From positions 384,001-448,000 of the forward strand of contig CBDHHL010000056.1 of assembly GCA_965263355.1 (NCBI GenBank): a DNA stretch of 64,000 nucleotides, given 5' to 3'. Within the stretch, counting starts at the first letter, position 1; every line of letters begins with the position of its first letter. A model generated the notes under the pieces. The model searched no databases, had not been told where the DNA came from, and worked only from the letters and a program-made list of their open reading frames with translations. This document shows, piece after piece, positions 1 to 64,000 of this stretch. The translations under genes were made by a program, and so were the position numbers. This stretch comes from Leptolyngbyaceae cyanobacterium. Its GTDB lineage: Bacteria > Cyanobacteriota > Cyanobacteriia > Phormidesmidales > Phormidesmidaceae.

Positions 1-704
1 ATTTCAGCAAAAGCTCCTTTGCTACCACCAAGGAGCCCTAAAAACACTATAAAAACTAAAATTGAACAGTAATATTTAACATAAATCTTATATTCAAAGA
101 TATTTAACAAACATAATGAAATTATTAGTGCTTCTGGAACCAGAAATATCAAGACTCCTGAAACTTTAGCAGCAGATAATTTAACACCCACCTTAAAAAC
201 GAAATTTAAGGTGGCTAAGGTGAGTACTCCAAACAAAATAAGGTTTTTAATAACTTCCTTTTTGTATACAAGAATACTAAGTCTCTCCGTAGACATGTAT
301 TTGCCATTTTGAAACGCCTTCTTATATTTGTTGTTGAAGCCAAAGGTTAATGAAGAAAGACAAAAACCCGACAAAAGCAACAAGCTATAGATACCTATTT
401 TCCATATAGATGTTTCAATTAAACCATTGTTAATTAAACCCAGTCTAAAGTATTTGAATAGTTCTTTGTTGGGGATTAACAATAGTGGTCTTAACATATG
501 AGTCAGCCAAATTACTAGAACTATAAATATATAAGCATGTTTATCTCTTAAATATTTTCCAAATAAATAGTATGGCAAAGTCATAAAAATGGCTGTCACA
601 AAATAACTAAACCCTAAGGGCAAGTCATACAAGGTGACAAATATTGCCCCTGCAAAAGCAAAAATAATAAAGTATTCAAAAAATCTTAATTTCATGAATA
701 TCAT
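1..704 (-). CDS. Polytopic membrane protein, probable Wzy-type polysaccharide polymerase (5' part; runs off the window)
   Basis: Manually translated frame from ATG at 704 (MIFMKLRFFEYFIIFAFAGAIFVTLYDLPLG...). Very hydrophobic and AT-rich, preceded by an AGGTGGAG RBS-like sequence, and downstream of flippase/GT/sulfotransferase genes. Confidence 0.55.
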   Translation of the reverse strand, partial: MIFMKLRFFEYFIIFAFAGAIFVTLYDLPLGFSYFVTAIFMTLPYYLFGKYLRDKHAYIFIVLVIWLTHMLRPLLLIPNKELFKYFRLGLINNGLIETSIWKIGIYSLLLLSGFCLSSLTFGFNNKYKKAFQNGKYMSTERLSILVYKKEVIKNLILFGVLTLATLNFVFKVGVKLSAAKVSGVLIFLVPEALIISLCLLNIFEYKIYVKYYCSILVFIVFLGLLGGSKGAFAE

Positions 705-778
705 TTCTCCACCTTATAGAAGACCATGAAACCTACGTTTAACCGAAGAGGCTTGATAGTTAGTTGGTTTTGTTTTGC

Positions 779-1558
779 TCAAGAATTCCACTGCTCAACT
801 ATAGTTTTTATTTCCTGCGGTCCATAAAAGTGATTAAAGTACTTTGACTGAATCATTTTATTGACATACTCTTCGGGAAATCGAATATGTTGCTTAAACG
901 CGTAATATGTTTTGGAATATCTTTTAGCCGCACCAACATTCTTAGGAGTAATCGATAAAGAGCCAGACTCTAGCTCAAGAAACCTCTCAATGCATGAGGC
1001 TTTCAGAGTATCCTGAAGGTCATAGCGCATCACTAGTAGCTCAAAATTATCTTGCCTAAACTGATAAGCTTTTTCCTCTAAAGGAAATGGTTTCGAATAA
1101 ACATCAATACCTGTGTAAAACTTAATGTAATTATCAAACCAATTTAATGGTGAATAATGGTGCTGATATTTATCAAAAAACAGCCCAACCAGTTCATCTA
1201 AGGTAAATCCACTTTCGACATAAGTTGCACCCGTATTCCTTTCATAGTTTTGAAAAAATGAAGAAACATTCTTACCAATAGGATCTCGCACTAATGTCAA
1301 AATTTTAAGAGGCTTTTGAGGCTTTATTAAGTGGCGATAGATTACCACAGAGCGAGGATGCGCTATCTCATTCATAAAATGACTTGTAAATACAGATATA
1401 CCTCGTACTTTACGCAACGCTCCTACCATAGAAGTACTGCCCACCTTCCCCATGGTCCAAACCAATACAGGTCGAGTCGTTTTGAGCAGTAATTTAACTT
1501 TTGGCTCAAATATAAAATTTCGCAGAGACTTATTTAGATCCTTTTTAATTAAGAGCAT
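779..1558 (-). CDS. Sulfotransferase-fold capsular polysaccharide synthesis protein
   Basis: MGKVGSTS (5'-PSB-like loop) and LVRDPIGKNVSSFF (3'-PB-like motif); EPS locus context. Confidence 0.65.
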   Translation of the reverse strand: MLLIKKDLNKSLRNFIFEPKVKLLLKTTRPVLVWTMGKVGSTSMVGALRKVRGISVFTSHFMNEIAHPRSVVIYRHLIKPQKPLKILTLVRDPIGKNVSSFFQNYERNTGATYVESGFTLDELVGLFFDKYQHHYSPLNWFDNYIKFYTGIDVYSKPFPLEEKAYQFRQDNFELLVMRYDLQDTLKASCIERFLELESGSLSITPKNVGAAKRYSKTYYAFKQHIRFPEEYVNKMIQSKYFNHFYGPQEIKTIVEQWNS

Positions 1559-1677
1559 ATTTTTGGAAAAAAAGAGGAAGTTATATGGTTTTTAGCATCA
1601 CCCAAAAATTAGCCTACAAGTCAACAGTTTATTGAGTGAGTTAGTAGAACTATATCTCACCCAGTCCAATTACAAAA

Positions 1678-2673
1678 TCAAGCCCAATCGCGTGAAAGCT
1701 TGGGACTTAGGATTGTATTATCCACCCATTTTTTAATATTTTTTCCAAAGACATATAGTTTTGCACCTAGCTTTCCGGATAAATCTAATTTAGTATCTAA
1801 GGCTTTATAGCCAAGTTTTATCATATATTTTTCACTTAGATACTCTATCAAGGCTATCTGTTTTCTAGAAAGCTCTTTTTCCCATCTATTAAGACTATCA
1901 GTGTTAATTGGCTCAGCTGCCTTAAGAAAATGGGAGATTGCCCATTTTGAAGAACATGATTCAATAGTTCGCTGGCAAGGAAGATGCTCAGAAAATAACA
2001 TTTGACCTTGAAAGTCTTCACCAACAAACTGACAAATTTCTGTAAGCACAGCTAAAGGGGTAGAGACAAGCTCCTCGTATTTCACGCACATAACTCTGGC
2101 ATCTAGACGCCATTTTTCTAGATGCTTAATGCTGTCTTTCCACCTAAGGACATAAGGAATTATATGCTTTCCTTTCCAGGGAACCTTTTGCATAGAGGCA
2201 GTAACTGCTCTGGGGTCCCTTACCATGTAAATAACTCGCGCATCAGGATACCAGTTTAAGAGCTGAGCAATATAAGCATAATGCGCTGGTGTTTTCTCTC
2301 CCCAGCGCCTTTTACCATCCTTTTCTGCGTATTGTCTCAGCAGACTAGCGAATAATGATTTAGCAACATTTTGTTTCTTAAACTGTATAGTGGCTAGTAG
2401 CTTAGAAGCATCACATTCAAAGTAATTAAATCGTTCACTGTGTATAAAGATCTGCCAAAATTTCTCAAACCTATCCTTCACTTGAAGAGAAGGAATCGGA
2501 AATCTTTGCATCCAATAGTTAAAGAAATGACTTTCTGGTGAAATACTTATTTGAGAATGGGAAGACAGTATTCTACTAACCAAAGTTGTTCCAGACCGAT
2601 GCATGCCAACAATAAAAATTGGCGATTCTTGAATACTATTTTCTCTCTCTATCTTTTGTATTGGCTGAGACAT
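1678..2673 (-). CDS. Sulfotransferase family protein
   Basis: PIFIVGMHRSGTT, RWGEKTP and MVRDPRAV motifs of PAPS-dependent sulfotransferases. Confidence 0.85.
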   Translation of the reverse strand: MSQPIQKIERENSIQESPIFIVGMHRSGTTLVSRILSSHSQISISPESHFFNYWMQRFPIPSLQVKDRFEKFWQIFIHSERFNYFECDASKLLATIQFKKQNVAKSLFASLLRQYAEKDGKRRWGEKTPAHYAYIAQLLNWYPDARVIYMVRDPRAVTASMQKVPWKGKHIIPYVLRWKDSIKHLEKWRLDARVMCVKYEELVSTPLAVLTEICQFVGEDFQGQMLFSEHLPCQRTIESCSSKWAISHFLKAAEPINTDSLNRWEKELSRKQIALIEYLSEKYMIKLGYKALDTKLDLSGKLGAKLYVFGKNIKKWVDNTILSPKLSRDWA

Positions 2674-2719
2674 AAGCGCAACAGTGAAATGCCATTAGAG
2701 CACAGAAATATTGATCTTC

Positions 2720-4162
2720 TCAAGATATCTTATGACGCACTAACTTTGGCAGTTGTGTTAAGGTTTTAGGCGATAAGTAAAATAAGCAGATAGAGTAAGT
2801 TACTAAGCCTAAAATGACTGAACTTAAAAGTAAGAACCAGTTGGGCAGGAGTAATCTACCTAAGTGGGCAATTATAAAACTTACTGCAGCAGCTATTAAA
2901 CCACTAAGCAAAATAGGCATAATTGAATAAACATATTGGTTATAGGATATTTTTGCAAGTTTTTTAATTGCAATTAAGGGCAAAGGGAAAAGAATATATC
3001 CTCTAACCACATAGGCAATTGCTACAGCTAGAATCCCCCAGCGCACAGCAAAATAAAATGCAGGAAAGTTAATCATAGCATTGAGAAAATTAAATCCTAA
3101 ACGCCAAGCTGGTTTGCCTAATGCGATCAGCAGATTTGAATCTAGTCCACCTAACGCATGAATAGGACCAATTAATGCCAAAACTCTCATCACTGGAATA
3201 CTTGGCTCCCACTGCTCACCAAACAGTAAAGAAATAACATTAGGAGCTAATGTAACCAGAAAGAAAAATGCTGGAATCGAAACCAAGCTCACCACTTTTG
3301 CCCCGTCGTAAAAAGCTTTTCGCAACTTAGTTGGATTCTCTTGTAACTTGGCAAATGCAGAAAACGCTACCTGATTGACTGGAGCATTAATCAACTGAGT
3401 CATGAGTAATAACGCTTGATAAGCCACGTTGTAATAGCCTAAGGCTGTCGTACCCAAAAAATATCCAATCAGTAAATCATCGGAACGACGATTGACAACA
3501 TTGAGAATATTAATGCCGACAATACTAATTCCAAATGACATCAGCTGTTTCAAAGCTGTGAGTGAAAATTTCAACCTAGGTCGCCATTTACCTACCTGCC
3601 AAAGCACAATCATTGCAATAAATGATCTAGTAAGTTCCTGAACCACTAAGCTCCACACACCAAAACCAGCTAACGCTAAAAAAACAGCCAAAAAACCACT
3701 GACTGACAATGCTATTAGTGAGCGTATGGCTAAAGCCTTAAACTCTAATTGACGCTGTAATAAGGCTGTTTGAACACTGCTAAGAGCAATAAGAATAAAT
3801 ACAGGAGAAAGACTCTGCAAAATCAAAACCAGTTCTGGTTCATGAAACTGCTGAGCAACGAAATTAGCTCCAAAAAAGACACAAAGGCTGAATACTAAGC
3901 TAGTAACTAAGCTTGTCCAGAACGCTGTATCAAGATAATCAGATTGAATATGCTTAGCTTGCACAATAGCTTGCGCAAATCCCTGTTCTACAAAGATCCG
4001 AATTAGGGCAATAACTACATTGGCTAAAGCTACTAAGCCAAAAGCTTCAGGCATCAGAAGACGCGTCAAGATTAGTAATGAGAGAGCGTGAAAAAACAAG
4101 CCTCCCCATTTTTGAATGACTGACCAAAACACCCCCCGGATAGCCAGAGCTTTAAGATTCAT
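2720..4162 (-). CDS. wzx: MOP-family polysaccharide flippase (Wzx/WzxC-like)
   Basis: About 12 hydrophobic segments; LTRLLMPEAFGLVA and DDLLIGYFLG..ALGYYNVA patterns typical of WzxC flippases. Confidence 0.85.
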   Translation of the reverse strand: MNLKALAIRGVFWSVIQKWGGLFFHALSLLILTRLLMPEAFGLVALANVVIALIRIFVEQGFAQAIVQAKHIQSDYLDTAFWTSLVTSLVFSLCVFFGANFVAQQFHEPELVLILQSLSPVFILIALSSVQTALLQRQLEFKALAIRSLIALSVSGFLAVFLALAGFGVWSLVVQELTRSFIAMIVLWQVGKWRPRLKFSLTALKQLMSFGISIVGINILNVVNRRSDDLLIGYFLGTTALGYYNVAYQALLLMTQLINAPVNQVAFSAFAKLQENPTKLRKAFYDGAKVVSLVSIPAFFFLVTLAPNVISLLFGEQWEPSIPVMRVLALIGPIHALGGLDSNLLIALGKPAWRLGFNFLNAMINFPAFYFAVRWGILAVAIAYVVRGYILFPLPLIAIKKLAKISYNQYVYSIMPILLSGLIAAAVSFIIAHLGRLLLPNWFLLLSSVILGLVTYSICLFYLSPKTLTQLPKLVRHKIS

Positions 4163-4193
4163 AGAGTCGCATGAAGCATTAAGAGCACTTACA

Positions 4194-5486
4194 TCACTTA
4201 CACACTGTTTTTAGCACTTCAAAATATTGCCTCCCAATTACTTCAGGTGTAAAGCTACTCTCCATTTTCTGACGACCTTTCCACCCCATTTTCTTAGCTA
4301 AGGTAGGATCGCTAGCCAAGAGCCTGAAAAAATCAGCTAACTCCTTACTAGCTCCATTCCTAAAGACAGCACCATACGCAGCTTGTTCAACTAACTCTTC
4401 TAAATAAGTACCCTCTGGACAAATGATTGCGATTGGTCGTTGGGCTGCTAAAGCTGGATATAACTTACTTGGAGCAACCAAGCTTTCCATACCTGGACTA
4501 ACACTTACTAACGACACATCACAAGCCGTCATCGAATAAGGAAGAGTTTTTTTATCTTGATAAGGTAAGAATAGAAAATTATCTAAGCCTTCCATTTCTA
4601 CCTTATCAATCAGCTTCTCTCGCTTTACACCACCCCCAATACACACAAATCGGATTGATTCATTTCGCAATAACTTCGCAGCCTGAAAGATTGTGTCGAT
4701 ATCATGACAACGTCCCATATTGCCTGAATACAGCACCGTAAATGTATTTACCAGATCATACTTATGAGCAAACCAATTATCTTTTTTCTCAATCGGTTTA
4801 ATCAGTTCTGGATCTGCCCAGCTATGGATAACCTCCAACCGATCTGCCACAGCCGGACAATGCCCCATTACCCGTTGCTTCATCGTCGGGCTCAAAACAA
4901 TCAATGACTTAGCCCGTTGCCACACTCGACTATTCACCCAACGCCACAACTTTGAAACCGGATGATTCTCAGCCACTACACCCAGTTCCACTGCAATGTC
5001 TGGATATAGATCGTATAAAATCACAATATAGGGTGTAGCAAATAATAAGTTTGCTAGATAGCCAATTACAGGTAAAAACGGTGGTGCTGTTGTCAGCAAC
5101 AACACTTTACTAGTATCGCCACCATGGAGCAGCAAGTGCCAAAAAGCTCGAATAACAAACAATACCCCGTTGACTGTCTTACCCCGAATCCGATTTGAAT
5201 AAAGTCGAGTCATGCGTGACCGATATACTTTCAAATTCTCAGAAGATTCTTGATTGGAAGCCCTCATCTCACCGAAGGCATACCCTGGCTGCCCTGTAAA
5301 TACTTCAATCGACATCCCCTGTTTCGCTAACTGTCTGACTAACTCATCCAGCAATTGCCCAGTTGCAGCATAATCAGGAGCAAAAAACTGTGTAATCAGC
5401 TTTACTGTTTGTCGGGCTGACCGGGTCTCTGATAAATCCAAAAAGTAAGTTTTTTCCGAAGAGAGTTCCTGTTTGCTAAGTACCAT
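4194..5486 (-). CDS. Glycosyltransferase family 4 (WcaI/WbuB-like)
   Basis: ITQFFAPDYAATGQLL N-terminus, YDLYPDIAV, LYSGNMGRCHD and PSKLY motifs. Confidence 0.85.
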   Translation of the reverse strand: MVLSKQELSSEKTYFLDLSETRSARQTVKLITQFFAPDYAATGQLLDELVRQLAKQGMSIEVFTGQPGYAFGEMRASNQESSENLKVYRSRMTRLYSNRIRGKTVNGVLFVIRAFWHLLLHGGDTSKVLLLTTAPPFLPVIGYLANLLFATPYIVILYDLYPDIAVELGVVAENHPVSKLWRWVNSRVWQRAKSLIVLSPTMKQRVMGHCPAVADRLEVIHSWADPELIKPIEKKDNWFAHKYDLVNTFTVLYSGNMGRCHDIDTIFQAAKLLRNESIRFVCIGGGVKREKLIDKVEMEGLDNFLFLPYQDKKTLPYSMTACDVSLVSVSPGMESLVAPSKLYPALAAQRPIAIICPEGTYLEELVEQAAYGAVFRNGASKELADFFRLLASDPTLAKKMGWKGRQKMESSFTPEVIGRQYFEVLKTVCK

Positions 5487-5600
5487 AGGTGTAGATGCCG
5501 GAGTGGGAACGATGGAGAAACTAAGCTAAGAGTTGACTGCCTATAAACAGATATTTAAGAGCTACTAGGATATGTTTGCCAGCCTCCAGACCAATTACTG

Positions 5601-5643
5601 AAAGACCATATCAATCAAAGACCATATCAATCAAAGACCATAT
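5601..5643. repeat. 16-bp tandem repeat AAAGACCATATCAATC, about 2.7 copies
   Basis: Copies start at 5601, 5617 and 5633 (partial). Confidence 0.9.
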
Positions 5644-5986
5644 TTAATAGCTACGATAACCGTGGGACCACGAATAATCTTTGGAGCTAGACAGGAACAT
5701 AGTAGGCACTGAAGACAACTCCTGAACGGTCAGTCAAATGAATCAACGCTGGACAAACATCTAAAACCAGCTCCCAAAACAACAATCCCCCATCATTTTT
5801 TAAATTAATCAAATTAAGGTGATGGTTTTATATCCTCATGGGCACTATGAATTACGAAACAGTACAAACCCCAAAAAACATTATTAGGAACAGCAGCCAC
5901 ATTAGCAGAAGCTATGGAATTTGTGCCAACTTTATCTCCTGAAAAGTTTTTATTCGGTAACTTTTTATCAGTTTGCTTTCCGAAAG

Positions 5987-6004
5987 CCCTATGAATTCAT
6001 AGGG
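5987..6004. promoter_or_regulatory. Perfect 18-bp palindrome CCCTATGAATTCATAGGG, candidate operator
   Basis: Exact inverted repeat in the divergent intergenic region between the GT4 operon and wza. Confidence 0.4.
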
Positions 6005-6274
6005 TGACAACCTATAGAAACTCCTTTAACACAAGCATTTGCCCATGCATATCTACGATGGGTGCATAGCCAACTAGAAATATAAACTTTAATGAAGTTA
6101 GGCTTGCATTATGCTTCCTTGCAAGGATTTGTAGAGTATCGTTTCTCCCTAAAGTTATGGTCAGAAAAAATATAGTCCCATTCTGGTCAATACTTTCTGC
6201 TGAATGTTATGACTAGCCCGTGAGTAAATGTTTGTTCTCTTATCTGTAAATTTGTCAAGCCACTCTCTACTATC

Positions 6275-7708
6275 ATGGTAAGCTTTGCTGGTCTAGCGCG
6301 TGTAGTTACAGGTGTTGTGTTGGGTGTTGCTATCGCCAATACGGATGCAGTACTTGCCAATGTAGGGCCATTGCCCGAAATCAGGTCGGTAACAACTACT
6401 GTCCTAAACGATATTTACCTTTTGGGACCTGGGGACCTCATTAGTATCGATATTTTTAATGTGCCAGAATACAGTGGTGAACAACGGGTACTTGCTAACG
6501 GCAGGGTAAACTTGCCAGCAATTGGGCAGCTGTCGATTGTAGGATTAACAATATCGCAGGCAGAACAAGCCATTAGTAGTGCCTATAGCTCAAAAATTCG
6601 TTATCCACGAACTACTTTAAGCTTGATCTCACCTCGACAGCTCCGTATTGCAATTACAGGTGAAATTTATCAGCCTGGGGTTTACACTATTCCCGTTGAT
6701 GAAACTGGACAGTTTCCAACGCTTGTAGATGCCATTCAGCTGGCAGGAGGGATGACCCAATCTGCGAATATGGAGCAGGTTCAGGTACAACGCAACGTGG
6801 AAAATGGCAAAACGCAAAGTTTCACTAGCGATCTGGCTATGTTGATTGGTCAGGGGGACCTCCAGCAAGATTTTCCTCTTCGAGATGGGGATGCCATTAC
6901 AATCAGTCAGGCTAGTGACATTGATCTACGCGCCTCTAATCAGTTAGCAATTTCTAATCTAGCCACAGATGAAGAAGAGTCCATTGCTGTTGTGGTAGTT
7001 GGTGAAGTATTTCGCCCTGGAACGTATAACTACGCCTCACGAAGGACGTCGAGCCAATCAGTAACCGTAAGTAACAATACCGCTGCTAATACTGTTCAAC
7101 AACCTGGAAGACTAACGGTGACGCGGGCGCTGCGTTTAGCGGGTGGGATTAAACCCTTAGCAGATCTGCGTAAGGTAGAAGTCAAACGCACTACACGTTC
7201 TGGCAACAGTCAAACAATTTCTTTAGACTTGTGGCAGTTAGTAGAAGCTGGAGAAAACAGTCAAGATCTTGTTTTGCAAACAGGCGACACTATTATCGTT
7301 CCAACTGCCGTGGCTGCTAATCCAGAACAAATTAGTAGGCTGACTGCCACTAATCTTTCACCTGATACGATTACTGTCAACGTAGTGGGAGAGGTTGAGC
7401 AACCTGGAACAGTGACGGTGACTGCAAATACGACCCTTAATCAGGTGTTATTGGCAGCTGGTGGATTTAATCGACGAGCCAAGGAAGAAACGGTTGAGCT
7501 GATTCGCCTCAACCCCAATGGTACTGTTACTCGCAACGCTATTGAGATTGATCTAACACAAGGATTAAACTCTGAGAATAATCCGATCGTGCAGCACAAT
7601 GACATTGTGGTGGTGAATCCAAGCACAGTAGCACGTCTTTCAGACAATCTTGGTGTCCTGTTGAATCCTTTTTTGCAGATTTTACCTATCCTAAATTTTG
7701 CAAATTAG
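6275..7708 (+). CDS. wza: Polysaccharide export protein with SLBB repeats (Wza/OPX)
   Basis: Signal peptide, YLLGPGDLISIDIFNVPEYSG poly_export motif, three GEV..PG SLBB repeats; directly upstream of wzc. Confidence 0.9.
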   Translation: MVSFAGLARVVTGVVLGVAIANTDAVLANVGPLPEIRSVTTTVLNDIYLLGPGDLISIDIFNVPEYSGEQRVLANGRVNLPAIGQLSIVGLTISQAEQAISSAYSSKIRYPRTTLSLISPRQLRIAITGEIYQPGVYTIPVDETGQFPTLVDAIQLAGGMTQSANMEQVQVQRNVENGKTQSFTSDLAMLIGQGDLQQDFPLRDGDAITISQASDIDLRASNQLAISNLATDEEESIAVVVVGEVFRPGTYNYASRRTSSQSVTVSNNTAANTVQQPGRLTVTRALRLAGGIKPLADLRKVEVKRTTRSGNSQTISLDLWQLVEAGENSQDLVLQTGDTIIVPTAVAANPEQISRLTATNLSPDTITVNVVGEVEQPGTVTVTANTTLNQVLLAAGGFNRRAKEETVELIRLNPNGTVTRNAIEIDLTQGLNSENNPIVQHNDIVVVNPSTVARLSDNLGVLLNPFLQILPILNFAN

Positions 7709-7766
7709 AACATGATTTGATTCTGGAATGTTGAACAACACTTAACCTTTAGACATCACTGGGTCG

Positions 7767-10061
7767 ATGGATAATTTATCAGCAAACAACGGTACAGCTA
7801 CTGAAAGGCATTGGAAAGGGTTGACCTTATCCCAAATGCCATGGGATGAGGACGACCTTGATCTAAGTCAACTATTTACAGTATTACGTCGACGAGCTGT
7901 GATGGTTATGGGTATTGCAGCCGGGCTAATGGGTGCTGTTGTTGCTCATACATTACTTCAGGAGCCTATTTATGAAAGTACGTTCCAGGTTTTAGTAGAA
8001 CCAGTTAATGCAGATAATAAGGTTAAAGACTTTAGTGATTTACTGGGGGATGCTTTACCTAATAAACCTTCTGGATTGGACTATGAAACTCAGGTCCAGG
8101 TGCTACGCAGCCCTGGTTTAATTGAACAGGTGTTGTCAGAGCTGCAAACAATTGATCCAGACCCTGATCTAGGGTACGAAAAATTTTTAGAGCGTCTCAC
8201 CATCAGGCGTGTGGGGGAAACAAAGATTATAGAAGTGCTTTATCGGGGAAAAGATCCAGGGAAAATTAAAACAACCTTAAACGTTCTGGCGGATGTATAT
8301 CTCGACTATAGTCTTAAGGAGCGCCAGACTAATCTACGACAGGGAATTCAATTTGTAAATAAACAGTTACCAGAGTTAGAAGGGAAAGTTAATGACTTAC
8401 AAAATCAATTAGAGATATTTCGTCGAACCCATAATTTTATTAATCCAACCACTCAGAACGAACAAATTGCGAAACGATCTGAGGAACTCAGTAGTCAACG
8501 ATTGGAAGTTGATCGTCAACTATCTCGGGCACAAACAAACTATGATCTGTTGACATTTTCTGAGGGGAGGGAAGCGGCTCTACAAGATGCGCCGGTTTAT
8601 CAGCAGCTGGTGCAAGAGCTACGGCAAATTGAATCGGATATTGCTGCCGGATTAACCCGCTTTTATCCTGACAGCTTAGAAATCTTGGTGTTGCAAGAAA
8701 AACGGGAGCGGCTACTGCCTGTTTTAGAGGCAGAGGCTCAAAGGGTTATCCGTGTCCATTCTGCCGGAGCGATCAACGACATCGAGATTTTAGAGGCTCA
8801 AAGCTCCACTTTGAGTGAGGCTGAAACGAAACTGCAAAGTACGTTAGCCCAGTTGCCTACGTTGGCCAGAGAATATAGTGATCTACAACGAGAGCTAGAA
8901 ATTGCAGTTCGTGCGTTGAGTCGCTTTTTGGAAACCCGTGAAACGCTTCAGATTGAAGCGGCACAAACGGAAATTCCTTGGGAGTTAATTGAGCCGCCTT
9001 TGGAGCCCACTAGTCCCATTTCACCTAGCGTTTTACGAAATTTGGTGCTGGGCTTGGTAGCCAGTTCGCTATTAGGTGTAGGTACCGCATTGACATTGGA
9101 GAAACTAGATAGTGTTTGTCGCACTGTAGATGAGCTTAAAACTATTTCGAAATTGCCGCTGTTAGGTATTGTTCCCTATCAAGCTGAGTTTGATGATGTA
9201 AAGACAGCTGAACGTGGATTGGGGAGCTGGTTAAAGCCCTATGTACAAAAACAGAATAATACATTGAATCCTTACGGTTATAGCGGTTCGCAGTTTTTAG
9301 AGTCGATGCGTTTGTTACAGACAAACCTATTGCTGTTAGGAACTGAGCGTCCCATTCAGTCAATAATTTTAAGTTCATCCATGTCAGGAGAGGGTAAGTC
9401 GACACTGGCTCAGCACTTGGCTCAAACAGCTGCCACCATGGGTAAACGGGTACTGTTGATAGATGTTGATCTGCGGCGACCAGTCATCCACAAACGTTTA
9501 AATTTGCAAAACACCCAGGGACTGAGCGATTTATTATCTGGTAACACCACTAAAGAGGCAGTATTGCAGAGAGCAATGCCGTTTGTTGAGTTTTATGCCA
9601 TTACGGCTGGTAGTATTCCTCCAGATCCAGTCAAGCTGTTGTCATCTAAACGAATGCAGCAGTTAATGGTTGATTTGGAAAAAGAATTTGATTTGATCAT
9701 TTATGATTCACCACCTTTGATGGGTTTGGCAGATACGACGTTAGTAGCTCCCCATACAGACGGGATAATTTTGGTATCACGGGTGAATAAGTGCGATCGC
9801 GACATCCTCAGCCACACCATTGAAAATATTCGTTTCGCCAAAATCCCAGTGTTAGGGATAGTTGCCAACGGCATCATTCCCAATGGCAAAAGTTATAAAT
9901 ACTATAGTTATGGTTATGAGCCATCCCAGAAACAGGAGACTGAGACTTTAACCTCACCCCACAAAAATGGCAAGCATGAAACTAACGGCAATGGTTCCAT
10001 AACCAAAGCTGATCGAGAGAAGGGACTCAGTCTGAGTGACTTTTTCAAGTTACGTAAGTAA
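7767..10061 (+). CDS. wzc: Polysaccharide co-polymerase / BY-kinase (Wzc/GumC)
   Basis: Two TM segments flanking a coiled coil, Walker A SSMSGEGKS, DVDLRRP, IIYDSPP, and a C-terminal Tyr cluster YKYYSYGY. Confidence 0.92.
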   Translation: MDNLSANNGTATERHWKGLTLSQMPWDEDDLDLSQLFTVLRRRAVMVMGIAAGLMGAVVAHTLLQEPIYESTFQVLVEPVNADNKVKDFSDLLGDALPNKPSGLDYETQVQVLRSPGLIEQVLSELQTIDPDPDLGYEKFLERLTIRRVGETKIIEVLYRGKDPGKIKTTLNVLADVYLDYSLKERQTNLRQGIQFVNKQLPELEGKVNDLQNQLEIFRRTHNFINPTTQNEQIAKRSEELSSQRLEVDRQLSRAQTNYDLLTFSEGREAALQDAPVYQQLVQELRQIESDIAAGLTRFYPDSLEILVLQEKRERLLPVLEAEAQRVIRVHSAGAINDIEILEAQSSTLSEAETKLQSTLAQLPTLAREYSDLQRELEIAVRALSRFLETRETLQIEAAQTEIPWELIEPPLEPTSPISPSVLRNLVLGLVASSLLGVGTALTLEKLDSVCRTVDELKTISKLPLLGIVPYQAEFDDVKTAERGLGSWLKPYVQKQNNTLNPYGYSGSQFLESMRLLQTNLLLLGTERPIQSIILSSSMSGEGKSTLAQHLAQTAATMGKRVLLIDVDLRRPVIHKRLNLQNTQGLSDLLSGNTTKEAVLQRAMPFVEFYAITAGSIPPDPVKLLSSKRMQQLMVDLEKEFDLIIYDSPPLMGLADTTLVAPHTDGIILVSRVNKCDRDILSHTIENIRFAKIPVLGIVANGIIPNGKSYKYYSYGYEPSQKQETETLTSPHKNGKHETNGNGSITKADREKGLSLSDFFKLRK

Positions 10062-10257
10062 CTGAGCAAAATAATGAACAAAGAGATCTATTACTGGAGG
10101 CGAGCAGGGTTAAAGGTTAATTGTTGTAGACGTTTTCTACGAGCCTATTGCTTTGTGCATAAGGTGATTAAGCTCAAAATGATCTTTCTCTACTAACTCT
10201 ACCGCCAAAGCTTAATCAGTGCCAATCAAGCGTTCGACGAGTTCATTCAAAACTGGG

Positions 10258-11316
10258 CTAAAGCAAAGACAACTGTTGATAGCCCAAGGCTTGGTCTGAG
10301 ACCAGGTTAGCGATCGCAACTCCCAATAATCTAACTTGCGACTGGGGCTCCAAATGATGCTCTAGCAACGCTTGGGCCAGTGGCTTTATCTCCGTTGCCT
10401 GCTGCAGAGGAGTCTCTACCGTACGGCTACGGGTAATCTGGCGATAATCCGCATATTTGATTTTGAGGGTGAGGGTATAGCCTATCTTCTTAGCCTTTAG
10501 CAATCGGTTCTCCACTTCATCCACAATCACAGTTAGGGCATCTGTCATCGCTTCCAGGGTATGCAGATCTTCGGTAAAGCTGCGTTCTGCACCAACAGAC
10601 TTACGAACACGATTAGGATTAACTTGGCGATTGTCCTGGGCATTGGCTACACGAAAATAGTGGTGGCCTACTTTGCCAAAGTTAGCCCTCAGATCTGACG
10701 CACTCCAACGTTGCAGATCTGCCCCTGATTCAATCCCTAGATGTCTCATTTTGCGAGCAGTAGCAGGACCGATACCGTGGAATTTCTCGATGGGAAGGGT
10801 GGCAATAAACGCCATCGCATCCTCTGGCAAAATGACATATAGGCCATCGGGCTTATTTACATCCGAGGCCATTTTGGCTAAGAACTTATTGATGGAAACA
10901 CCAGCAGATGCGGTCAGCTGGGTGGTTTCGACAATGCGTCGTTTAATGGTCTTGGCAGTTGCGATCGCAGATCCACCCTCCGTCACATCCAAATACGCCT
11001 CGTCTAGGGATAAAGGCTCCACCAGCTCGGTATAATCTCGAAAAATACTGCGAATCTGCTCTGATACCGATCGATACACATCAAACCGAGGACGCGCAAA
11101 AATCACATGGGGACATCGCTGAACCGCAACCCTTGATGGCATCGCCGAATGGATACCATAGCGTCGTGCCTCATAGCTAGCAGCAGCTACAGCTCCACGC
11201 TGTTCCGGACAACCACCCACCACTAACGGTTTATCTCGATACTCAGCATGGTCGCGTTGCTCAATGGACGCATAAAAGGCATCCATATCTATATGGAGAA
11301 TTTTACGATAATCCAC
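10258..11316 (-). CDS. dinB: DNA polymerase IV (Y family)
   Basis: KILHIDMDAFYASIE, AASYEAR, PLSLDEAYLD and NKFLAKMASD motifs. Confidence 0.96.
   Translation of the reverse strand: MDYRKILHIDMDAFYASIEQRDHAEYRDKPLVVGGCPEQRGAVAAASYEARRYGIHSAMPSRVAVQRCPHVIFARPRFDVYRSVSEQIRSIFRDYTELVEPLSLDEAYLDVTEGGSAIATAKTIKRRIVETTQLTASAGVSINKFLAKMASDVNKPDGLYVILPEDAMAFIATLPIEKFHGIGPATARKMRHLGIESGADLQRWSASDLRANFGKVGHHYFRVANAQDNRQVNPNRVRKSVGAERSFTEDLHTLEAMTDALTVIVDEVENRLLKAKKIGYTLTLKIKYADYRQITRSRTVETPLQQATEIKPLAQALLEHHLEPQSQVRLLGVAIANLVSDQALGYQQLSLL
10961..10968. repeat. HIP1 octamer GCGATCGC (example; about 20 copies seen, e.g. 33601, 44671, 50471, 50961)
   Basis: Recurrent exact GCGATCGC, the highly iterated palindrome typical of cyanobacteria. 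Confidence 0.9.
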
Positions 11317-11594
11317 ACTCCTCTAACGTTATTCACTAACACCCTACATAAACTGCTTTAGAAAATAGAGCAATCTTTCCTTAGAATCACCGAGGCAGTC
11401 AAAAGAAAACAATTGCTTCTAAAACCGTATTTTCCACGAAGATTCTCCTCAATGTGAACCTCTTTTGAAATTTGGAGTGTTCAGTTCCTCTCACACTATT
11501 CACAGTCAACACTATGGTCAAGACAAGTACTGCACAATCTACATAACAAAAATAAAATTGTTTTTAATTTTGGCACTGTAGCTATAGCCATACT

Positions 11595-11858
11595 TTGTCT
11601 GTCACTCACACAATTCCTGACAGAGGTAGAGCCATGCCCGTTATTAATTACGACAATCTTTTTTCAAGTTTATTTACCTGGGTTAAAATCGGCGCGTCTC
11701 TTTTCTTATTAGTCATACTCTTCAACAAGCTTATTGATACATGGCAAGATACGCCTCAAACCTTAGAGCAACAAAATCAGATTTTAGAAACGGTTGGTGA
11801 TAGTACCAAACGCCTCATAAAAAAGTCATCAGAAAAAGTAACTGAATACCTTCAATAG
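11595..11858 (+). CDS. Small single-TM hypothetical protein (true start probably ATG at 11634)
   Basis: One hydrophobic helix and a charged tail; AGAGG RBS-like sequence before the internal ATG. Confidence 0.55.
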   Translation: MSVTHTIPDRGRAMPVINYDNLFSSLFTWVKIGASLFLLVILFNKLIDTWQDTPQTLEQQNQILETVGDSTKRLIKKSSEKVTEYLQ

Positions 11859-11859
11859 G

Positions 11860-12471
11860 TTAAAGTAACTCCAATAAAATTAAATTAGCGACTTCCGTTC
11901 CCTGTAAATCCGACAGATCACTAGAATCATCATCAACCGATCGCACAGCTACCCTCAGCGCCTGTAAAATTGCTTGTAAGGGTGCTGACGCGTAAGCCGC
12001 CCTTAGCTGCTCACTGTTGAGACTGGCCACTAAACTATTAAACCGACTGACGACAAGCTCTAGATTAGCGGCACTCGCTGGAATAACATTAATATCGACT
12101 TCCACACCAATATCTTCAGAGATTTGGTCGACTAAAAAGTCTGCTGCTGTACTATCAAAGCTACCAGACAACAGCGTGTTAAATGCCTGAATTTCTTCTG
12201 TAGTCAGAGCCAGACTAGTATTACCCAGATCTACCTGACCTTGATCTACTACAGCCTGCAACGTACTTATCAATAAGTTGCTAGCTTCTAATGCCAAGGC
12301 TTGATCGACTAGTGCTCCTGTTGCAAACCCATCTCCTTGACCAGTCGTACCGGAATCAGTCTCAAAAACAGGCACAGAACCCGCCAATACTAAGTTGGGG
12401 GTAGCTGACAATAGCAATGTACTACTTAACAGTAAACAAACTTGTTTCAAATGCCGTTCTTTCATTGTCAT
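11860..12471 (-). CDS. Secreted acidic helical hypothetical protein
   Basis: Sec-type signal peptide (..PNLVLA|G), 203-aa ORF co-oriented with the upstream barrel-like gene. Confidence 0.7.
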   Translation of the reverse strand: MTMKERHLKQVCLLLSSTLLLSATPNLVLAGSVPVFETDSGTTGQGDGFATGALVDQALALEASNLLISTLQAVVDQGQVDLGNTSLALTTEEIQAFNTLLSGSFDSTAADFLVDQISEDIGVEVDINVIPASAANLELVVSRFNSLVASLNSEQLRAAYASAPLQAILQALRVAVRSVDDDSSDLSDLQGTEVANLILLELL

Positions 12472-12562
12472 TAAGGTAATTAGATTAGATTATTGTGAAT
12501 TCACTGATTCTAAGGAGTAGCTTTTGAAATTGAGCCTCAAATACAGGTATATTTGCCCAACA

Positions 12563-14320
12563 TTAAAACTTAAAACCATAGCCAAGAGATGCACTAAAAC
12601 GAATGCCCTCTCTGGTGTTGTCAGTCACATCTGACGCCCCAGCAGACAATACCAATGGGAACTCAAATGGTGCTGCAGAAACCCCTACATTGAGAGCGCT
12701 GCCAGTCCAACTACTAACAAGGGACATCTCAGGAATCACTCTCACTCCCACACTGCCAAAGAAGTTAGGTGGATTATCCCCAGCTGCAATAGCCCCTTTA
12801 GACCGAAAGCTCCCAGTCCCTAGACCAGCCGAAACAATTAGAGGCAAAGGGTTTGACTTATTGGGTTGTAGATCAAACCGCTGGGTTACCACACCGTAAA
12901 TAGTATCCTCCGCATCATCGGCATTGCCCCACGTAATGGGATTAGACCAACCCAATGCAACGGCCAGATTATCAGCCTCTGGAATAATTTTGTGGAGTTT
13001 AAAGCCAATCTGCCCATCATCCCCAAAACCATCCAAACTAATAATGCCGACATTAATCTCCACCCCCACAGATGAGATAGCATCACCAACCCCAGCCCCC
13101 AAACTGAGCGAGCCATCGGTATCACTCCGATCACCATCTGAAACGCCAGCAATACCAATAAAAGCATCCCCTTCATCAGCGCCATAGGCAGTGGGTGTGC
13201 CAAAACTGGATGCAGGCGCAGGAACCGGTGGTGGAAAGAATGGTGCATCAACCGATAACAGCTGACGCAGTTCTTCATCGGTCAAATCTTCTGGACTAAA
13301 GCTATCCCCTACCGAACCAGACGAGTCTGGAACAGGTATCTGGGCAAGGCTTGGTGCGTCTTCTTCCTGTTTTACAGATGAGGCTGGGTCCTCAGCAACC
13401 ACTGACGTATTGTGAGCATGTAAGCTAGGTGCATACACAACGCTTATAGGCACAGCTCCAGCCGGCAGAGGGGCCGTCGCAGCAGTAGTAAACGCGTCTC
13501 GGGATACTTGGGTAGTTTCCATAGAGTTCCCTGTATCCATGGAAGCATTCGGCTCAACAACAGGCTCAGCTACAGGCATACTCGGGGCAATCACCCGTGT
13601 AGATGGCAAAGCATCTGCTGTCACGTGGGCTAGAGAACTTGTGGTGGGCAGCTCCCGCGTAGCCGTAGCGACCAACTGTTTAAGTTTAGTGACCCTAACA
13701 TCAGACTGATCAACAACTTCAGCTTCAGATAATGGCTGCGTAACCGTAGACACCAAATGATCAAGCTTGGCTGCCGCACCACTGTTAATCGATAGATTAG
13801 CAGCTGCGTCTGATGGAGCAGGTACGGCAACTATTTCAGCCTCGAATTCAGGCACAGCTGTCTTAGATTGAGACTCTGGTGCAGGGTCTGGTAACTGTCG
13901 GGTAGCTGTAGATACTAAATGGTCAAGTCTAGCTGTATCACTGTCGTTAGTCAGAAAATCGGCAGCAGGGTCGGCAGCAGGCTTTAATGGTGCAGGTGCC
14001 ACAACTATTTCAGAATCAGAATCCGATTCAGGCTCAGTCACCTCAAGTTGAGGCTCGTTAGGAACAGATTGGGAACTAAACTCAGGCTGCTGCAGATCAT
14101 TGTCTGGAAGAATACCTTGGGCATTGGCTTCCACAGCAGCATTGGCAGATTCTGCAACATCCAGTTGAGCGGTTACAACCAGATCAACAACATTGTCACT
14201 AGCTGATTGCTCAGTGCTAGTACTCATTTCATTAGCACTAGCACGTCCTAAATTTGCTGAGGCAAATGTAGCGAGTAAGGTTAACCAGCCAATTAGGACT
14301 TTATCAGAGGGCTTAATCAC
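12563..14320 (-). CDS. Secreted protein with low-complexity N-terminus and C-terminal outer-membrane beta-barrel-like domain
   Basis: Signal peptide, Pro/Ala/Ser-rich region with three LDHLVST-type repeats, Gly-rich amphipathic strands ending FSASLGYGFKF (terminal Phe). Confidence 0.7.
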   Translation of the reverse strand: MIKPSDKVLIGWLTLLATFASANLGRASANEMSTSTEQSASDNVVDLVVTAQLDVAESANAAVEANAQGILPDNDLQQPEFSSQSVPNEPQLEVTEPESDSDSEIVVAPAPLKPAADPAADFLTNDSDTARLDHLVSTATRQLPDPAPESQSKTAVPEFEAEIVAVPAPSDAAANLSINSGAAAKLDHLVSTVTQPLSEAEVVDQSDVRVTKLKQLVATATRELPTTSSLAHVTADALPSTRVIAPSMPVAEPVVEPNASMDTGNSMETTQVSRDAFTTAATAPLPAGAVPISVVYAPSLHAHNTSVVAEDPASSVKQEEDAPSLAQIPVPDSSGSVGDSFSPEDLTDEELRQLLSVDAPFFPPPVPAPASSFGTPTAYGADEGDAFIGIAGVSDGDRSDTDGSLSLGAGVGDAISSVGVEINVGIISLDGFGDDGQIGFKLHKIIPEADNLAVALGWSNPITWGNADDAEDTIYGVVTQRFDLQPNKSNPLPLIVSAGLGTGSFRSKGAIAAGDNPPNFFGSVGVRVIPEMSLVSSWTGSALNVGVSAAPFEFPLVLSAGASDVTDNTREGIRFSASLGYGFKF

Positions 14321-14503
14321 AGTTGTATTCCCTTTAGCTAACTTATTTAATGAGCTCTAAAGTATGCAAATAGCTATTAAATAAAATAGCTGTACTAGTC
14401 TTGTTTTGAATACATTTCCCAAAAAAGATCGGAAATATAACAATAGACTCAAAATTTTTGGTGAATGAAAACAGCTCATTATTATTTATTAATAAATAGC
14501 ATA

Positions 14504-14534
14504 AGTGGGAAGGAAATTAAATCCCCTTCCCACT
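14504..14534 (-). terminator. Hairpin downstream of ilvC
   Basis: AGTGGGAAGG...CCTTCCCACT inverted repeat. Confidence 0.5.
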
Positions 14535-14602
14535 GATAAAATCTGAACAGCAGGCACTTGACCTTAACTGTTCCAGTTATTTTTTTACCTTGAAAAGCTG
14601 TC

Positions 14603-15667
<1,065 letters not shown>

Positions 15668-15901
15668 TCAGTAGTGCAGCCTTTTATCGTACCAAACCAC
15701 CTGCCACTGGTTTATTCATTCATACAAAGTCTGCATAAAATGTGGGGTGGGCACGGTCCACCAGGTAGGGGCGTTGACTGGTGCGTTCTGAGCTTACGGT
15801 TCAGGCATACACCACAAAAGGCAATGGCAGATAACGTAACGAAATGTGTTTGAATACAGGAGCTATAGTATGAGCGACCAAGTTTATTCGTGCTCGCGTC
15901 T

Positions 15902-16533
15902 ATAGTGGAAACTCTTCAGGCAAATAAAATCCCCTTGCACAACTTGCAGAGGATTTGGACCTGGTGGCAGACGCTACTGGGACTACATTTCTGGAATGGC
16001 AAGAGTTGATGCCGGAGTTAACCACTCGTGACGTTGAGGCCGTTGAGGGAATTAAACAGGAGTATTTGCATTTAGCCAGGTATGACCTGCTAGAACCTGT
16101 TGTTAAGCGAGTAATCCTGTCACCACTCTTAAAATTAGCTGGATTTTATCGTCCGCCCTTTTACATCGCAGCGGAAAAATTTATTGATTTAATCTCTCAG
16201 GATGGTGAGCTAACTGTACGGGGACAAATTTATATCCTGGTTTTTCAACCTAAATTTTGGGTGATTTTAATTGAGGCTAAACGCAGCTATTATTCTTTGA
16301 GAGCCGCTATTCCCCAACCCTTGGCATACATGATGGGGCAAGCTCAGCCCGTTAGTTTTGGATTTGTCACTAATGGTAGTGAGTTCCAGTTTCTTAAGTT
16401 GACTAACCAAAATGGCTGGCAATACAGCTTATCCCATACGTTTTCCTTAGATCGCAAAGACGACCTGCAACAGGTCATTCGGCCCCTGAGACACTTAGGA
16501 CAAGTAGTTACAAAAAATTCTAAGCAGCTATGA
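15902..16533 (+). pseudogene. Decayed HsdR-N-like PD-(D/E)xK nuclease (cyanobacterial 'restriction endonuclease subunit R' family)
   Basis: IEAK..., QPLAYM and FGFVTNGSEFQFLKL motifs. The family-like N-terminus (VETLQANKIPLHNLQ) lies in a different frame from 15905, and the expected catalytic Asp position reads IYIL. Confidence 0.6.
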
Positions 16534-16572
16534 AAAAACCGATGGGCTATGTATAGCAAAGCCCATCGGTTT
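16533..16572 (-). terminator. Intrinsic terminator of the PEP-CTERM gene (possibly bidirectional)
   Basis: AAAAAACCGATGGGCT...AGCCCATCGGTTT. Confidence 0.7.
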
Positions 16573-16608
16573 AAAGGGTGAATAGAAAATCTATTGACTG
16601 ACGGTCTC

Positions 16609-17475
16609 CTATGCCATCAAACGACGCCGTGCCAGCATACCACCGAGGACTACTAAACCTAACAAAGCACCGGGTTCAGGTGTTTGAGCCGTATCGTCTC
16701 CTTCTTCAAAATCAAAGGTGCTGTCGCTAAAACGGAAGGAATAGTTATCGGTCTCAAAACCACCGCCACCGGTTTGGGTGATTTTAATGCGATTAAACAA
16801 ACCAGTTTCTTGGTTTGCGTAGAAATGCACGTAACCGTTGTACTCGTTATTGTGGTGCGCTGCTTTGGTGGGCAGTTTAGAGTCACTCCCACCAAAAACA
16901 TTGTTATAGTCAAACAGGCCTAGGCTAGTTTCAATGCCATTGTCGTCAACGTTCAAAAACTCAAACTTGTTCTCAGGGCTCAGGGCTCCCCAGTTCATTC
17001 CAAAGTAGTTGAGACTGCTCGCTAAATCAACGGTGACCGAATTGCCTTGAAAAACTGCTAAATAATCTGAGGTATTTCTCTCAGCATTGGCACCAGTAGG
17101 AGCCCAAACGTTACTTTTGATATTTGTGCCATTGGCACCCAGGGCTTTATCAAAGGTGAATATCATGGACTCATCACCAAAGGTGTAAGCATTGTCTTGG
17201 CCTGCAACCGCCCTGCGAGCACTCGAATCATTGAAGTCAAGGGTAACGACACCCTCGTTGTAATAAAAATCAGAGAATGCTCCCAAGGTACCGTTGGGGT
17301 CATCGAGCAGGTTCATGCCCTTAGTTACCTTAGCGGTAATGCCATCAATAGAGAACTCGCTGTAAATCGGCAAAGACGCATCATCAAAATCATCTGCCTG
17401 AGCCAGAGGTGCAACTGTTAGGGGCGCTACGATAGTAATGGTTGTAGCTAGCAACATCTGATAAATACGCTTCAT
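16609..17475 (-). CDS. PEP-CTERM (exosortase-sorted) surface protein
   Basis: Signal peptide (..PLAQA|D) and C-terminal TPEP-GALLGLVVLGGML-ARRR sorting signal. Confidence 0.88.
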   Translation of the reverse strand: MKRIYQMLLATTITIVAPLTVAPLAQADDFDDASLPIYSEFSIDGITAKVTKGMNLLDDPNGTLGAFSDFYYNEGVVTLDFNDSSARRAVAGQDNAYTFGDESMIFTFDKALGANGTNIKSNVWAPTGANAERNTSDYLAVFQGNSVTVDLASSLNYFGMNWGALSPENKFEFLNVDDNGIETSLGLFDYNNVFGGSDSKLPTKAAHHNNEYNGYVHFYANQETGLFNRIKITQTGGGGFETDNYSFRFSDSTFDFEEGDDTAQTPEPGALLGLVVLGGMLARRRLMA

Positions 17476-17891
17476 GGTGAAATTTTGTTGTTTGATACTG
17501 AATGAATTATTTAAGCGAATTGTTGCAGACGTGCTCTCTGCTACATGCTTGTGATTAGTATCACCATTAGAGGGCTTACCCCCTAGGGGGAAATACCCCT
17601 AAAATAGAAGCGCCAAACCTTTAGTTGGTTTTACAGTGGGTAACGTTAAATTGAGGCAACAAGTGTCTATAAATCAGTAAATACGCTTAGGAAAATCGTT
17701 CACGTAACATGTTGATTAGCTAGTTTGATCTACTTGGCTTAACTGAATTCATAGTACTGGCCTACGTCTTACCCCGGAGTCGGGTTAGACCAGCTCCATT
17801 GCCAGTCGTAATCATTTCAAAAGCTTTATTCAACTCACCGCTTCAATTTCAAGAACAGAAAACAGAATCATTTCGATTCTGTACAAAAGAA

Positions 17892-17926
17892 CAACCAGTA
17901 AAGAGTAAATTCTCTTCACTGGTTGC
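17892..17926 (-). terminator. Hairpin downstream of gatA
   Basis: CAACCAGTAAAGAG...CTCTTCACTGGTTG imperfect inverted repeat. Confidence 0.5.
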
Positions 17927-17968
17927 CCTTCATCAAGTTATGACTCTAGTTTTTAGTTTTACGTTGCT

Positions 17969-19414
17969 CTAGATCTGTGGCATCTGCTCATGCCAGGGAG
18001 TAGCTGTTTCGTAGGCCGATGCAACTTCAAACAGAATATCTTCTCGTAAAACATTACTAATCAGTTGCATACCAATGGGTAACCCTGCCCCGTCAAAACC
18101 ACAGGGCAAACTAATACCTGGTAAACCTGCCAAGTTCACTGTAATTGTCATCAGGTCAGATAAATACATGCTGAGGGGATCATCAACCTTTTCCCCTGCC
18201 TTAAACGCCGTACTGGGCACCGTAGGTGTCAGCAACACGTCCACATCTTTAAACGCCGCTTCAAAATCTTGCTTGATCAAGGTACGCACCTTCTGGGCCT
18301 GAAGGTAATAGGCATCGTAGTAACCGGCAGAGAGGGCATAGGTACCAATCATGATGCGGCGCTTTACCTCAGGACCAAACCCTTCTGCACGGGTCTGCTT
18401 GTACAGGTCAAGTAGGTTGTCAGTCTGAGCCCGCTGACCATAGCGAACACCGTCATAGCGCGCCAAGTTTGATGAGGCTTCTGACGGGGCAATGATGTAG
18501 TAGGTGGGTAAACCGTATTTGAAGTTGGGGCAGGAAATTTCGACAATGTCAGCCCCCAGTTCCTTCATCTGCTCAACTACGTCATCCATGGCTTTAGCCA
18601 CATCATCGTCTACTCCTTCGCCAAAGGTTTCTTGAATCAAACCGATGCGCTTACCCTTGAGGTCAGTCTTTAAATGTTGGGTATAGTCAGGAATCTTAAC
18701 CTTCAAACTGGTGGAATCTTTGACATCGTGTCCCGCAATGACCTGTAGCAAAATCGCCGCATCCTCCACTGTGCGACTAAAGGGACCAATCTGATCCAAC
18801 GAGGACGCAAACGCTACTAGACCATAACGGGACACCAGTCCATAGGTAGGCTTCATTCCTACCACACCACAGTAGGCTGCCGGCTGGCGGATGGAGCCCC
18901 CAGTATCTGAGCCCAGGGAAATGGGAGCTTGATCGGCAGCAACAGCAGCAGCAGATCCACCGGAAGACCCACCGGGTACACGGTCGATATCCCAAGGATT
19001 AGCCGTTAGCTGATAGGCCGAATTTTCGGTGGAGCTGCCCATGGCAAACTCATCCATATTAGTCTTGCCGAGGAAAATAGCCCCCGCATTTGCCAAACGC
19101 TGGGTTACTGTCGACTCATAGGGAGGGATAAATCCGGCCAAAATTTTGGACGCGCAGGTGGTGTGGATACCTTTGGTGCAGAGATTATCCTTCAGGGCAA
19201 TGGGGATGCCGGTTAAGGGACCTAAGGGGGCTCCTGCTGCGATCGCAGCATCTACCTGCTGAGCCTGGGCCAATGCCTTGTCAGCCGTCACCGTCAAAAA
19301 GCTATGGAGTTTGGGCTCTAACGCCTGCAATCGGTCTAAATAATCCTGAGTAATTTCAACCGCAGTACGCTCTTTTTGGGTGAGCTGTTGCTGCAACTTG
19401 CGAATGACTGACAT
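17969..19414 (-). CDS. gatA: Asp-tRNA(Asn)/Glu-tRNA(Gln) amidotransferase subunit A
   Basis: Amidase signature [24 protein letters not shown], and [22 protein letters not shown]. Confidence 0.98.
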
Positions 19415-19767
19415 TCGGGCTCCTTCAGTATGCCTAGCAATTCCAAGCTAACAGTATAGGTGGGAATGGCAGCAATGGAACGAATACCCTAAACTGCAAT
19501 CTATCCTGTCCTGGTATTGTCTTTAAACAAGACACCATTGACAAAACACTGTAAAAATTATGCTGACAAAATAATTTTTTCGGGTGTGGAGATAAGTTGG
19601 GTGAAAGAAGATTCAGCCCTATGGATCTCAGCTGCCGCATCAATGTTTTGGGGGAAATGTGTAGCTGGGTACAATCTTGCTTATTATCTTTGCTATTAAA
19701 TCTTTAATAGGTTACTGAGTGTATTTAGTAACTTAGGGCTATCAAAAGAACTACGAGTAGACATTGC

Positions 19768-21201
19768 TTGTCCTTAACTCAATTCCCTGAGAATCATCTG
19801 CGTTATCGTTATTCCGGTTTATCAGCGTATATGTTCCTCTTTCGTTCCCCAGCTAAACCTATATGGCGTCGGACTTGGCTACGTCTGCTACTGATATCTA
19901 GCAGCACCCTTGGGTTTATGGCATTGGTGGCTTCTCAACTGCCATCTGAGTGGACACAAAAACTTGAACCACTGATGGATTTTTCTACAGCCCATGCTGA
20001 TGCTGCCGCCCCATCACCATCTACTCCCCAGGATGAGACCTCCTCGATCGAACTGCGTCAGATCAACACTGAAGGGATTGTCAGGCCTTATTTAACCTTA
20101 AATAAGCTGAGCTACAGTTTGACCCAGCGCGCACTTGAACAAGAGCAAGCTGCCGTTAGCTATAGGAGTGCGATCGCGCTAGCCCAGCAAGCCTTAGCCT
20201 TACGTCAGCAAGGCCATAGTCTTGAGCTAAGTGAACAGGAAAAAGCCCTTTGGCACAAAGCGATTCGTACCCTTGAGACTGTAAATAGTAACGCAGAGCA
20301 GTACCCCCAAGCCCAGGCAAAATTAAGAGAGTATAGCAACGTAGCAACGTATGTTAGTCGTCGCATTAACCAGCAACGCTCCGATTTTCTAGTTCCAATC
20401 GCCAGCGAACGCGGCGACCCCGATACGGTACGCATTTCCCTCTGTCAGTTAGGGACCGATGAATGTCGTTCATTTCGGGGTGATGTGCCCCCTACCAGCC
20501 TTGCCAGCTTAGTAAAACTGCCCATTGCTGTGGCTTTAATGCATCAAGTAACCCAGGGTAAAGCTAGTTTAGATGAGCAGATTTATATTGAACCTAGTAA
20601 TTTCACTGAAAATGCCCAGGGTGCAAAAATTTTTGTCAATAAGACCTACACCCTACGAGAAGTCATGGTTCGCATGATTACTGAGAGCAATAACATTGCT
20701 ACCAATCAGTTGATCGACTATATGGGCTATGACATCATCAACGAAGCACTTAAATCAGAAGGGTTTTCAGACACTACCGTAGGTCATAAACTCGTTGGCA
20801 CCAGCACCTACCCTCAAAGTATGGGCTCAGGCAAAAACCGCAGCACTGCGGATGAACTGACGCAGATGATGATGCGAATCTATAGTTTTACCAAGGCTAG
20901 TGATGAGGAAATCCTCAACGCCCTGGTGGGGCAATATGACCTTGATTTTGGCTATCGAGCCCTAATCAAGGAAAAACCTGATATTTTTTGGATTGGTGAA
21001 AAAACTGGTCAAAATTCTTCTGTTATTGGCAGTACCGTCGCCTTTAAGGTGGGTGAAGAGCGCTATGTCATGACCGTAACTATCGACGAAAGTGCAAACC
21101 AGGACCGACTGCGGCAGATTATCCGAGATGTGGCTCGCCATGTTTTAGAAAACGGACCTTTAGACCAATCGGTAGTGCCTAAATTAGCGCAGAAAATTTA
21201 G
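19768..21201 (+). CDS. Membrane-anchored class A beta-lactamase-like serine hydrolase (PBP-A type); start may be ATG at 19831
   Basis: SxxK (ASLVK), SxN (SNN) and KTG motifs; N-terminal TM segment and helical linker. Confidence 0.82.
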   Translation: MSLTQFPENHLRYRYSGLSAYMFLFRSPAKPIWRRTWLRLLLISSSTLGFMALVASQLPSEWTQKLEPLMDFSTAHADAAAPSPSTPQDETSSIELRQINTEGIVRPYLTLNKLSYSLTQRALEQEQAAVSYRSAIALAQQALALRQQGHSLELSEQEKALWHKAIRTLETVNSNAEQYPQAQAKLREYSNVATYVSRRINQQRSDFLVPIASERGDPDTVRISLCQLGTDECRSFRGDVPPTSLASLVKLPIAVALMHQVTQGKASLDEQIYIEPSNFTENAQGAKIFVNKTYTLREVMVRMITESNNIATNQLIDYMGYDIINEALKSEGFSDTTVGHKLVGTSTYPQSMGSGKNRSTADELTQMMMRIYSFTKASDEEILNALVGQYDLDFGYRALIKEKPDIFWIGEKTGQNSSVIGSTVAFKVGEERYVMTVTIDESANQDRLRQIIRDVARHVLENGPLDQSVVPKLAQKI

Positions 21202-21508
21202 GCATTCTGAACAATATTTTTACCAGTTTGGCACCCTGGAAATTTTCAATTTTCGCTAACGAACGTGAACATAGAAATTTTTCCTATGTAGTTTTTTCCT
21301 ATGCAGTTTATTAAGCTGTAAGAATCAGAGTAGCGAGCCATTACATTTGCCCAACTTATAAAGCCGATAGGAATTATTGTGGACGGTTCCGTTTGTCGGG
21401 TATATCAGGACACAAACCAAAAATAATTTGTTTCAACCTCTTGTCAAGGATTGGATACACCCTCAAACTAAATAATGAATTAACAAACTGCGCAAGTGAG
21501 ACAATCCT

Positions 21509-22795
21509 GTGAAAAGAGTTCTTTCGATTATTCTCGGCGGCGGTGCTGGTACTCGCCTCTATCCCTTAACTAAGTTTCGTGCAAAGCCCGCAGTTCCTCT
21601 AGCCGGTAAATATCGATTGATTGATATTCCAGTTAGCAACTGTATCAATTCAGAAATAGTAAAGATCTACGTTCTCACGCAGTTTAATTCAGCCTCACTC
21701 AACCGTCATCTCACTCGCGCCTATAACTTTTCTCAGTTTAGCGATGGCTTTGTTGAAGTGCTGGCTGCTCAGCAAACCCCCGAGAGCCCCAGTTGGTTCC
21801 AGGGTACTGCAGACGCTGTTCGTAAGTATCTGTGGCTGTTTGAAAGCTGGGATGTGGATGAAGTGATCATCCTTTCGGGTGATCACCTTTACCGTATGGA
21901 CTACAGACTGTTTGTTGAGCGTCATCGTAGTACTGGAGCGGATATCACGCTATCGGTTGTTCCGGTGGGTTATAAGGTCGCACCTAGCTTTGGTCTGATG
22001 AAAATCGACAATGCCGGACGCATTGTCGACTTTCACGAAAAGCCTAAGGGCGATGCACTGGAGGCGATGAAGGTAGATACCAGTTCGTTGGGATTAAGTC
22101 CTGAAGAGGCAAAGGAAAAGCCTTTCATTGCTTCGATGGGTATTTATGTTTTTACGAAGCAAGCACTGATTGATTTACTACGGCGTTCTCCTGAGCAGAC
22201 CGACTTTGGTAAAGAGATCATTCCAGGAGCCGCCCGTGACTATAATCTCCAGGCCTATCTCTTTGACGGGTATTGGGAAGATATTGGAACTATTGAAGCA
22301 TTCTTTCATGCCAACTTGGCCCTGACTCAGCAGCCTCGTCCACTGTTTAGCTTTTACGAAGAAGACGCGCCGATCTATACAAGGGCCCGCTATCTTCCTC
22401 CTAGCAAGTTGCTCGATTGCAAAGTTAGTCAGTCGATTGTTGGCGATGGTTGCATCCTCAAACAGTGCAGCATTACTCACACGGTGATTGGGTTACGTCA
22501 GCGTATTGGGGCTGGCTGCGAGATTGAAAATGCTTTACTCATGGGAGCTGACTACTATGAGAATACGACTGATAATCAGCACCTGACCCGTGGCAAGATA
22601 CCTGTCGGTATTGGGGAAGACTCCATTATTAAACAGGCCATTATTGATAAAAATGCCCGCATTGGTAGCAATGTGAAAATTGTCAACAAGGAAAATATTC
22701 AGGAAGCTGAACGGGAAGATCTAGGTTTTTATATCCGTAGCGGCATTGTCGTTGTGCTTAAGAACGCAGTCATTCCCGATGGCATGATCATTTAA
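21509..22795 (+). CDS. glgC: Glucose-1-phosphate adenylyltransferase
   Basis: [40 protein letters not shown], and C-terminal [12 protein letters not shown]. Confidence 0.98.
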
Positions 22796-22797
22796 CC

Positions 22798-22959
22798 GTA
22801 GGGTGGGCGTGCCCACCCTTCACGGGAGGTGCCCCCTCAAAAGGGCTTCCGAAACGGAAGCCCTTTTGCATAAATGTCGTTATCGAATCCTGGGTTTATT
22901 CTGGTGGTAATGTGCCAGGGTGATTTTATTCGCCCATCGGTGGGCGTTGCTCACCCTAC
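22798..22959. repeat. Inverted pair of GTAG-type REP-like palindromes (22798-22819 and 22939-22959)
   Basis: GTAGGGTGGGCGTGCCCACCCT on + and GTAGGGTGAGCAACGCCCACC on -; a related copy at 15742-15762. Confidence 0.65.
22838..22868 (+). terminator. Intrinsic terminator after glgC
   Basis: CAAAAGGGCTTCC-GAAAC-GGAAGCCCTTTTG perfect stem. Confidence 0.8.
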
Positions 22960-22993
22960 TTTCCATTACCCACTTTCTACTCCCTCTCTAAAA

Positions 22994-24220
22994 ATGGATT
23001 TTCGCGAAAGTCTCAAAATGGCGGTTAAGACTCTAACTGCCAGCAAGCTTCGCAGCAGTCTAACCATGTTAGGCATCATTATCGGCAACGCATCGGTTAT
23101 CTCCATGGTGGGCCTGGGGGAAGGTGGTCGCCACTACATCAATGAACAAATCCAAAGCCTGGGACCAAATATTTTATTTATCGTGCCTGGGAACCGAGAA
23201 ACTCGCCAATTAGGAGGTCTGGAAATTACGCGCAATCTAGTATTGGCGGATGCAGAGGCAATTGCCGAACAGGTTCCATCAGTGGTTGATGTGTCGGCTG
23301 AAAATACGACACCCGGACTGGTGACATTTTTAAATCGCAATGCCAATGCCAGCATAATTGGCACTAACCCAGCGTTTATCACCGTCCGCAACTTCACTAC
23401 AGCTCAGGGACGGTTTATTTCTGAGTTAGATATGCAGCGTACCAGTGCCGTTGCTGTGCTAGGCAATTCTCTGGCTGAACGTCTGTTTGAAAATCAGGTG
23501 CCCCTGGGGCAATCGCTACGGATTAATAACGTTACGTTTGAAGTCGTCGGGGTGCTGGCGGTTCAAGGCTCCAATCTAGGGGTTAATTATGATGAGGCGG
23601 TGATGATTCCGATTACCACTCAGGCTAGTCGAATTGTCGGACGCACGTCTCCCTATGGCATTCAGGTAGGGTTTATCTCGGCTACAGCCCGTAATGCGGA
23701 AAGCATGCAAACAGCAGAGTTTCAGGTTACTAACCTGTTGCGGCTACGCCATGGCATTACTCGGCCTGAAGATGATGACTTTTTTATCCAAAATCAGGAT
23801 ACATTGCTGACCATTGCCGACACAATTACGGGAGCCTTGACAGTAATGCTGGCTGCGATCGCAAGCATTTCGCTTCTCGTCGGTGGCATTGGCATAATGA
23901 ATATCATGCTAGTGTCCGTCCGCGAGCGGACCCAGGAAATTGGCCTGCGCAAAGCCATCGGTGCATCCCAGCGGGATATTCTGATTCAATTTTTGATTGA
24001 AGCCATTATCCTCTCTGCTGCTGGTGGCATCATCGGCACCCTATTAGGCGTCAGCGGCATCGGTCTGCTCAGTCTCCTCACCCCCTTTGAATCTTCCGCC
24101 TCAGTTAGCGCCATCGTCGTAGCCGTAGGCGTCTCCGGCAGCATTGGCTTATTTTTTGGCGTTATCCCTGCCCGTCAAGCCGCTAAGTTAGATCCAATCG
24201 TAGCGTTGAGAAGCATTTAA
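22994..24220 (+). CDS. MacB/FtsX-family ABC transporter permease
   Basis: RSSLTMLGIIIG and VGGIGIMNIMLVSVRERTQEIGLRKAIGA. Start moved from 22874 to the MDFRESL ATG because the extension is read through a REP. Confidence 0.92.
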   Translation: MDFRESLKMAVKTLTASKLRSSLTMLGIIIGNASVISMVGLGEGGRHYINEQIQSLGPNILFIVPGNRETRQLGGLEITRNLVLADAEAIAEQVPSVVDVSAENTTPGLVTFLNRNANASIIGTNPAFITVRNFTTAQGRFISELDMQRTSAVAVLGNSLAERLFENQVPLGQSLRINNVTFEVVGVLAVQGSNLGVNYDEAVMIPITTQASRIVGRTSPYGIQVGFISATARNAESMQTAEFQVTNLLRLRHGITRPEDDDFFIQNQDTLLTIADTITGALTVMLAAIASISLLVGGIGIMNIMLVSVRERTQEIGLRKAIGASQRDILIQFLIEAIILSAAGGIIGTLLGVSGIGLLSLLTPFESSASVSAIVVAVGVSGSIGLFFGVIPARQAAKLDPIVALRSI

Positions 24221-24231
24221 AGATATTCCCT

Positions 24232-24948
24232 ATGCCCCCTTTAATCAACCTGCAAAACATTTCCAAAATTTATGGCAGCGGTAACACTGAGGTTAAAGCC
24301 CTATGGGATGTCAGTTTAGGTATTAGCCAGGGAGATTATTGCTCAATTATGGGACCCTCAGGCTCTGGTAAATCCACAGCTATGAATGTCATTGGCTGTT
24401 TGGATCGTCCCACCCATGGTCAATATTTTTTTGATGGTCAGGATGTTGCCCGGCTAGACGATGACACCTTAGCAGTCATTCGCAATCGTAAAATCGGGTT
24501 TGTCTTCCAACAGTTTCATCTACTGCCCCAGCTGAGCGCCCTCGATAACGTTGCCCTACCCATGGTATATGGGGGAATTCCTGCCACTGAACGTCGTGAA
24601 CGGGCTGCCAATGCGCTCCAACGGGTGGGCTTAGGCAATCGTCTGACCAATAAACCCAGTCAGTTATCTGGGGGACAACAACAGCGGGTGGCCATAGCCC
24701 GAGCCATTGTTAATCGACCGCTGCTACTACTTGCTGACGAGCCTACTGGTGCTCTGGATACTACCACTACCGAAGAGGTAATGAAAATTTTTGCCGAACT
24801 AAATCTTGGCGGAATTACCGTTGTAATGGTCACCCATGAACCCGCTGTTGCCAAATTAACAAAACGGGTGGTGTGGTTTCGTGATGGTGAGGTCGTGGAT
24901 GCCCATATGAGTCCTGAAAAAGTTGGCTACGGCACATTAGCAGAATAG
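24232..24948 (+). CDS. MacB/LolD-family ABC ATPase
   Basis: GPSGSGKS, LSGGQQQRVAIARA and LADEPTGALD. Confidence 0.95.
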   Translation: MPPLINLQNISKIYGSGNTEVKALWDVSLGISQGDYCSIMGPSGSGKSTAMNVIGCLDRPTHGQYFFDGQDVARLDDDTLAVIRNRKIGFVFQQFHLLPQLSALDNVALPMVYGGIPATERRERAANALQRVGLGNRLTNKPSQLSGGQQQRVAIARAIVNRPLLLLADEPTGALDTTTTEEVMKIFAELNLGGITVVMVTHEPAVAKLTKRVVWFRDGEVVDAHMSPEKVGYGTLAE

Positions 24949-25145
24949 GGAAAATTACGGACACGACCTCAGCAGAATGGCCGAAATTAGGTGGTAGGCT
25001 ATAGGCGTTTGATTTGTATCATTTGATCTTGTCGCTCATTTAACCTTGCTCACAATCAAATCACCTGGATCACCAAACGCCGATTAACAGATAACAAGCA
25101 GTCAGTTATTAGCCAGCCATTAGTCAACTCAAGGGAACATATCAA

Positions 25146-26009
25146 ATGAATTTAGGCCATCGCTATGGGCTATCGTTATTGCTCGCATTGAGTGTGACTG
25201 CGGTTAAGCCAGCCTTTGCCCAACAAACATTTCGCAGCGCTGAAGCAGCCTTAGAACAAGGCGTTATCTATGTCCAGCAAGGTCAACTTGAGGATGCGAT
25301 CGCGGCTTTTCAAAGCGCCATTGACCTCGACCCTAGCCTAGCTGTTGCCCATTACAACCTGGGTTTAGCTTATCGAGAGCAACGTCAAATGCAAGAAGCT
25401 GCTAACGCCTTTTGGCAGGCCACCCAAAAAGATCCTAACTTTACGATGGCCTATGTCAACTTGGGAGCAGCTTTACTCGATGGCGGCAACCTGGAACAGG
25501 CTGAAAGTTATTTACAGCGGGCAGTTACCCTGGAACCCGAGTTGGGCATTAGCCATTACAATCTGGGATTAGTACAACGTAAACAAGGGAAGCTATCAGC
25601 GGCACTCACTTCTTTTTTGTCCGCCGTAAACCATAGCCCTCAGTCACCAGAAGTTCACTATCAGATTGGCCTGATTTACTTACAGCAAAATCAACTAGAT
25701 GGAGCTGTACAGGCCCTTGAAACCGCTATTGCCCTTGACAATAATTATCCAGAAGCCCATTACAACCTGGGTATCACCTACTTTGGTCGAGGTGATTCAG
25801 AACTAGCTCTGGAAAATTTTGACCGGGCGATTCAGCTCTATCCCTCCTTTGGTCACGCCTATTATTCCAAGGGTTTAGCCCTGGTCGAACTAGGGCGCAC
25901 TGATGAAGCCGAACAGGTATTTCAACAGGCGCTCAACCTTTACATCAACCAAGGGCGTAATCAGTGGGTGATCAATACCCAAGCCCAGCTAGATCGCATC
26001 CGCCAGTAG
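25146..26009 (+). CDS. Secreted TPR-repeat protein
   Basis: Signal peptide (..PAFA|Q) and multiple 34-aa AHYNLG-type repeats. Confidence 0.92.
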   Translation: MNLGHRYGLSLLLALSVTAVKPAFAQQTFRSAEAALEQGVIYVQQGQLEDAIAAFQSAIDLDPSLAVAHYNLGLAYREQRQMQEAANAFWQATQKDPNFTMAYVNLGAALLDGGNLEQAESYLQRAVTLEPELGISHYNLGLVQRKQGKLSAALTSFLSAVNHSPQSPEVHYQIGLIYLQQNQLDGAVQALETAIALDNNYPEAHYNLGITYFGRGDSELALENFDRAIQLYPSFGHAYYSKGLALVELGRTDEAEQVFQQALNLYINQGRNQWVINTQAQLDRIRQ

Positions 26010-26044
26010 GGGCATTTCCTTACGGGTGCACCGCTAATGAAACG

Positions 26045-26431
26045 CTACTCTAAATTAAAGAAATCCAGTTCAAATGCACGGACCTGACCACTTTCCAAGA
26101 GTGCCAGATTACTTTTTAATTGTCGCCATACTAACCCGGCACTTAAAAATGTTAAGCCAGCGGCGGCGGCATAGGAAAGCCACGTAGGCGTCCCAAAACA
26201 CCCCAAACCCGATGCCAAGAAAATGGCCGTCCCAGTACAGATGCCAAAAAATGGCAGTTGGATATTCAATCCACCTAACTTAGCTACCACCGCTGATGAA
26301 CGGGTTTTATTCCATGCCGCTACAATTTCTTTAAGCACCGCACTAAAGGCCGCACCCGACGTTACTGCAATCAATAGACCAGCCACCATAAAAAAGTAAG
26401 GAGGCGTAAAAAAGTAGTAGTAGTAAGTCAT
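26045..26431 (-). CDS. Hypothetical membrane protein (about 3 TM)
   Basis: Hydrophobic 128-aa ORF that fills the intergenic gap. Confidence 0.75.
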   Translation of the reverse strand: MTYYYYFFTPPYFFMVAGLLIAVTSGAAFSAVLKEIVAAWNKTRSSAVVAKLGGLNIQLPFFGICTGTAIFLASGLGCFGTPTWLSYAAAAGLTFLSAGLVWRQLKSNLALLESGQVRAFELDFFNLE

Positions 26432-26600
26432 GGTTAGACCGTCACATGTAAAGTTCTATTAATGATATTTATTATACGCCCAGATTAAACCTCCAAATCA
26501 CCTGTCCAAACTCAGTCGCTAGCGCTGTGTCCCACCTTATGGCTAGGCTATGTAATCAGAGAGTTCGTTAGCTCTTCTGTCGTCTATTTGGGATTGCACC

Positions 26601-27689
26601 ATGACCCAGGCATCTATTGGTGTGGCTGTTGTTGGCACTGGATTTGGTCAAAAAATTCATATTCCTGGTTTTAAGGCCCACCATCGTACAGACGTGGTAG
26701 CGGTTTATCATCGCGATCGCAACCAAGCTCAAATTATCGCTGAACGCCATGGTATTCCCCATGCTTGCGATACTATCGATGCAATTGTCGCTTTACCCAA
26801 TGTGCAAGCCGTTAGCGTGGCTACACCTCCTTTTGCACACCACGCTATGGCAGCAGCAGTACTCAAAGCCGGCAAGCATTTGTTACTGGAAAAACCTACG
26901 GCTCTCAATGTACAAGAAGCTAAGGAACTCCATGACTTAGCACAACAGCACCAAGTAACCGCTATCATGGACTTCGAGTTCCGATTTATTCCAGCCTGGC
27001 AGCGCTTAGCAGAGCTACTCAAAGAAGAGTATGTCGGTCAAAAGCGGCTGATCAAAATTGACTGGATTGCTGGCAGTCGGGCAAATCCAGAGCGGGCTTG
27101 GAACTGGTATGCCCGCCAAGATCGGGGGGGCGGCGCATTGGGGTCCATTGGCTCTCACATGTTCGACTATGTTGCCTGGTTATTTGGCCCAGTTCACCGG
27201 TTGTCAGCCAACCTAAGCACCACCATTACTCAACGCCCAGACCCAATCTCTGGTGACTATAAGCCGGTTGATTCTGACGATACCTGCAGTATTAGTTTGG
27301 AACTCGTTGATGGCACTCCAGTACAAGTTACCCTCAGTGCCGTAGCCCTAGCTGGTCGCGGACATTGGATTGAAGTTTATGGAGAAAAGGGTACCTTAGT
27401 GCTCGGTAATGCCAATCAAAAAGACTATATTCACGGCTTTACTCTCTTCGGTAGTCAAGCTGGCTCTCCCTTAGTTCAGCTTGATATTCCAGAACGGCTG
27501 GAGTTTCCAAAACGTTACGATGACGGTAGACTCGCCCCATTCATCCGTGTTGTAGATCATTGGGTAGCTTGCATTGACCAACAACAAACCTCAGCTCCTT
27601 CCCTGACAGAAGGTGTTTATTCACAACTGCTGATGGATTTTACCCATCAAGCCCATCGTCAAAAAACTTGGGTGACCGTATCCGATTAA
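26601..27689 (+). CDS. Gfo/Idh/MocA-family oxidoreductase
   Basis: GVAVVGTGFG Rossmann motif, KHLLLEKP, GGGALGSIGSHMFD. Confidence 0.92.
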   Translation: MTQASIGVAVVGTGFGQKIHIPGFKAHHRTDVVAVYHRDRNQAQIIAERHGIPHACDTIDAIVALPNVQAVSVATPPFAHHAMAAAVLKAGKHLLLEKPTALNVQEAKELHDLAQQHQVTAIMDFEFRFIPAWQRLAELLKEEYVGQKRLIKIDWIAGSRANPERAWNWYARQDRGGGALGSIGSHMFDYVAWLFGPVHRLSANLSTTITQRPDPISGDYKPVDSDDTCSISLELVDGTPVQVTLSAVALAGRGHWIEVYGEKGTLVLGNANQKDYIHGFTLFGSQAGSPLVQLDIPERLEFPKRYDDGRLAPFIRVVDHWVACIDQQQTSAPSLTEGVYSQLLMDFTHQAHRQKTWVTVSD

Positions 27690-27797
27690 ACTGCATTAAC
27701 TTAGAGATGACCTCATCAATACCCATGGAGTGATGTCCTGAGTAATGTACATTAAGTATAATTCGTAGCATCTTGAGGATATAGGTCGTCAAAAGCC

Positions 27798-28607
27798 ATG
27801 TCGTCGCAAAAATTTCCCATTACTTCCCTACAAACCCTTAGACGATCTCTCAAGCAGCAGCTAGTACTGCCAGCCTGTGAGCATACCCCTAATGCTACAA
27901 CTGAAAATATGGCTGAACCTGATTCATTGGCCAGCTTGAGTGATCTATTTCGTCAAGGAGGCATCACCCATTCCGAAGGATCCACACCCAATGCTAATGG
28001 CCAATGGTTCATTAGCACAGTCGATGCTAGTGCTGCTCTTAGAAACCTGCCAGGAATTGCCTTCAAGCCTAACTATTGTCTAGTCACCTATCTCTATCGC
28101 ATCAGACGAGCCCATACAAACCATGGCGGTGCCGTCACTTGGGCAATGGCAAATCAACTCAGCACCACTTCTCATCTAGAAGCCGCATTGACTCTGGCTG
28201 GTGACCATAATATGCCCCCATATCCTGAAGGTGCCTTGCTAAACTATATGAACGCCATTACGGGCAACCTAACGCCAGCCTCATTTCTAATTGCGTCAGT
28301 TCTTCAGCGAGAACTCCAAGAATTTGGCCGCTGTGGCCAATTTCACCGTTGGCACCATCACCGTCTAATTGGTACTGTCCCCAAGCAACGTCATTGGCAA
28401 TGGCGTATGGAACAGCCTCAAGATTTAAATCCAATCGTACATAAGCTACCTAACGGTAAGATAGCTGTTGAATTTTACACCTGCCGCGTCGTCCCACCTA
28501 TTGGGATCTTCCGCCACGTTGATCGATACCCAGGCAACAGTTATGTAGCCAAAGCTAGCGACCAGGCTATTGCATCTCCTGTAGAACAGGAATCTAAACT
28601 TGCTTAG
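27798..28607 (+). CDS. Hypothetical protein
   Basis: 269-aa ORF with upstream purine-rich RBS-like sequence; no family recognised. Confidence 0.75.
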   Translation: MSSQKFPITSLQTLRRSLKQQLVLPACEHTPNATTENMAEPDSLASLSDLFRQGGITHSEGSTPNANGQWFISTVDASAALRNLPGIAFKPNYCLVTYLYRIRRAHTNHGGAVTWAMANQLSTTSHLEAALTLAGDHNMPPYPEGALLNYMNAITGNLTPASFLIASVLQRELQEFGRCGQFHRWHHHRLIGTVPKQRHWQWRMEQPQDLNPIVHKLPNGKIAVEFYTCRVVPPIGIFRHVDRYPGNSYVAKASDQAIASPVEQESKLA

Positions 28608-28812
28608 TTGTCTGTCAAGCCTAAGATTTAGGATGAGGCTAGTAAAGAGTGAAAAATCAAATAGGATGAAGCGTTACTCCTTATCCTATAGCCCTGGGGA
28701 CATAGCTGACGCTAGTACCCTTTATCGGTGCAGAATCCTAATTTTTAGCGTTGACGCTGCATTAGTCAGAGATAAGGATATAACTAACAACTGGTCGGCC
28801 TAGTCAGCTGAT

Positions 28813-29439
28813 TTATCGCAGAAAGCTACTAATAAACCACAGTAAGGTCATGGTAATGATGGCTATGACAGATTCCCCGAGGGGACCATTCGCTGTCAGA
28901 CCTAAGCCTTGCTGACCAATCAGGGTAATGACCAAAACTCCCAGTAAAACCCCTATCAATAAACCACCAGCAGCAAAGGCAAATGAGCGCCAAAACTTCC
29001 GCTCCTTACGGTTGAGAAAGAAAATAGTTGCGGCAACTGAAAATCCTAGGGCAGTGGCAGCACTGTTAGCAACAAACCAAGCCATTGCGGCTAGCACTAA
29101 AAAGACGACCGATGGCCAAAGAATATCGCTTCGACTGGGGGTATCTAACCAATCCTGCAGCCAGTCAGGTGGCTGAGGCGCAGGTAAAGAAGTTCTGGGG
29201 GTAGAGGTTGATGCTTCTGTATTTTTTTCTGCAAATCGAATCCGATCAGGCACCTTAATTTTGCCTTCCTGGCGCATGCGCAACCGTTCCATCAAGATGG
29301 CGTCGTAGGCGGCCTCGATAGCCTCTTTCTGCTGAGGATTGTGTTCACATTCTTCTAGGAGGCGCTTACGAGCGACCTGTACCTCTTCAAACGAAGATGA
29401 TTCATCCAATCCCAACGTTTTATAGTTGCTCTCATTCAT
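28813..29439 (-). CDS. CPP1-like (J-like domain, DUF3353) membrane protein
   Basis: YKTLGLDESSSFEEVQ..IEAAYDAILMERLRMRQEGKIKVPDRIRF followed by TM helices. Confidence 0.88.
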   Translation of the reverse strand: MNESNYKTLGLDESSSFEEVQVARKRLLEECEHNPQQKEAIEAAYDAILMERLRMRQEGKIKVPDRIRFAEKNTEASTSTPRTSLPAPQPPDWLQDWLDTPSRSDILWPSVVFLVLAAMAWFVANSAATALGFSVAATIFFLNRKERKFWRSFAFAAGGLLIGVLLGVLVITLIGQQGLGLTANGPLGESVIAIITMTLLWFISSFLR

Positions 29440-29709
29440 GTCGACACCTGGTATGTACGGTGGCTATTACGACGCTTACAACGATGATATAGCATACACC
29501 TATGGTGAACAGTGCGCTCCGTTGCACATCAAAAACCATCATGGCCTATATCAATCACCAGTTTAACCATCCTGACAAAAAAATTAAGTCAAGGATGACA
29601 GAAATGTCAGATAACTTTTTAGAAGTTTCCTTGCAACCCATGGTTGCATCCTTATGATTATTGGAGATTCCTGGCAGCGCTGGCAGCAAATCTTTGAGAA
29701 CGTACTCAG

Positions 29710-29941
29710 ATGGTGCTGTACACAACGGATATGCACTACCGATAAATCCAAGATATTTCAATAAACTTATAGGTGTGGCATCTTTAGTGCCAATTGACTG
29801 GCTGTATTTAGCAGAATTCTTTGATATGGTGCTGTACACAACGGATATGCACTACCGATAAATCCAAGATATTTCAATAAACTTATAGGTGTGGCATCTT
29901 TAGTGCCAATTGACTGGCTGTATTTAGCAGAATTCTTTGAT
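29710..29941. repeat. Exact 116-bp tandem duplication
   Basis: 29710-29825 is identical to 29826-29941. Confidence 0.95.
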
Positions 29942-30186
29942 AAGGTGTGGAAGCCCTGTAAAACTTCTCTGAAGTTATTGAAAACTTGTGAAATAGGACT
30001 TTAGACGGACCCTCACGGGCAGTCTAATCTCAATAGGTTTTATATCGTTGCTGATTTACAGAAAAAATCGATTTAGGATGGATGCAATTTTGCTAAACCT
30101 TCTCGGATTAAATCATCTCGAGGATCAGCAACACCGGATTTATTTTTACCTTTTTACCTAGACTCGTATTTTTTGGTGTAAGGATT

Positions 30187-30909
30187 ATGACCACGGCCTC
30201 TGCCAAAATTTTAGTTGTTGATGACGACCCAGCCATTCGCAATCTTATCCATCGATTTTTAGCGAAGCAGACCTATGAAATGGAATCTGCTGAGGATGGG
30301 AAACACGCGTTGGCTATGTTTGAGCAGTTCAATCCAGATTTAGTCATCCTGGATGTCAATTTACCTGACGCAAATGGCTATGACCTGTGCAAGGAAATGC
30401 AATCCCGCACAGGCGTCTTTGTATTAATGCTCACTAGTCGTACTGATGAATCGGACAAAATTCATGGTTTTAATCAAGGGGCCGATGACTACATCACAAA
30501 GCCATTTAGCTTAGGTGAACTTGAGGTTCGAGTCGGCGCTATTTTGAAGCGTCAACGGCCAGTGACCGCTGCTGAGCAGCAGTGTCTGACGTTTAATTCC
30601 TTGGCCATTGATCCCATCCGCCGAGAAGTTACCCTTGAAAGTCAGTTGGTTCCTTTAACAGCTCTGGAATTCGATTTGCTCCACTTCCTCGCTAGTCACC
30701 CCGGTCGTGTGTGGCGGCGGACTGAGCTGATCCAAAAGGTTTGGGATTATGAATATGTGGGTGACCAGCGCGTAGTCGATGTACACATCGGTCAGATTCG
30801 TAAAAAGATCGAGATAGATACCAACCAGCCAACATTAATCCAAACAGTACGTGGTGTAGGGTACAAGTTTGAGCCACCCTCTACCGGTGGGGAACCCGCT
30901 GAAGGATAA
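30187..30909 (+). CDS. OmpR/PhoB-family response regulator (no cognate kinase nearby)
   Basis: ILVVDDD, DLVILDVNLP, ADDYITKPF, and wHTH RVVDVHIGQIRKK..TVRGVGYKF. Confidence 0.95.
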   Translation: MTTASAKILVVDDDPAIRNLIHRFLAKQTYEMESAEDGKHALAMFEQFNPDLVILDVNLPDANGYDLCKEMQSRTGVFVLMLTSRTDESDKIHGFNQGADDYITKPFSLGELEVRVGAILKRQRPVTAAEQQCLTFNSLAIDPIRREVTLESQLVPLTALEFDLLHFLASHPGRVWRRTELIQKVWDYEYVGDQRVVDVHIGQIRKKIEIDTNQPTLIQTVRGVGYKFEPPSTGGEPAEG

Positions 30910-31015
30910 GTGGGTGAGTAGTGTTATTGGTGTGTAACATTGTTTGACTTAACCGTCTTACCTGGCCCGTCTTACCTGACTGAGTGACTCAATGACTAAC
31001 GTTTGGGATAGCGCC

Positions 31016-31053
31016 TAAGCACTACAGAACTTTTCTGTAGTGCTTATTTTTTT
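31016..31053 (+). terminator. Intrinsic terminator after the response regulator
   Basis: TAAGCACTACAGAA-CTT-TTCTGTAGTGCTTA followed by T7. Confidence 0.85.
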
Positions 31054-31073
31054 CCACCCACGGCTCACCTGCT

Positions 31074-31103
31074 AAAAAAAGGCCTTCGCTGCGCGAAGGC
31101 CTT
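31074..31103 (-). terminator. Intrinsic terminator after the hetZ-like gene
   Basis: A7-GGCCTTCGC-TGC-GCGAAGGCC, giving a U tract on the minus strand. Confidence 0.85.
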
Positions 31104-31136
31104 GGACGTGCACTCAAGGAAATGACTCGGGAAAAG

Positions 31137-32465
31137 TTACTGTTCTACCTTAGCTGCGGATTTAGCTACAGGCTTGATTGAACGGTTGGTGTTCCGAAGT
31201 TTCCAGGCACTAGATACGATTTGGCTCCAGCGTCGCTGTACCCGCTTTGGAGTCCATCCAAGCTGCTGAGCGATGTCAGTATCTGAAGGAGTAGAACGCT
31301 GGGGGTCCTGCATTTGCTGTTGTTTAAGTGCTAGTAAATGCTGCTGATCGGCAGTTAATTCAGCAATAAATGCCGTCCACTCTTTAGGGGATAAACCTAG
31401 GTTTTTATCTAAGTCAGCTCCTAACCATTGGTGAACGAGTTCCCAGTTGTGGGATTGGGCAAATTTTTCCACATGGTATTTGAATCGCTGCTGCAGGTAA
31501 TCACGCTGTCGTGGTGTCAGACTGAGCACTTCGTCAATTTCAGACGCTGCCATGTCTTGCAATCGTAATGCCAGGTAATCGATACAGGCAGGTTGATCCT
31601 GTTCTTCCAGATATTCGACTAACTCCTGGATGATGCGATCGCGTAGCACAGCTTCCGCCGGATCAGTGACATCAGCCACCATCTGCTCACGAATTTGCTG
31701 CAGGGCTGACGACCGAGAGTCTGCATCATCACTTTTGGGTGAATCCACGGCCATCTCAATGTCAACACAGGTCTCTGCTGGCAGACGCTTGGCAAAACTT
31801 TGGGCACGTAAAACTAGTAATTGTTGATTATAACACCCCGGTAGTGAAATCCGACGCTTGGCATACTGTTCGGTGAAGGCCATATACTCAGCTAACTCCA
31901 ACCGGGTTCTGGGCGTGTAGTCAGCTTCGAGATGGTTTTCCCGACGAAATGCTTTAAGAACTTCAATATAAAAACTTTGGAGAAAGTCTTCTAGTAGATT
32001 ACAACGACCCTGAAAGCCTAGCTGGGTTTTGGCAGGTGCGATATAGCGATATGCGATCGCACTGAGACGACTTTGAAGTTCCACCCTGCCTTGGCGAGAG
32101 CCTAGACGGTAATATTCCAAATATTTCTGAATCCGGTTTTCCGCCAAAGAATGCTGCCAAGCATTAACTTCGCCAGAGGCTTGAATTCGGTCACTCTTGC
32201 GACAAATTCGAGCCACTTCAATCGCTAACCGATTGGCCACAGCATGGACAGTGCGGGTACTGCCTTTAACCTGCGCTTGAATCATCTGCACCAGAAAACT
32301 TACCAGGGCCTGATCAACAGGACAGAGTTCATTTTCATGGTTTGTATTAGCAACATCGTCCTTAGTTGACCGGATAGAACCAGCAGTGGGATGAAGAACG
32401 ACGTTATTAGAATTAGATGGCTTAGTTAGATTTAATACGGTTGTAGCGGTAGATTGAGCTTTCAT
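31137..32465 (-). CDS. hetZ: HetZ-family protein
   Basis: Blocks RIQASG, YYRLGSRQGRVEL, EDFLQSFY, LELAEYMAFTE, LTPRQRDYLQQRFKYH and WELVHQWL match recalled Anabaena HetZ. Confidence 0.75.
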   Translation of the reverse strand: MKAQSTATTVLNLTKPSNSNNVVLHPTAGSIRSTKDDVANTNHENELCPVDQALVSFLVQMIQAQVKGSTRTVHAVANRLAIEVARICRKSDRIQASGEVNAWQHSLAENRIQKYLEYYRLGSRQGRVELQSRLSAIAYRYIAPAKTQLGFQGRCNLLEDFLQSFYIEVLKAFRRENHLEADYTPRTRLELAEYMAFTEQYAKRRISLPGCYNQQLLVLRAQSFAKRLPAETCVDIEMAVDSPKSDDADSRSSALQQIREQMVADVTDPAEAVLRDRIIQELVEYLEEQDQPACIDYLALRLQDMAASEIDEVLSLTPRQRDYLQQRFKYHVEKFAQSHNWELVHQWLGADLDKNLGLSPKEWTAFIAELTADQQHLLALKQQQMQDPQRSTPSDTDIAQQLGWTPKRVQRRWSQIVSSAWKLRNTNRSIKPVAKSAAKVEQ

Positions 32466-33000
32466 AATTCCCTTAGTGATGCACGCCCCTACAATTCGAG
32501 GAGCTGTTCAATTGGCAGTTGGAGCTGTAGGCCTGTCCATTAGTGGACAGTTTCACTGTAGAGGGACTCAATCTGGAATCTAAATAACAGTGTGTCACTA
32601 TCCAAAGCAATTGGGCATAGAGTCCGTTTAAAGACTGGATGCTGCTCGAAAAAATGGGGCATCAATAACTCTAAAATACTTACTGTGAATGATTTGGCAG
32701 ATTGCTCGAACAGGACGACACCGACTTAGAAACGGTATCCTTGACTGTGACAATTGAGTAGATAGTCTATCCTGTAAGTCCATTTTCACCCTTGTGACAG
32801 TTGTGCAAGATTAACGGGTGCTCCCATCCATCTAGATACATCAACTGTTATTGATGAACTGTCAACTAACCTAATAGTTCCCTGACGTATTGCACTATTT
32901 AATAGCTACGCCAATGCCCACGCCTGTCCGGTGTTTTTACCAGGGCCTGGATGAAGTGTATGTAGGGAAATTTCGCCCTTAGAGGAGATTCTGTAAAGCT

Positions 33001-34317
33001 ATGGAAAAGCTCGCTTATTTCGATTGTCCAACCGGCATTGCAGGCAACATGTGTCTCGGTGCAATTTTGTCAGCAGGGATGCCCTTAGACACTCTCCTAA
33101 CTCAGTTACAAAGCTTAGGCCTAGAGCATGAGTATGAATTTACAACGACGCAGGTAAAACGTCAGGAACAAGCGGCGACCGCAGTTACGATCAATTTGAG
33201 CAGCGATGCAGTCCAAAGCCATCGCCACTTACCAGAAATCGAAGCCATTATTCGCCAGGCACAGCTGCCTGATCGGGTCACAGCATGGAGTCTGGCAATT
33301 TTTCAGACATTAGCAGCGGCAGAAGCAGCTGTTCATGGCATTCCAGCAAACCAGGTGCATTTTCATGAAGTAGGCGCTACTGATGCTCTGGTGGATATTG
33401 TGGGGACCTGTTTAGGGTTGGACTGGCTAGGTGTAGACCGAGTGATCTGCTCCCCTCTGCCAGTGGGTGGTGGCACGGTTAGGGCTACCCATGGTCGTCT
33501 ACCAGTGCCAGCTCCCGCCGTGTTAGAGCTGCTCAGACGAGCCCAGGCACCAATCTACAGTAATGGGATTGAAAAGGAATTGGTCACGCCAACGGGGGCC
33601 GCGATCGCAACCACCTTAGGCAACCAATTCGGTCCTCCACCCGCCATGATCCTCCAAAAGGTTGGGTTAGGTGCAGGCAGCCACGATTTGCCCATACCCA
33701 ATATTTTACGGCTATGGATCGGCCAATCATCTTTAGGGGAAATGTCTGAGCCTCCTATCCATCACTCCACTGTCCATCCCCATAGTCATCCCCACACCCA
33801 TACCCACGCTCCTCCTCCCTCCTCCGGCTATCGCGAATCTGTAGTAGAACTCCAAACGCAGCTTGACGACTTAACTCCCCAAGCCATTGGTTATCTCTAT
33901 GACAGGCTATTTCAGGCTGGAGCCCTTGATGTGTTTACCCAAGCCATTAGCATGAAAAAAAATCGTCCGGGTATTTTACTGACAGTTATTTGTACCGCAT
34001 CAAATACTGAGGTCTGCCAATCTGTACTGTTTGCAGAAACCACGACCTTAGGCATCCGGATCACGACGCAGCAGCGCCAAACCCTGTATCGCACTTGGCA
34101 ATCGGTTACCACAACCTACGGACCAGTACAAATTAAAGCTGGGTTAGCCACTCCCAATGGTCCTGTACTTAACCTTCAACCTGAATATGAAAACTGTGCC
34201 CAGCTAGCTCGTGCCCATGGTATTGGCTGGAAAAAAATCCAGTGGGCCGCAATTGCTGCGGCTGAGCCCCTATACCAACAAGTGAATGGTTGGAGGTCTC
34301 AACCATCCTCGCCGTAG
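33001..34317 (+). CDS. larC: Nickel-pincer cofactor biosynthesis protein LarC
   Basis: YFDCPTGIAGNM, VHFHEVGATD, HGRLPVPAPA, ELVTPTGAAI, MKKNRPG, ETTTLGIR, and a His-rich linker. Confidence 0.92.
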   Translation: MEKLAYFDCPTGIAGNMCLGAILSAGMPLDTLLTQLQSLGLEHEYEFTTTQVKRQEQAATAVTINLSSDAVQSHRHLPEIEAIIRQAQLPDRVTAWSLAIFQTLAAAEAAVHGIPANQVHFHEVGATDALVDIVGTCLGLDWLGVDRVICSPLPVGGGTVRATHGRLPVPAPAVLELLRRAQAPIYSNGIEKELVTPTGAAIATTLGNQFGPPPAMILQKVGLGAGSHDLPIPNILRLWIGQSSLGEMSEPPIHHSTVHPHSHPHTHTHAPPPSSGYRESVVELQTQLDDLTPQAIGYLYDRLFQAGALDVFTQAISMKKNRPGILLTVICTASNTEVCQSVLFAETTTLGIRITTQQRQTLYRTWQSVTTTYGPVQIKAGLATPNGPVLNLQPEYENCAQLARAHGIGWKKIQWAAIAAAEPLYQQVNGWRSQPSSP

Positions 34318-34377
34318 CTTAAGACTCCTATCGTGGCTAAAGAATAACTAATCTACAGGGTTCAACTTAGACGTGGT

Positions 34378-35730
34378 TTAATAAGCACCACTTATATCTT
34401 CGGATGATATGTGGTGCACAGGTGCCCAGTGGAGTTCTTTCATCATTTGGGAAAAAATGCGATATTCCTCCAGGGAAGCAGTTTCTGGATTGCTCGCCTT
34501 AGCCTCGTCTTGTTGAACCTGAACCAGGTTATATTGCACATCACTGCCACAAATAGCCAGGGTTACACCGTAAATCTCCAAAAAGTTAATAATCCACTGA
34601 CATTCTTCCCGAGGAAACTGCTCATAGTAGCGAATGAGGTCAGCAATCCGAGCATCTAAATACGGATGAGAATTGGGGGAAATCAAAAGTAGCTTAAGTA
34701 AAACAATGGCCAACGTCAGTGGTCGGCCATTGGTTAACAACAAGCTAAACAGAGATGACGGCGTTGTTGCATCCTCCGTCATCAAATAGTCAATGACTCG
34801 ATTGCTTGTCAGCAGCGCTAACGAAGCATCTACCGGCTGCTGATTAAACTTGACATACAAACCCTTCAATTTCGATAGCAATCTATTTTCGAGGGTCAGC
34901 ACAAAATCAGTTCTAATGGCCGAAAAAAGCAGGTACTCAACCAGGCTATTTTTATAGCTACCATAGGTCAATCCTCGGGTCTGCTCATGAAAAATACGAG
35001 CCAGGTTACGGTGGCTAAACATACCCCGCTTAGCTACCAGGGTTCTAATCACTCGTAAAGCAGCATCCCCTAACATTGTCGGGTTGTCCCGACGCTCCCT
35101 TTGAATAGGGGTCTGTTGAAAATGGGCCGTATACATGGCCAGATCAAACTTAAACTTATCCCTCAGACGCTGAGAAAGAGCCCTTGCGGCCTCCCGCTGC
35201 TCTAGAGGATTACTAGTATCAATGTATTGAGGTGCTAGTAAATATGCCGTATAGCGTCTGGACCAGTGGGGGTCCTCACTATTAAAACGGTTTTCAACAA
35301 AAAGCTTGAGGTCTTGAAAATCCTCGCTGTCAACAAAATATTGCAGCCATTGTCGCAATCGCTTAATCGTTGGCGATATCGACACCTTACGAATAACTGG
35401 ATCGGCAAACAGCTGAATCAATCCCCTAATAGCATTATACTCACGGGCAACTTCCCAGTTATTGATCAGAATGTAGCAGGAGCGCTTTAGGGTGTTTTGA
35501 AACTCCACCTTATCGTTTGCAAATAAGATGGCATAAAGAGCAGGAACGGTATTTGAACCTATGGTTTCATGATGCTGCAAAAAAAGCGCCTTAAATTCTT
35601 CCAGCACATCTTCCGCAGGCCATGCTTTAACGATGTTTAGCAGGAATTCATATATCGTTTGCTGTGCCTGCTGAACGTCTTGGTACCGACGCCTAGGATT
35701 AAACGAATCAGAAACTCTATCAACAACCAT
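34378..35730 (-). CDS. Conserved-looking hypothetical protein (helical)
   Basis: 450-aa ORF with normal composition; no family name recognised. Confidence 0.8.
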   Translation of the reverse strand: MVVDRVSDSFNPRRRYQDVQQAQQTIYEFLLNIVKAWPAEDVLEEFKALFLQHHETIGSNTVPALYAILFANDKVEFQNTLKRSCYILINNWEVAREYNAIRGLIQLFADPVIRKVSISPTIKRLRQWLQYFVDSEDFQDLKLFVENRFNSEDPHWSRRYTAYLLAPQYIDTSNPLEQREAARALSQRLRDKFKFDLAMYTAHFQQTPIQRERRDNPTMLGDAALRVIRTLVAKRGMFSHRNLARIFHEQTRGLTYGSYKNSLVEYLLFSAIRTDFVLTLENRLLSKLKGLYVKFNQQPVDASLALLTSNRVIDYLMTEDATTPSSLFSLLLTNGRPLTLAIVLLKLLLISPNSHPYLDARIADLIRYYEQFPREECQWIINFLEIYGVTLAICGSDVQYNLVQVQQDEAKASNPETASLEEYRIFSQMMKELHWAPVHHISSEDISGAY

Positions 35731-35886
35731 GCAAGTTACTGGTATATATGGCCAATCGTGCTATGAGCATTCACGGCTAACTAGATAGATAGATGGGGTG
35801 CAAAGCAGAAAAAATGTGTCCGGGTATTCACTTTGTAACAAGAAAACACCCATCTTGGAAAGTATATTTATTCTGAATCCACTTCC

Positions 35887-35963
35887 GTAACACTACTGAC
35901 AAATCAATATCTAGCTTTTTCCTGCTCTGTAACACCACTGACAACCCAATAACTAGCTTTTTC
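35887..35963. repeat. Imperfect 35-bp direct repeat with 42-bp period
   Basis: GTAACACTACTGACAAATCAATATCTAGCTTTTTC and GTAACACCACTGACAACCCAATAACTAGCTTTTTC. Confidence 0.8.
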
Positions 35964-36118
35964 TGAGAAGGCTGAAACCTATATGCAGCCTACTGTATAA
36001 GAGTCAAGCACCATTACGAGCCTTATCAGCTCTACAATGCCTTATATTAAATTGTACAGACTTGCAGACAAATTGCATAGTCTTCACAATTTTTCATCGC
36101 CAAAAGAAGGCTTAAAAA

Positions 36119-36454
36119 TGGGGGCGGAGGGACTTGAACCCTCACGACCGTTTAAGGTCAACGGATTTTCACCCTCCCACAGCTTTCGCTGTTGCCACGC
36201 TGAGCGGGCTTTGAGGATTGGACCCTCCCTTTACCCTCGACTTGACGTTAGGGTAGCTCCCGTCGGGCCTCTGCACCTTCCCTGCAAGAGGACATTTGCC
36301 TCTTACGGGGCTTGGCTCAGGATTGCCTTATCTTCATCAGAACTTACCAATGAAGACTTAGGTTTCCCTGAGTTTGAGAGCTTCCACTTAGCAGATTTCT
36401 CCACTAAGGCTCAGTTTTCTAAGTCCGCAGCGTCTACCATTCCGCCACGCCCCC
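36119..36454 (-). tRNA. trnL: tRNA-Leu(UAA) split by a group I intron (exon 1 36454-36421, exon 2 36169-36119)
   Basis: Minus strand reads GGGGGCGTGGCGGAATGGTAGACGCTGCGGACTT^...^AAAATCCG...GGGTTCAAGTCCCTCCGCCCCCA. The acceptor stem pairs and the anticodon U^AA is restored on splicing. Confidence 0.97.
36170..36420 (-). ncRNA. Group I intron (about 251 nt) in the trnL(UAA) anticodon
   Basis: Conserved elements AAACTCAGGGAAACCTAA, GGCAATCCTGAGCC, AAGGTGCAGAGGCCCGACGGGAG and AAAGGGAGGGTCCA; ends in the terminal G. Confidence 0.95.
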
Positions 36455-36611
36455 TTTAGTTGAGTTAACTAGAGTGAATATATTAAACAGCTTTGCTGGT
36501 TATTTGACCACTCTCTAAAAAACTCCTGTTTAATTCCAACACCAACTGGTACTCTGTGCAACCCCCTGAACGCTATGATGACTTACGGTATGTGCAAAAC
36601 ACATAGGGGCT

Positions 36612-36842
36612 ATGGACAACCTCGATATTTCACTTTTAATTACCTTGGCAGTATATGCCGGGCTGGCGGGTCTTTACTTGTTAGTGATACCTGGGATATT
36701 GCTTTTTTATCTAAAACAGCGCTGGAATGTGGCATCATCCATTGAACGCTTATTGATTTATTCGCTGGTATTTGTATTTTTCCCAGGCATGTTGCTACTG
36801 TCACCGTTTCTCAATTTTCGTCCCCAGCGGCGTGAGATTTAA
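36612..36842 (+). CDS. ndhL: NDH-1 subunit L
   Basis: [35 protein letters not shown]; ndhL-DUF3007-trpA synteny. Confidence 0.95.
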
Positions 36843-36844
36843 CT

Positions 36845-37147
36845 ATGAGACGGATTGATGTAATTGGTATTGGCCTGGGTGTGTTTGTGGCTGGTGGTGG
36901 ATTGTATTTGCTCTTTTCGCTGGCAGGTTTTGATGGCATTTCGGCAGGTATATGGAGCCAAGTTATTTTTACCGGCGGTCTGTTGGGATGGGTTATCACC
37001 TACCTGACGCGGGTATTTTCCAAAAAAATGACTTACAATCAGCAGCTTAAAGATTATGAAGACGCGGTTCTCCAAAGGCGTTTAGATGAAATGTCCGATG
37101 AAGAATTAGGGCAACTACAGGCAGAACTGGAGGCGGAGAAGCCGTAA
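36845..37147 (+). CDS. DUF3007 family protein
   Basis: MRRIDVIGIG..AGIWSQ..MTYNQQLKDYEDAVLQ; located between ndhL and trpA. Confidence 0.9.
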   Translation: MRRIDVIGIGLGVFVAGGGLYLLFSLAGFDGISAGIWSQVIFTGGLLGWVITYLTRVFSKKMTYNQQLKDYEDAVLQRRLDEMSDEELGQLQAELEAEKP

Positions 37148-37153
37148 CACACT

Positions 37154-37954
37154 ATGGGGAAATCGGTTTCAGCTCAATTTCAGACATTACGCGACCAAAA
37201 AGGCTGTGCGCTTATTCCGTTTATTACGGCTGGAGATCCTGATTTAGCCACTACTGCAGAGGCGCTGCGAGCGTTAGATCGAGCGGGGGCAAATTTAATT
37301 GAGCTAGGTGTGCCCTATTCTGACCCATTAGCCGATGGTCCAGTGATTCAAGCCGCCGCCACCCGTGCCTTAGAACGTGGGGTTACGCTGGATGCTGTGT
37401 TAACCCTGATTGCGGAGGTATCGCCAGAGCTGTCGGCACCTATTGTGCTATTCACTTATTACAATCCCATTCTCAATCGAGGGATTGAACAATTTTTGCA
37501 AGATATTCATCGGGCGGGGGTGCGTGGTCTTGTCGTGCCAGATTTACCCCTGGAAGAAATGGATGTACTGCTAACACCTGCCAAAGAGATTGGCGTTGAG
37601 GTCACCCTGTTAGTCGCACCTACCACGCCCAAAGAACGAATTGTTGCGATCGCACAGCAATGTCAAGGCTTTATTTACCTGGTCAGTGTTACTGGGGTTA
37701 CAGGCATGCGCCAACAAATTGGCAATCGCGTACAGAGTTTATTGCAAGAGCTTCGGTCTGTTACCGATAAACCCATTGGTGTAGGGTTTGGCGTATCTTC
37801 CCCTGAACAAGCTACTCAGCTAAAAACGTGGGGAGCTGATGGCGTTATTGTCGGCAGCGCCTTTGTAAAGCGACTGGCTGCCAGTGGGTCTACCGATAGT
37901 GGCCTTACAGAGGTTGAACGCTTTTGTCAACAACTCAAACTAGCCTTGAACTGA
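37154..37954 (+). CDS. trpA: Tryptophan synthase alpha chain
   Basis: [41 protein letters not shown] and DGVIVGSA. Confidence 0.98.
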
Positions 37955-38666
37955 CCACTTACAACACAATGCATAAACAGTATCTTTTCGCAACGGTTGA
38001 ATTGCTTGCTACATTTACAAAACTCACCAATTAGAACGTCGGCGCATCAAACTTTTCTGCTTGGTTGGTTTTACCTACTCATAAAACTCTTGACAGATTT
38101 TCAGCAAGTCATCGGAATTATCCCTGATTTGTTGTTACAGTTTGCTGATAAATATTTCACGATGTAACCTTCAATAATTCTTCACGTTGGTTCAATCGAT
38201 CTTCAATCAAGGGGTAAGCCTCTCTTAAGTCAGGACATGAGAGCGGCAATTTCTATGATTTTCATTGATAAAACGGTGAAAATTTAGAAACCTTTGCTGA
38301 TTTTTTATCAAACTTTCCTGATTTATTGGGCCTCAGTGTAAGCCCCTAAATTTTGACTGCTGCTGTGGGGTGTTGCACTCACCCGAACCAGAGTGTAATA
38401 ATCCTTGACCAGAGACAGGAATAACCGTATAAATACGGCAAACTTCCTTGATTTATTGAATTGTTTACATAAATAGTAAGTGGTTTTTCCTAGATCTCTA
38501 ATCAAAGTTGATTAGAGTTTTTACTGATAAGTTTTCAGTTCAGTCATGTTGGGTTTATGACGATACGCCAGTTAGTCATAACCATTGGCGGAACACTGCT
38601 TCGAGTTGCTTGTGGATCGAGGGCGATGTTTGCGATTTGCCTTGTTGTTGGTGCCTGTGAGGGGTC

Positions 38667-39641
38667 ATGAGAGTTTTGAAAAGCCGTCCTAGAGGTGCTA
38701 TTTGGCACTTGTTTAAAGCTGTAAGTTTTTTCTTGGTGGGTGTTCTATTGAGCACTCTATTGGTTTATGCCCATACCCCTGTGATGCCTGTGGATGCTCA
38801 GGTTCAGGTGAACAATACGGTGTCTGGGGCGTTTGATGACCCAACAGATCCTGATCGTCCTAGGTTGGTGGCTCCCGGCAACACAACGACGATTGGTGTC
38901 CCTCCTATCGGTGAGCAGCTGTTAAGGATAACAAAAACAGCAGATAAATCGGCAGCTGAACCAGGTGATGTGGTGATCTATCGCCTTTTGGTTGAAAACC
39001 TCAGTGAAGTGGCAGCCGGCCCTCTAACTGTTATGGATAATCTGCCACGTGGTTTGGAATATATCGAAGATTCAGTCAATACAGCCCCAATACCGCCTAA
39101 TTTGACAGATTTTTCTATATCAGGACGACAGCTGACGTTTCAGCTTGATTCCTTGGCCGCTGGTGCAATGGTCCAAATTCTTTACGCTGTGACCTTGACA
39201 CCGGATGCAATTAGGGGTTCAGGTATCAACGTTGCGAGTGCATCATCTCCTGGTTTTCCAACAGTTCAAGCTGAATTTCGTTTAACCATCCGCCCCGGCA
39301 TTTTGTCCGACTGTGGCACCATCATTGGTCGAGTCTTTGTGGACAAAAACTTTGATGGAGAACAACAGTCTGGTGAACCCGGCGTACCTAACGCGGTTAT
39401 TTACATGGATGACGGTAACCGCATCATTGCAGACCCAGATGGTCTTTTCTCTATGGCCAATGTGGTGTCGGGTAACCGGGTTGGTGTACTTGATCTGAGT
39501 AGTTTGCCGGGTTACACCTTGGCCCCCAATCTCTACCGCATAGAAAACAACAGTCAGTCTAGGCTGGTTCGCTTAGAACCAGGCGGTTTAGCTCGTATGA
39601 ACTTTGCAGTAACACCGACCTACGGGGAGGGCCAGAACTAA
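38667..39641 (+). CDS. Secreted DUF11 (Ig-like) + SdrD-B/CnaB-like domain protein
   Basis: Signal peptide, LRITKTADKSAAEPGDVVIYRLLVEN..VMDNLPRG DUF11 pattern, and GTIIGRVFVDKNFDGEQQSGEPGV domain. Confidence 0.85.
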   Translation: MRVLKSRPRGAIWHLFKAVSFFLVGVLLSTLLVYAHTPVMPVDAQVQVNNTVSGAFDDPTDPDRPRLVAPGNTTTIGVPPIGEQLLRITKTADKSAAEPGDVVIYRLLVENLSEVAAGPLTVMDNLPRGLEYIEDSVNTAPIPPNLTDFSISGRQLTFQLDSLAAGAMVQILYAVTLTPDAIRGSGINVASASSPGFPTVQAEFRLTIRPGILSDCGTIIGRVFVDKNFDGEQQSGEPGVPNAVIYMDDGNRIIADPDGLFSMANVVSGNRVGVLDLSSLPGYTLAPNLYRIENNSQSRLVRLEPGGLARMNFAVTPTYGEGQN

Positions 39642-42600
39642 TGATGATGCGTTTGTTATCTAACTTACTTTGTTTAGGACTGTTCACCACACTGACGGGT
39701 GTGGTGGCGTTACTGCAGCCGTCTCAGGCAGCTCAAGGGCAAGCGACTCAAGGGCAAGCTGCTTTATCACCCATTGACATTGATGCAGATATGGCGGTTG
39801 GTGCTGAGACACCACATCTGTTAGCTCAGGCCAGTGATGACCTACCTGACGATTTGCTCGATGCAAATACGTTGCCAGTGGCAGAGGACCCTGGAGAAGC
39901 CGAAGGCTTTATTGATGAAACCATTATTCGGTCGGTTCCCAGCCATCTGCCACCGCTGATTCAAGAGGAATTGGGCGATAATTTATCCCTGGAGATTTTT
40001 CCGGCAGCTGAGTCGTTTCTCCCGGCTGATGGTCGGTCCACGCTCACCCTTAAGGGAAATATTCTGGATGAGAATGGCAATCCTGTGCGTGAAGATGTGG
40101 TGGTTACCCTCACGGTCTCGGCGGGTAGCTTTATCGGTGCTGACTACGATATTGACCGCAGCGGGTTTCAGGTATTAGCTCGCCAAGGAGAATTTGAGGT
40201 TGAGCTACGGTCATCTCTTGATGCTCAAACGGTAACTATCCGTGCTAGCGCGTCAGCCCGTGAGGCTTTAGGCCTGGTAGACGATAAAGACACATCGCGA
40301 AAGCCAGCGGCTGAGCTTGACGGTTACACTCAAGTTAATTTCACGACGCCCTATCGTCCATCTTTAGTGGCCGGTGTCGTTGACTTTCGCTTTGGACCTG
40401 GGGCAACGAATCTTTGGGGTCGCTATGCCGACTTCCTGGAGCCAGGTGAGCTGGGAGAGTATGATGCTGATCTGAATGCGGGAATTTTTGCGACAGGCAC
40501 CATTGGTGACTGGTTGTTAACGGCAGCGTTTAATAGTGAGCGGGCTTTAAACGAACGCTGTAATGACAACCGTCTCTATCGAGATGTTCAGAGCTGTGAG
40601 CAAACCTATCCTACCTATGGCGACAGTTCCACCACCGACTTTTTAACCCCCTCGATTGATAGTTTCTATGTTCGTTTTGAGCAAGACTCTCAGATCGTCG
40701 GATATGAGCCCAACTTCTTTATGTGGGGGGATTACGATACGGATGAATTTGCCCGATTCTCCCAGGAGTTTTCGGCCCTAAGTCGTCAACTTCACGGCTT
40801 TAAGGGGAACTATACCTTCGGCAATGGGTTACAGTTAACGGCCCTGTATGCCAACAATGTCAGAGCACTGCAACGGGACACGATTGTGCCCGATGGCACG
40901 AGTGGTTATTACTTCCTGTCCCGTCGTCTGGTGTTGGCTGGTAGTGAAGATCTCTTTTTCGAGATTGAGGAACTCAACCGCCCCGGCACAGTGATTGAGC
41001 GAGTGCGTTTACAGCGAGGGATCGATTACACCATTGACTATGATCGCGGGGCAATTCTGTTTAATAGTCCTGTTTCTGCTGTTGATGCTAATCCCTTTGG
41101 TCCGGCACTAGTCCGACGAATTGTAGCGACCTATCAAATAGACGGGGACGATGATGATGGAGATTTGTTTGGTGGGCGACTGCAATACAATTTTGATACC
41201 AGCCTCGAATCCCCTAGCTGGATAGGTGCTTCCGCTATTGTTGAAAATCAGGGTGCTCAAGATTTTAGCTTAATTGGTGTGGATGCCCTGGTACAGCTGG
41301 GTGATTCTGGGCGGCTGGTGGCTGAGTTAGCCCGTTCTTCTTTGGATAACCCCACTGTTGATGAAGACGGCACTGCCATTCGGGTCGAGGCTACGGGCAA
41401 AATCACGCCAGATTTAGCAGGAACAGCCTATTTTAGAGATGCCGATAGTGGTTTTCGCAATGAGGCAACAACGAGTTTTAGGGCAGGCCAAACCCGTTGG
41501 GGTGGGCAATTGGGCTACAACCTGAGTCGCGATACTCAGCTCCAGCTCCAGTTTGACCGTGAAGAAAACAGAGGTAATGAAGATCTGATTCCCACGGCCA
41601 CAGAACAACTCCTGAATCCAGGCTTGGTCAGATCTGATGGGGCCACCGTAAACAATTCCATCACCACGATTCGGGCTGGGGTACAACAGCAGTTTGGTGA
41701 CCTCACGGGTAACTTGGATTGGGTTTATCGCGATCGCAATGACCGAGTTACCGGTACCGATGTCGAATCTAGTCAAATATCCGCTGGTCTCACCTGGCCC
41801 CTAGCCGAGAGATTAACCTTCCGGGCTCAATCAGATATTGCTCTGAGTAACGAAGATGACGCCTATCCAGGCCAAACGGTGGTAGGTCTTGACTGGGAAG
41901 TTTTGCCGGAAATTACCCTGAGATTTGCCCAGCGGTTCTTCCATGACGATGATGCCACTCCCGATGCTTTAACCACCGTCGATGCCCTCGTCAACTATGA
42001 CCTCACTGACAATACCGAATTGACTGGCCGTTACTCCATTTTGGGAGCCAACAACGGCATGAGTGGACAGGGGGCTCTGGGTTTGAACCATAGAATCAAT
42101 CTGGGGCCTGGGCTCCATGCAGATTTTGGTTTCCAGCGGATCTTTGGCGACAGTCTCTCCTCCATTACTGGCGGCAACCAGGTGATACAGCCCTACGCTG
42201 TAGGGCAGTCATCGGCGTCCTTAGGTCTGGTAAGCGGTACCACCTATACCTTGGGTCTGGAATACACTGACAACTCTGATTTTCAGGCCAGTGCCCGGTT
42301 TGAGCACCGCGACTCTGAGGATGGTGACAACACAGTTGTCACCGCATCCGCTGCGGGCAAACTCTCACCCGCACTGACAACGTTGGCTCGGTTTGAACAT
42401 GCTAACTTTTCTAATCAAACAATTACCGATCGGCTAAATAGTTCTACTAGCGCTCGTTTAGGCCTGGCTTACCGCAATCCAAAGAGTGACAAGTTCAATG
42501 CGCTGTTGAGCTATGAATATGCCATCAACCCCTCCAGTACGCCTAATTCTCTGCTGGTGGGTGCAGGCTCAGATTCGATTCAAGAGCATACCCTGGCCAT

Positions 42601-43144
42601 GGAGGGCATTTATGCTCCTAGCTGGCGCTGGGAGTTTTACGGCAAATATGCTCTAAGAGCAACTAACGCCGATTTAGATTCCCTGGGTGTAACATCGTCC
42701 AATGCTATTCACTTGGCTCAATTTAGAGCCACCCATCGGTTCGCCTACCGTTGGGATGTCACTGGAGAAATCCGTTACATCACTCAACCGGAAACGAATT
42801 ATGACGAGGTTGGATTTGCCCTCGAAGCCGGTTACTATCTCACACCAGACCTGCGTTTGGGATTGGGGTATAGCTTTGGTAGCGTCAATGATCGTTCCTT
42901 GGGTGGTAGTGGCTATCGATCAGATGATGGCCCCTACATAGGAGTTACCTTTAAGGTCAATGAGCTTTGGGATCAGTTTGGTCTTCAGCAGATAGCCCCG
43001 GCACAACAAGAGGAGTCCCTGGTCGAGGCCGACGGTTCGCCACCACCCACTGCAGAACCGGTCAGTGTTGTTCCGACATCAAATCAAGTAACGGAAGTCC
43101 CACAGACAACAGTTCCACAGACAACTGACGGGGGTGAGGAGTAA
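39641..43144 (+). CDS. Large predicted outer-membrane beta-barrel protein with N-terminal Ig-like domain
   Basis: Signal peptide, PADGRSTLTL invasin-like Ig motif, and about 700 aa of alternating amphipathic strands rich in Gly, Tyr and Phe; TAATG overlap with the upstream gene. Confidence 0.75.
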   Translation: MMMRLLSNLLCLGLFTTLTGVVALLQPSQAAQGQATQGQAALSPIDIDADMAVGAETPHLLAQASDDLPDDLLDANTLPVAEDPGEAEGFIDETIIRSVPSHLPPLIQEELGDNLSLEIFPAAESFLPADGRSTLTLKGNILDENGNPVREDVVVTLTVSAGSFIGADYDIDRSGFQVLARQGEFEVELRSSLDAQTVTIRASASAREALGLVDDKDTSRKPAAELDGYTQVNFTTPYRPSLVAGVVDFRFGPGATNLWGRYADFLEPGELGEYDADLNAGIFATGTIGDWLLTAAFNSERALNERCNDNRLYRDVQSCEQTYPTYGDSSTTDFLTPSIDSFYVRFEQDSQIVGYEPNFFMWGDYDTDEFARFSQEFSALSRQLHGFKGNYTFGNGLQLTALYANNVRALQRDTIVPDGTSGYYFLSRRLVLAGSEDLFFEIEELNRPGTVIERVRLQRGIDYTIDYDRGAILFNSPVSAVDANPFGPALVRRIVATYQIDGDDDDGDLFGGRLQYNFDTSLESPSWIGASAIVENQGAQDFSLIGVDALVQLGDSGRLVAELARSSLDNPTVDEDGTAIRVEATGKITPDLAGTAYFRDADSGFRNEATTSFRAGQTRWGGQLGYNLSRDTQLQLQFDREENRGNEDLIPTATEQLLNPGLVRSDGATVNNSITTIRAGVQQQFGDLTGNLDWVYRDRNDRVTGTDVESSQISAGLTWPLAERLTFRAQSDIALSNEDDAYPGQTVVGLDWEVLPEITLRFAQRFFHDDDATPDALTTVDALVNYDLTDNTELTGRYSILGANNGMSGQGALGLNHRINLGPGLHADFGFQRIFGDSLSSITGGNQVIQPYAVGQSSASLGLVSGTTYTLGLEYTDNSDFQASARFEHRDSEDGDNTVVTASAAGKLSPALTTLARFEHANFSNQTITDRLNSSTSARLGLAYRNPKSDKFNALLSYEYAINPSSTPNSLLVGAGSDSIQEHTLAMEGIYAPSWRWEFYGKYALRATNADLDSLGVTSSNAIHLAQFRATHRFAYRWDVTGEIRYITQPETNYDEVGFALEAGYYLTPDLRLGLGYSFGSVNDRSLGGSGYRSDDGPYIGVTFKVNELWDQFGLQQIAPAQQEESLVEADGSPPPTAEPVSVVPTSNQVTEVPQTTVPQTTDGGEE

Positions 43145-45219
43145 TGAAATCAACTATGCAGGTATCGAAACTAGTCAGAACGGTCGCCCTGGCCGTTACG
43201 TTTCCCCTAACGGTCCACACGTCAATGGTTCAAGCCCAGCCAGAAACGGTTACCCCCTATTCCATTATTGTTAACTCAGCCAATGATGGCGTTGTGCGAC
43301 CCGACGATGAACTCACACTGCGGGAAGCCATTGAGGTGATCAATGGCACATTGCCATTGACCGCACTGAGCACAGCTGAACAGGCCCGGATCACACCAGC
43401 GGCTAGCCCGTCGATTAATTTTAGCTTGGCAGGTGATACTACCATTGCCCTGGTGGCACCATTGCCTCCCATTATGGCTCCAGGCACCCTGATAGATGGG
43501 TCCAGCCAACCTGGTTATGGCCCTGTTTCTACCACGGATACCATGGTTACTGCAGTGCCTACCCCCGTAGTGGCACTGACCCCAGCCACCGGATCTGAAG
43601 TGCTCCGTGGACTGACCATTACGGCTGATGAGGTAACGGTGCGCGGTCTCAGCCTGTATGGATTTTCGGCCAGACATCGCTCCACCCAAACGACGCCCCC
43701 AGCCGATATTCTGATTACCCACCTGGCACCACCTGTAGACGCAGGTCTACCTGACCCTCCAGGCTGGCGAACGTTGCGGCCTGATGAAGACTCCAATGCC
43801 CCTGTGGGTGTAGTGATTGAGGATAACTGGTTAGGTATGTCGCCAACGGGACAAATGCCACCTGAAGAGCAGATGTCTGCCCTGGGTGTGTTTGTTTTTA
43901 ACGGTCTGGATACGGTGATCCAACGTAATCGAATTGAGTTTCATGAGGGCAGCGGTATCATTACGGGAGCCCAGGCCATGGGCATGGAGGTTACGGAAAA
44001 TACGATGCGGGCGAACGGTGTGGCTGGAATCCCCGATGCCATTCGTTTGGATGGCAACATTGATGGCACTGAAATTTATGGCAACTTGATGTGCGGCACC
44101 GATGGTAGTGGTGTGTTTATGTTTAAGCCTCAGGGTGCTGCCCGAATTTACAGTAACGATATTCGATTTAATGGGCGACGCTTTAGACGGGCTGCGGTCT
44201 ATCTTATGGGTAATGGCCATGAGGTGACTGATAATGTGATTCAGCATCAGCCAGGTCCGGGAGTTGCGATCGCATCCTATCCTCGCAGTGAAGGCAACGT
44301 TATTCGCAACAATACCTTTGCGGCTCTCGATGGCCTCAGCGTAGACCTGGGCCATAACGACAACAGCGGCATTCAAGATTTTCAGCGAAAAGACGGCCCC
44401 AACCCACCCCGCAATTCCTCGATGCGGCGTCGGGATACGGCCAATGGCTCGATCAACGCTCCGGAATTTGATGACTATGTCTTCCCAGTAAGCAATGGTC
44501 AAGTCACCTTAAGTGGTATCGCCGATCCGGGAACTGCCATTGACATCTATAAAGTTGTGGATCGCCAAGGGTACTACGGTGCCCTCAACGAATATGTGAC
44601 CACCGTATCTGCAGACGCAACCGGCAGTTTTATTGTAGAAGTCAATGTTCCGGACGGTACGTTACTCAGTGCGATCGCCACTGATGACGTTTACGGCACC
44701 TCGGAACCCTCGGCCATCACTGGTGTTGGTACCCTGGGAGATGGGCCAACAACCCCCGCCATGCCAAGTTGTGAAATTGCTCAAGAGCCCCCAGAACCCG
44801 CTCCGGAACTGCCGCCAGATCCAGTGATTTTACGAATTCCTCGCAACATTCACTTTGCCCTCGATAAGTCAGACATCTCTCCTGAGTCTGCCACCATCAT
44901 GGATGAGATTATCGCTGTTTTACTAGAATATCCATTTATTACCGTTGAGTTACAGGGACACACCGATCCTCGCGCTAGCAATGCTTATAACCAGGCCCTG
45001 GGTGAACGGAGGGCTTTGGCAGCGAGAAACTATCTGCTTCAGCGGGGGATTGCCCCAGAGCGCATGCGAATTCGCTCCTTTGGTGAAACACAACGGGTAT
45101 CTAGCGGTTCTGGACGCATTGATTATGCCCGCGATCGTCGCACTGAGTTTATCTTTACCGATACTCGCGGTCTCGACATCATCTACGAAAACTTGGAAAC
45201 AGATTTACAGCTCGAATAA
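43144..45219 (+). CDS. Secreted parallel beta-helix protein with C-terminal OmpA-like peptidoglycan-binding domain
   Basis: Signal peptide, IVNS..D..TLREAI (CSLREA-like) cap, G-x-x-I-x-x-N repeats, Pro-rich linker, and IHFALDKS..GHTD..YNQALGERRA. Confidence 0.88.
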   Translation: MKSTMQVSKLVRTVALAVTFPLTVHTSMVQAQPETVTPYSIIVNSANDGVVRPDDELTLREAIEVINGTLPLTALSTAEQARITPAASPSINFSLAGDTTIALVAPLPPIMAPGTLIDGSSQPGYGPVSTTDTMVTAVPTPVVALTPATGSEVLRGLTITADEVTVRGLSLYGFSARHRSTQTTPPADILITHLAPPVDAGLPDPPGWRTLRPDEDSNAPVGVVIEDNWLGMSPTGQMPPEEQMSALGVFVFNGLDTVIQRNRIEFHEGSGIITGAQAMGMEVTENTMRANGVAGIPDAIRLDGNIDGTEIYGNLMCGTDGSGVFMFKPQGAARIYSNDIRFNGRRFRRAAVYLMGNGHEVTDNVIQHQPGPGVAIASYPRSEGNVIRNNTFAALDGLSVDLGHNDNSGIQDFQRKDGPNPPRNSSMRRRDTANGSINAPEFDDYVFPVSNGQVTLSGIADPGTAIDIYKVVDRQGYYGALNEYVTTVSADATGSFIVEVNVPDGTLLSAIATDDVYGTSEPSAITGVGTLGDGPTTPAMPSCEIAQEPPEPAPELPPDPVILRIPRNIHFALDKSDISPESATIMDEIIAVLLEYPFITVELQGHTDPRASNAYNQALGERRALAARNYLLQRGIAPERMRIRSFGETQRVSSGSGRIDYARDRRTEFIFTDTRGLDIIYENLETDLQLE

Positions 45220-45240
45220 GGCCTGTGTTGGCTTGCTCAT

Positions 45241-48200
45241 TTGTTAGACCAATCTGTCAGTAACAGTAGAGAACTAGTAGAGAATTCAGCCGTGAAATTT
45301 TGTCATAACCACTTAAAGCAACTGTTCTTGCAAGGCCTTCCTTTCACTGGTAAAGGCTATTTCAAGCAAATGCCAAGCCATGGGAAACTAGCCCAGCCCC
45401 TGGCTTGGAGTCTTCCCCTTATCAGTATCCTGGCCAGTGCGCCCACTGCCTTAGCTCAAGTCAATGTCTCATTAGACTGGGATACCGTTGACTTTCCCGT
45501 AACAGGTTCAGAGATCTACACCGATGTTGGGGGTAGTGGTGTTGATGTACAGATCTCGGTAACGGGGGCTGTTACAGGTAACGGTAACCCTAACCTTAAC
45601 TTGGGGGATTCTGGCTTCGTCACAACGACTCCATTCACTGCAGGCGATCCACCGGTTACACCAGGTGCCGTAGAAACCCTGCTTGTCGGTATTGAAGGCG
45701 GCTCCGAAGCAGTTGTTACCATCGAGTTTTTTGAAACTGGCACAACAACTCCTGTTGACGTTGATCTGGCCTCTATTCCCCTGTTTGATGTTGATCTTCT
45801 GTTTAATAGTAATAATGTAGTTAGCTGGCAGGATGAAGTTGAAGTATCGGCTTCATCAGGAGGAGTAGCTGCTGACATTACAACTAGTGATGGTGCTGGT
45901 GCGAATGAAGGGTCATTTAATGCAGAGACTGCTGGAGCTGATTCAGTCACTCTGATTGGATTTAATACCATCGATGATCCCGGTATACCAGCTGCTCCGA
46001 GTGTAAATGCTAATTCACCAAGACAACCACTTCGAACTACGCCAACAACCATTGGTGAGTTTCAACAGGGCAATGCTACCGTTAACTTTCCCGGTGAAGT
46101 CGATACAATTACCATTGTGTTTCGTGATGGTCCAGCCACTCCTACAGGATCGGGGAATTTCCATGCGATCGCTATCGGTGATATTTCCTTCACCGCCAAC
46201 CTGACACCAGCAACTCCCTCTATCGGTATTGCTAAAGAGATTGACGGCGTACCCACCGAGACGGCTACTCCTGGAATCTTTGAGCTGACCTACAACCTAA
46301 CCATTGCAAATACGGGCAGTGAAGCTCTGAATACCGTCCAGATTGTCGAAGACTTTATCGACCCGATTACCGGTGGACCTACCTTTGGTCCTGGTAATAT
46401 CATTTCTTCAACCATCGGGACAGTTATACCCACTGGTGGCGCTATTATCGAAACTAACGACGCCTACAACGTCGCAGCCACTGGTGTAGCCAACGCTAAT
46501 GTCCTAGTCGCCGCTAACTCCAGCCTACCCGTTGGGGCCAGCGCGACAATTCCCATCACGATCCAAGTAGATACCACTCAGCCTGATTTCCCACCTGATG
46601 GAGGCGACGGCTATAACAACCAGGCCACCGTTACTGCAATAGGAGAAAGTGGTACTCCGGCCCCACCGGATGACTCAGATAATGGCACCGAGCCAGACCC
46701 TAATGGTAACGGAGATCCAACGGAAGACGGTGAAAATGACCCCACCCCTGCATCCTTTGCCTTTGCACCGGCCATTGGTCTGGCTAAACAGGTTGCTTCC
46801 CCCCCTACGCCAGCCGCCACGCCGGGTTTCTTTAACATTACCTATCTGCTAACGGTGGAAAACCTGGGTAACGAACAATTGGATGAGGTACAGATTGTCG
46901 AAGACTTTATCGATCCCCTGACTGCTTTACCTACCTTTGGTCCTGGCAATATTACTGTTTCAAATATTGGAACAATTACCAATAACGGTGGTGGCACCTT
47001 AACCCTCAATCCTGACTACAACGCTACTGCTACGGGCACTGCTAATAGCGATGTCCTGGCCACTGGAGGAAGTCTGCCCATCGGGGCCAGTGCGACGATT
47101 CCCATCGTTATTCAAGTAGACACCACTCAGCTCGACTTTCCAGACGATACCGCTGGTGATGGCTTTAACAACCAGGCCACAGCGTCTGGAACTGGTGCCA
47201 ATAGTGGAGAAGGGGTAGAGGATGAGTCAGATGATGGTACCGAGCCAGATTCGGATGGTAACGGCAGTGCAGATGATCCAGGTGAGGATGATCCCACCCC
47301 AGTCACCTTTGAGACTGAACCCGCTGTCGGTATAGCGAAACAGATTGCCGACGGACCAACCGAAACGACTACTCCCGGCATCTTTGAGCTGACCTACAAC
47401 CTAACCATTGAAAATACAGGCACTGAAGCCCTAGATGCTGTCCAAATAGATGAACCCTTCTTTGACCCGATTACCAATGGGCCCACATTTGGCCCTGACA
47501 ATATTGTGTCTTCAACCATCGGGACGGTCATACCCAGTGGTGGCGCTGTTATCGAAACTAACGACAACTACAACGTATCAGCCACTGGCCCCACCGATAC
47601 CAGTGTCTTGGTGGAAGCTAGCTCCAGCCTACCCTTGGGTGCCAGTGCGACGATTCCCATTACAATACAGGTAGATATTACTCAGCCTGATTTCCCAGCT
47701 GATGGGGGAGACGGATATAACAACCAGGCAACCGTTACTGGAACGGGAGAAAGTGGCAATCCAGCACCACCGGATCTGTCGGACGATGGCACCGAGCCAG
47801 ACCCAAATAACAACGGTGATCCAACGGAAGACGGTGAAAATGATCCCACACCCGCATCCTTTGATTTGACGCCTGCCATTGGTGTGTCTAAACGAGTAAT
47901 CTCTGCCACTACTCAGCCAGATGGTGACTTTGAGGTGGTTTATGAAACAACCGTTGAGAACCTGGGTCAAGTCACCTTAACTGATGTGCAATTGGTGGAA
48001 GATCTAGATGACACCTATGGAGAGGGGGCCTTTCAGATTATTTCAACCCCTGACTTCACACCACGTGGCACGGTAGATGAAGTCGAACTTGAAGTAAATG
48101 ACAACTTTGACGGTGATGCTCCCAACGGTATTCCCGGTGATACCAATATCATTTTGCCAACGGGACAAACTTTGCAGCCAGGTCAAAATTCTACATTCCA

Positions 48201-49560
48201 ATTCACGGTTGAAATTGATAACGACTTAATCGTCACACCTGACGAGTTTGAAAACCAAATCGAAGCCAGTGGTCTACCTCCTGGTGCAACCACTGATGCT
48301 GAACGCGTTCGTGACTTGTCTGACGACGGTGTGGAAACAGACGAAAATCCCAACGATGGACAACCCGGTAATGGACCTAACGAAGATGATCCGACTGTCG
48401 TGGCTCTACCGCCAACCCCGGTTATCGGTTCTGCTAAACAGACAGTGTCAGCGTTGGTTGAATCGGCTGGAACCTTTGGTACTAATACGGCTCGGATAAC
48501 CTATGACATTATCGTGGCTAACATTGGTAATGTTCCTTTGTTAGAGGTTCAGTTAGAAGAGGATCTCAGTGAAGTATTTGGTCCGGCAGATACGTTTGAG
48601 GTTGTCAGTATTACCCGGATCGGTGGTGCTAATACAGTACAGGTAGATCCTGGCTTTGACGGTGTTAACGGCGGTAATACAACATTACTGGCAGATGTAG
48701 CTGGTACTGCAACAGGTACATTGGCCGTTGGCGCATCCAGTACTTTACAGCTAGTGGTGGATGTTGACTTTAGCAGTCCCAATCTGATTACGCCTGTACC
48801 AGGCCCCTATCTAAATCAGGTGATCGCGACGGCTACTGATGATCCGAATGATCCCCCTGGCACTCCTCCTGTCACGTCTGACCCATCTGATAGTGGTATG
48901 GATGTTGATCCAGATGGAGATGGTAATCCCAATGAAGACAATGGTGTGGACCCAGATCCAGAGAATCCAGAGAATGACGGTAATGAAAATACGCCGACAC
49001 AGGTCACATTTACCCCTGATTTACGGCTGGTCAAACGCATTACTCGGGTAACTCGAAATGGCACAGAGCTGGCAATTGCAAACATTGGCTTATTTAATGA
49101 TCAAGCTAGCGACACCAACGATAATGCGTTGGCAACACTATCGGGTGATAATTTCCCCCTAGGACGAGCAGATATCACCGATGTGTCTTTACAGTCTGGT
49201 GATCTTGTTGAGTACACTGTCTACTTCTTTAACGCGGGTGTTGGTGTCGCTGAAAATGTGGAGATGTGTGATGAACTACAAGTACCGAGCGTCTTACAGC
49301 CCACTAGTTTACAGTTGGCTCAACCCACTGATGGTTCTACTCTAAACTTCTCTAATATTGGACCTCTGTCTGCAAGAGCACCTTTATCTCCTTTGGAGCC
49401 TTCTTGTGAGACGGCACCTGGAACATTTCCATCAGGTGTACCTTCAGGAGGTTTGGGCGTTGGTGCGGGTGGCGGAGTCGTCGTTGGGGGGCCTGAGTCT
49501 GGGCTTAACGTTAATAGCGGCGAAGTGGGTGCGTTTCGGTTTGAAATTGAGATTCCATAA
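45241..49560 (+). CDS. Large acidic repeat surface protein or adhesin with six DUF11-like Ig domains (true start probably near ATG 45370)
   Basis: Signal peptide ending ALA|Q, unique N-terminal domain, repeats whose IG.AK-type Lys codons lie at 46234, 46786, 47338, 47890, 48436 and 49033, and D/N/P-rich DPNGNGDP linkers. Confidence 0.88.
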   Translation: MLDQSVSNSRELVENSAVKFCHNHLKQLFLQGLPFTGKGYFKQMPSHGKLAQPLAWSLPLISILASAPTALAQVNVSLDWDTVDFPVTGSEIYTDVGGSGVDVQISVTGAVTGNGNPNLNLGDSGFVTTTPFTAGDPPVTPGAVETLLVGIEGGSEAVVTIEFFETGTTTPVDVDLASIPLFDVDLLFNSNNVVSWQDEVEVSASSGGVAADITTSDGAGANEGSFNAETAGADSVTLIGFNTIDDPGIPAAPSVNANSPRQPLRTTPTTIGEFQQGNATVNFPGEVDTITIVFRDGPATPTGSGNFHAIAIGDISFTANLTPATPSIGIAKEIDGVPTETATPGIFELTYNLTIANTGSEALNTVQIVEDFIDPITGGPTFGPGNIISSTIGTVIPTGGAIIETNDAYNVAATGVANANVLVAANSSLPVGASATIPITIQVDTTQPDFPPDGGDGYNNQATVTAIGESGTPAPPDDSDNGTEPDPNGNGDPTEDGENDPTPASFAFAPAIGLAKQVASPPTPAATPGFFNITYLLTVENLGNEQLDEVQIVEDFIDPLTALPTFGPGNITVSNIGTITNNGGGTLTLNPDYNATATGTANSDVLATGGSLPIGASATIPIVIQVDTTQLDFPDDTAGDGFNNQATASGTGANSGEGVEDESDDGTEPDSDGNGSADDPGEDDPTPVTFETEPAVGIAKQIADGPTETTTPGIFELTYNLTIENTGTEALDAVQIDEPFFDPITNGPTFGPDNIVSSTIGTVIPSGGAVIETNDNYNVSATGPTDTSVLVEASSSLPLGASATIPITIQVDITQPDFPADGGDGYNNQATVTGTGESGNPAPPDLSDDGTEPDPNNNGDPTEDGENDPTPASFDLTPAIGVSKRVISATTQPDGDFEVVYETTVENLGQVTLTDVQLVEDLDDTYGEGAFQIISTPDFTPRGTVDEVELEVNDNFDGDAPNGIPGDTNIILPTGQTLQPGQNSTFQFTVEIDNDLIVTPDEFENQIEASGLPPGATTDAERVRDLSDDGVETDENPNDGQPGNGPNEDDPTVVALPPTPVIGSAKQTVSALVESAGTFGTNTARITYDIIVANIGNVPLLEVQLEEDLSEVFGPADTFEVVSITRIGGANTVQVDPGFDGVNGGNTTLLADVAGTATGTLAVGASSTLQLVVDVDFSSPNLITPVPGPYLNQVIATATDDPNDPPGTPPVTSDPSDSGMDVDPDGDGNPNEDNGVDPDPENPENDGNENTPTQVTFTPDLRLVKRITRVTRNGTELAIANIGLFNDQASDTNDNALATLSGDNFPLGRADITDVSLQSGDLVEYTVYFFNAGVGVAENVEMCDELQVPSVLQPTSLQLAQPTDGSTLNFSNIGPLSARAPLSPLEPSCETAPGTFPSGVPSGGLGVGAGGGVVVGGPESGLNVNSGEVGAFRFEIEIP

Positions 49561-49585
49561 GATACCCTACTTTCAATCATCCATC

Positions 49586-49627
49586 AGCCCTCTAACATTG
49601 GTTTATTGAATGTTAGAGGGCTATTTT
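49586..49627 (+). terminator. Hairpin or terminator after the adhesin gene
   Basis: AGCCCTCTAACATT...AATGTTAGAGGGCT 14-bp stem followed by ATTTT. Confidence 0.7.
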
Positions 49628-49645
49628 CTGGAGGTCCACATTATT

Positions 49646-50863
49646 ATGGTCTTCTCAAAACGTAAACGCCTGTTAATTTGTGGGTTCTATGGCCATTACA
49701 ATTTAGGCGATGAAGCCATGTTGGCAGGTATGCTTGGCTTGCTCAAACACTGTCTTGGTGCTGATTATCTCCAGCAGATCACTGTTTATTCCAATGATCC
49801 AGAGGATACAACCAAACACCATGGTGTTGCTACGTTACGTAACCAGTTTCCCCGTCGTCGTCGTGAAAAGTGGATAAAGTGGGCTGAACATACACTGGCA
49901 TTATGGCAACACCAATTTTTTATCTTGGGGGGAGGTGACTTACTGAGGGACTCGCCTGGGCGGGAGGTGGCTACTGTGTGGTTAAAGCCGCTTCAGCGAG
50001 CGATGGCTTTTGGTTGTCGTACCATTGTTTTGGGCATTAGTGTAGGGGAGGTTTGGAAGCCTCAGACAAAGAGCGCCATTGTTAACACTTTAAATCAAGT
50101 AACGTTGATCGCTGTGCGTGATCAACAGTCTCAGAGGCAACTAAAGCAAATGGGGGTGACTTGTCCTATCTACGTGTCGAGTGATTTAGCACTGCATATA
50201 ACGCCTACCCAATTACGCTCGAGGTCTCAAGCAGCGTTACCTACATCAGACTTTAATATTTCTGCGCCTAATGTAGGCATTTCTATACGGTCTTTATTGG
50301 GGCGTACGCCAGAACTCGATCACAGTATTGAGCAGCAGTTTTATCAGGAAATGGCCAAGGTCATTGATTATTTGATTGAAGTGAAGGGAGCAACGGTTTC
50401 AATGTTGCCGTTTCAAACCCATCCCCCTAGCTATAAGTCTCAGCACCGCCCTACGGATAATGATGAAGATGCGATCGCAACCGTATTGTCTTACTGTCAA
50501 CACCGACAGCGGGTAAGTGTCCACAGACCATTTGATTCTGTGGCACAGGCTATCGATACATTGAAGTCGTTTGACTTAGTCATTGGCACTCGCCTGCATT
50601 CCCTTGTGCTAGCTGCATTGTCGGGCATTCCCCTATTGGCCGCTGTTTATGATAAGAAGGTGTCTGGGTTTATGGCAGAAATTGACCAACAGATCAACAG
50701 TATTGCAGTGCAGCAGTTTACCTTGGCAACCGTTAAACCTCGCCTTGACGATCTATTGACCCATCACCAGCAAAATCATCATAGAATTGTGCAGATGGTT
50801 GAGCAATATCGTCGGAAGACGGATCCTGTTTTAGAAAAGCTATCTCAACTCCTGGGGAGCTGA
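49646..50863 (+). CDS. Polysaccharide pyruvyl transferase (CsaB/WcaK-like)
   Basis: GFYGHYNLGDEAML, GGGDLL, AVRD..S, SDLA and GTRLHS. Start placed at ATG 49646 after GGAGG, because the ORF-track start at 49610 lies inside the hairpin. Confidence 0.9.
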   Translation: MVFSKRKRLLICGFYGHYNLGDEAMLAGMLGLLKHCLGADYLQQITVYSNDPEDTTKHHGVATLRNQFPRRRREKWIKWAEHTLALWQHQFFILGGGDLLRDSPGREVATVWLKPLQRAMAFGCRTIVLGISVGEVWKPQTKSAIVNTLNQVTLIAVRDQQSQRQLKQMGVTCPIYVSSDLALHITPTQLRSRSQAALPTSDFNISAPNVGISIRSLLGRTPELDHSIEQQFYQEMAKVIDYLIEVKGATVSMLPFQTHPPSYKSQHRPTDNDEDAIATVLSYCQHRQRVSVHRPFDSVAQAIDTLKSFDLVIGTRLHSLVLAALSGIPLLAAVYDKKVSGFMAEIDQQINSIAVQQFTLATVKPRLDDLLTHHQQNHHRIVQMVEQYRRKTDPVLEKLSQLLGS

Positions 50864-50864
50864 A

Positions 50865-51854
50865 ATGAGTCATTTTTCTAGCACGCCCATATTTATTGTC
50901 GGGATGCCTCGTTCTGGAACAACGCTTCTGACTAGTATGTTGTCGGCCCATCCTAGGATTGCGATCGCCCCAGAAACCCACTATCTCTCCTATTGGATAC
51001 GGGAGTATAAAAACCTAAATCTCTCTTCTCCAAAAGACTTTGACCATTTTTGGCAAGCTATCAGCCGTAGTCTGCGGTTCTCATATTTTGGTATCAGTGC
51101 TAACAAAACCCGAAATCGCATCTTAGCCAAAGGTTTACCGTCACACCAGCATATTTTGTCAGGCTGGTTAGAAGAGTATGCCAACAGTTTCCATAAGCCA
51201 CGTTGGGGTGAAAAGACGCCACTACACTATCAAAACCTGGAGCAAATACTCACCTGGTTTCCCAATGCTCAGGTTATATGGATGCTGCGAGACCCAAGAG
51301 CGGTCGCTGCATCTCTCCAAAAAGTCCCTTGGGCTAGTAATTATATTCATATCCATGCCCAGCAGTGGCAACAAAGCCTGATTAAGTTTGAACAAAACTG
51401 GCAAAGCGATCCACGCATCCATCTATTGCACTATGAAAAACTCGTACAACAACCTGAAAAATACCTCACAGCATTATGCCAATTTCTCGGCGAAACCTAT
51501 ACGCCTGATATGTTAACAGCACGCTCCGAAGCCCATACTCCCCTGATCAATCGTCAGGGTTGGGCGCTTCAGCATCTACAATCAGCCCTACAACCCATCT
51601 CAGCTAACGCTATCAATAAATGGCATCACGATCTCACCAAACACCAGATTGAGATTATTGACTTGCTCACCTTTCCCCATGCAGCTAACTATGGCTACAT
51701 GGCAAACACATCAACCCTCGGTACCCATGCCCGCTTAACATTAACAATAGAAAGGCTGCGGGTAAAACTCGATCGTAAGCTTACACATTGGCGAACAAAA
51801 TTACTTAAACGGTCCAAGCAAACAGCAAAATACATTGGTGCAGACCCTGAATAA
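50865..51854 (+). CDS. Sulfotransferase family protein
   Basis: PIFIVGMPRSGTT, RWGEKTP and RDPRAV; paralogue of 1678-2673. Confidence 0.87.
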   Translation: MSHFSSTPIFIVGMPRSGTTLLTSMLSAHPRIAIAPETHYLSYWIREYKNLNLSSPKDFDHFWQAISRSLRFSYFGISANKTRNRILAKGLPSHQHILSGWLEEYANSFHKPRWGEKTPLHYQNLEQILTWFPNAQVIWMLRDPRAVAASLQKVPWASNYIHIHAQQWQQSLIKFEQNWQSDPRIHLLHYEKLVQQPEKYLTALCQFLGETYTPDMLTARSEAHTPLINRQGWALQHLQSALQPISANAINKWHHDLTKHQIEIIDLLTFPHAANYGYMANTSTLGTHARLTLTIERLRVKLDRKLTHWRTKLLKRSKQTAKYIGADPE

Positions 51855-52028
51855 GCAACCTCAGGTTTGGAAATATGGTTAATTGAGCAATAGCCCTGTG
51901 CCTATAGGCTCCAATATCCCTTAAAAAGGGTTAGCATCTGGACTTATAGGGTCTAATGTCCTATCATTAGAATTGAAAATATTGTTGTTGCCAAAAATGC
52001 AGTTGTTCAATGGGTGCATTTAAAGTGA

Positions 52029-52793
52029 ATGGCTCTATTTAAGCATCAGTTAAAGCTTTACTTTGATTTTGTCCGTTCTAGCTCAGATTATACAGCCCAA
52101 CAATTTATAATCTTTGGCCGAGGACGATCGGGTAGTACAACACTTGTCAGCCTACTTAATTGTTTACCAGACGTCTATTGTGATGGTGAAATTTTAGCGC
52201 AGTCTGTCCTTTGGCCTCAGGTGTATCTCAAAGCCCATGCTATGAAAGCCCATAGGGCTGTTTATGGGTGTAAAGTTTTAAGTTATCAACTCCGAGATGC
52301 ACAGCATATCCAACAAGGATCAGATTTTTTATATGAACTAAGCCAGTCAGGGGTTCATATTCTTTACTTAAGACGAGAAAACCTGCTTGAACATGCTATT
52401 TCTAATATCCGCGCCCGTAGTTTTGGCTTTCACAAAAGTAGGCTGGAAGGTCTCAAAAAAAGTAAAGTTTGTGTAAATCCCATAGAAGTTATTGATTGGA
52501 TAGAAAAAAGTCAACGTCTATGGAACTATGAGTCGTCCTTATTGCGGAATATTCCTCATCTGGCATTGACCTACGAAAAGAACTTAGCCAGTGAGAGTCA
52601 ACATCAGCCTACGATTGACAAGGTTTGTCATTATCTTGAAATTCAATCTAGCTCTGTGGTTAGTCAATATCAAAAGGTATCGCCACAGACTCTACAGTCA
52701 TCCATAGAAAATTATGATGAGTTGGCTAACTATCTTAGAAAGACTCCCTATTACCATTATCTTGAGGCTTATCCAGCCTTTTCTCCCACTTAA
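52029..52793 (+). CDS. Stf0-like sulfotransferase
   Basis: FIIFGRGRSGSTTLVSLLN, LRRENLLEHAIS and LTYE motifs. Confidence 0.75.
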   Translation: MALFKHQLKLYFDFVRSSSDYTAQQFIIFGRGRSGSTTLVSLLNCLPDVYCDGEILAQSVLWPQVYLKAHAMKAHRAVYGCKVLSYQLRDAQHIQQGSDFLYELSQSGVHILYLRRENLLEHAISNIRARSFGFHKSRLEGLKKSKVCVNPIEVIDWIEKSQRLWNYESSLLRNIPHLALTYEKNLASESQHQPTIDKVCHYLEIQSSSVVSQYQKVSPQTLQSSIENYDELANYLRKTPYYHYLEAYPAFSPT

Positions 52794-52848
52794 TAGCAAG
52801 TCTATTCGGTAGCATAATTACATCTATGGTAATTCCACTGCTGACCGG

Positions 52849-54096
52849 GTGTTCAAGCTTATGACCAGTACGCGCAAAGCAAGCGACTTTCCTGTCACCG
52901 AACATCGTACTCTCTTTCTTGTACAAGTTAGACCCTATCCATTAAGTGGTGGGGTTTCTTTGCGGAACTGGCAAAATATTAATCTTTTGGCTCAACAAGG
53001 GCCAGTTGCTATCTTTTCTCTTTATAAAGGTAGTGCTAACACGAACTCATTACCATTAGCCGCTACTTGGCAGCATTACGATCTATCGGCACCGTCTCGT
53101 CCGATTTGGGAAAAAATTCAGCGTCGCCTCTGGCGCTTGCGTCTAACGGGTCATGCCCGTACTGATTGGCTATATACCCGAGATGCCGCTAACCAACTGC
53201 GTCAGACAATCGCTACCTTTAAACCAACGCTCATTCTCGTTGAAGAGATTTGGTTATATCGCTATTTGCCTATTTTGCGACAGGCTGGATGTCCTTTAAT
53301 TCTGGATAATCATAATGTCGAAGGTGACGATAGCCGCTTTCAGGGAGTTGATTCTATGACTCCTCATATACTGACTAAAGTAAAGCGAATTGAAGAACGG
53401 TTTATTCGAGCGGTAGATCAAGCTTGGATGTGTAGTCAGGAAGATGTGCATCGCTTATATCGGCTCTATCCCATGGAAAAGACAAAAGCCCATGTGATTC
53501 CCAATGGCGTTAATCCTGATTACTACAACACCATGCAATCACGTCCTTTATCCTCTAATCATGCTAATACTTTGATCTATCTTGGGCGTTTCTCATACCA
53601 ACCAAATGCTGAGGCAGCATCTATTTTACTTAACCAGATCTATCCCTCTCTGCAAACGATCATTGGTAATTGTCAGCTTCTACTGGTGGGCTGTGATCCA
53701 ACTGAGGAAATGCTGAGGGCAGCCCAAGCTGATTCAAACATTACTGTTACCGGGCAAGTAGATGATATTCGCCCCTATTTGGCAACAGCAGCGGTTATGG
53801 TGGTGCCCTTGCAAAAAGGCAGCGGTACTCGCCTCAAGCTGTTAGAAGCATTTGCCGCTAAATGCCCTGTTATTAGTACAACAAAGGGAGCTGAAGGACT
53901 GGAGGTAGAGAATGAGAAACATTTACTCTTAAGAGAATCCCCCGCTACTATGGTGAAAGCAATTCAGCAGTTATGGCAAAATCCTCCCATGGCTCAAGCA
54001 TTAGCTGAGGAAGCCCATAGTTATTTTCTAGAACGTTATACCTGGTCTGCTGTTGGTCAAAGAATTCAAAGCTGTTTGGCCCAGCTTTCCAGATAG
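52849..54096 (+). CDS. Glycosyltransferase family 4
   Basis: PYPLSGG..LR, DNHNVE, VIPNGV, and VPLQKGSGTRLKLLEAFA..PVISTTKGAEG. Confidence 0.9.
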   Translation: MFKLMTSTRKASDFPVTEHRTLFLVQVRPYPLSGGVSLRNWQNINLLAQQGPVAIFSLYKGSANTNSLPLAATWQHYDLSAPSRPIWEKIQRRLWRLRLTGHARTDWLYTRDAANQLRQTIATFKPTLILVEEIWLYRYLPILRQAGCPLILDNHNVEGDDSRFQGVDSMTPHILTKVKRIEERFIRAVDQAWMCSQEDVHRLYRLYPMEKTKAHVIPNGVNPDYYNTMQSRPLSSNHANTLIYLGRFSYQPNAEAASILLNQIYPSLQTIIGNCQLLLVGCDPTEEMLRAAQADSNITVTGQVDDIRPYLATAAVMVVPLQKGSGTRLKLLEAFAAKCPVISTTKGAEGLEVENEKHLLLRESPATMVKAIQQLWQNPPMAQALAEEAHSYFLERYTWSAVGQRIQSCLAQLSR

Positions 54097-54125
54097 ATAA
54101 TTTTCCGATGTTTCTCTGAAAAAAA

Positions 54126-55118
54126 ATGCCTCAACTTCAGGTGATTCAGGAACCCCTTTCCGTCAGTGTTGTGGTGCCTTTGTACGATAAGGCAGCCTAT
54201 ATTGAAAAAACACTGAACTCCATTCTGGAGCAAACCCATCCTCCCGATGAAATTATCGTGGTCAATGATGGCTCAACGGATAACGGCCCAGCTTTAGTAC
54301 AGGCTATGGAGGATGAGCGAATTCAGCTGATTTATCAAGATAATCAAGGACCTGGCAGTGCTCGCAATCGAGGGCTACTGGCAGCCAGTGCCACCCATGT
54401 TGCCTTTTTAGATGCTGATGATGAATGGCTCCCCAATTTTTTAGACGTAACCCTTAATCACTTGAGACAGCATCCAGACTGCGCCCTATGTGTGACCGGT
54501 CAATATCGTGGTGAAAACCGCTCTGATTGGAGCAATACGCTATCTGCTCTGGGGTTAACATCGGGTCGATGGCAACTTCCCTTGGAATTATCAGTAGAGC
54601 AACATAAACCCAATATCGATGTACTTCATTCAGGAGCCATTGTGTGCGATCGCAATATTGTCAACCGCTTTGATGGTTTCTATGCAAAAGATCGTTGCAC
54701 CTATGGTGAAGACATTTATTTGTGGCTCCAGGTGATTCTCAACTACCCTATATATAGAGACTTACAACCACTGATGTGGTATCACACCGAAGCCTCGGAT
54801 TTGGCCATATGGAAACAGGTTCGTCCTCCTTGGCCTATGCTTGTGGAACCAGATCCCATTCGCCGCAATTGCCCCGAGCACTACCGCCCTCTGCTAGAGA
54901 GTATTTTTAATACCTATGCAGCGATTGCCGCTTACCGTGCCACAACTACTGAGGATTTAGCCACAGCCAATCAACTATTTGAGGCCTTTCCCGATGCCCG
55001 TAAGCAAATGTTTTACGACTGGCGTAAACGTGTGGACTATCTGATTGCGAATGTACCTAACCTGCGACGTACCTTAAAGGAGGTTAAGGAAATACTCAAC
55101 CCAAGTCGTGAAAGTTGA
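54126..55118 (+). CDS. Glycosyltransferase family 2
   Basis: VSVVVPLYDK, IIVVNDGSTD, SARNRG, FLDADD (DxD) and GED. Confidence 0.92.
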   Translation: MPQLQVIQEPLSVSVVVPLYDKAAYIEKTLNSILEQTHPPDEIIVVNDGSTDNGPALVQAMEDERIQLIYQDNQGPGSARNRGLLAASATHVAFLDADDEWLPNFLDVTLNHLRQHPDCALCVTGQYRGENRSDWSNTLSALGLTSGRWQLPLELSVEQHKPNIDVLHSGAIVCDRNIVNRFDGFYAKDRCTYGEDIYLWLQVILNYPIYRDLQPLMWYHTEASDLAIWKQVRPPWPMLVEPDPIRRNCPEHYRPLLESIFNTYAAIAAYRATTTEDLATANQLFEAFPDARKQMFYDWRKRVDYLIANVPNLRRTLKEVKEILNPSRES

Positions 55119-55143
55119 TAACGCCTGTGCAATGCTGACTAAA

Positions 55144-55893
55144 TTAGCTTGCAAGTACAGACTCTACAATAGCAGAACGTTCAGATAGAGGAGTCTGTCT
55201 CATCTGTTGGTGTAAGGAAAAATCTAGTCGGTATATTTGCCTGAGAATTTCCCGTCCAGTCTCACTCAAGGATTGGTTTTCTTCCATATTCTGTGTTTGA
55301 TGCACTTTGCGAGACGTATCCAATCCCAATAATTGGCCAAATAGCTGTATCTCCTTTGGGTTATCGATTAAGAAAACTCTGCTAGTGGCTAGTCTGACCC
55401 TCATCCAACGCCTCTGAGCATAGAGGCAATCTAGTTGGGAAAATGTATGGGGGTCCCGATGATAGCTAATCGGTAGCCATGCTAGTACAGATTCTAAAGA
55501 CGTTTCTAACAGGGCTTGGCAACAGGCAGCAACATTATCAGTGTCCATGCCAATGTATTCAAGCCATAAACGCTGACAGTGCTGCAGATCTTCCGGACGT
55601 AAATGCTTTGCTGCAAGCATTTTTCTCGGCGTTTTGCGAAACTTATCATTAAAGTAGGATAAGAAACGACTTTCTGGATCTCGAAACAGCAACATCCCCG
55701 TAGGATAGCCGAGAAATCGGTTACTCAATGCAATAGGCAGTGTATGTTTAGTCCAAAGAATCCTTTTTAGAGAATTTTGGTATTTAAGAAAAGAATACAT
55801 GACCTTAAAACTGGTAAGGACGATGTAGTGCTCTTTTCGAAAAACTGGCAAATAAAAGTTATTCATGAATCTTCCGTCCAATGGCAAAGCCAA
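55144..55893 (-). CDS. Sulfotransferase family 2-like protein (divergent)
   Basis: FRDPESRFLSYFNDKF, DPHTFSQ and C-terminal IYRLDF patterns; the 5'-PSB loop (FKVMYS) is atypical. Confidence 0.6.
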   Translation of the reverse strand: MALPLDGRFMNNFYLPVFRKEHYIVLTSFKVMYSFLKYQNSLKRILWTKHTLPIALSNRFLGYPTGMLLFRDPESRFLSYFNDKFRKTPRKMLAAKHLRPEDLQHCQRLWLEYIGMDTDNVAACCQALLETSLESVLAWLPISYHRDPHTFSQLDCLYAQRRWMRVRLATSRVFLIDNPKEIQLFGQLLGLDTSRKVHQTQNMEENQSLSETGREILRQIYRLDFSLHQQMRQTPLSERSAIVESVLAS

Positions 55894-56190
55894 CGACGCA
55901 AAGTCAAAACTTGCCCTTGATTCAGGAAGGTAAAACCTACAAGTTCATTTACGGAAAAACTTCTGTTCTGAACTTGGACAAGGTTTGTATCAAACTTGCG
56001 TCGTTTTGATCGGCTTATTTTTCTAGATAGGAATAACGCCCTTTTATACAAGGGTAGACACCCTTCACCCGGATCGAACAGGTATCGACATTTTTTCTGG
56101 CATACGGACATTTAAACCCTGCCCAAGTTGAAACCCTCAGATTCTTCGCCGGAAAAATGACCGTTCTGGACGTGGACAGGATTGATATCT
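55892..56190. repeat. Two decayed long-hairpin elements of the same family
   Basis: Shared CGGAAAAA..GTTCTG(A/G)AC(T/G)TGGACA(A/G)G right arms and AA(C)YTGCCC left arms; AACGACGCAA/TTGCGTCGTT closes the first. Confidence 0.55.
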
Positions 56191-56204
56191 GCAAGGAATC
56201 GATA

Positions 56205-57353
56205 TCAGCCCCTATACTGATTCACCACATCATCATAAATGGCTTCTAATTGATGCGTATTTTTACGTAAGTCGAAGTTGCTAGCTACATGGGTCTGTCC
56301 AGCTAGGGCAAAACGCTGTCTCAGTTCTGCGTCCTCTAGTAAACGGATTAGATGTTTAACTAGCTGGTCCAAGTCCTTTTCCGGGGCAAGCAAACCCGTT
56401 TCACCATGAATTACAGCTTCCGAGATACCGCCAGTGTTAAAACTGACCACTGGGAGTCCCATCGCTTGGGCTTCAGCAAATACCATGCCAAATCCTTCAG
56501 CATCACCTGATTGAGCAATAATACTGGGACCACAAAATACCTGGGCTCGGTTCATCCAATGGCGTACTTGCTCGGGCGGCTGTTTACCTAGAAATTGGGC
56601 ATTTACTGAGAGCTGCTTAGCGCGGGTTTGGAGATGCGATCGCAATGGCCCATCGCCGATAACTACCAACTGAGCATTGGGCAATTGACGTTGGACAGCA
56701 GCCATAGCTCGCACTAGATACTCTCCCCCTTTTTTCTCAACTAGTCGTCCTACAAATAGGACAACAGGCTCTCTCACCTGATCTGCATAGGGTTGAAAGA
56801 ACTGACGATCAATCCCGATATAGTGCACCAAAATTTTTTCAGCAGCGCCTCCCCTGAGCAACAATTGATCACGAATGAAATGAGACACAGCAATAATTTG
56901 ATTAGCAGCTCCCAGGGCTCGATCTCGCTTATGCAAGAGTAGTGCCCTAAAAAAGTCCCCCTGACTGCGTACTGTTTTCCAATCAGGCGTATCCCAGGTG
57001 GCATCATATCCATGAAATGTCACCACAAGAGGAATCTTCAAACGTTGACACAAGGGAAAAACCAACCCACCATCACTACCAAAATGGGCATGCACTAAGG
57101 TAGGCCTACACTGTCTGAGAATCCCCGGCCATTGAGGATGAATAATACCGGCAAATTTGTACAGTCCTTTCCAAAAAGGACGAGGAAAGGCATAGTCCTC
57201 TAAAACAATAATTTTCTGCTTTTGAAGAGTTTCTGTCAAACGGCTAGTCCCAACATAGATACTTTCATAACGCAGTAAACTATCGCCCTGGGCAGGAATA
57301 AATGTTTCCGAATAGGGTAAAAGCTGATCACGATAGATTAAAACCGTGGACAT
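56205..57353 (-). CDS. Glycosyltransferase family 4 (WcaL-like)
   Basis: SETFI, VHAHFG, TFHGYD, FVGRLVEKKG and GDAEGFGMVFAEAQAMGLPVV. Confidence 0.92.
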   Translation of the reverse strand: MSTVLIYRDQLLPYSETFIPAQGDSLLRYESIYVGTSRLTETLQKQKIIVLEDYAFPRPFWKGLYKFAGIIHPQWPGILRQCRPTLVHAHFGSDGGLVFPLCQRLKIPLVVTFHGYDATWDTPDWKTVRSQGDFFRALLLHKRDRALGAANQIIAVSHFIRDQLLLRGGAAEKILVHYIGIDRQFFQPYADQVREPVVLFVGRLVEKKGGEYLVRAMAAVQRQLPNAQLVVIGDGPLRSHLQTRAKQLSVNAQFLGKQPPEQVRHWMNRAQVFCGPSIIAQSGDAEGFGMVFAEAQAMGLPVVSFNTGGISEAVIHGETGLLAPEKDLDQLVKHLIRLLEDAELRQRFALAGQTHVASNFDLRKNTHQLEAIYDDVVNQYRG

Positions 57354-57397
57354 GAGGGGGACTCTGACAGATTTAGTTAAGTTTCAATCGAAAATCG

Positions 57398-58447
57398 CTA
57401 GAATTTAAACAATTCAGTCGTTTTCTTAGCCCGGTCGGTCTTTTTACTCAGTTCTTTGGCCGACATCGACTTAGGGTAAAGGGACTCGTTATTGCCAACA
57501 AGGTACTGTTTCAGGGCATAAAAGGGACTTAAAAAGCTACTAATCAACAACTGTAACTCAGCCGCCGATACCACATCATTTTGTGAGTAATCATAATGAT
57601 TGAGCAGATGTGATAATAGCCTGCGGGCATCATTTCCCATAAATAAAAGTATCCACAGTGGTCGTTTCCAGAGAGGTAAGGTGACCATGCGAGTGGTATA
57701 TTTGCTCAAACCAATGCCATGACAAAAGCGCAACAAATAGTTTTTCTCAAACCGCCAACTTGGAATTTGATGATCGATATGCATCAGCGGATTAAACCAA
57801 ATTTCCCAGCCAGCTTTTTTTAAGTGCAGTAACGCTTCTATATCTTCTCCTTTACCGCTTAAGGAACGTCCCACAGGTCCCCGTAGCGTCAGAGGATAAG
57901 GAACATGGGCTAACCAAAGCTGACGTGAAATCACAAGACCAGCCCCTGGTGGCACTAGATTAGTCATAGCTCGCCATCCTGCCGTAAAACAAATAACGTC
58001 ATCGCGTTCCACTACAGGAATAAAGGCAGCGATGCGTTCAAAATTTGCAGGTGGCGCACTCTGATAATTTGGATGAATCTGCCCACCAAAGGCAGCTGCC
58101 CGAGGGTGGGCACAGGCAAATGTATAAGCTGCCTGCACCCAGTCAGAAGCAGGAATATTATCATCATCTAAAAAGCCAATCCACCGACCTCGGGCCTCTA
58201 GAATTGCGCGGTGGCGGGCAAACGATGCTCCCTGACGAGTTTCTAAAACATATCTTAAGGAACAAGCAGTCCAGGTCTGCTGGTACTCATAAACTACATC
58301 AGCTGTCCGATCAATACTGTTATTATCAACAATAATGACTTCCCAATGAATGTTATCAACCATAACCTGAACATTGAGAGCATCTAAGATTTTAGGCAGT
58401 ATTGAAGCACCGTTATAAAGACGAATAGCAACTGAAAAATCAATCAT
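57398..58447 (-). CDS. hpsE: GT2 glycosyltransferase, HpsE-like (hormogonium polysaccharide family)
   Basis: DFSVAI..YNGA, IVDNNS, GFLDDDNIP..WVQAAY.F...HP.A, PPGAGLV, and AGWEIWFNP..HQIPSWR match recalled HpsE-family pattern. Confidence 0.65.
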   Translation of the reverse strand: MIDFSVAIRLYNGASILPKILDALNVQVMVDNIHWEVIIVDNNSIDRTADVVYEYQQTWTACSLRYVLETRQGASFARHRAILEARGRWIGFLDDDNIPASDWVQAAYTFACAHPRAAAFGGQIHPNYQSAPPANFERIAAFIPVVERDDVICFTAGWRAMTNLVPPGAGLVISRQLWLAHVPYPLTLRGPVGRSLSGKGEDIEALLHLKKAGWEIWFNPLMHIDHQIPSWRFEKNYLLRFCHGIGLSKYTTRMVTLPLWKRPLWILLFMGNDARRLLSHLLNHYDYSQNDVVSAAELQLLISSFLSPFYALKQYLVGNNESLYPKSMSAKELSKKTDRAKKTTELFKF

Positions 58448-59014
58448 AGATTTAAGGAAAGCTACAATCGCCTAAGCACCAAAAGTAACTTGTCTTACTA
58501 AACTTCGCTAAAAGTAAGGCTAGGGAACTTAATTAACATGATTTGGACTACGCCACAGTTAATTTATAAATGAGACCATAGGTCCATATTAATACCTAGG
58601 ATAGCAATTCAAAATTATATGAACCCTTGGTAGCACCAAAGTATAAGGTCAATAGATTGATAGTATTCACATAGTTGACATTACCGATACCTAAACCTCC
58701 TTACAAGGGAATCGGCGTTTTTACCATATCAGAATCCTAACGGGCTAGTTCACCTTACTCAAAAGGCGTACTTCTGACATCAGCCAAACCAGCAAAACTC
58801 TAAAAATTTATGGCTAAATCACTATTTTATTAAGTATTTGAGAACGAAACATCTAGCCCCTTGTTAGTCGACATATTTCGCTTCATCACATCAAGCAAAA
58901 GCCCCCGGTTACTAACCCATTAGATACGCTCTAATGAAGTTTGTGACCAAGGGCTCTTAGAACAGTGGATTTAGCCGCTGACATGCACCAACGGTAGCTC
59001 ATCTATACCATTAT

Positions 59015-59707
59015 CTATGTAAGAGCTTTTTTGTTCATACTGTACTTGCCGCCACGGCCACGATACCACTCATTGGTACGGGCACCAGCCGATAAAATAT
59101 TAGATACCCGGTTACGAGCTTTCAAGAAAGTTGCTTTGGGCATATCATTTTTGAAGATTGCCTCCATCACTTCAGCAATTTTGAAGGCTTCATCGGGCTG
59201 AGCCTTCAAAATATTGGCAACAACATCAGGCAGAGGAGTCTTCCGGAAAGGATCTTGGACATAGCGCTGCCAATTAGGAGACTTACCACCACGGGGCTTA
59301 CGAGCTGGTTTGGCAGGAGCCTCAGCCACAGCCACAGTCGCTTTTACTTTCGTTGCTTTTACCTTCGGTGTAGCCTTCACTTTAGTGGCTGTTTTTGTAC
59401 CTGGCTTACGACCACGACGTTTACCAGGCTTCTTAGCCGGGGCTGGTTCAGCCTCAAGCTCATCCTCATCTTCATCCTCATCTTCATCTTCATATTCATC
59501 TACAACGCTAGCAACCGCACTGGTTAGAATTTCAGTAACATTGGCAGCAACACCATTAGCGCCCCCTGTTGCCTGAAACATATTGATAACAGTCTGCAGT
59601 CCTTCACGCTGTTTTTCTGCAGCAGAAAGCTGCTCACTTAGTGCTTGAACTTGAGAATCAAGTTGGGATTTAACTTCCTCAAGTTGATCAAGGACATTGG
59701 TAGCCAT
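59015..59707 (-). CDS. Hypothetical protein with coiled coil, acidic tract, Lys/Ala-rich region and helical C-domain; possible DNA-binding protein
   Basis: DEYEDEDEDEDEDELE, then KKPGKRRGRKPGTKTATKVKATPKVKATKVKA. Confidence 0.75.
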   Translation of the reverse strand: MATNVLDQLEEVKSQLDSQVQALSEQLSAAEKQREGLQTVINMFQATGGANGVAANVTEILTSAVASVVDEYEDEDEDEDEDELEAEPAPAKKPGKRRGRKPGTKTATKVKATPKVKATKVKATVAVAEAPAKPARKPRGGKSPNWQRYVQDPFRKTPLPDVVANILKAQPDEAFKIAEVMEAIFKNDMPKATFLKARNRVSNILSAGARTNEWYRGRGGKYSMNKKALT

Positions 59708-60228
59708 ATCGAATTAAACCTCACTTTGTTGCAATGAATGGAGCGATATTTGAGAAGGATAGTCTCATTAGTTTTTTAATTCTACAAACATATAGCATTA
59801 ATTCAACAAGTTTTTAACACCAAAAAGATACCCAAACACAAAAAAGTAATATCATCGGATGATTTTTTGGCTGTCAACAACGCTAAAATACGGCACCCGA
59901 TCATCCATACAATCACCAATTCTTTGGTTGAGCCTACCAGAGGAATGTTTTTCAACTAACCCTAAAATCTTCTGTTATCAAGGGTTTTAGCTAGAACAGA
60001 GTGCAAGAGACAGCCTCAATAAGAGTCCTATGGGGGAGCTTCTCCATCCCTTCATCCAGACATCGCTCCACACCTTAAATCTTATTATTTATTGGGAAAG
60101 AATTCCTAATATATCCTCAAAAAATTTGAGAGTAGAACAATGAAAACTGTTAACGATGAACTAAGTCTCCCTCTTTAAAGAATAAAAGTAGTTCCCATGA
60201 ACTACTTTTATTCTTTGTGCTAAGTTTT

Positions 60229-61014
60229 TTATCCCCAACGAGTTGATTGTATATCGGGAGGAACATCCTGAAGTCGTCCTGGCCCAATGGCTTTAATCGC
60301 TTCAGATAAATCCACATTGCCAGTGTATAAGGCTTTCCCAACAATCACGCCGCTCACACCCAAAGGAGCCACACCTAACAAACTCAGTAAATCGCTCATG
60401 GAACTGACACCGCCTGAGGCAATGATAGGAGTATCAATTTTTCTGGCTAGTACTCTCAATGCCTCTAGATTTGGGCCTTTAAGAGTACCATCCCGTTTAA
60501 TGTCGGTATAGATAATGGCCGCTGCTCCCAAGTCTCCCATACGATGAGCGAGATCATTGGCCATAACAGTCGAGGTTTCAATCCAGCCACGGGTAGCGAC
60601 TCTACCATCACGAGCATCAATCCCCACAAAAATACGTCCTGGAAATTCACTGCTAAGTTCTCCCACTAAATCAGGGTTCTCCACTGCAACAGTGCCTAAA
60701 ATGGCGTACTGCACCCCCAAGTCGAACAGCTCCCTGACTCGGTTGCGATCGCGTAATCCTCCCCCCACCTGTACGGGGACATTTACCGTCTTAACAATCT
60801 CTGTAATTGCTTGCCAGTTCTCGGGTTTACCAGCTTTAGCACCATCTAGGTCCACCAGGTGAATGCGAGTGGCTCCCTGCTCTGCCCAGCGGCAAGCAAC
60901 AGCAACCGGATCGTTATCAAAGACCTGGGATTGGTCATAGTCTCCTTGAAATAAACGAACACAGCGACCGCCGAGTAAATCAATGGCAGGGATCACGTCC
61001 ATGGTCAGAATCAA
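60229..61014 (-). CDS. hisA: ProFAR isomerase HisA (start probably ATG at 61002)
   Basis: [47 protein letters not shown] and ASGGV. Confidence 0.97.
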
Positions 61015-61105
61015 GCCTTACATAAGGGTGAGCAGTGGTTCAAATTGTACAGAAAAAGTGAGGAGGCAAAAGATAGAAATGCAGTAAACAATAAAACTCA
61101 TCCCC

Positions 61106-61924
61106 CTAAGGATTGTCCGTAATGTTATCTAAAAGTTTAGCAATCTGGTCACGGTCAGGAGCGTCTGGGCTTTGCCCTAAATAGGTTTCTAAGTCACTAC
61201 GGGCTGCCAACAGGTTTTGTAGTTGATAGTAAATTAGGCCGCGATCTCGACTGTTACTAGGCTCATTGGGAAACAGCAGCAGCAAATAATTGAGGATTGT
61301 CAATGTCTGGGACAAATCGCGTCGGTTGAGATAAATCAGCTTGAGGTTGTTAAGCAACCGAGCTAAGAAGGATTTAGCAGTAATTGGCGCAAGATAAGTA
61401 GTATTCCAGGCTGCTTTCACGCCATATAACCGATGGAAAATGGCCTGACAGTCAGTCGCAAAAAGTACCTCTCCTTGATTAAACGGGTCGATATAAACCT
61501 CCATATCCGTCACCGTAGGCCGCACCAAAAAATGTCCTGGCATACCCACACCCACCATCGGAAAATCTAGACGCTGAGACACTTCTAAATACACCAGTGC
61601 TAAGGTAATGGGAATGCCCAGACGTCTTTCGAGCACCCGGTTAAGGTAACTATTGTCGGGATCGTAGTAGTCAATCTGGTTACCACTAAACCCTAGCTCC
61701 CCATAGAGCTGTTGATTAATGGCTTGAATCGTTTTAAGTGGATAGCAGGAAAGGTTGGGTCTGATAGCCTTTGCAAAATCGTCAAACTGTTTATAAAACA
61801 AGGCGGGATCAAGATCAGGATAATTTTCTTGGGCCGGACAAAGGGCTGCTGCCGCCAGGTTAAGTGTAGGTTCGGAGAGCAACTGACGAAACCGCTGTTG
61901 GGCACGGGAGAAACGCAAGGACAT
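61106..61924 (-). CDS. SirB1-family (transglutaminase-like + TPR) protein
   Basis: GFSGN..DYYDPDNSYLNRVLERRLGIPITL, GVGMPGHFL and RDRGL. Start moved to ATG 61924 to avoid overlap with the upstream gene. Confidence 0.9.
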   Translation of the reverse strand: MSLRFSRAQQRFRQLLSEPTLNLAAAALCPAQENYPDLDPALFYKQFDDFAKAIRPNLSCYPLKTIQAINQQLYGELGFSGNQIDYYDPDNSYLNRVLERRLGIPITLALVYLEVSQRLDFPMVGVGMPGHFLVRPTVTDMEVYIDPFNQGEVLFATDCQAIFHRLYGVKAAWNTTYLAPITAKSFLARLLNNLKLIYLNRRDLSQTLTILNYLLLLFPNEPSNSRDRGLIYYQLQNLLAARSDLETYLGQSPDAPDRDQIAKLLDNITDNP

Positions 61925-61943
61925 GGAAGTAGTGGGTACTAGT

Positions 61944-63500
61944 TTAAGGGGTATCTGAGTGAGTGTTGTAGTCGCTGCCACTGCCATAGACCAGGGCCTC
62001 TCGCCAGCGTCGCCAATAGTAACCAGCGTTTTTAGGTGAGGTGGACAATATCTGATTTAACAGACTGTAAACAGCCAAACTAAGATAGTGTCCAGTCCAG
62101 TCTAAAACGGCTGGAACACCGACTTGAGGCAAAATTTTGGCAACAAGCATAGGGTGATCAATGGAAGTCCTTAGCAACGTCTTTGCTAAGGGCAAAAACT
62201 GTACAACATCTTGCAGAAACGGGCGTAGTATCGGGTCACCCAAAGCAGCCATATCTTGAAAGATGATGGTTAGCAGGCTGTTTATTTGATGTTGATCAAG
62301 GGATTGATCGACACTAAGACTCATCGCTTTTTGGAATAACCAGGTTACTGCGATATTGGGTTGATAGGGTTGTAACCAGCCAAGGGCAGAAGCATTGAGC
62401 TGATCATACTTGAGCGCATCATCAATGCCTTCACCTAAGCGACCCAGGTGACGAATCATGGCACCAAAGCCACCAAAACTTAGAGGAGATTGGTGCCCAC
62501 TGGCATCTCCAACAGCCAAGACTCGGTCCCAAGAAAAACGTAAGGGACTATTGCGATAGGCTGGGAAAAACCCAAATAAGGCCCGCTTAAAATGGAGTTG
62601 CTCTAGGGAAACACCTTGGTAGTCGGGGAGTAGCTGAAAATAATCTTCAAATAGCTCGTTTAAGGTAAGCCGTTCGGGATGCGCATCGAGATAAGTAAAC
62701 AGATAAGTAGTACGACCATCGCGGGCAGGGAAAGCTTCCCAAAAATATTGACACTGATGCTTGATCGGTGTGAATGAGGTAATTAAGTCGCCGGTTTGAT
62801 TATGGCGATAACCAGTGGCGCAGGTACCCACAACAAGACAGACAGCATCCGGTTTTTCTCCCTGACGCGCCTGTTGCACCATGGGGGAGAAATGGCCCAT
62901 AGTGTCGATTAGCAAACGGGTGGTTAAGCTTTTTTTGCCAGCGGTTACCAAAACGCCATCTGGAGCCACCCGAGCCGTCGAGAATGGCGTCTGTTCCAGT
63001 AGTTCACCACCCGCCCCTAGAAAAACCTGTTTCAAGGTTTCCAGCAGGTACACTGGGTCAACACCCACATTCAGGACATCTTGCACCCAGAGATCATCAC
63101 CGCCATCAAAACAAATGCGGGCTGGATTATATTCCGTTGCGATCGCAATCTCTAAGTCAGCCTCACTTAAAAGGCCCAGTTCAACCAATGTACTTAACTC
63201 ACTACGAGAAATATTCCACTCCTGCTCTCGACCCTTCAGGATATTTCGTTCCAAAAGGGCTACTCGCCACCCACGACGCACCAATGTAGCCCCCAGTAAA
63301 ATACCAAGGGTGCCTCCACAGATAACGACATCATAGCTATCGACTTGCGTCTCCAAAGCTAAGGGAGCAGCCTGGACCGAGACCACATTAGGTATGGGAA
63401 TCTTGCCATGGCGATAGTCATGCCAGCGGGCATCAGCCCGCTGGAGACCGTTGTAGGGATTGCCAGAAAGGGATTGAAGGATAGTTTGGGTATGGGACAT
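61944..63500 (-). CDS. cruP: FAD-dependent oxidoreductase, CruA/CruP lycopene-cyclase family (CruP-like)
   Basis: YDVVICGGTLG, GREQEWNISRSEL, QYFWEAFP, GDASGHQSPLSFGGFG and PFLQDVVQF. Confidence 0.65.
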   Translation of the reverse strand: MSHTQTILQSLSGNPYNGLQRADARWHDYRHGKIPIPNVVSVQAAPLALETQVDSYDVVICGGTLGILLGATLVRRGWRVALLERNILKGREQEWNISRSELSTLVELGLLSEADLEIAIATEYNPARICFDGGDDLWVQDVLNVGVDPVYLLETLKQVFLGAGGELLEQTPFSTARVAPDGVLVTAGKKSLTTRLLIDTMGHFSPMVQQARQGEKPDAVCLVVGTCATGYRHNQTGDLITSFTPIKHQCQYFWEAFPARDGRTTYLFTYLDAHPERLTLNELFEDYFQLLPDYQGVSLEQLHFKRALFGFFPAYRNSPLRFSWDRVLAVGDASGHQSPLSFGGFGAMIRHLGRLGEGIDDALKYDQLNASALGWLQPYQPNIAVTWLFQKAMSLSVDQSLDQHQINSLLTIIFQDMAALGDPILRPFLQDVVQFLPLAKTLLRTSIDHPMLVAKILPQVGVPAVLDWTGHYLSLAVYSLLNQILSTSPKNAGYYWRRWREALVYGSGSDYNTHSDTP

Positions 63501-63691
63501 GGAAAAAGGAGAGCAATGAAGCAGACAAGGGGATAAAGATAGGGAAGAAGGGGGGACGGTGTGCCCACCAACGGAAAAGAATCATGGAAACCCCGAAAAC
63601 AGACACCCATGATTTTCAGAAACACGGCAAATGAACATCACCCACCAAAAGGAAATAGGGTAAAACAGCCATATACCATCCAATCCAAAAA

Positions 63692-64000
63692 TCACACCCG
63701 TGTTTCCAACATTAAGGATGTCCCAACCCAATCACCCGTATCATCATAATCGCGCACAATGCGTTGGCGTTGTTGAGGCGAAAGATACCAACAAAGTTCT
63801 AAGCGGACATTCTGGTGTTGTGGTAGGTTGGGATAAATCATACAGCTCACACCACCAGGCAGCAGCCACAGTTGTAGCGACTGATCAATCGCTTGCCAAC
63901 GATGCTGATCAACTAGCGTGAATCGTTGCATCTTAAATCTCCGCTCCTCCCCCTCAGTGCCCCATGTTAGAAGTAGCTCATCGTTTGATTGTTGGGCCTG
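63692..64000 (-). CDS. DUF3598-family protein, 3' part (runs off the window)
   Basis: Frame open to the window edge; C-terminus LLPGG..LELCWYLSPQQRQRIVRDYDDTGDW...ETRV. Confidence 0.65.
   Translation of the reverse strand, partial: QAQQSNDELLLTWGTEGEERRFKMQRFTLVDQHRWQAIDQSLQLWLLPGGVSCMIYPNLPQHQNVRLELCWYLSPQQRQRIVRDYDDTGDWVGTSLMLETRV

Follow-up and report, generated by a model that had tools for sequence, protein, structure and literature searches.

A fibrillar adhesin of a cyanobacterium and its partner protein as probable halves of one split CLIPPER-type isopeptide domain

One isopeptide domain of the CLIPPER/DUF11 type appears to be divided between two secreted proteins that share a four-gene cyanobacterial operon; the halves would be joined by strand complementation and then probably locked by a Lys-Asn bond, a reading that we regard as reasonably probable. 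In the proposed mechanism, a two-strand extension at the N-terminus of a partner protein inserts into the incomplete last domain (D6) of a fibrillar adhesin and completes its sandwich. Partner residue N50 would thereby be placed in the core beside K1265 and D1344 of the adhesin, and the three residues would probably react autocatalytically: an isopeptide bond between Lys and Asn would form, NH3 would be released, and the adhesin would be locked to the partner. The latter would serve as base subunit, its C-terminal domain tying the fibre to a co-encoded outer-membrane barrel and an OmpA-type protein; the barrel may also have a role in export. Complementation of D6 by the partner is well supported in silico, by sequence comparison and by modelling, and the Lys-Asn lock is deduced from a conserved triad in trans.

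Isopeptide domains that react autocatalytically are familiar as staples inside single chains, and split versions are regarded as inventions of protein engineering. A naturally split CnaA-type domain, if true, would mean that nature couples two proteins by a SpyTag/SpyCatcher-like trick. It would also give diderms a new way to mount adhesins or build fibres, with no sortase and no PapD-type chaperone but with an uncharacterised family of outer-membrane barrels, and would be a source of new orthogonal tag/catcher pairs.

Operon layout and domain architecture

The window, meaning the whole stretch of DNA that was analysed, comprises 64,000 nt, and all coordinates are positions within it. The features are as follows:

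38667..39641, + strand: gene of the 324-aa partner ("adaptor", putative base subunit); ORF and translation; Pfam DUF11 44.3 bits (cut-off 24.6) at residues 86-194, TIGR01451 46 bits (cut-off 24)
38667..38798, + strand: partner signal peptide, residues 1-44, with probable cleavage at A44/Q45; hydrophobic helix 9-36 in the AF2 model; Q45 invariant and A44 nearly invariant in 27 aligned partners
38799..38903, + strand: orphan two-strand N-terminal extension of the partner, residues 45-79; N50 and N72 invariant; hairpin in AF2; co-fold interface; match to uncut internal domains
38916..39281, + strand: partner residues 84-205, forming a complete CLIPPER/DUF11 domain whose triad is K90/D124/N188; Pfam match, profile match to 9IFR, pLDDT 80-95
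39291..39638, + strand: partner residues 209-324, a C-terminal CnaB/SdrD_B-like domain in which C216 is invariant; about 70 invariant columns; SdrD_B 17 bits, under the cut-off of 29.7
39641..43144, + strand: gene of an outer-membrane beta-barrel of 1167 aa, whose N-terminus carries a Big_1/invasin-like Ig domain; Porin_4 32.7 bits (cut-off 27), Big_1 21.6 bits (under cut-off)
43144..45219, + strand: gene of a 691-aa beta-helix, Ig and OmpA-family peptidoglycan-binding protein; OmpA 61.5 bits, Beta_helix 49.7 bits, Big_6 22.5 bits (under cut-off)
45241..49560, + strand: gene of the fibrillar adhesin (cargo), 1439 aa from TTG; ORF; DUF7507 69.7 bits (cut-off 27), DUF11 39.6 bits (cut-off 24.6), TIGR01451 40.9 bits
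46198..48975, + strand: adhesin repeats 1-5, complete and CLIPPER-type, each with Lys, acid and Asn by motif position
48976..49557, + strand: adhesin domain 6 (D6), residues 1246-1439, incomplete; K1265 (codon 49033) and D1344 (codon 49270) kept; end ...GAFRFEIEIP; no Asn strand and no last strand

The start codon of the barrel gene overlaps the stop codon of the partner gene as ATGA. Three start codons are candidates for the adhesin: TTG at 45241, GTG at 45292 (the 1422-aa database form) and ATG at 45370. The last gives a canonical signal peptide ending in ALA before QV, and is likely the true start.

No Pfam match to a PapD-like chaperone or to Usher (PF00577) was obtained in the four operon proteins or flanking ORFs, and none of the 9 ORFs scanned (36037-51854) matched a sortase family or a TasA/peptidase M73-like family. 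An LPXTG motif and a hydrophobic tail are absent from the adhesin C-terminus (...FRFEIEIP). Fifteen barrel homologues were likewise free of usher matches; the barrel profile retrieved no relative from the PDB (best E 0.3), and in the protein atlas only unnamed or generically named outer-membrane clusters were matched.

The incomplete terminal domain of the adhesin

A preliminary description of this DNA had listed Lys, acid and Asn motifs along the adhesin, and all were recovered at their places in the translated protein. The first-strand Lys motifs begin at residues 328 (IGIAK), 512 (IGLAK), 696 (VGIAK), 880 (IGVSK), 1062 (IGSAK) and 1261 (LRLVK), and the mid-domain acid motifs at 366 (VQIVE), 550 (VQIVE), 734 (VQIDE), 916 (VQLVE), 1103 (VQLEE) and 1340 (VEMCD). 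Asn strands are found at 458 (YNNQATV), 642 (FNNQATA), 826 (YNNQATV), 1003 (FENQIEA) and 1190 (YLNQVIA), and D6 has none, the chain terminating after ...GAFRFEIEIP (stop codon 49558-49560). Repeats 1-5 and the complete CLIPPER domain of the partner thus each hold Lys, acid and Asn within a single domain, D6 having K1265 and D1344 only. Since the Asn strand is absent from its chain, D6 is an incomplete member of the family, and its triad is complete only in trans.

In CnaA-like domains the Asn strand is the penultimate one, as passages of PMC12617251 describe, and D6 is therefore two strands short. The truncation reported earlier was confirmed, but not the count of one missing strand: D6 is without its last two, and the partner would supply both. 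The start of D6, formerly put at about 49015, was moved to about 48976 because the first strand precedes LRLVK. Judged by its motifs, D6 is a CLIPPER/DUF11-type (CnaA-like) isopeptide domain minus the Asn strand and the last strand. Its only Pfam match is borderline (DUF7619, 26.7 bits against a cut-off of 27, residues 1318-1364), and the TIGR01451 core is matched at 1319-1347. Searched by sequence against the PDB, neither the D6 profile nor the adhesin repeats gave anything meaningful. In a profile-profile alignment with the partner (hhalign), only the TIGR01451 core aligned, over 43 columns at a probability of 86%, with D1344 on D124; the missing strands are not resolvable by this alignment.

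The N-terminal strands of the partner

The orphan strand QVQVNNTVSG, noted earlier at the start of the mature adaptor, is present from residue 45 (codon 38799). It belongs to an Asn strand, QVQVNNTVSGAFD, which spans residues 45-57 and includes N50, with its codon at 38814; N72 (codon 38880) lies in the last strand, GNTTTIGV ("SNxT", residues 70-79). Conservation of the N-terminal Asn in homologues, on which the proposal had been made to depend, was indeed found: N50 is invariant in 27/27 aligned partners of 56-86% identity, as is N72. Virtually every one of 143 unique N-terminal extensions shows an x-N-[QTR] strand, which, among the matches listed, also opens most longer partner paralogues. 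The strict N-terminal motif occurs in 106 of 123 short partners, in 69 of the 120 long partners listed and in 3 of 384 control ORFs; the regular expression undercounts, some gene models being N-terminally truncated or having long leaders.

The partner profile matches the CLIPPER crystal structure 9IFR (E 7.8e-6), its Lys and Asp motifs aligning with K10 and D43 of the chain and N188 lying at most one position away from N101; the partner sequence alone retrieved nothing meaningful from the PDB. With an offset of 705, a numbering deduced by us, the K10/D43/N101 region of 9IFR becomes Lys715/Asp748/Asn806 of PMC12617251, residues which, in the passages of that paper on the crystal, form a Lys-Asn bond with Asp as catalyst. 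The C-terminal CnaB-like domain of the partner, a putative anchor module, is common to 241 longer proteins, and its AF2 model has a pLDDT below 50.

Conservation of the cut and of the triad

Among D6 homologues, 43/44 end at the same strand, the exception being a record labelled partial. Full D6-type domains, 69 among the 185 proteins examined, all end within 6 aa of the protein C-terminus. Both K1265 and D1344 are invariant in these 69 distinct domains, which are 24-79% identical to that of the window, and so are the R next to the Lys, the C-D pair and F189. Of 39 complete genes in fourth place, after the OmpA gene, 37 end in the D6 strand, 33 of them exactly and four (L036, L056, L059 and L069) with 1-20 residues beyond it; the tails of L033, L054 and L067 are missed by the regular expression and show on inspection. 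The observed pattern goes beyond chance, because K1265 and D1344 are invariant throughout the D6-type domains and N50 throughout the aligned partners, and because the motif is so rare in control ORFs.

Uncut relatives indicate what would follow the cut point. In internal DUF11 domains of giant proteins (P0179, P0228 and P0293), the strand ...RF-x-V-x-[IV]-[ND] is followed by [VIL]-x-N-[QR]-A-[SQ], and next come [ST]N-x-[ST] and the L-x-L-x-K of the following domain, an order of strands equal to that at the partner N-terminus. Multi-domain partners have the last strands of a complete DUF11 domain just before their final DUF11 domain. In the uncut relatives the two pieces are thus contiguous. 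The truncation itself, by its recurrence at the ends of D6 homologues and of fourth genes, is a conserved design.

A fused cargo-partner protein ("Rosetta stone") was also sought and the idea set aside: none of the 120 longer partner-family proteins listed, of 241, carries a fused full D6-type domain.

Structure prediction

A predicted complex of D6 with the adaptor N-terminus had been suggested as a check, and it was obtained. Co-folding of D6 with partner residues 45-84 gave a median ipSAE of 0.81 (runs 0.81, 0.73 and 0.85), against 0.00 for the best of 3 controls. The ipSAE mark is reached by 116/157 solved complexes and 2/215 mismatched pairs, counts that hold only roughly here because the alignments were self-made. 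Partner pLDDT is at least 76, and at least 87% of contacts agree between runs. On the partner side the interface comprises residues 45, 47-60, 66-79 and 81. The Asn strand (52-57) pairs with D6 strand 92-99, which carries C98-D99, and the last strand (residue 74) with the first strand of D6, 16-22. Both K20 (=K1265) and D99 (=D1344) contact V52 of the partner, two residues from N50 and on the same face; the K20-N50 pair is absent from the 25 least-error pairs listed. As modelled, this strand pairing is the CnaA arrangement, in which, according to passages of PMC12617251, the bond joins the first and penultimate strands on opposing sheets. A score of this kind indicates that the two pieces are compatible, not that they bind in the cell, and the model may just be reassembling a well-known complete Ig domain from its two parts.

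Modelled alone by AF2, the partner extension forms a hairpin (46-56 and 67-78) with mean pLDDT of 50-68 in blocks of 10 residues over residues 41-80, next to a CLIPPER domain at 80-95. The model of D6 by itself is of fair confidence (pLDDT 80, pTM 0.79). Foldseek found no match to the D6 model at E <= 0.001. VIA-align scores are middling throughout (Z 6-7.6): 9IFR was aligned over 89 residues with Z 6.2, below 8, and an rmsd of 2.3 A, and the pilins RrgB, BcpA and SpaD with Z 6.4-6.9. The aligned range on 9IFR, 20-109, does not settle strand register or the missing strands. The Jo.In complex 5mkc appears among the structural-search results for the D6 model (Foldseek, VIA).

The earlier proposal that the adaptor completes the terminal domain of the adhesin thus gains support from the conserved N50, the co-fold, the fixed cut point and the continuation in uncut relatives.

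Alternative explanations

Strand complementation might be non-covalent only, as in chaperone-usher or type V pili, with K, D and N purely structural. All the complementation evidence would fit this equally, and no K-N50 contact is found among the co-fold pairs listed. Moreover, a conserved triad is no proof of a bond, because some DUF11 domains are without isopeptide bonds, as stated in passages of PMC12617251. However, packing alone hardly explains such strict invariance of the triad (K and D in 69/69, N50 in 27/27), whose positions match the crystallographic triad of 9IFR, and we consider a purely non-covalent joint rather unlikely.

D6 could also work independently of the partner, as a C-terminal domain that the barrel reads for export or sorting, with a logic like that of the C-terminal domains of T9SS; the partner N-terminal segment would then belong to its own fold or bind something else, and the match would be a relic of shared DUF11 ancestry. 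The invariable C-terminal position of D6-type domains on variable passengers, the fairly confident model of D6 alone (pLDDT 80) and the co-encoded barrel all speak for it, whereas the cut at the same loop in 69/69, the presence of the missing strands at the start of nearly all partner-family proteins examined, the co-fold result (0.81 against 0.00 in controls) and the poor order of the extension on its own speak against it. As a replacement for complementation it seems improbable to us; a sorting role is compatible with complementation, and both can hold. A truncated end produced by sequencing error, frameshift or gene decay might be suspected from loci L002 and L007, where the fourth gene is disrupted, but the same end recurs in 69/69 domains from independent assemblies and in 37/39 complete fourth genes, and in the window the next gene begins 50 nt past the adhesin stop. 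This artefact is already refuted by conservation of the truncated end, and its probability is negligible.

Comparison with known systems

In chaperone-usher pili, one subunit has an incomplete C-terminal Ig fold, which the next subunit completes with its N-terminal extension (donor-strand complementation or exchange), and the operon encodes a large outer-membrane barrel together with a tip adhesin and a base subunit. The operon described here would share this layout of barrel, tip adhesin and base subunit, as well as the completion of an Ig fold by another subunit's extension, here by sequence and co-fold prediction only; the likeness is one of analogy, not homology. The differences are that two strands would be donated instead of one, that the fold would be CnaA-like and might be locked covalently, and that neither a PapD-like chaperone nor an Usher match was found in the operon proteins, flanking ORFs and barrel homologues scanned. 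In SpyTag/SpyCatcher, isopeptag/pilin-C, SnoopTag and Jo/In, the cut through an isopeptide domain leaves one of its reactive residues on a short strand, and this strand docks onto the rest of the domain and reacts with it. Such pairs were engineered by cutting CnaB or CnaA domains of Gram-positive bacteria, whereas the present one would be a naturally evolved cut conserved across many genomes. Sortase-dependent pili of Gram-positive bacteria rely on an LPXTG signal and a sortase, neither of which was found at the adhesin C-terminus or in the 9 ORFs scanned, and donor-strand fibres of the TasA/BsaA type have a TasA/M73-like fold, in contrast to the DUF11/DUF7507 domains found here.

The closest relatives are the CLIPPER (DUF11), CLIPPER_2 (DUF7507) and DUF7619 domains described in passages of PMC12617251 and represented by 9IFR, which are of the same family by Pfam/NCBIfam and profile match and have the same triad of Lys (first strand), Asp and Asn (penultimate strand). 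They too are used in stalks of fibrillar adhesins, but their triad lies within one chain, whereas here a second polypeptide carries the Asn strand and the last strand. In the passages of PMC12617251 searched, the words "split" and "cyanobacteri" are absent, and "intermolecular" occurs 5 times, the occurrences shown being in the introduction. In BsaA (TasA family) of Clostridium perfringens, an N-terminal segment inserts as a beta-strand into the next protein and an intermolecular isopeptide bond then forms, a mode termed "exchange and lock" in the portion consulted of bioRxiv 10.1101/2024.11.04.621531. By the same source, BsaA is a Gram-positive homopolymer of unrelated TasA-like fold, linked to type IV pilus secretion; ours would be a cargo-base heterodimer of a diderm, formed through a split CnaA-type domain with a dedicated barrel. 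The archaeal thread filament Saci_0406 combines donor-strand complementation with a proposed spontaneous intermolecular isopeptide bond that uses Asn and releases ammonia, but it is the alpha-amine of the N-terminal Asp24 that bonds to Asn57 of subunit n+2, in a homopolymer of different fold (PMC9715654, in the parts consulted). The adhesin/partner pair is probably a new variant of "exchange-and-lock" fibre assembly, perhaps covalent, like a natural SpyTag/SpyCatcher. In the openly accessible literature searched, we found neither a split CLIPPER domain nor this operon described; truncated domains of this kind might be listed in subscription-only papers or in Tables S2/S3 of PMC12617251.

Gene order, distribution and cargo diversity

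The order of partner, barrel, beta-helix/OmpA protein and cargo recurs across cyanobacteria in loci long enough to show it: the barrel gene comes after the partner gene wherever loci extend past the latter, and the beta-helix/OmpA gene is the conserved third gene. A relative of the partner is encoded in 511/581 candidate stretches from species-representative genomes and in 40/301 evenly sampled genomes of the phylum, so that the split-domain system would be kept in a sizeable minority of cyanobacteria.

Other proteins with a D6-type end were searched for in five related genomes. Passengers of 200 to about 2270 aa bear the domain at their C-terminus, and in a paralogous cluster it is found on up to five or six cargo genes; the earlier idea of D6 as a sorting signal agrees well with this variety of passengers and multiplicity of cargo genes. 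Hence a wider but tentative proposal, in which the window would hold the minimal, two-subunit form of an unrecognised sortase-free pathway of fibre assembly in diderms. Subunits with an N-terminal Asn strand, a C-terminal cut CLIPPER domain, or both, would be joined head to tail by strand insertion and Lys-Asn locks, and a new usher-like barrel of ~1200 aa with its OmpA-type partner would export and anchor the fibre. Clusters in the related genomes, which combine one base subunit with several cargos, all keeping the LVKRI and CD motifs, support this covalent-fibre reading. Some of these cargos also open with an orphan I-x-N-Q-A-T-x-x-F strand, and such a set has the layout that would be expected of the tip, shaft and base of a covalent heteropolymeric pilus.

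A domain split between two proteins of one operon

On the + strand of the window, a four-gene operon encodes proteins of 324, 1167, 691 and 1439 amino acids (aa), hereafter the partner, the barrel, the OmpA protein and the adhesin, or cargo, whose domains were annotated with Pfam and NCBIfam.

Features of the operon (window coordinates, strand, description)
38667-39641, +, partner gene, 324 aa; DUF11 match of 44.3 bits (cut-off 24.6) over residues 86-194
39291-39638, +, C-terminal domain of the partner, residues 209-324; CnaB/SdrD_B-like, with a weak SdrD_B match
39641-43144, +, barrel gene, 1167 aa; Porin_4 match of 32.7 bits and a weak N-terminal Big_1 Ig domain
43144-45219, +, OmpA-family gene, 691 aa; beta-helix, Ig and OmpA-family domains
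45241-49560, +, adhesin gene, 1439 aa; DUF7507/DUF11 repeats

The partner/barrel and barrel/OmpA junctions are ATGA stop/start overlaps (39638-39644 and 43141-43147), which suggest translational coupling of these three genes, and the adhesin gene is separated from the OmpA gene by a short gap. The adhesin start is ambiguous within 45241-45372, the candidates being TTG 45241, GTG 45292 (used in the 1422-aa database form) and ATG 45370, the last of which yields a canonical signal peptide with the end ALA/QVNV. Adhesin residues of about 72-320 (window 45450-46200) have no Pfam or NCBIfam match and presumably form the binding tip. The operon is preceded in the window by trpA and directly followed (49610-51854) by genes for a CsaB-type polysaccharide pyruvyl transferase and a sulfotransferase; csaB also lies 3' of the cassette in L010, L012 and L015, which are close relatives, and this neighbourhood may connect the system with the modification of glycans at the cell surface.

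The preliminary description had proposed that the sixth and terminal domain of the adhesin (D6, residues 1246-1439) lacks its final strand and receives it from the N-terminus of the partner, there called the adaptor. All the motifs that it named are indeed found in the translations at the positions given. Six first-strand Lys motifs, the final one being LRLVK (K1265, codon 49033), and six mid-domain acids, ending with VEMCD (D1344), stand against only five Asn strands, and the adhesin terminates with ...GAFRFEIEIP. In the partner, QVQVNNTVSG begins at residue 45 (codon 38799), immediately past a hydrophobic leader and an A/Q junction.

According to PMC12617251, DUF11 has recently been renamed CLIPPER and has DUF7507 and DUF7619 as sister families, the crystal structure 9IFR of a CLIPPER domain contains a Lys715-Asn806 isopeptide bond with Asp748 as catalyst, and CnaA-like domains form this bond between the first and penultimate strands, in opposing sheets. 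Since the bond reaches the penultimate strand, one more strand must follow the Asn strand, and D6 lacks two strands; donation by the partner is thus retained from the original proposal, but not the single strand. The partner carries both missing strands, one in residues 45-57 with N50 and the other in residues 70-79 (GNTTTIGV) with N72, the latter resembling the '..NTPTQVTF' strand that closes adhesin repeat 5 right before domain 6. At the sequence level, the coding of a CLIPPER-type domain is divided between two genes of the operon, and both products bear a signal peptide.

Conservation of the cut and of the partner

Among the homologues retrieved with D6, 43 of 44 stop at the same strand, and these include proteins from other genera of cyanobacteria at 35-45% identity; the one that does not is annotated as a partial record. 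A search of 1.84 billion representatives with a profile built from 28 D6 domains added giant multi-repeat DUF11 proteins and further cargos. In the 185 proteins from the searches, all 69 full-length D6-type domains (24-79% identical to that of the window) finish at most 6 residues from the C-terminus, and all 69 retain K1265 with its neighbouring Arg, the Cys-Asp pair (D1344) and F189. Eight internal core-only matches in the giant proteins run on beyond the equivalent ...RF-x-V-x-[IV]-[ND] strand. In the uncut proteins P0179, P0228 and P0293 this strand is followed by [VIL]-x-N-[QR]-A-[SQ], [ST]N-x-[ST] and the L-x-L-x-K of the next domain, the same strand order as at the mature N-terminus of the partner. 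The cut is located in the loop preceding the Asn strand.

A database search with the partner retrieved 2032 relatives at E <= 0.001. Alignment of 27 of them (56-86% identity) shows Q45, N50 and N72 to be invariant in the N-terminal extension, so that the donated Asn is conserved as the split-domain proposal had anticipated; the complete triad of the partner's own domain (K90, D124 and N188) is also invariant. The partner profile matches 9IFR by sequence (E 7.8e-6), with the K90 and D124 motifs over chain residues K10 and D43, while N188, where the alignment ends, falls no more than one position from N101; by an inferred numbering offset of 705, these three chain residues are Lys715, Asp748 and Asn806. 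The most conserved part of the partner is its C-terminal domain, with about 70 invariant positions. A further 241 longer proteins have this domain, and none of the 120 listed carries a fused full D6-type domain.

The strict strand motif was matched by 134 of 143 unique partner N-terminal extensions, and all but four of the nine that failed retain x-N-[QTR]; the four exceptions are multi-domain forms in which the 62-residue upstream interval took in the preceding complete DUF11 domain. The strict N-terminal-strand regular expression matched 106/123 short partners, 69/120 long partners and 3/384 control ORFs. Furthermore, most of the longer partner-family proteins listed open, past the signal peptide, with hydrophobic-x-N-[QRN]-[AG]-x-x-x-[YF]. 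Across the aligned proteins, the cut position and the three reactive residues are conserved.

Two other residues of the partner deserve mention. Q45 (window 38799-38801), the first mature residue, is Gln in 27/27 partners of the window's cluster type (cluster 1), and its equivalent is Ala or Asp in two partners of a paralogous cluster 2; pyroglutamate formation, or a docking role of the new N-terminus, is possible. C216 (window 39312-39314, motif SDCGT), the single invariant Cys of the mature partner in the alignment of 27 relatives, could be disulfide-bonded to a different component of the system.

Gene linkage and distribution

A partner relative is encoded in 511 of 581 candidate stretches from species-representative genomes, and 80 loci were kept. 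Where a locus extends far enough, its gene order is partner, barrel, OmpA protein. The OmpA gene is complete in 56 loci and the next gene in 39 of these; 37 of the 39 fourth genes finish with the truncated-domain strand (33 stop right at it, and 4 run 1-20 residues beyond it) and two, in loci L002 and L007, look disrupted. In the remaining loci the fourth gene runs off the locus (15) or none is called (2). The L002 product (16782-20846) ends without the tail strand; in L007 (16617-17810) the gene is broken into separate ORFs, and a 796-aa database form from the same genome has the tail. Cargos range from about 200 to about 2270 aa, with highly variable passenger regions. In an even sample of the phylum, comprising 301 genomes, 40 have a partner-family match (E <= 1e-30).

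Predicted assembly of the two pieces

Modelled alone, D6 reached a pLDDT of 80 and a pTM of 0.79. Foldseek returned no match to this model at E <= 0.001, and VIA gave weak similarities (Z 6-7.6) that include many Gram-positive pilin isopeptide domains and 9IFR (Z 6.2). In the AF2 model of the partner alone, the CLIPPER domain is confident (block pLDDT means 80-95), the N-terminal hairpin of residues 46-56 and 67-78 is of low confidence (50-68), and the C-terminal domain stays below 50; the latter may fold only when bound to another protein, for instance the barrel or the OmpA protein.

D6 and partner residues 45-84, each supplied with its own family alignment, were then co-folded, and the predicted complex expected from the earlier proposal was obtained. 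The ipSAE, which is the model's own confidence score, was 0.81, 0.73 and 0.85 (median 0.81), against 0.00 for the best of 3 controls; the mark applied was reached by 116/157 solved complexes and 2/215 mismatched pairs, an approximate calibration here, because custom alignments were supplied to the co-fold. Partner pLDDT was at least 76 and contact agreement between runs at least 87%. The two strands from the partner both lie buried in the predicted complex (residues 45, 47-60, 66-79 and 81). Among the residue pairs in contact, the partner Asn strand 52-57 pairs with D6 strand 92-99, which ends in C98-D99, and the last partner strand (residue 74) pairs with the first D6 strand 16-22. K20 (K1265) and D99 (D1344) both contact partner V52, which lies two residues from N50 on the same face. 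In the model, this is the canonical CnaA layout. Complete CnaA domains are common in solved structures, and the co-fold may be reassembling a familiar fold. The two pieces are predicted to fit together, and strand complementation of D6 by the partner is quite probable. For a covalent Lys-Asn lock between adhesin and partner, the balance is close to even, tilting slightly in favour.

In the mechanism that we propose, the two-strand extension of the partner would insert into D6 after export, and N50, K1265 and D1344 would come together in the core, where a Lys-Asn isopeptide bond would form and ammonia would be released. The partner would serve as base subunit, its invariant CnaB-like C-terminal domain tethering the adhesin to a complex of the barrel, a possible export pore, and the OmpA protein.

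Relation to known systems

Chaperone-usher and type V pili are built by strand complementation with no covalent lock. They would have complementation in common with the window's system, but their machinery differs. The barrel is a member of a large, uncharacterised family of outer-membrane proteins. Its profile found no relative in the PDB (best E 0.3), and Pfam gave no Usher or PapD signature in the operon proteins or in 15 barrel homologues, so the likeness to chaperone-usher systems is functional only. These 15 homologues have matches to DUF2490 (weak, 12/15), Big_1 (6/15) and Invasin_D3 (2/15). SpyTag/SpyCatcher and isopeptag, which are engineered split pairs, are among the closest known systems. 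Intramolecular CLIPPER domains share fold family and chemistry, but their bond stays within one chain. BsaA of C. perfringens reportedly works by 'exchange and lock', with a different, TasA-like fold (bioRxiv 10.1101/2024.11.04.621531). Archaeal threads are also close, combining donor-strand complementation with a bond that joins an alpha-amine to Asn (PMC9715654). Searches of the main texts of openly accessible papers gave no account of a CLIPPER/CnaA domain that is split in nature, or of this cassette in cyanobacteria.

A paralogous second cluster

A second, paralogous cluster is present in 3 of the 5 related genomes searched.

Second clusters (genome, loci, position)
G001, loci L100, L096 and L097, G001:C5:5358000-5402000
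G005, loci L098 and L101, G005:C11
G002, locus L099, G002:C1

The G001 and G005 clusters encode a 515-517-aa partner-like protein opening with AEINNRAAFSY or DELYNQATFNY, a barrel, an OmpA protein and five or six truncated-domain cargos. That of G002 encodes a 560-aa partner-like protein with ...SLNNQATYSY, a barrel and one cargo, with no OmpA homologue in the stretch examined. The LVKRI and CD motifs are conserved in 8 of the 8 aligned cargos, all of which end in ...YG[FYH][FV][RK]F-x-x-[KR]V.

Just past the signal peptide, an orphan Asn strand was found in none of the 34 cluster-1 cargos checked, so the window's system looks like a two-subunit version, with tip and base. Eight regular-expression matches in cluster-1 cargos were dismissed as start strands, as they look unrelated to the second-cluster strand. 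Several G001 and G005 cargos carry, past the signal peptide, an orphan pair of I-[RK]-N-Q-A-T-G-S-F or I-S-N-T-A-T-A-T-Y with S-N-T-V-x-V-E-V. The combination of an orphan Asn strand and a truncated end suggests that these cargos are head-to-tail polymerising subunits.

Follow-up and report, generated by a model that had tools for sequence, protein, structure and literature searches.

Four adjacent genes (g1 to g4) in a 64,000-nucleotide stretch of DNA from a Leptolyngbyaceae cyanobacterium, hereafter the window, quite probably encode a predicted machine in which the adaptor g1 completes the C-terminal domain (CTD) of the cargo protein g4, likely with a Lys-Asn isopeptide bond, and docks on g2, a predicted barrel of about 40 strands, which g3 ties to peptidoglycan. 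The best reading of the contact between adaptor and cargo is a split-domain, probably covalent, joint. The four genes are co-oriented, all on the plus strand in the ORF listing of the window, and the unit is laid out as follows.

38667 to 39641, plus strand: g1, the adaptor, 324 aa, with signal peptide, N-terminal two-strand extension, complete CLIPPER/DUF11 domain and SdrD_B-like C-terminal domain
39641 to 43144, plus strand: g2, a predicted giant barrel protein of the outer membrane, 1167 aa
43144 to 45219, plus strand: g3, 691 aa, with right-handed beta-helix, Ig and Pal/OmpA-type domains
45370 to 49560, plus strand: g4, the variable repeat protein (cargo); ORF from TTG 45241 (1439 aa), likely start ATG 45370
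49586 to 49626, plus strand: hairpin and short U-tract, terminator-like by folding energy, closing the unit

An earlier note on this DNA had described four co-oriented genes with TAATG stop/start overlaps and a closing hairpin, and the coordinates bear this out: the overlaps are present at 39639-39643 (g1/g2) and 43142-43146 (g2/g3), and the hairpin at 49586 is confirmed (49586-49621; 14-bp stem, then AUUUU; -26.3 kcal/mol, z = -5.0, equalled by 0 of 200 shuffles). The loop of the hairpin is too long for a simple terminator scan, which therefore passed it over, and a scan for consensus promoters and terminators gave background level only. The layout of the four-gene unit stands, with one correction at the start of g4: in the TTG ORF 43 residues precede a plausible signal peptide (MPSHGKLAQ...ALA/Q), and translation therefore probably begins at ATG 45370 and not at TTG 45241, giving a g3-g4 gap of 150 nt. 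The signal peptides of all four products were called by eye from the translations. Pfam and NCBIfam matches gave the domain make-up that the note had described, and its statement that recognizable export parts are missing is matched by Pfam, in which neither the four genes nor the nine flanking ORFs (33-54 kb) have a match to an ATPase, POTRA, usher, chaperone, autotransporter or T1SS domain. No energy source is encoded in the unit. Pyruvyl-, sulfo- and glycosyltransferase (EPS) genes lie downstream, past the hairpin.

The cargo g4 is made up of DUF7507/DUF11 repeats with acidic linkers (Pfam) and has no match by sequence among solved structures. Both g1 and g4 exceed the gathering score of PF01345 (44.3 and 39.6 bits, respectively, against 24.6) and the cut-off of TIGR01451 (46 and 40.9 bits against 24). 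According to the available text of PMC12617251, CLIPPER domains form the stalks of extracellular fibrillar adhesins, and in CnaA-like CLIPPER domains the bond links the first and penultimate strands (K715, D748 and N806 in 9IFR). The last domain of g4 departs from this scheme, and its relevant parts are these.

49009 to 49557, plus strand: incomplete CLIPPER domain (the CTD) of g4, P0004 residues 1257-1439, ending directly after the F-strand
49033 to 49035, plus strand: Lys1265 of g4, the isopeptide Lys of the CTD
49270 to 49272, plus strand: Asp1344 of g4, the catalytic Asp of the CTD

Complete CTDs of the family stop before the last two strands, 0-1 residue from the stop codon, in all 45 cases, and the strand that would bear the Asn is absent in 45/45, leaving the CTD of g4 with no triad in cis; the Lys is kept in 48/48 and the Asp in 48/49. 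The missing strand is present in all five internal repeats of g4, where the K, D and N motifs are kept. This C-terminal CLIPPER/DUF11 domain is the sole part common to g4-type proteins; the remainder varies and includes adhesin-type modules (cadherin-like/Big_9, GEVED, P_proprotein and acidic Ca-type linkers), and some loci hold 2-5 CTD genes. Judged by sequence, the cargo proteins form a variable family with one common C-terminal domain.

Pfam assigns g1 a DUF11 domain (44.3 bits, cut-off 24.6) and a weak SdrD_B match, and no solved structure matches it by sequence. Its parts beyond the signal peptide are as follows.

38799 to 38912, plus strand: g1 residues 45-82, the orphan last two CLIPPER strands (predicted donor hairpin), found by alignment and forming the predicted interface
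38814 to 38816, plus strand: Asn50 of g1, invariant in 18/18 aligned sequences
38916 to 39266, plus strand: the complete DUF11/CLIPPER domain of g1 itself, with K90, D124 and N188 invariant in 18/18
39279 to 39626, plus strand: SdrD_B-like (CnaB-type) domain, where conservation within g1 is highest

While the adaptor's own domain holds the full Lys/Asp/Asn triad in cis, the triad of the cargo domain is divided, with the Lys and catalytic Asp in the g4 CTD and the Asn at the mature N-terminus of g1. Mature g1 starts with x-I-x-N-[TQ]-A in 59 of 62 homologues by pattern and in two further variants by eye (61/62). One CLIPPER domain is divided between two polypeptides, and any bond would therefore be intermolecular; a Lys-Asn isopeptide bond between g4 and g1 is likely on the strength of these motifs. 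Complex prediction for g1 (residues 45-324) with the g4 CTD gave 0.71 (runs 0.74, 0.71 and 0.71) against 0.02 for the best control. Solved complexes attain the mark of the g1-CTD pair in 116 of 157 cases and mismatched pairs in 2 of 215, although the score is the predictor's own confidence and may simply mirror reassembly of a known fold. The partners have pLDDT of at least 75 and the runs share at least 82% of contacts, with g1 residues 45-60 and 66-79 facing CTD residues 7-18 (with the Lys), 61-80 and 86-101 (with the Asp). BLASTP detects no significant similarity between g1 and g4, and direct alignment with mafft put the CTD in the wrong place because of an insert in the CTD; the kinship of g1 and CTD rests on HMM cross-matches at about 1e-6 and on motif reading. 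The split-domain signature and the complex prediction together support the link between adaptor and cargo that the earlier note had suggested. The literature searched, which takes in few subscription journals, describes no CLIPPER system that is split or anchored on a barrel.

The second gene product has weak Big_1 and Porin_4 matches only in Pfam. Its AF2 model consists of an Ig domain and about 40 beta-strands by DSSP (pLDDT 67.1, pTM 0.60), in line, at moderate confidence, with the proposal that the 1167-aa protein is a very large barrel. In this model the long connections are on one side for strands 1-8 and on the other for strands 9-40, which makes both the number of strands and a single-barrel topology insecure.

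39986 to 40255, plus strand: Ig-like domain of g2, residues 116-205, Big_1/Invasin_D3-like by Pfam, AF2 model and structure match
40313 to 42955, plus strand: barrel region of g2, residues 225-1105, to which DSSP assigns about 40 beta-strands in the AF2 model
40856 to 41107, plus strand: beta-rich insert of 84 residues (406-489) between barrel strands 8 and 9, conserved by alignment and AF2 model

The Ig-like domain resembles the Ig domains of GH2 (Z about 12.5, rmsd 2.0-2.7 Å over about 104 residues), and the insert may act as a plug or in docking. Among the Foldseek matches of the model the best are large outer-membrane barrels, headed by the SLH-barrel SlpA and including SprA, TonB-dependent transporters (TBDTs), MtrB, LptD and FimD, all at TM up to 0.29; Foldseek and VIA gave generic barrel matches with no family standing out, and SprA (TM 0.14-0.16) is likewise a generic giant-barrel match. 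NCBI names many homologues TonB-dependent receptor, and TBDTs do appear among the generic barrel matches, but that g2 is such a receptor is hardly credible. Neither Plug (PF07715) nor TonB_dep_Rec (PF00593) is found in g2 even at E up to 10, NCBIfam has no match for it, a sequence profile built from 28 homologues matches no solved structure, TBDTs included, and the model, insecure as its strand count is, has about 40 strands against 22 and aligns with TBDTs only generically, at TM up to 0.25 (Z about 14, rmsd 7.8-11 Å); the name is unsupported because no plug or receptor HMM matches. The g2 family comprises 3286 representative clusters at E up to 0.001; a protein atlas gave only clusters that are unnamed or named TonB-dependent, and a homologue search seeded with a Rivularia barrel returned only 'hypothetical protein' or 'TonB-dependent receptor' and no named model-organism gene. 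One homologue is listed for Leptolyngbya sp. BL0902, a tractable strain.

The donor-strand principle predicted for g1 with g4 recalls chaperone-usher pili, in which case g4-type subunits would polymerise head to tail on the barrel by donor-strand exchange and g1 would be the terminating anchor subunit. The N-terminal Ig domain and early beta insert of g2 could be likened to the N-terminal domain and plug of FimD, itself among the fold matches, and some loci have 2-5 CTD genes. Such a pilus is nevertheless decidedly improbable: no donor motif is shared by the N-termini of the 50 CTD-bearing frames and only g1 carries one, g4-family proteins starting with AEGS[KR][ED]L, AQT and the like and the Asn being unconserved in the present subfamily; g2 has no HMM match to the usher (PF00577); no PapD-like chaperone gene occurs among the four genes and nine flanking ORFs; and the TM to FimD is at most 0.29. 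Polymerisation of g4 had been considered and was dropped after inspection of these N-termini.

The proposed machine is also supported by gene neighbourhoods. A survey of 71 loci placed g1 directly upstream of g2 in 64, the remaining seven having no more than 102 nt of upstream DNA, so that adjacency holds in 64/64 loci with enough sequence. A CTD-bearing gene lies downstream in 46 of the 71 loci (50 frames), and in three whole genomes of relatives 13 of 14 CTD-profile matches fall within 30 kb of a barrel gene. No CTD gene is nearby in L032, L057 and L062 (at least 8.7 kb of downstream DNA) or in L053 (4.2 kb), where g1 and g2 are present. The flanking genes change between cyanobacterial orders, and the genes are co-conserved across these orders in differing surroundings, in keeping with the earlier note. 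Phyla other than the cyanobacteria have single proteins of 1500-2900 aa that unite g1, g2 and the OmpA part of g3. The g1 module is N-terminal to the barrel in 15/15 long homologues examined by BLASTP and, by HMM, in 53 of the 62 representatives that measure 1500 aa or more, which supports the adaptor-barrel link; in the same 62, at least 10 carry an OmpA domain in one chain with the barrel, which supports the OmpA-barrel link. In the fused homologues the SdrD_B-like domain of the g1 module adjoins the barrel, and we infer that this domain of g1 contacts g2.

In g3 a beta-helix (residues 39-401, Beta_helix) and an Ig domain (448-528, Big_6) precede a Pal/OmpA-type peptidoglycan-binding domain (560-681, OmpA), which matches PF00691 at 61.5 bits (cut-off 27.2) and superposes on Pal (4g4w) with TMt 0.91, rmsd 1.6 Å and 36% identity; solved structures found by sequence for g3 are OmpA domains only. 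Asp608 and Arg623, which we take to be the peptidoglycan-binding residues of OmpA-like domains, are invariant in 16/16 aligned sequences. The gene is found in 52 of 71 loci and missing from 15 with room for it; g3 is an optional component. By structure match the beta-helix is akin to carbohydrate-active beta-helices, tailspike depolymerases among them, and the EPS genes past the hairpin are present downstream in the closest relatives too (families F10-F12), which could point to polysaccharide export or modification, with the barrel as an EPS porin and g3 as a lyase or epimerase acting with the pyruvyl-, sulfo- and glycosyltransferases. We regard this as very improbable, since outside the closest relatives the EPS genes are not retained while g1, g2 and g4 are, g3 is dispensable in 15 loci, and the split CLIPPER signature and the g1-barrel fusions would be left unexplained.

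A further possibility is that nothing is exported, and that all four products, g4 included, stay in the periplasm or outer membrane and brace the outer membrane to peptidoglycan in the manner of SLH-porins, OmpA and Pal. The Pal-like domain of g3, the SLH-barrel SlpA as top match of g2 and the lack of any energy source or known translocon part are consistent with such a brace, as are the fused homologues, in which the OmpA domain follows the barrel in P0187, P0254, P0256 and P0132 and precedes it in P0219 and P0273, and in three of which a peptidoglycan-binding domain stands between the g1 module and the barrel (SLH in P0172, OmpA in P0219 and P0273). This alternative is unlikely, since g4-type proteins are highly variable and carry adhesin-type modules, CLIPPER domains are stalks of extracellular fibrillar adhesins in the available text of PMC12617251, and several different cargo genes per locus would be needless for a tether. 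The same three inserts suggest that the C-terminal end of the adaptor is periplasmic, and in view of them any passage of the chain across the membrane is only putative.

For the adaptor-cargo-barrel machine favoured here we propose the following course. All four proteins would leave the cytoplasm via Sec. The N-terminal strands of g1 would supply the two beta-strands missing from the CLIPPER/DUF11 CTD of g4, a Lys-Asn isopeptide bond would likely seal the joint, the C-terminal domain of the adaptor would dock on the g2 barrel, and the OmpA-type domain of g3 would tie g2 to peptidoglycan. The cargo may pass the wide lumen of g2 folded or domain by domain and would then be held by g1, whose C-terminal end probably remains in the periplasm; this would leave the variable N-terminal part of g4 outside, mechanically coupled via the barrel to the wall. 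As no ATPase is encoded, export may be driven by folding outside and by Ca2+ binding of the acidic linkers, as in autotransporters.

More broadly, and only tentatively, we suggest that the unit represents an unnamed, widespread class of anchoring or secretion system in diderms, in which a barrel that, at about 40 strands, would belong to the largest class so far made from one chain, a snap-in adaptor hairpin and a spontaneous Lys-Asn lock would hold interchangeable adhesins coupled to the wall, encoded by split genes in cyanobacteria and by single giant proteins in Acidobacteriota and deltaproteobacterial lineages. The barrel family is very large and unstudied, its members annotated as hypothetical or, wrongly, as TonB-dependent receptors. 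If the proposal is correct, it would constitute a previously undescribed way for Gram-negative cells to mount large surface adhesins, with a joint formed by one domain shared out between two genes, a natural counterpart of SnoopTag/SnoopCatcher that links an adhesin across the outer membrane with the wall. It would explain the shear-resistant fixing of variable surface proteins in filamentous, mat-forming cyanobacteria, and could provide cyanobacterial biotechnology with a display scaffold and with new orthogonal pairs for protein ligation.

The proposed machine shares features with several known systems. With the CLIPPER adhesins (DUF11, PF01345; 9IFR; PMC12617251) it has in common the domain family, a Lys/Asp/Asn triad placed on the first and the penultimate strand, and the role as adhesin stalk; unlike them, it divides the domain, with Lys and Asp in g4 and Asn in g1, and the available text of PMC12617251 mentions neither barrels nor split domains. 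Strand donation between subunits with a spontaneous covalent bond is also reported for archaeal threads (PMC9715654) and for BsaA of Clostridium perfringens (bioRxiv 10.1101/2024.11.04.621531), which in contrast are homopolymers of other folds and families, archaeal or Gram-positive, with no outer-membrane barrel. Type IX secretion likewise combines a giant barrel (SprA), variable cargo with an Ig-like C-terminal domain and an OmpA-type wall anchor (PorE), but the present unit has no PorLM-like motor and its CTD is an incomplete CLIPPER domain; no T9SS component (SprA, PorV, PorU, PorLM) or CTD model in NCBIfam was above cut-off, the generic OmpA part of PorE reaching 68 bits against a cut-off of 600. 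Classical autotransporters (type Va) resemble the fused homologues in having an N-terminal passenger and a C-terminal barrel, whereas the barrel here is about three times larger without a match to PF03797 (the 12-strand translocator), and passenger, adaptor and barrel are separate genes joined by domain complementation. Threaded RTX adhesins of the LapA/LapE type are retained at a TolC-like pore, and here too a part that stays at or in the pore would keep the adhesin on the surface. Chaperone-usher pili (FimD/PapC) also complete an incomplete Ig-like fold with the N-terminal extension of another protein, on an outer-membrane barrel platform that has a periplasmic domain at its N-terminus, carries a beta insert early in the barrel and uses no ATP. 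They differ in that the present unit has neither an usher HMM match nor a chaperone gene, that the model has about 40 barrel strands against 24, and that two strands are donated in place of one, with a covalent lock likely; and since the g4 cargo has no donor strand of its own, the joint would be 1:1, holding a single adhesin where the pili build a polymer.

The window holds the four co-oriented genes claimed in the earlier note, all present as ORFs:

38667-39641, + strand, g1, the adaptor, an ORF of 324 aa
39641-43144, + strand, g2, the giant barrel protein, an ORF of 1167 aa
43144-45219, + strand, g3, the beta-helix/OmpA protein, an ORF of 691 aa
45241-49560, + strand, g4, the variable repeat protein (cargo), an ORF from TTG of 1439 aa

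Both TAATG overlaps described there (g1/g2 and g2/g3) are real, and the closing hairpin was recovered at 49586-49621 (-26.3 kcal/mol, z = -5.0), with 0 of 200 shuffles folding equally well. The proposed domain list matches the Pfam and NCBIfam results, which gave DUF11 and a weak SdrD_B match for g1, nothing beyond weak Big_1 and Porin_4 matches for g2, Beta_helix, Big_6 and OmpA for g3, and DUF7507/DUF11 repeats for g4. Judged by eye, each of the four products looks to start with a Sec signal peptide; because that of g4 begins at Met44 of the TTG ORF, the start of g4 is probably ATG 45370, a correction to that ORF.

The operon is flanked by unrelated genes, with trpA lying upstream across a gap of ~700 nt. 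Two upstream ORFs lack a Pfam match, one at 34378-35730 (- strand, 450 aa) that is kept beside the operon in close relatives (flanking-gene family F7) and one at 36037-36459 (+ strand, 140 aa). Directly past the hairpin, 49610-54096 encodes a polysaccharide pyruvyl transferase, a sulfotransferase and a GT4 glycosyltransferase, families that reappear downstream only in the closest relatives. Since the ATG of the first of these ORFs falls within the hairpin, the real start codon is probably ATG 49646. SLH domains bind pyruvylated wall polymers; the tie to a pyruvyl transferase next to the operon may be coincidence or otherwise.

A scan with one genome per species yielded 263 stretches encoding a g2 relative, and 71 loci were retained, whose record titles name cyanobacteria in 67 cases and "uncultured bacterium" in 4. 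Profile searches place g1 immediately before g2 in 64 of the 71 loci; in the remaining 7, no more than 102 nt of sequence is available upstream. The g3 gene was found in 52 loci and is absent from 15 that extend 2.9 kb or more downstream; it is an optional part. A gene with a g4-type C-terminal domain (CTD, the truncated last CLIPPER/DUF11 domain of these proteins) is present on the downstream side in 46 loci (50 frames). The order g1-g2-(g3)-g4 is preserved and the flanking genes vary between orders; that the unit exports a polysaccharide is a reading to which we give very little credence. Of 401 genomes sampled from the phylum, 55 match g2 at E up to 1e-10, and in two relatives there is also a paralogous second locus.

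Several loci depart from this plan. A relative's second locus (L072/L073, G001:C5:5360001-5400000) encodes a histidine kinase, a 910-aa DUF7925 protein, a 515-aa long form of g1, a 1393-aa barrel and a protein with beta-helix and OmpA parts. Next come five genes with g4-type CTDs and differing heads (P_proprotein, GEVED, SdrD_B); one IS200-like ORF and a pair of AAA-like genes interrupt this run. At L032, L038, L042, L060 and L066, a small DUF11 ORF (189-220 aa; e.g. L038:7293-7955) and a DUF7925 gene (~850 aa) precede a long g1 with a ~200-residue insert past the donor strand, the N-terminal region predicted to complete the CTD. A subtype comprising L032, L053, L057 and L062 has a longer barrel protein (1450-1524 aa) and g1, with no g3 or cargo gene nearby; Pfam searches of the additional N-terminal segment in two of these barrel proteins gave no match. 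In Adonisia turfae (L008, 13510-14820) g3 stops after ~437 aa with no cargo gene behind it; the sole stray CTD match (G002:C11:3009363-3009944) is 1.1 Mb away, which suggests a rearrangement.

The AlphaFold2 model of g2, built with 28 homologues (mean pLDDT 67.1, pTM 0.60), has an acidic, disordered N-terminus, then an Ig domain (116-205) and ~40 beta-strands over 225-1105, with an 84-residue beta insert past strand 8; a conserved tail closes the sequence. Starting with strand 9, short and long connections alternate as in outer-membrane proteins with periplasmic termini. The long, highly conserved connections of strands 1-8 lie on the opposite side, and we can only guess that they form a plug or docking element. 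Residues 299-341 (window ~40535-40663) contain a conserved cysteine pair, C307 being invariant and C319 nearly so, in a long, highly conserved connection of low model confidence; the g4 CTD also has two conserved cysteines. The top Foldseek matches of the model were SlpA, SprA, TBDTs, MtrB, LptD and FimD, all with TM at most 0.29, and VIA returned generic barrel matches only, plus GH2-type Ig domains for residues 113-237. NCBI often names g2 homologues "TonB-dependent receptor"; with no match to Plug or TonB_dep_Rec in g2 even at E up to 10, this identity is unsupported and we regard it as scarcely credible.

Relatives of g4 have only their last ~190 residues in common, and their N-terminal parts vary (P_proprotein, GEVED, SdrD_B, DUF11). 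In three whole genomes, 13 of 14 CTD matches are no more than 30 kb away from a barrel gene, and one genome has five CTD genes in a row at its second locus. The CTD is a CLIPPER/DUF11 fold. According to the CLIPPER domain survey (PMC12617251), such domains carry a Lys-Asn isopeptide linking the first to the penultimate strand, with Asp as catalyst. In the CTD the Lys (48/48) and Asp (48/49) are conserved, and every complete CTD (45/45) ends 0-1 residue past the strand "GF.RF.V.V", before the Asn strand, which is present in all five internal repeats of g4. Mature g1 opens with "x-I-x-N-[TQ]-A", 4-10 residues past the predicted cleavage site; among 62 homologues, 59 have this motif by pattern, 2 are variants recognized by eye and 1 has an unclear start. 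Asn50 of g1 is invariant in 18/18 aligned sequences, and its strand is followed by a second with a nearly invariant Asn72 and then by g1's own complete domain (K90, D124, N188).

Complex prediction of g1(45-324) with the g4 CTD scored 0.71 (runs 0.74, 0.71 and 0.71) versus 0.02 for the best control, a value that 116 of 157 solved complexes attain, as do 2 of 215 mismatched pairs. Partner pLDDT did not fall below 75, and at least 82% of contacts agree between runs. The predicted interface joins g1 45-60 and 66-79 to three CTD segments: 7-18 (the Lys strand), 61-80 (its neighbour) and 86-101 (the Asp strand). This model supports binding of g1 to the g4 CTD, and its confidence may be owed to knowledge of the intact fold. 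As modelled, the N-terminal strands of g1 and the g4 CTD look like halves of one domain; a divided CLIPPER domain that would join cargo to adaptor is the most interesting feature here and goes beyond the first reading.

An Ig+barrel profile matched 3286 representative proteins at E up to 0.001 and 1334 at E up to 1e-30. Beneath the cyanobacterial tier are proteins of 1000-2900 aa with a C-terminal barrel, some of them from Acidobacteriota and "Deltaproteobacteria" MAGs by their source names. The best 150 profile matches include 62 representatives with a length of 1500 aa or more, and 53 of these have the g1 module (DUF11 + SdrD_B) N-terminal of the barrel; BLASTP confirmed it in 15 of 15 fused proteins examined (28-39% identity to g1, E 1e-20 to 1e-42). 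OmpA domains occur C-terminal to the barrel in P0187, P0254, P0256 and P0132 and between g1 module and barrel in P0219 and P0273; P0172 has three SLH domains at the latter position. P0228 also contains DUF7925, which the paralogous locus encodes upstream as a gene of its own. These fusions indicate that g1, g2 and the portion of g3 that binds the wall belong to a single apparatus. Taken in the order g4, g1, g2, (g3), the split genes show colinearity with these single-chain giants.

We propose that a covalent bond would seal the g1-g4 joint, that the very conserved SdrD_B-like domain of g1 would dock on g2, and that g4 would pass through the g2 barrel and be surface-exposed. Because wall-binding domains sit between g1 module and barrel in the fusions, the C-terminal end of g1 is argued to be periplasmic; hence a threaded arrangement is favoured, in which the cargo would lie outside and the joint or stalk in or below the barrel lumen. 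A ~40-strand barrel is presumably wide enough for a folded Ig domain, as estimated from usual barrel geometry. The beta-helix of g3 gave generic beta-helix protein matches only, and its OmpA domain closely matches Pal. That the whole assembly is a bracing complex confined to the periplasm seems unlikely to us. An usher-like fibre, FimD being among the structural matches, has a slim chance: no donor motif was found in N-termini of the g4 family, and on that sequence evidence a 1:1 g1-g4 joint is expected, not a pilus.

The observation in the earlier note is confirmed, and its interpretation (a barrel as translocon or platform, tethered by the OmpA protein and linked by the adaptor to a displayed adhesin) is supported in each computationally testable link, namely co-conservation, the barrel model of g2, the g1-barrel and OmpA-barrel fusions, and the g1-g4 prediction. 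Full-text literature searches found no account of this barrel/adaptor/cargo system, and barrels go unmentioned in the passages of the CLIPPER survey (PMC12617251) considered. Natural filaments combining donor strands with isopeptide bonds do occur, according to excerpts of the respective reports, in archaea (PMC9715654) and Clostridium (bioRxiv 10.1101/2024.11.04.621531).
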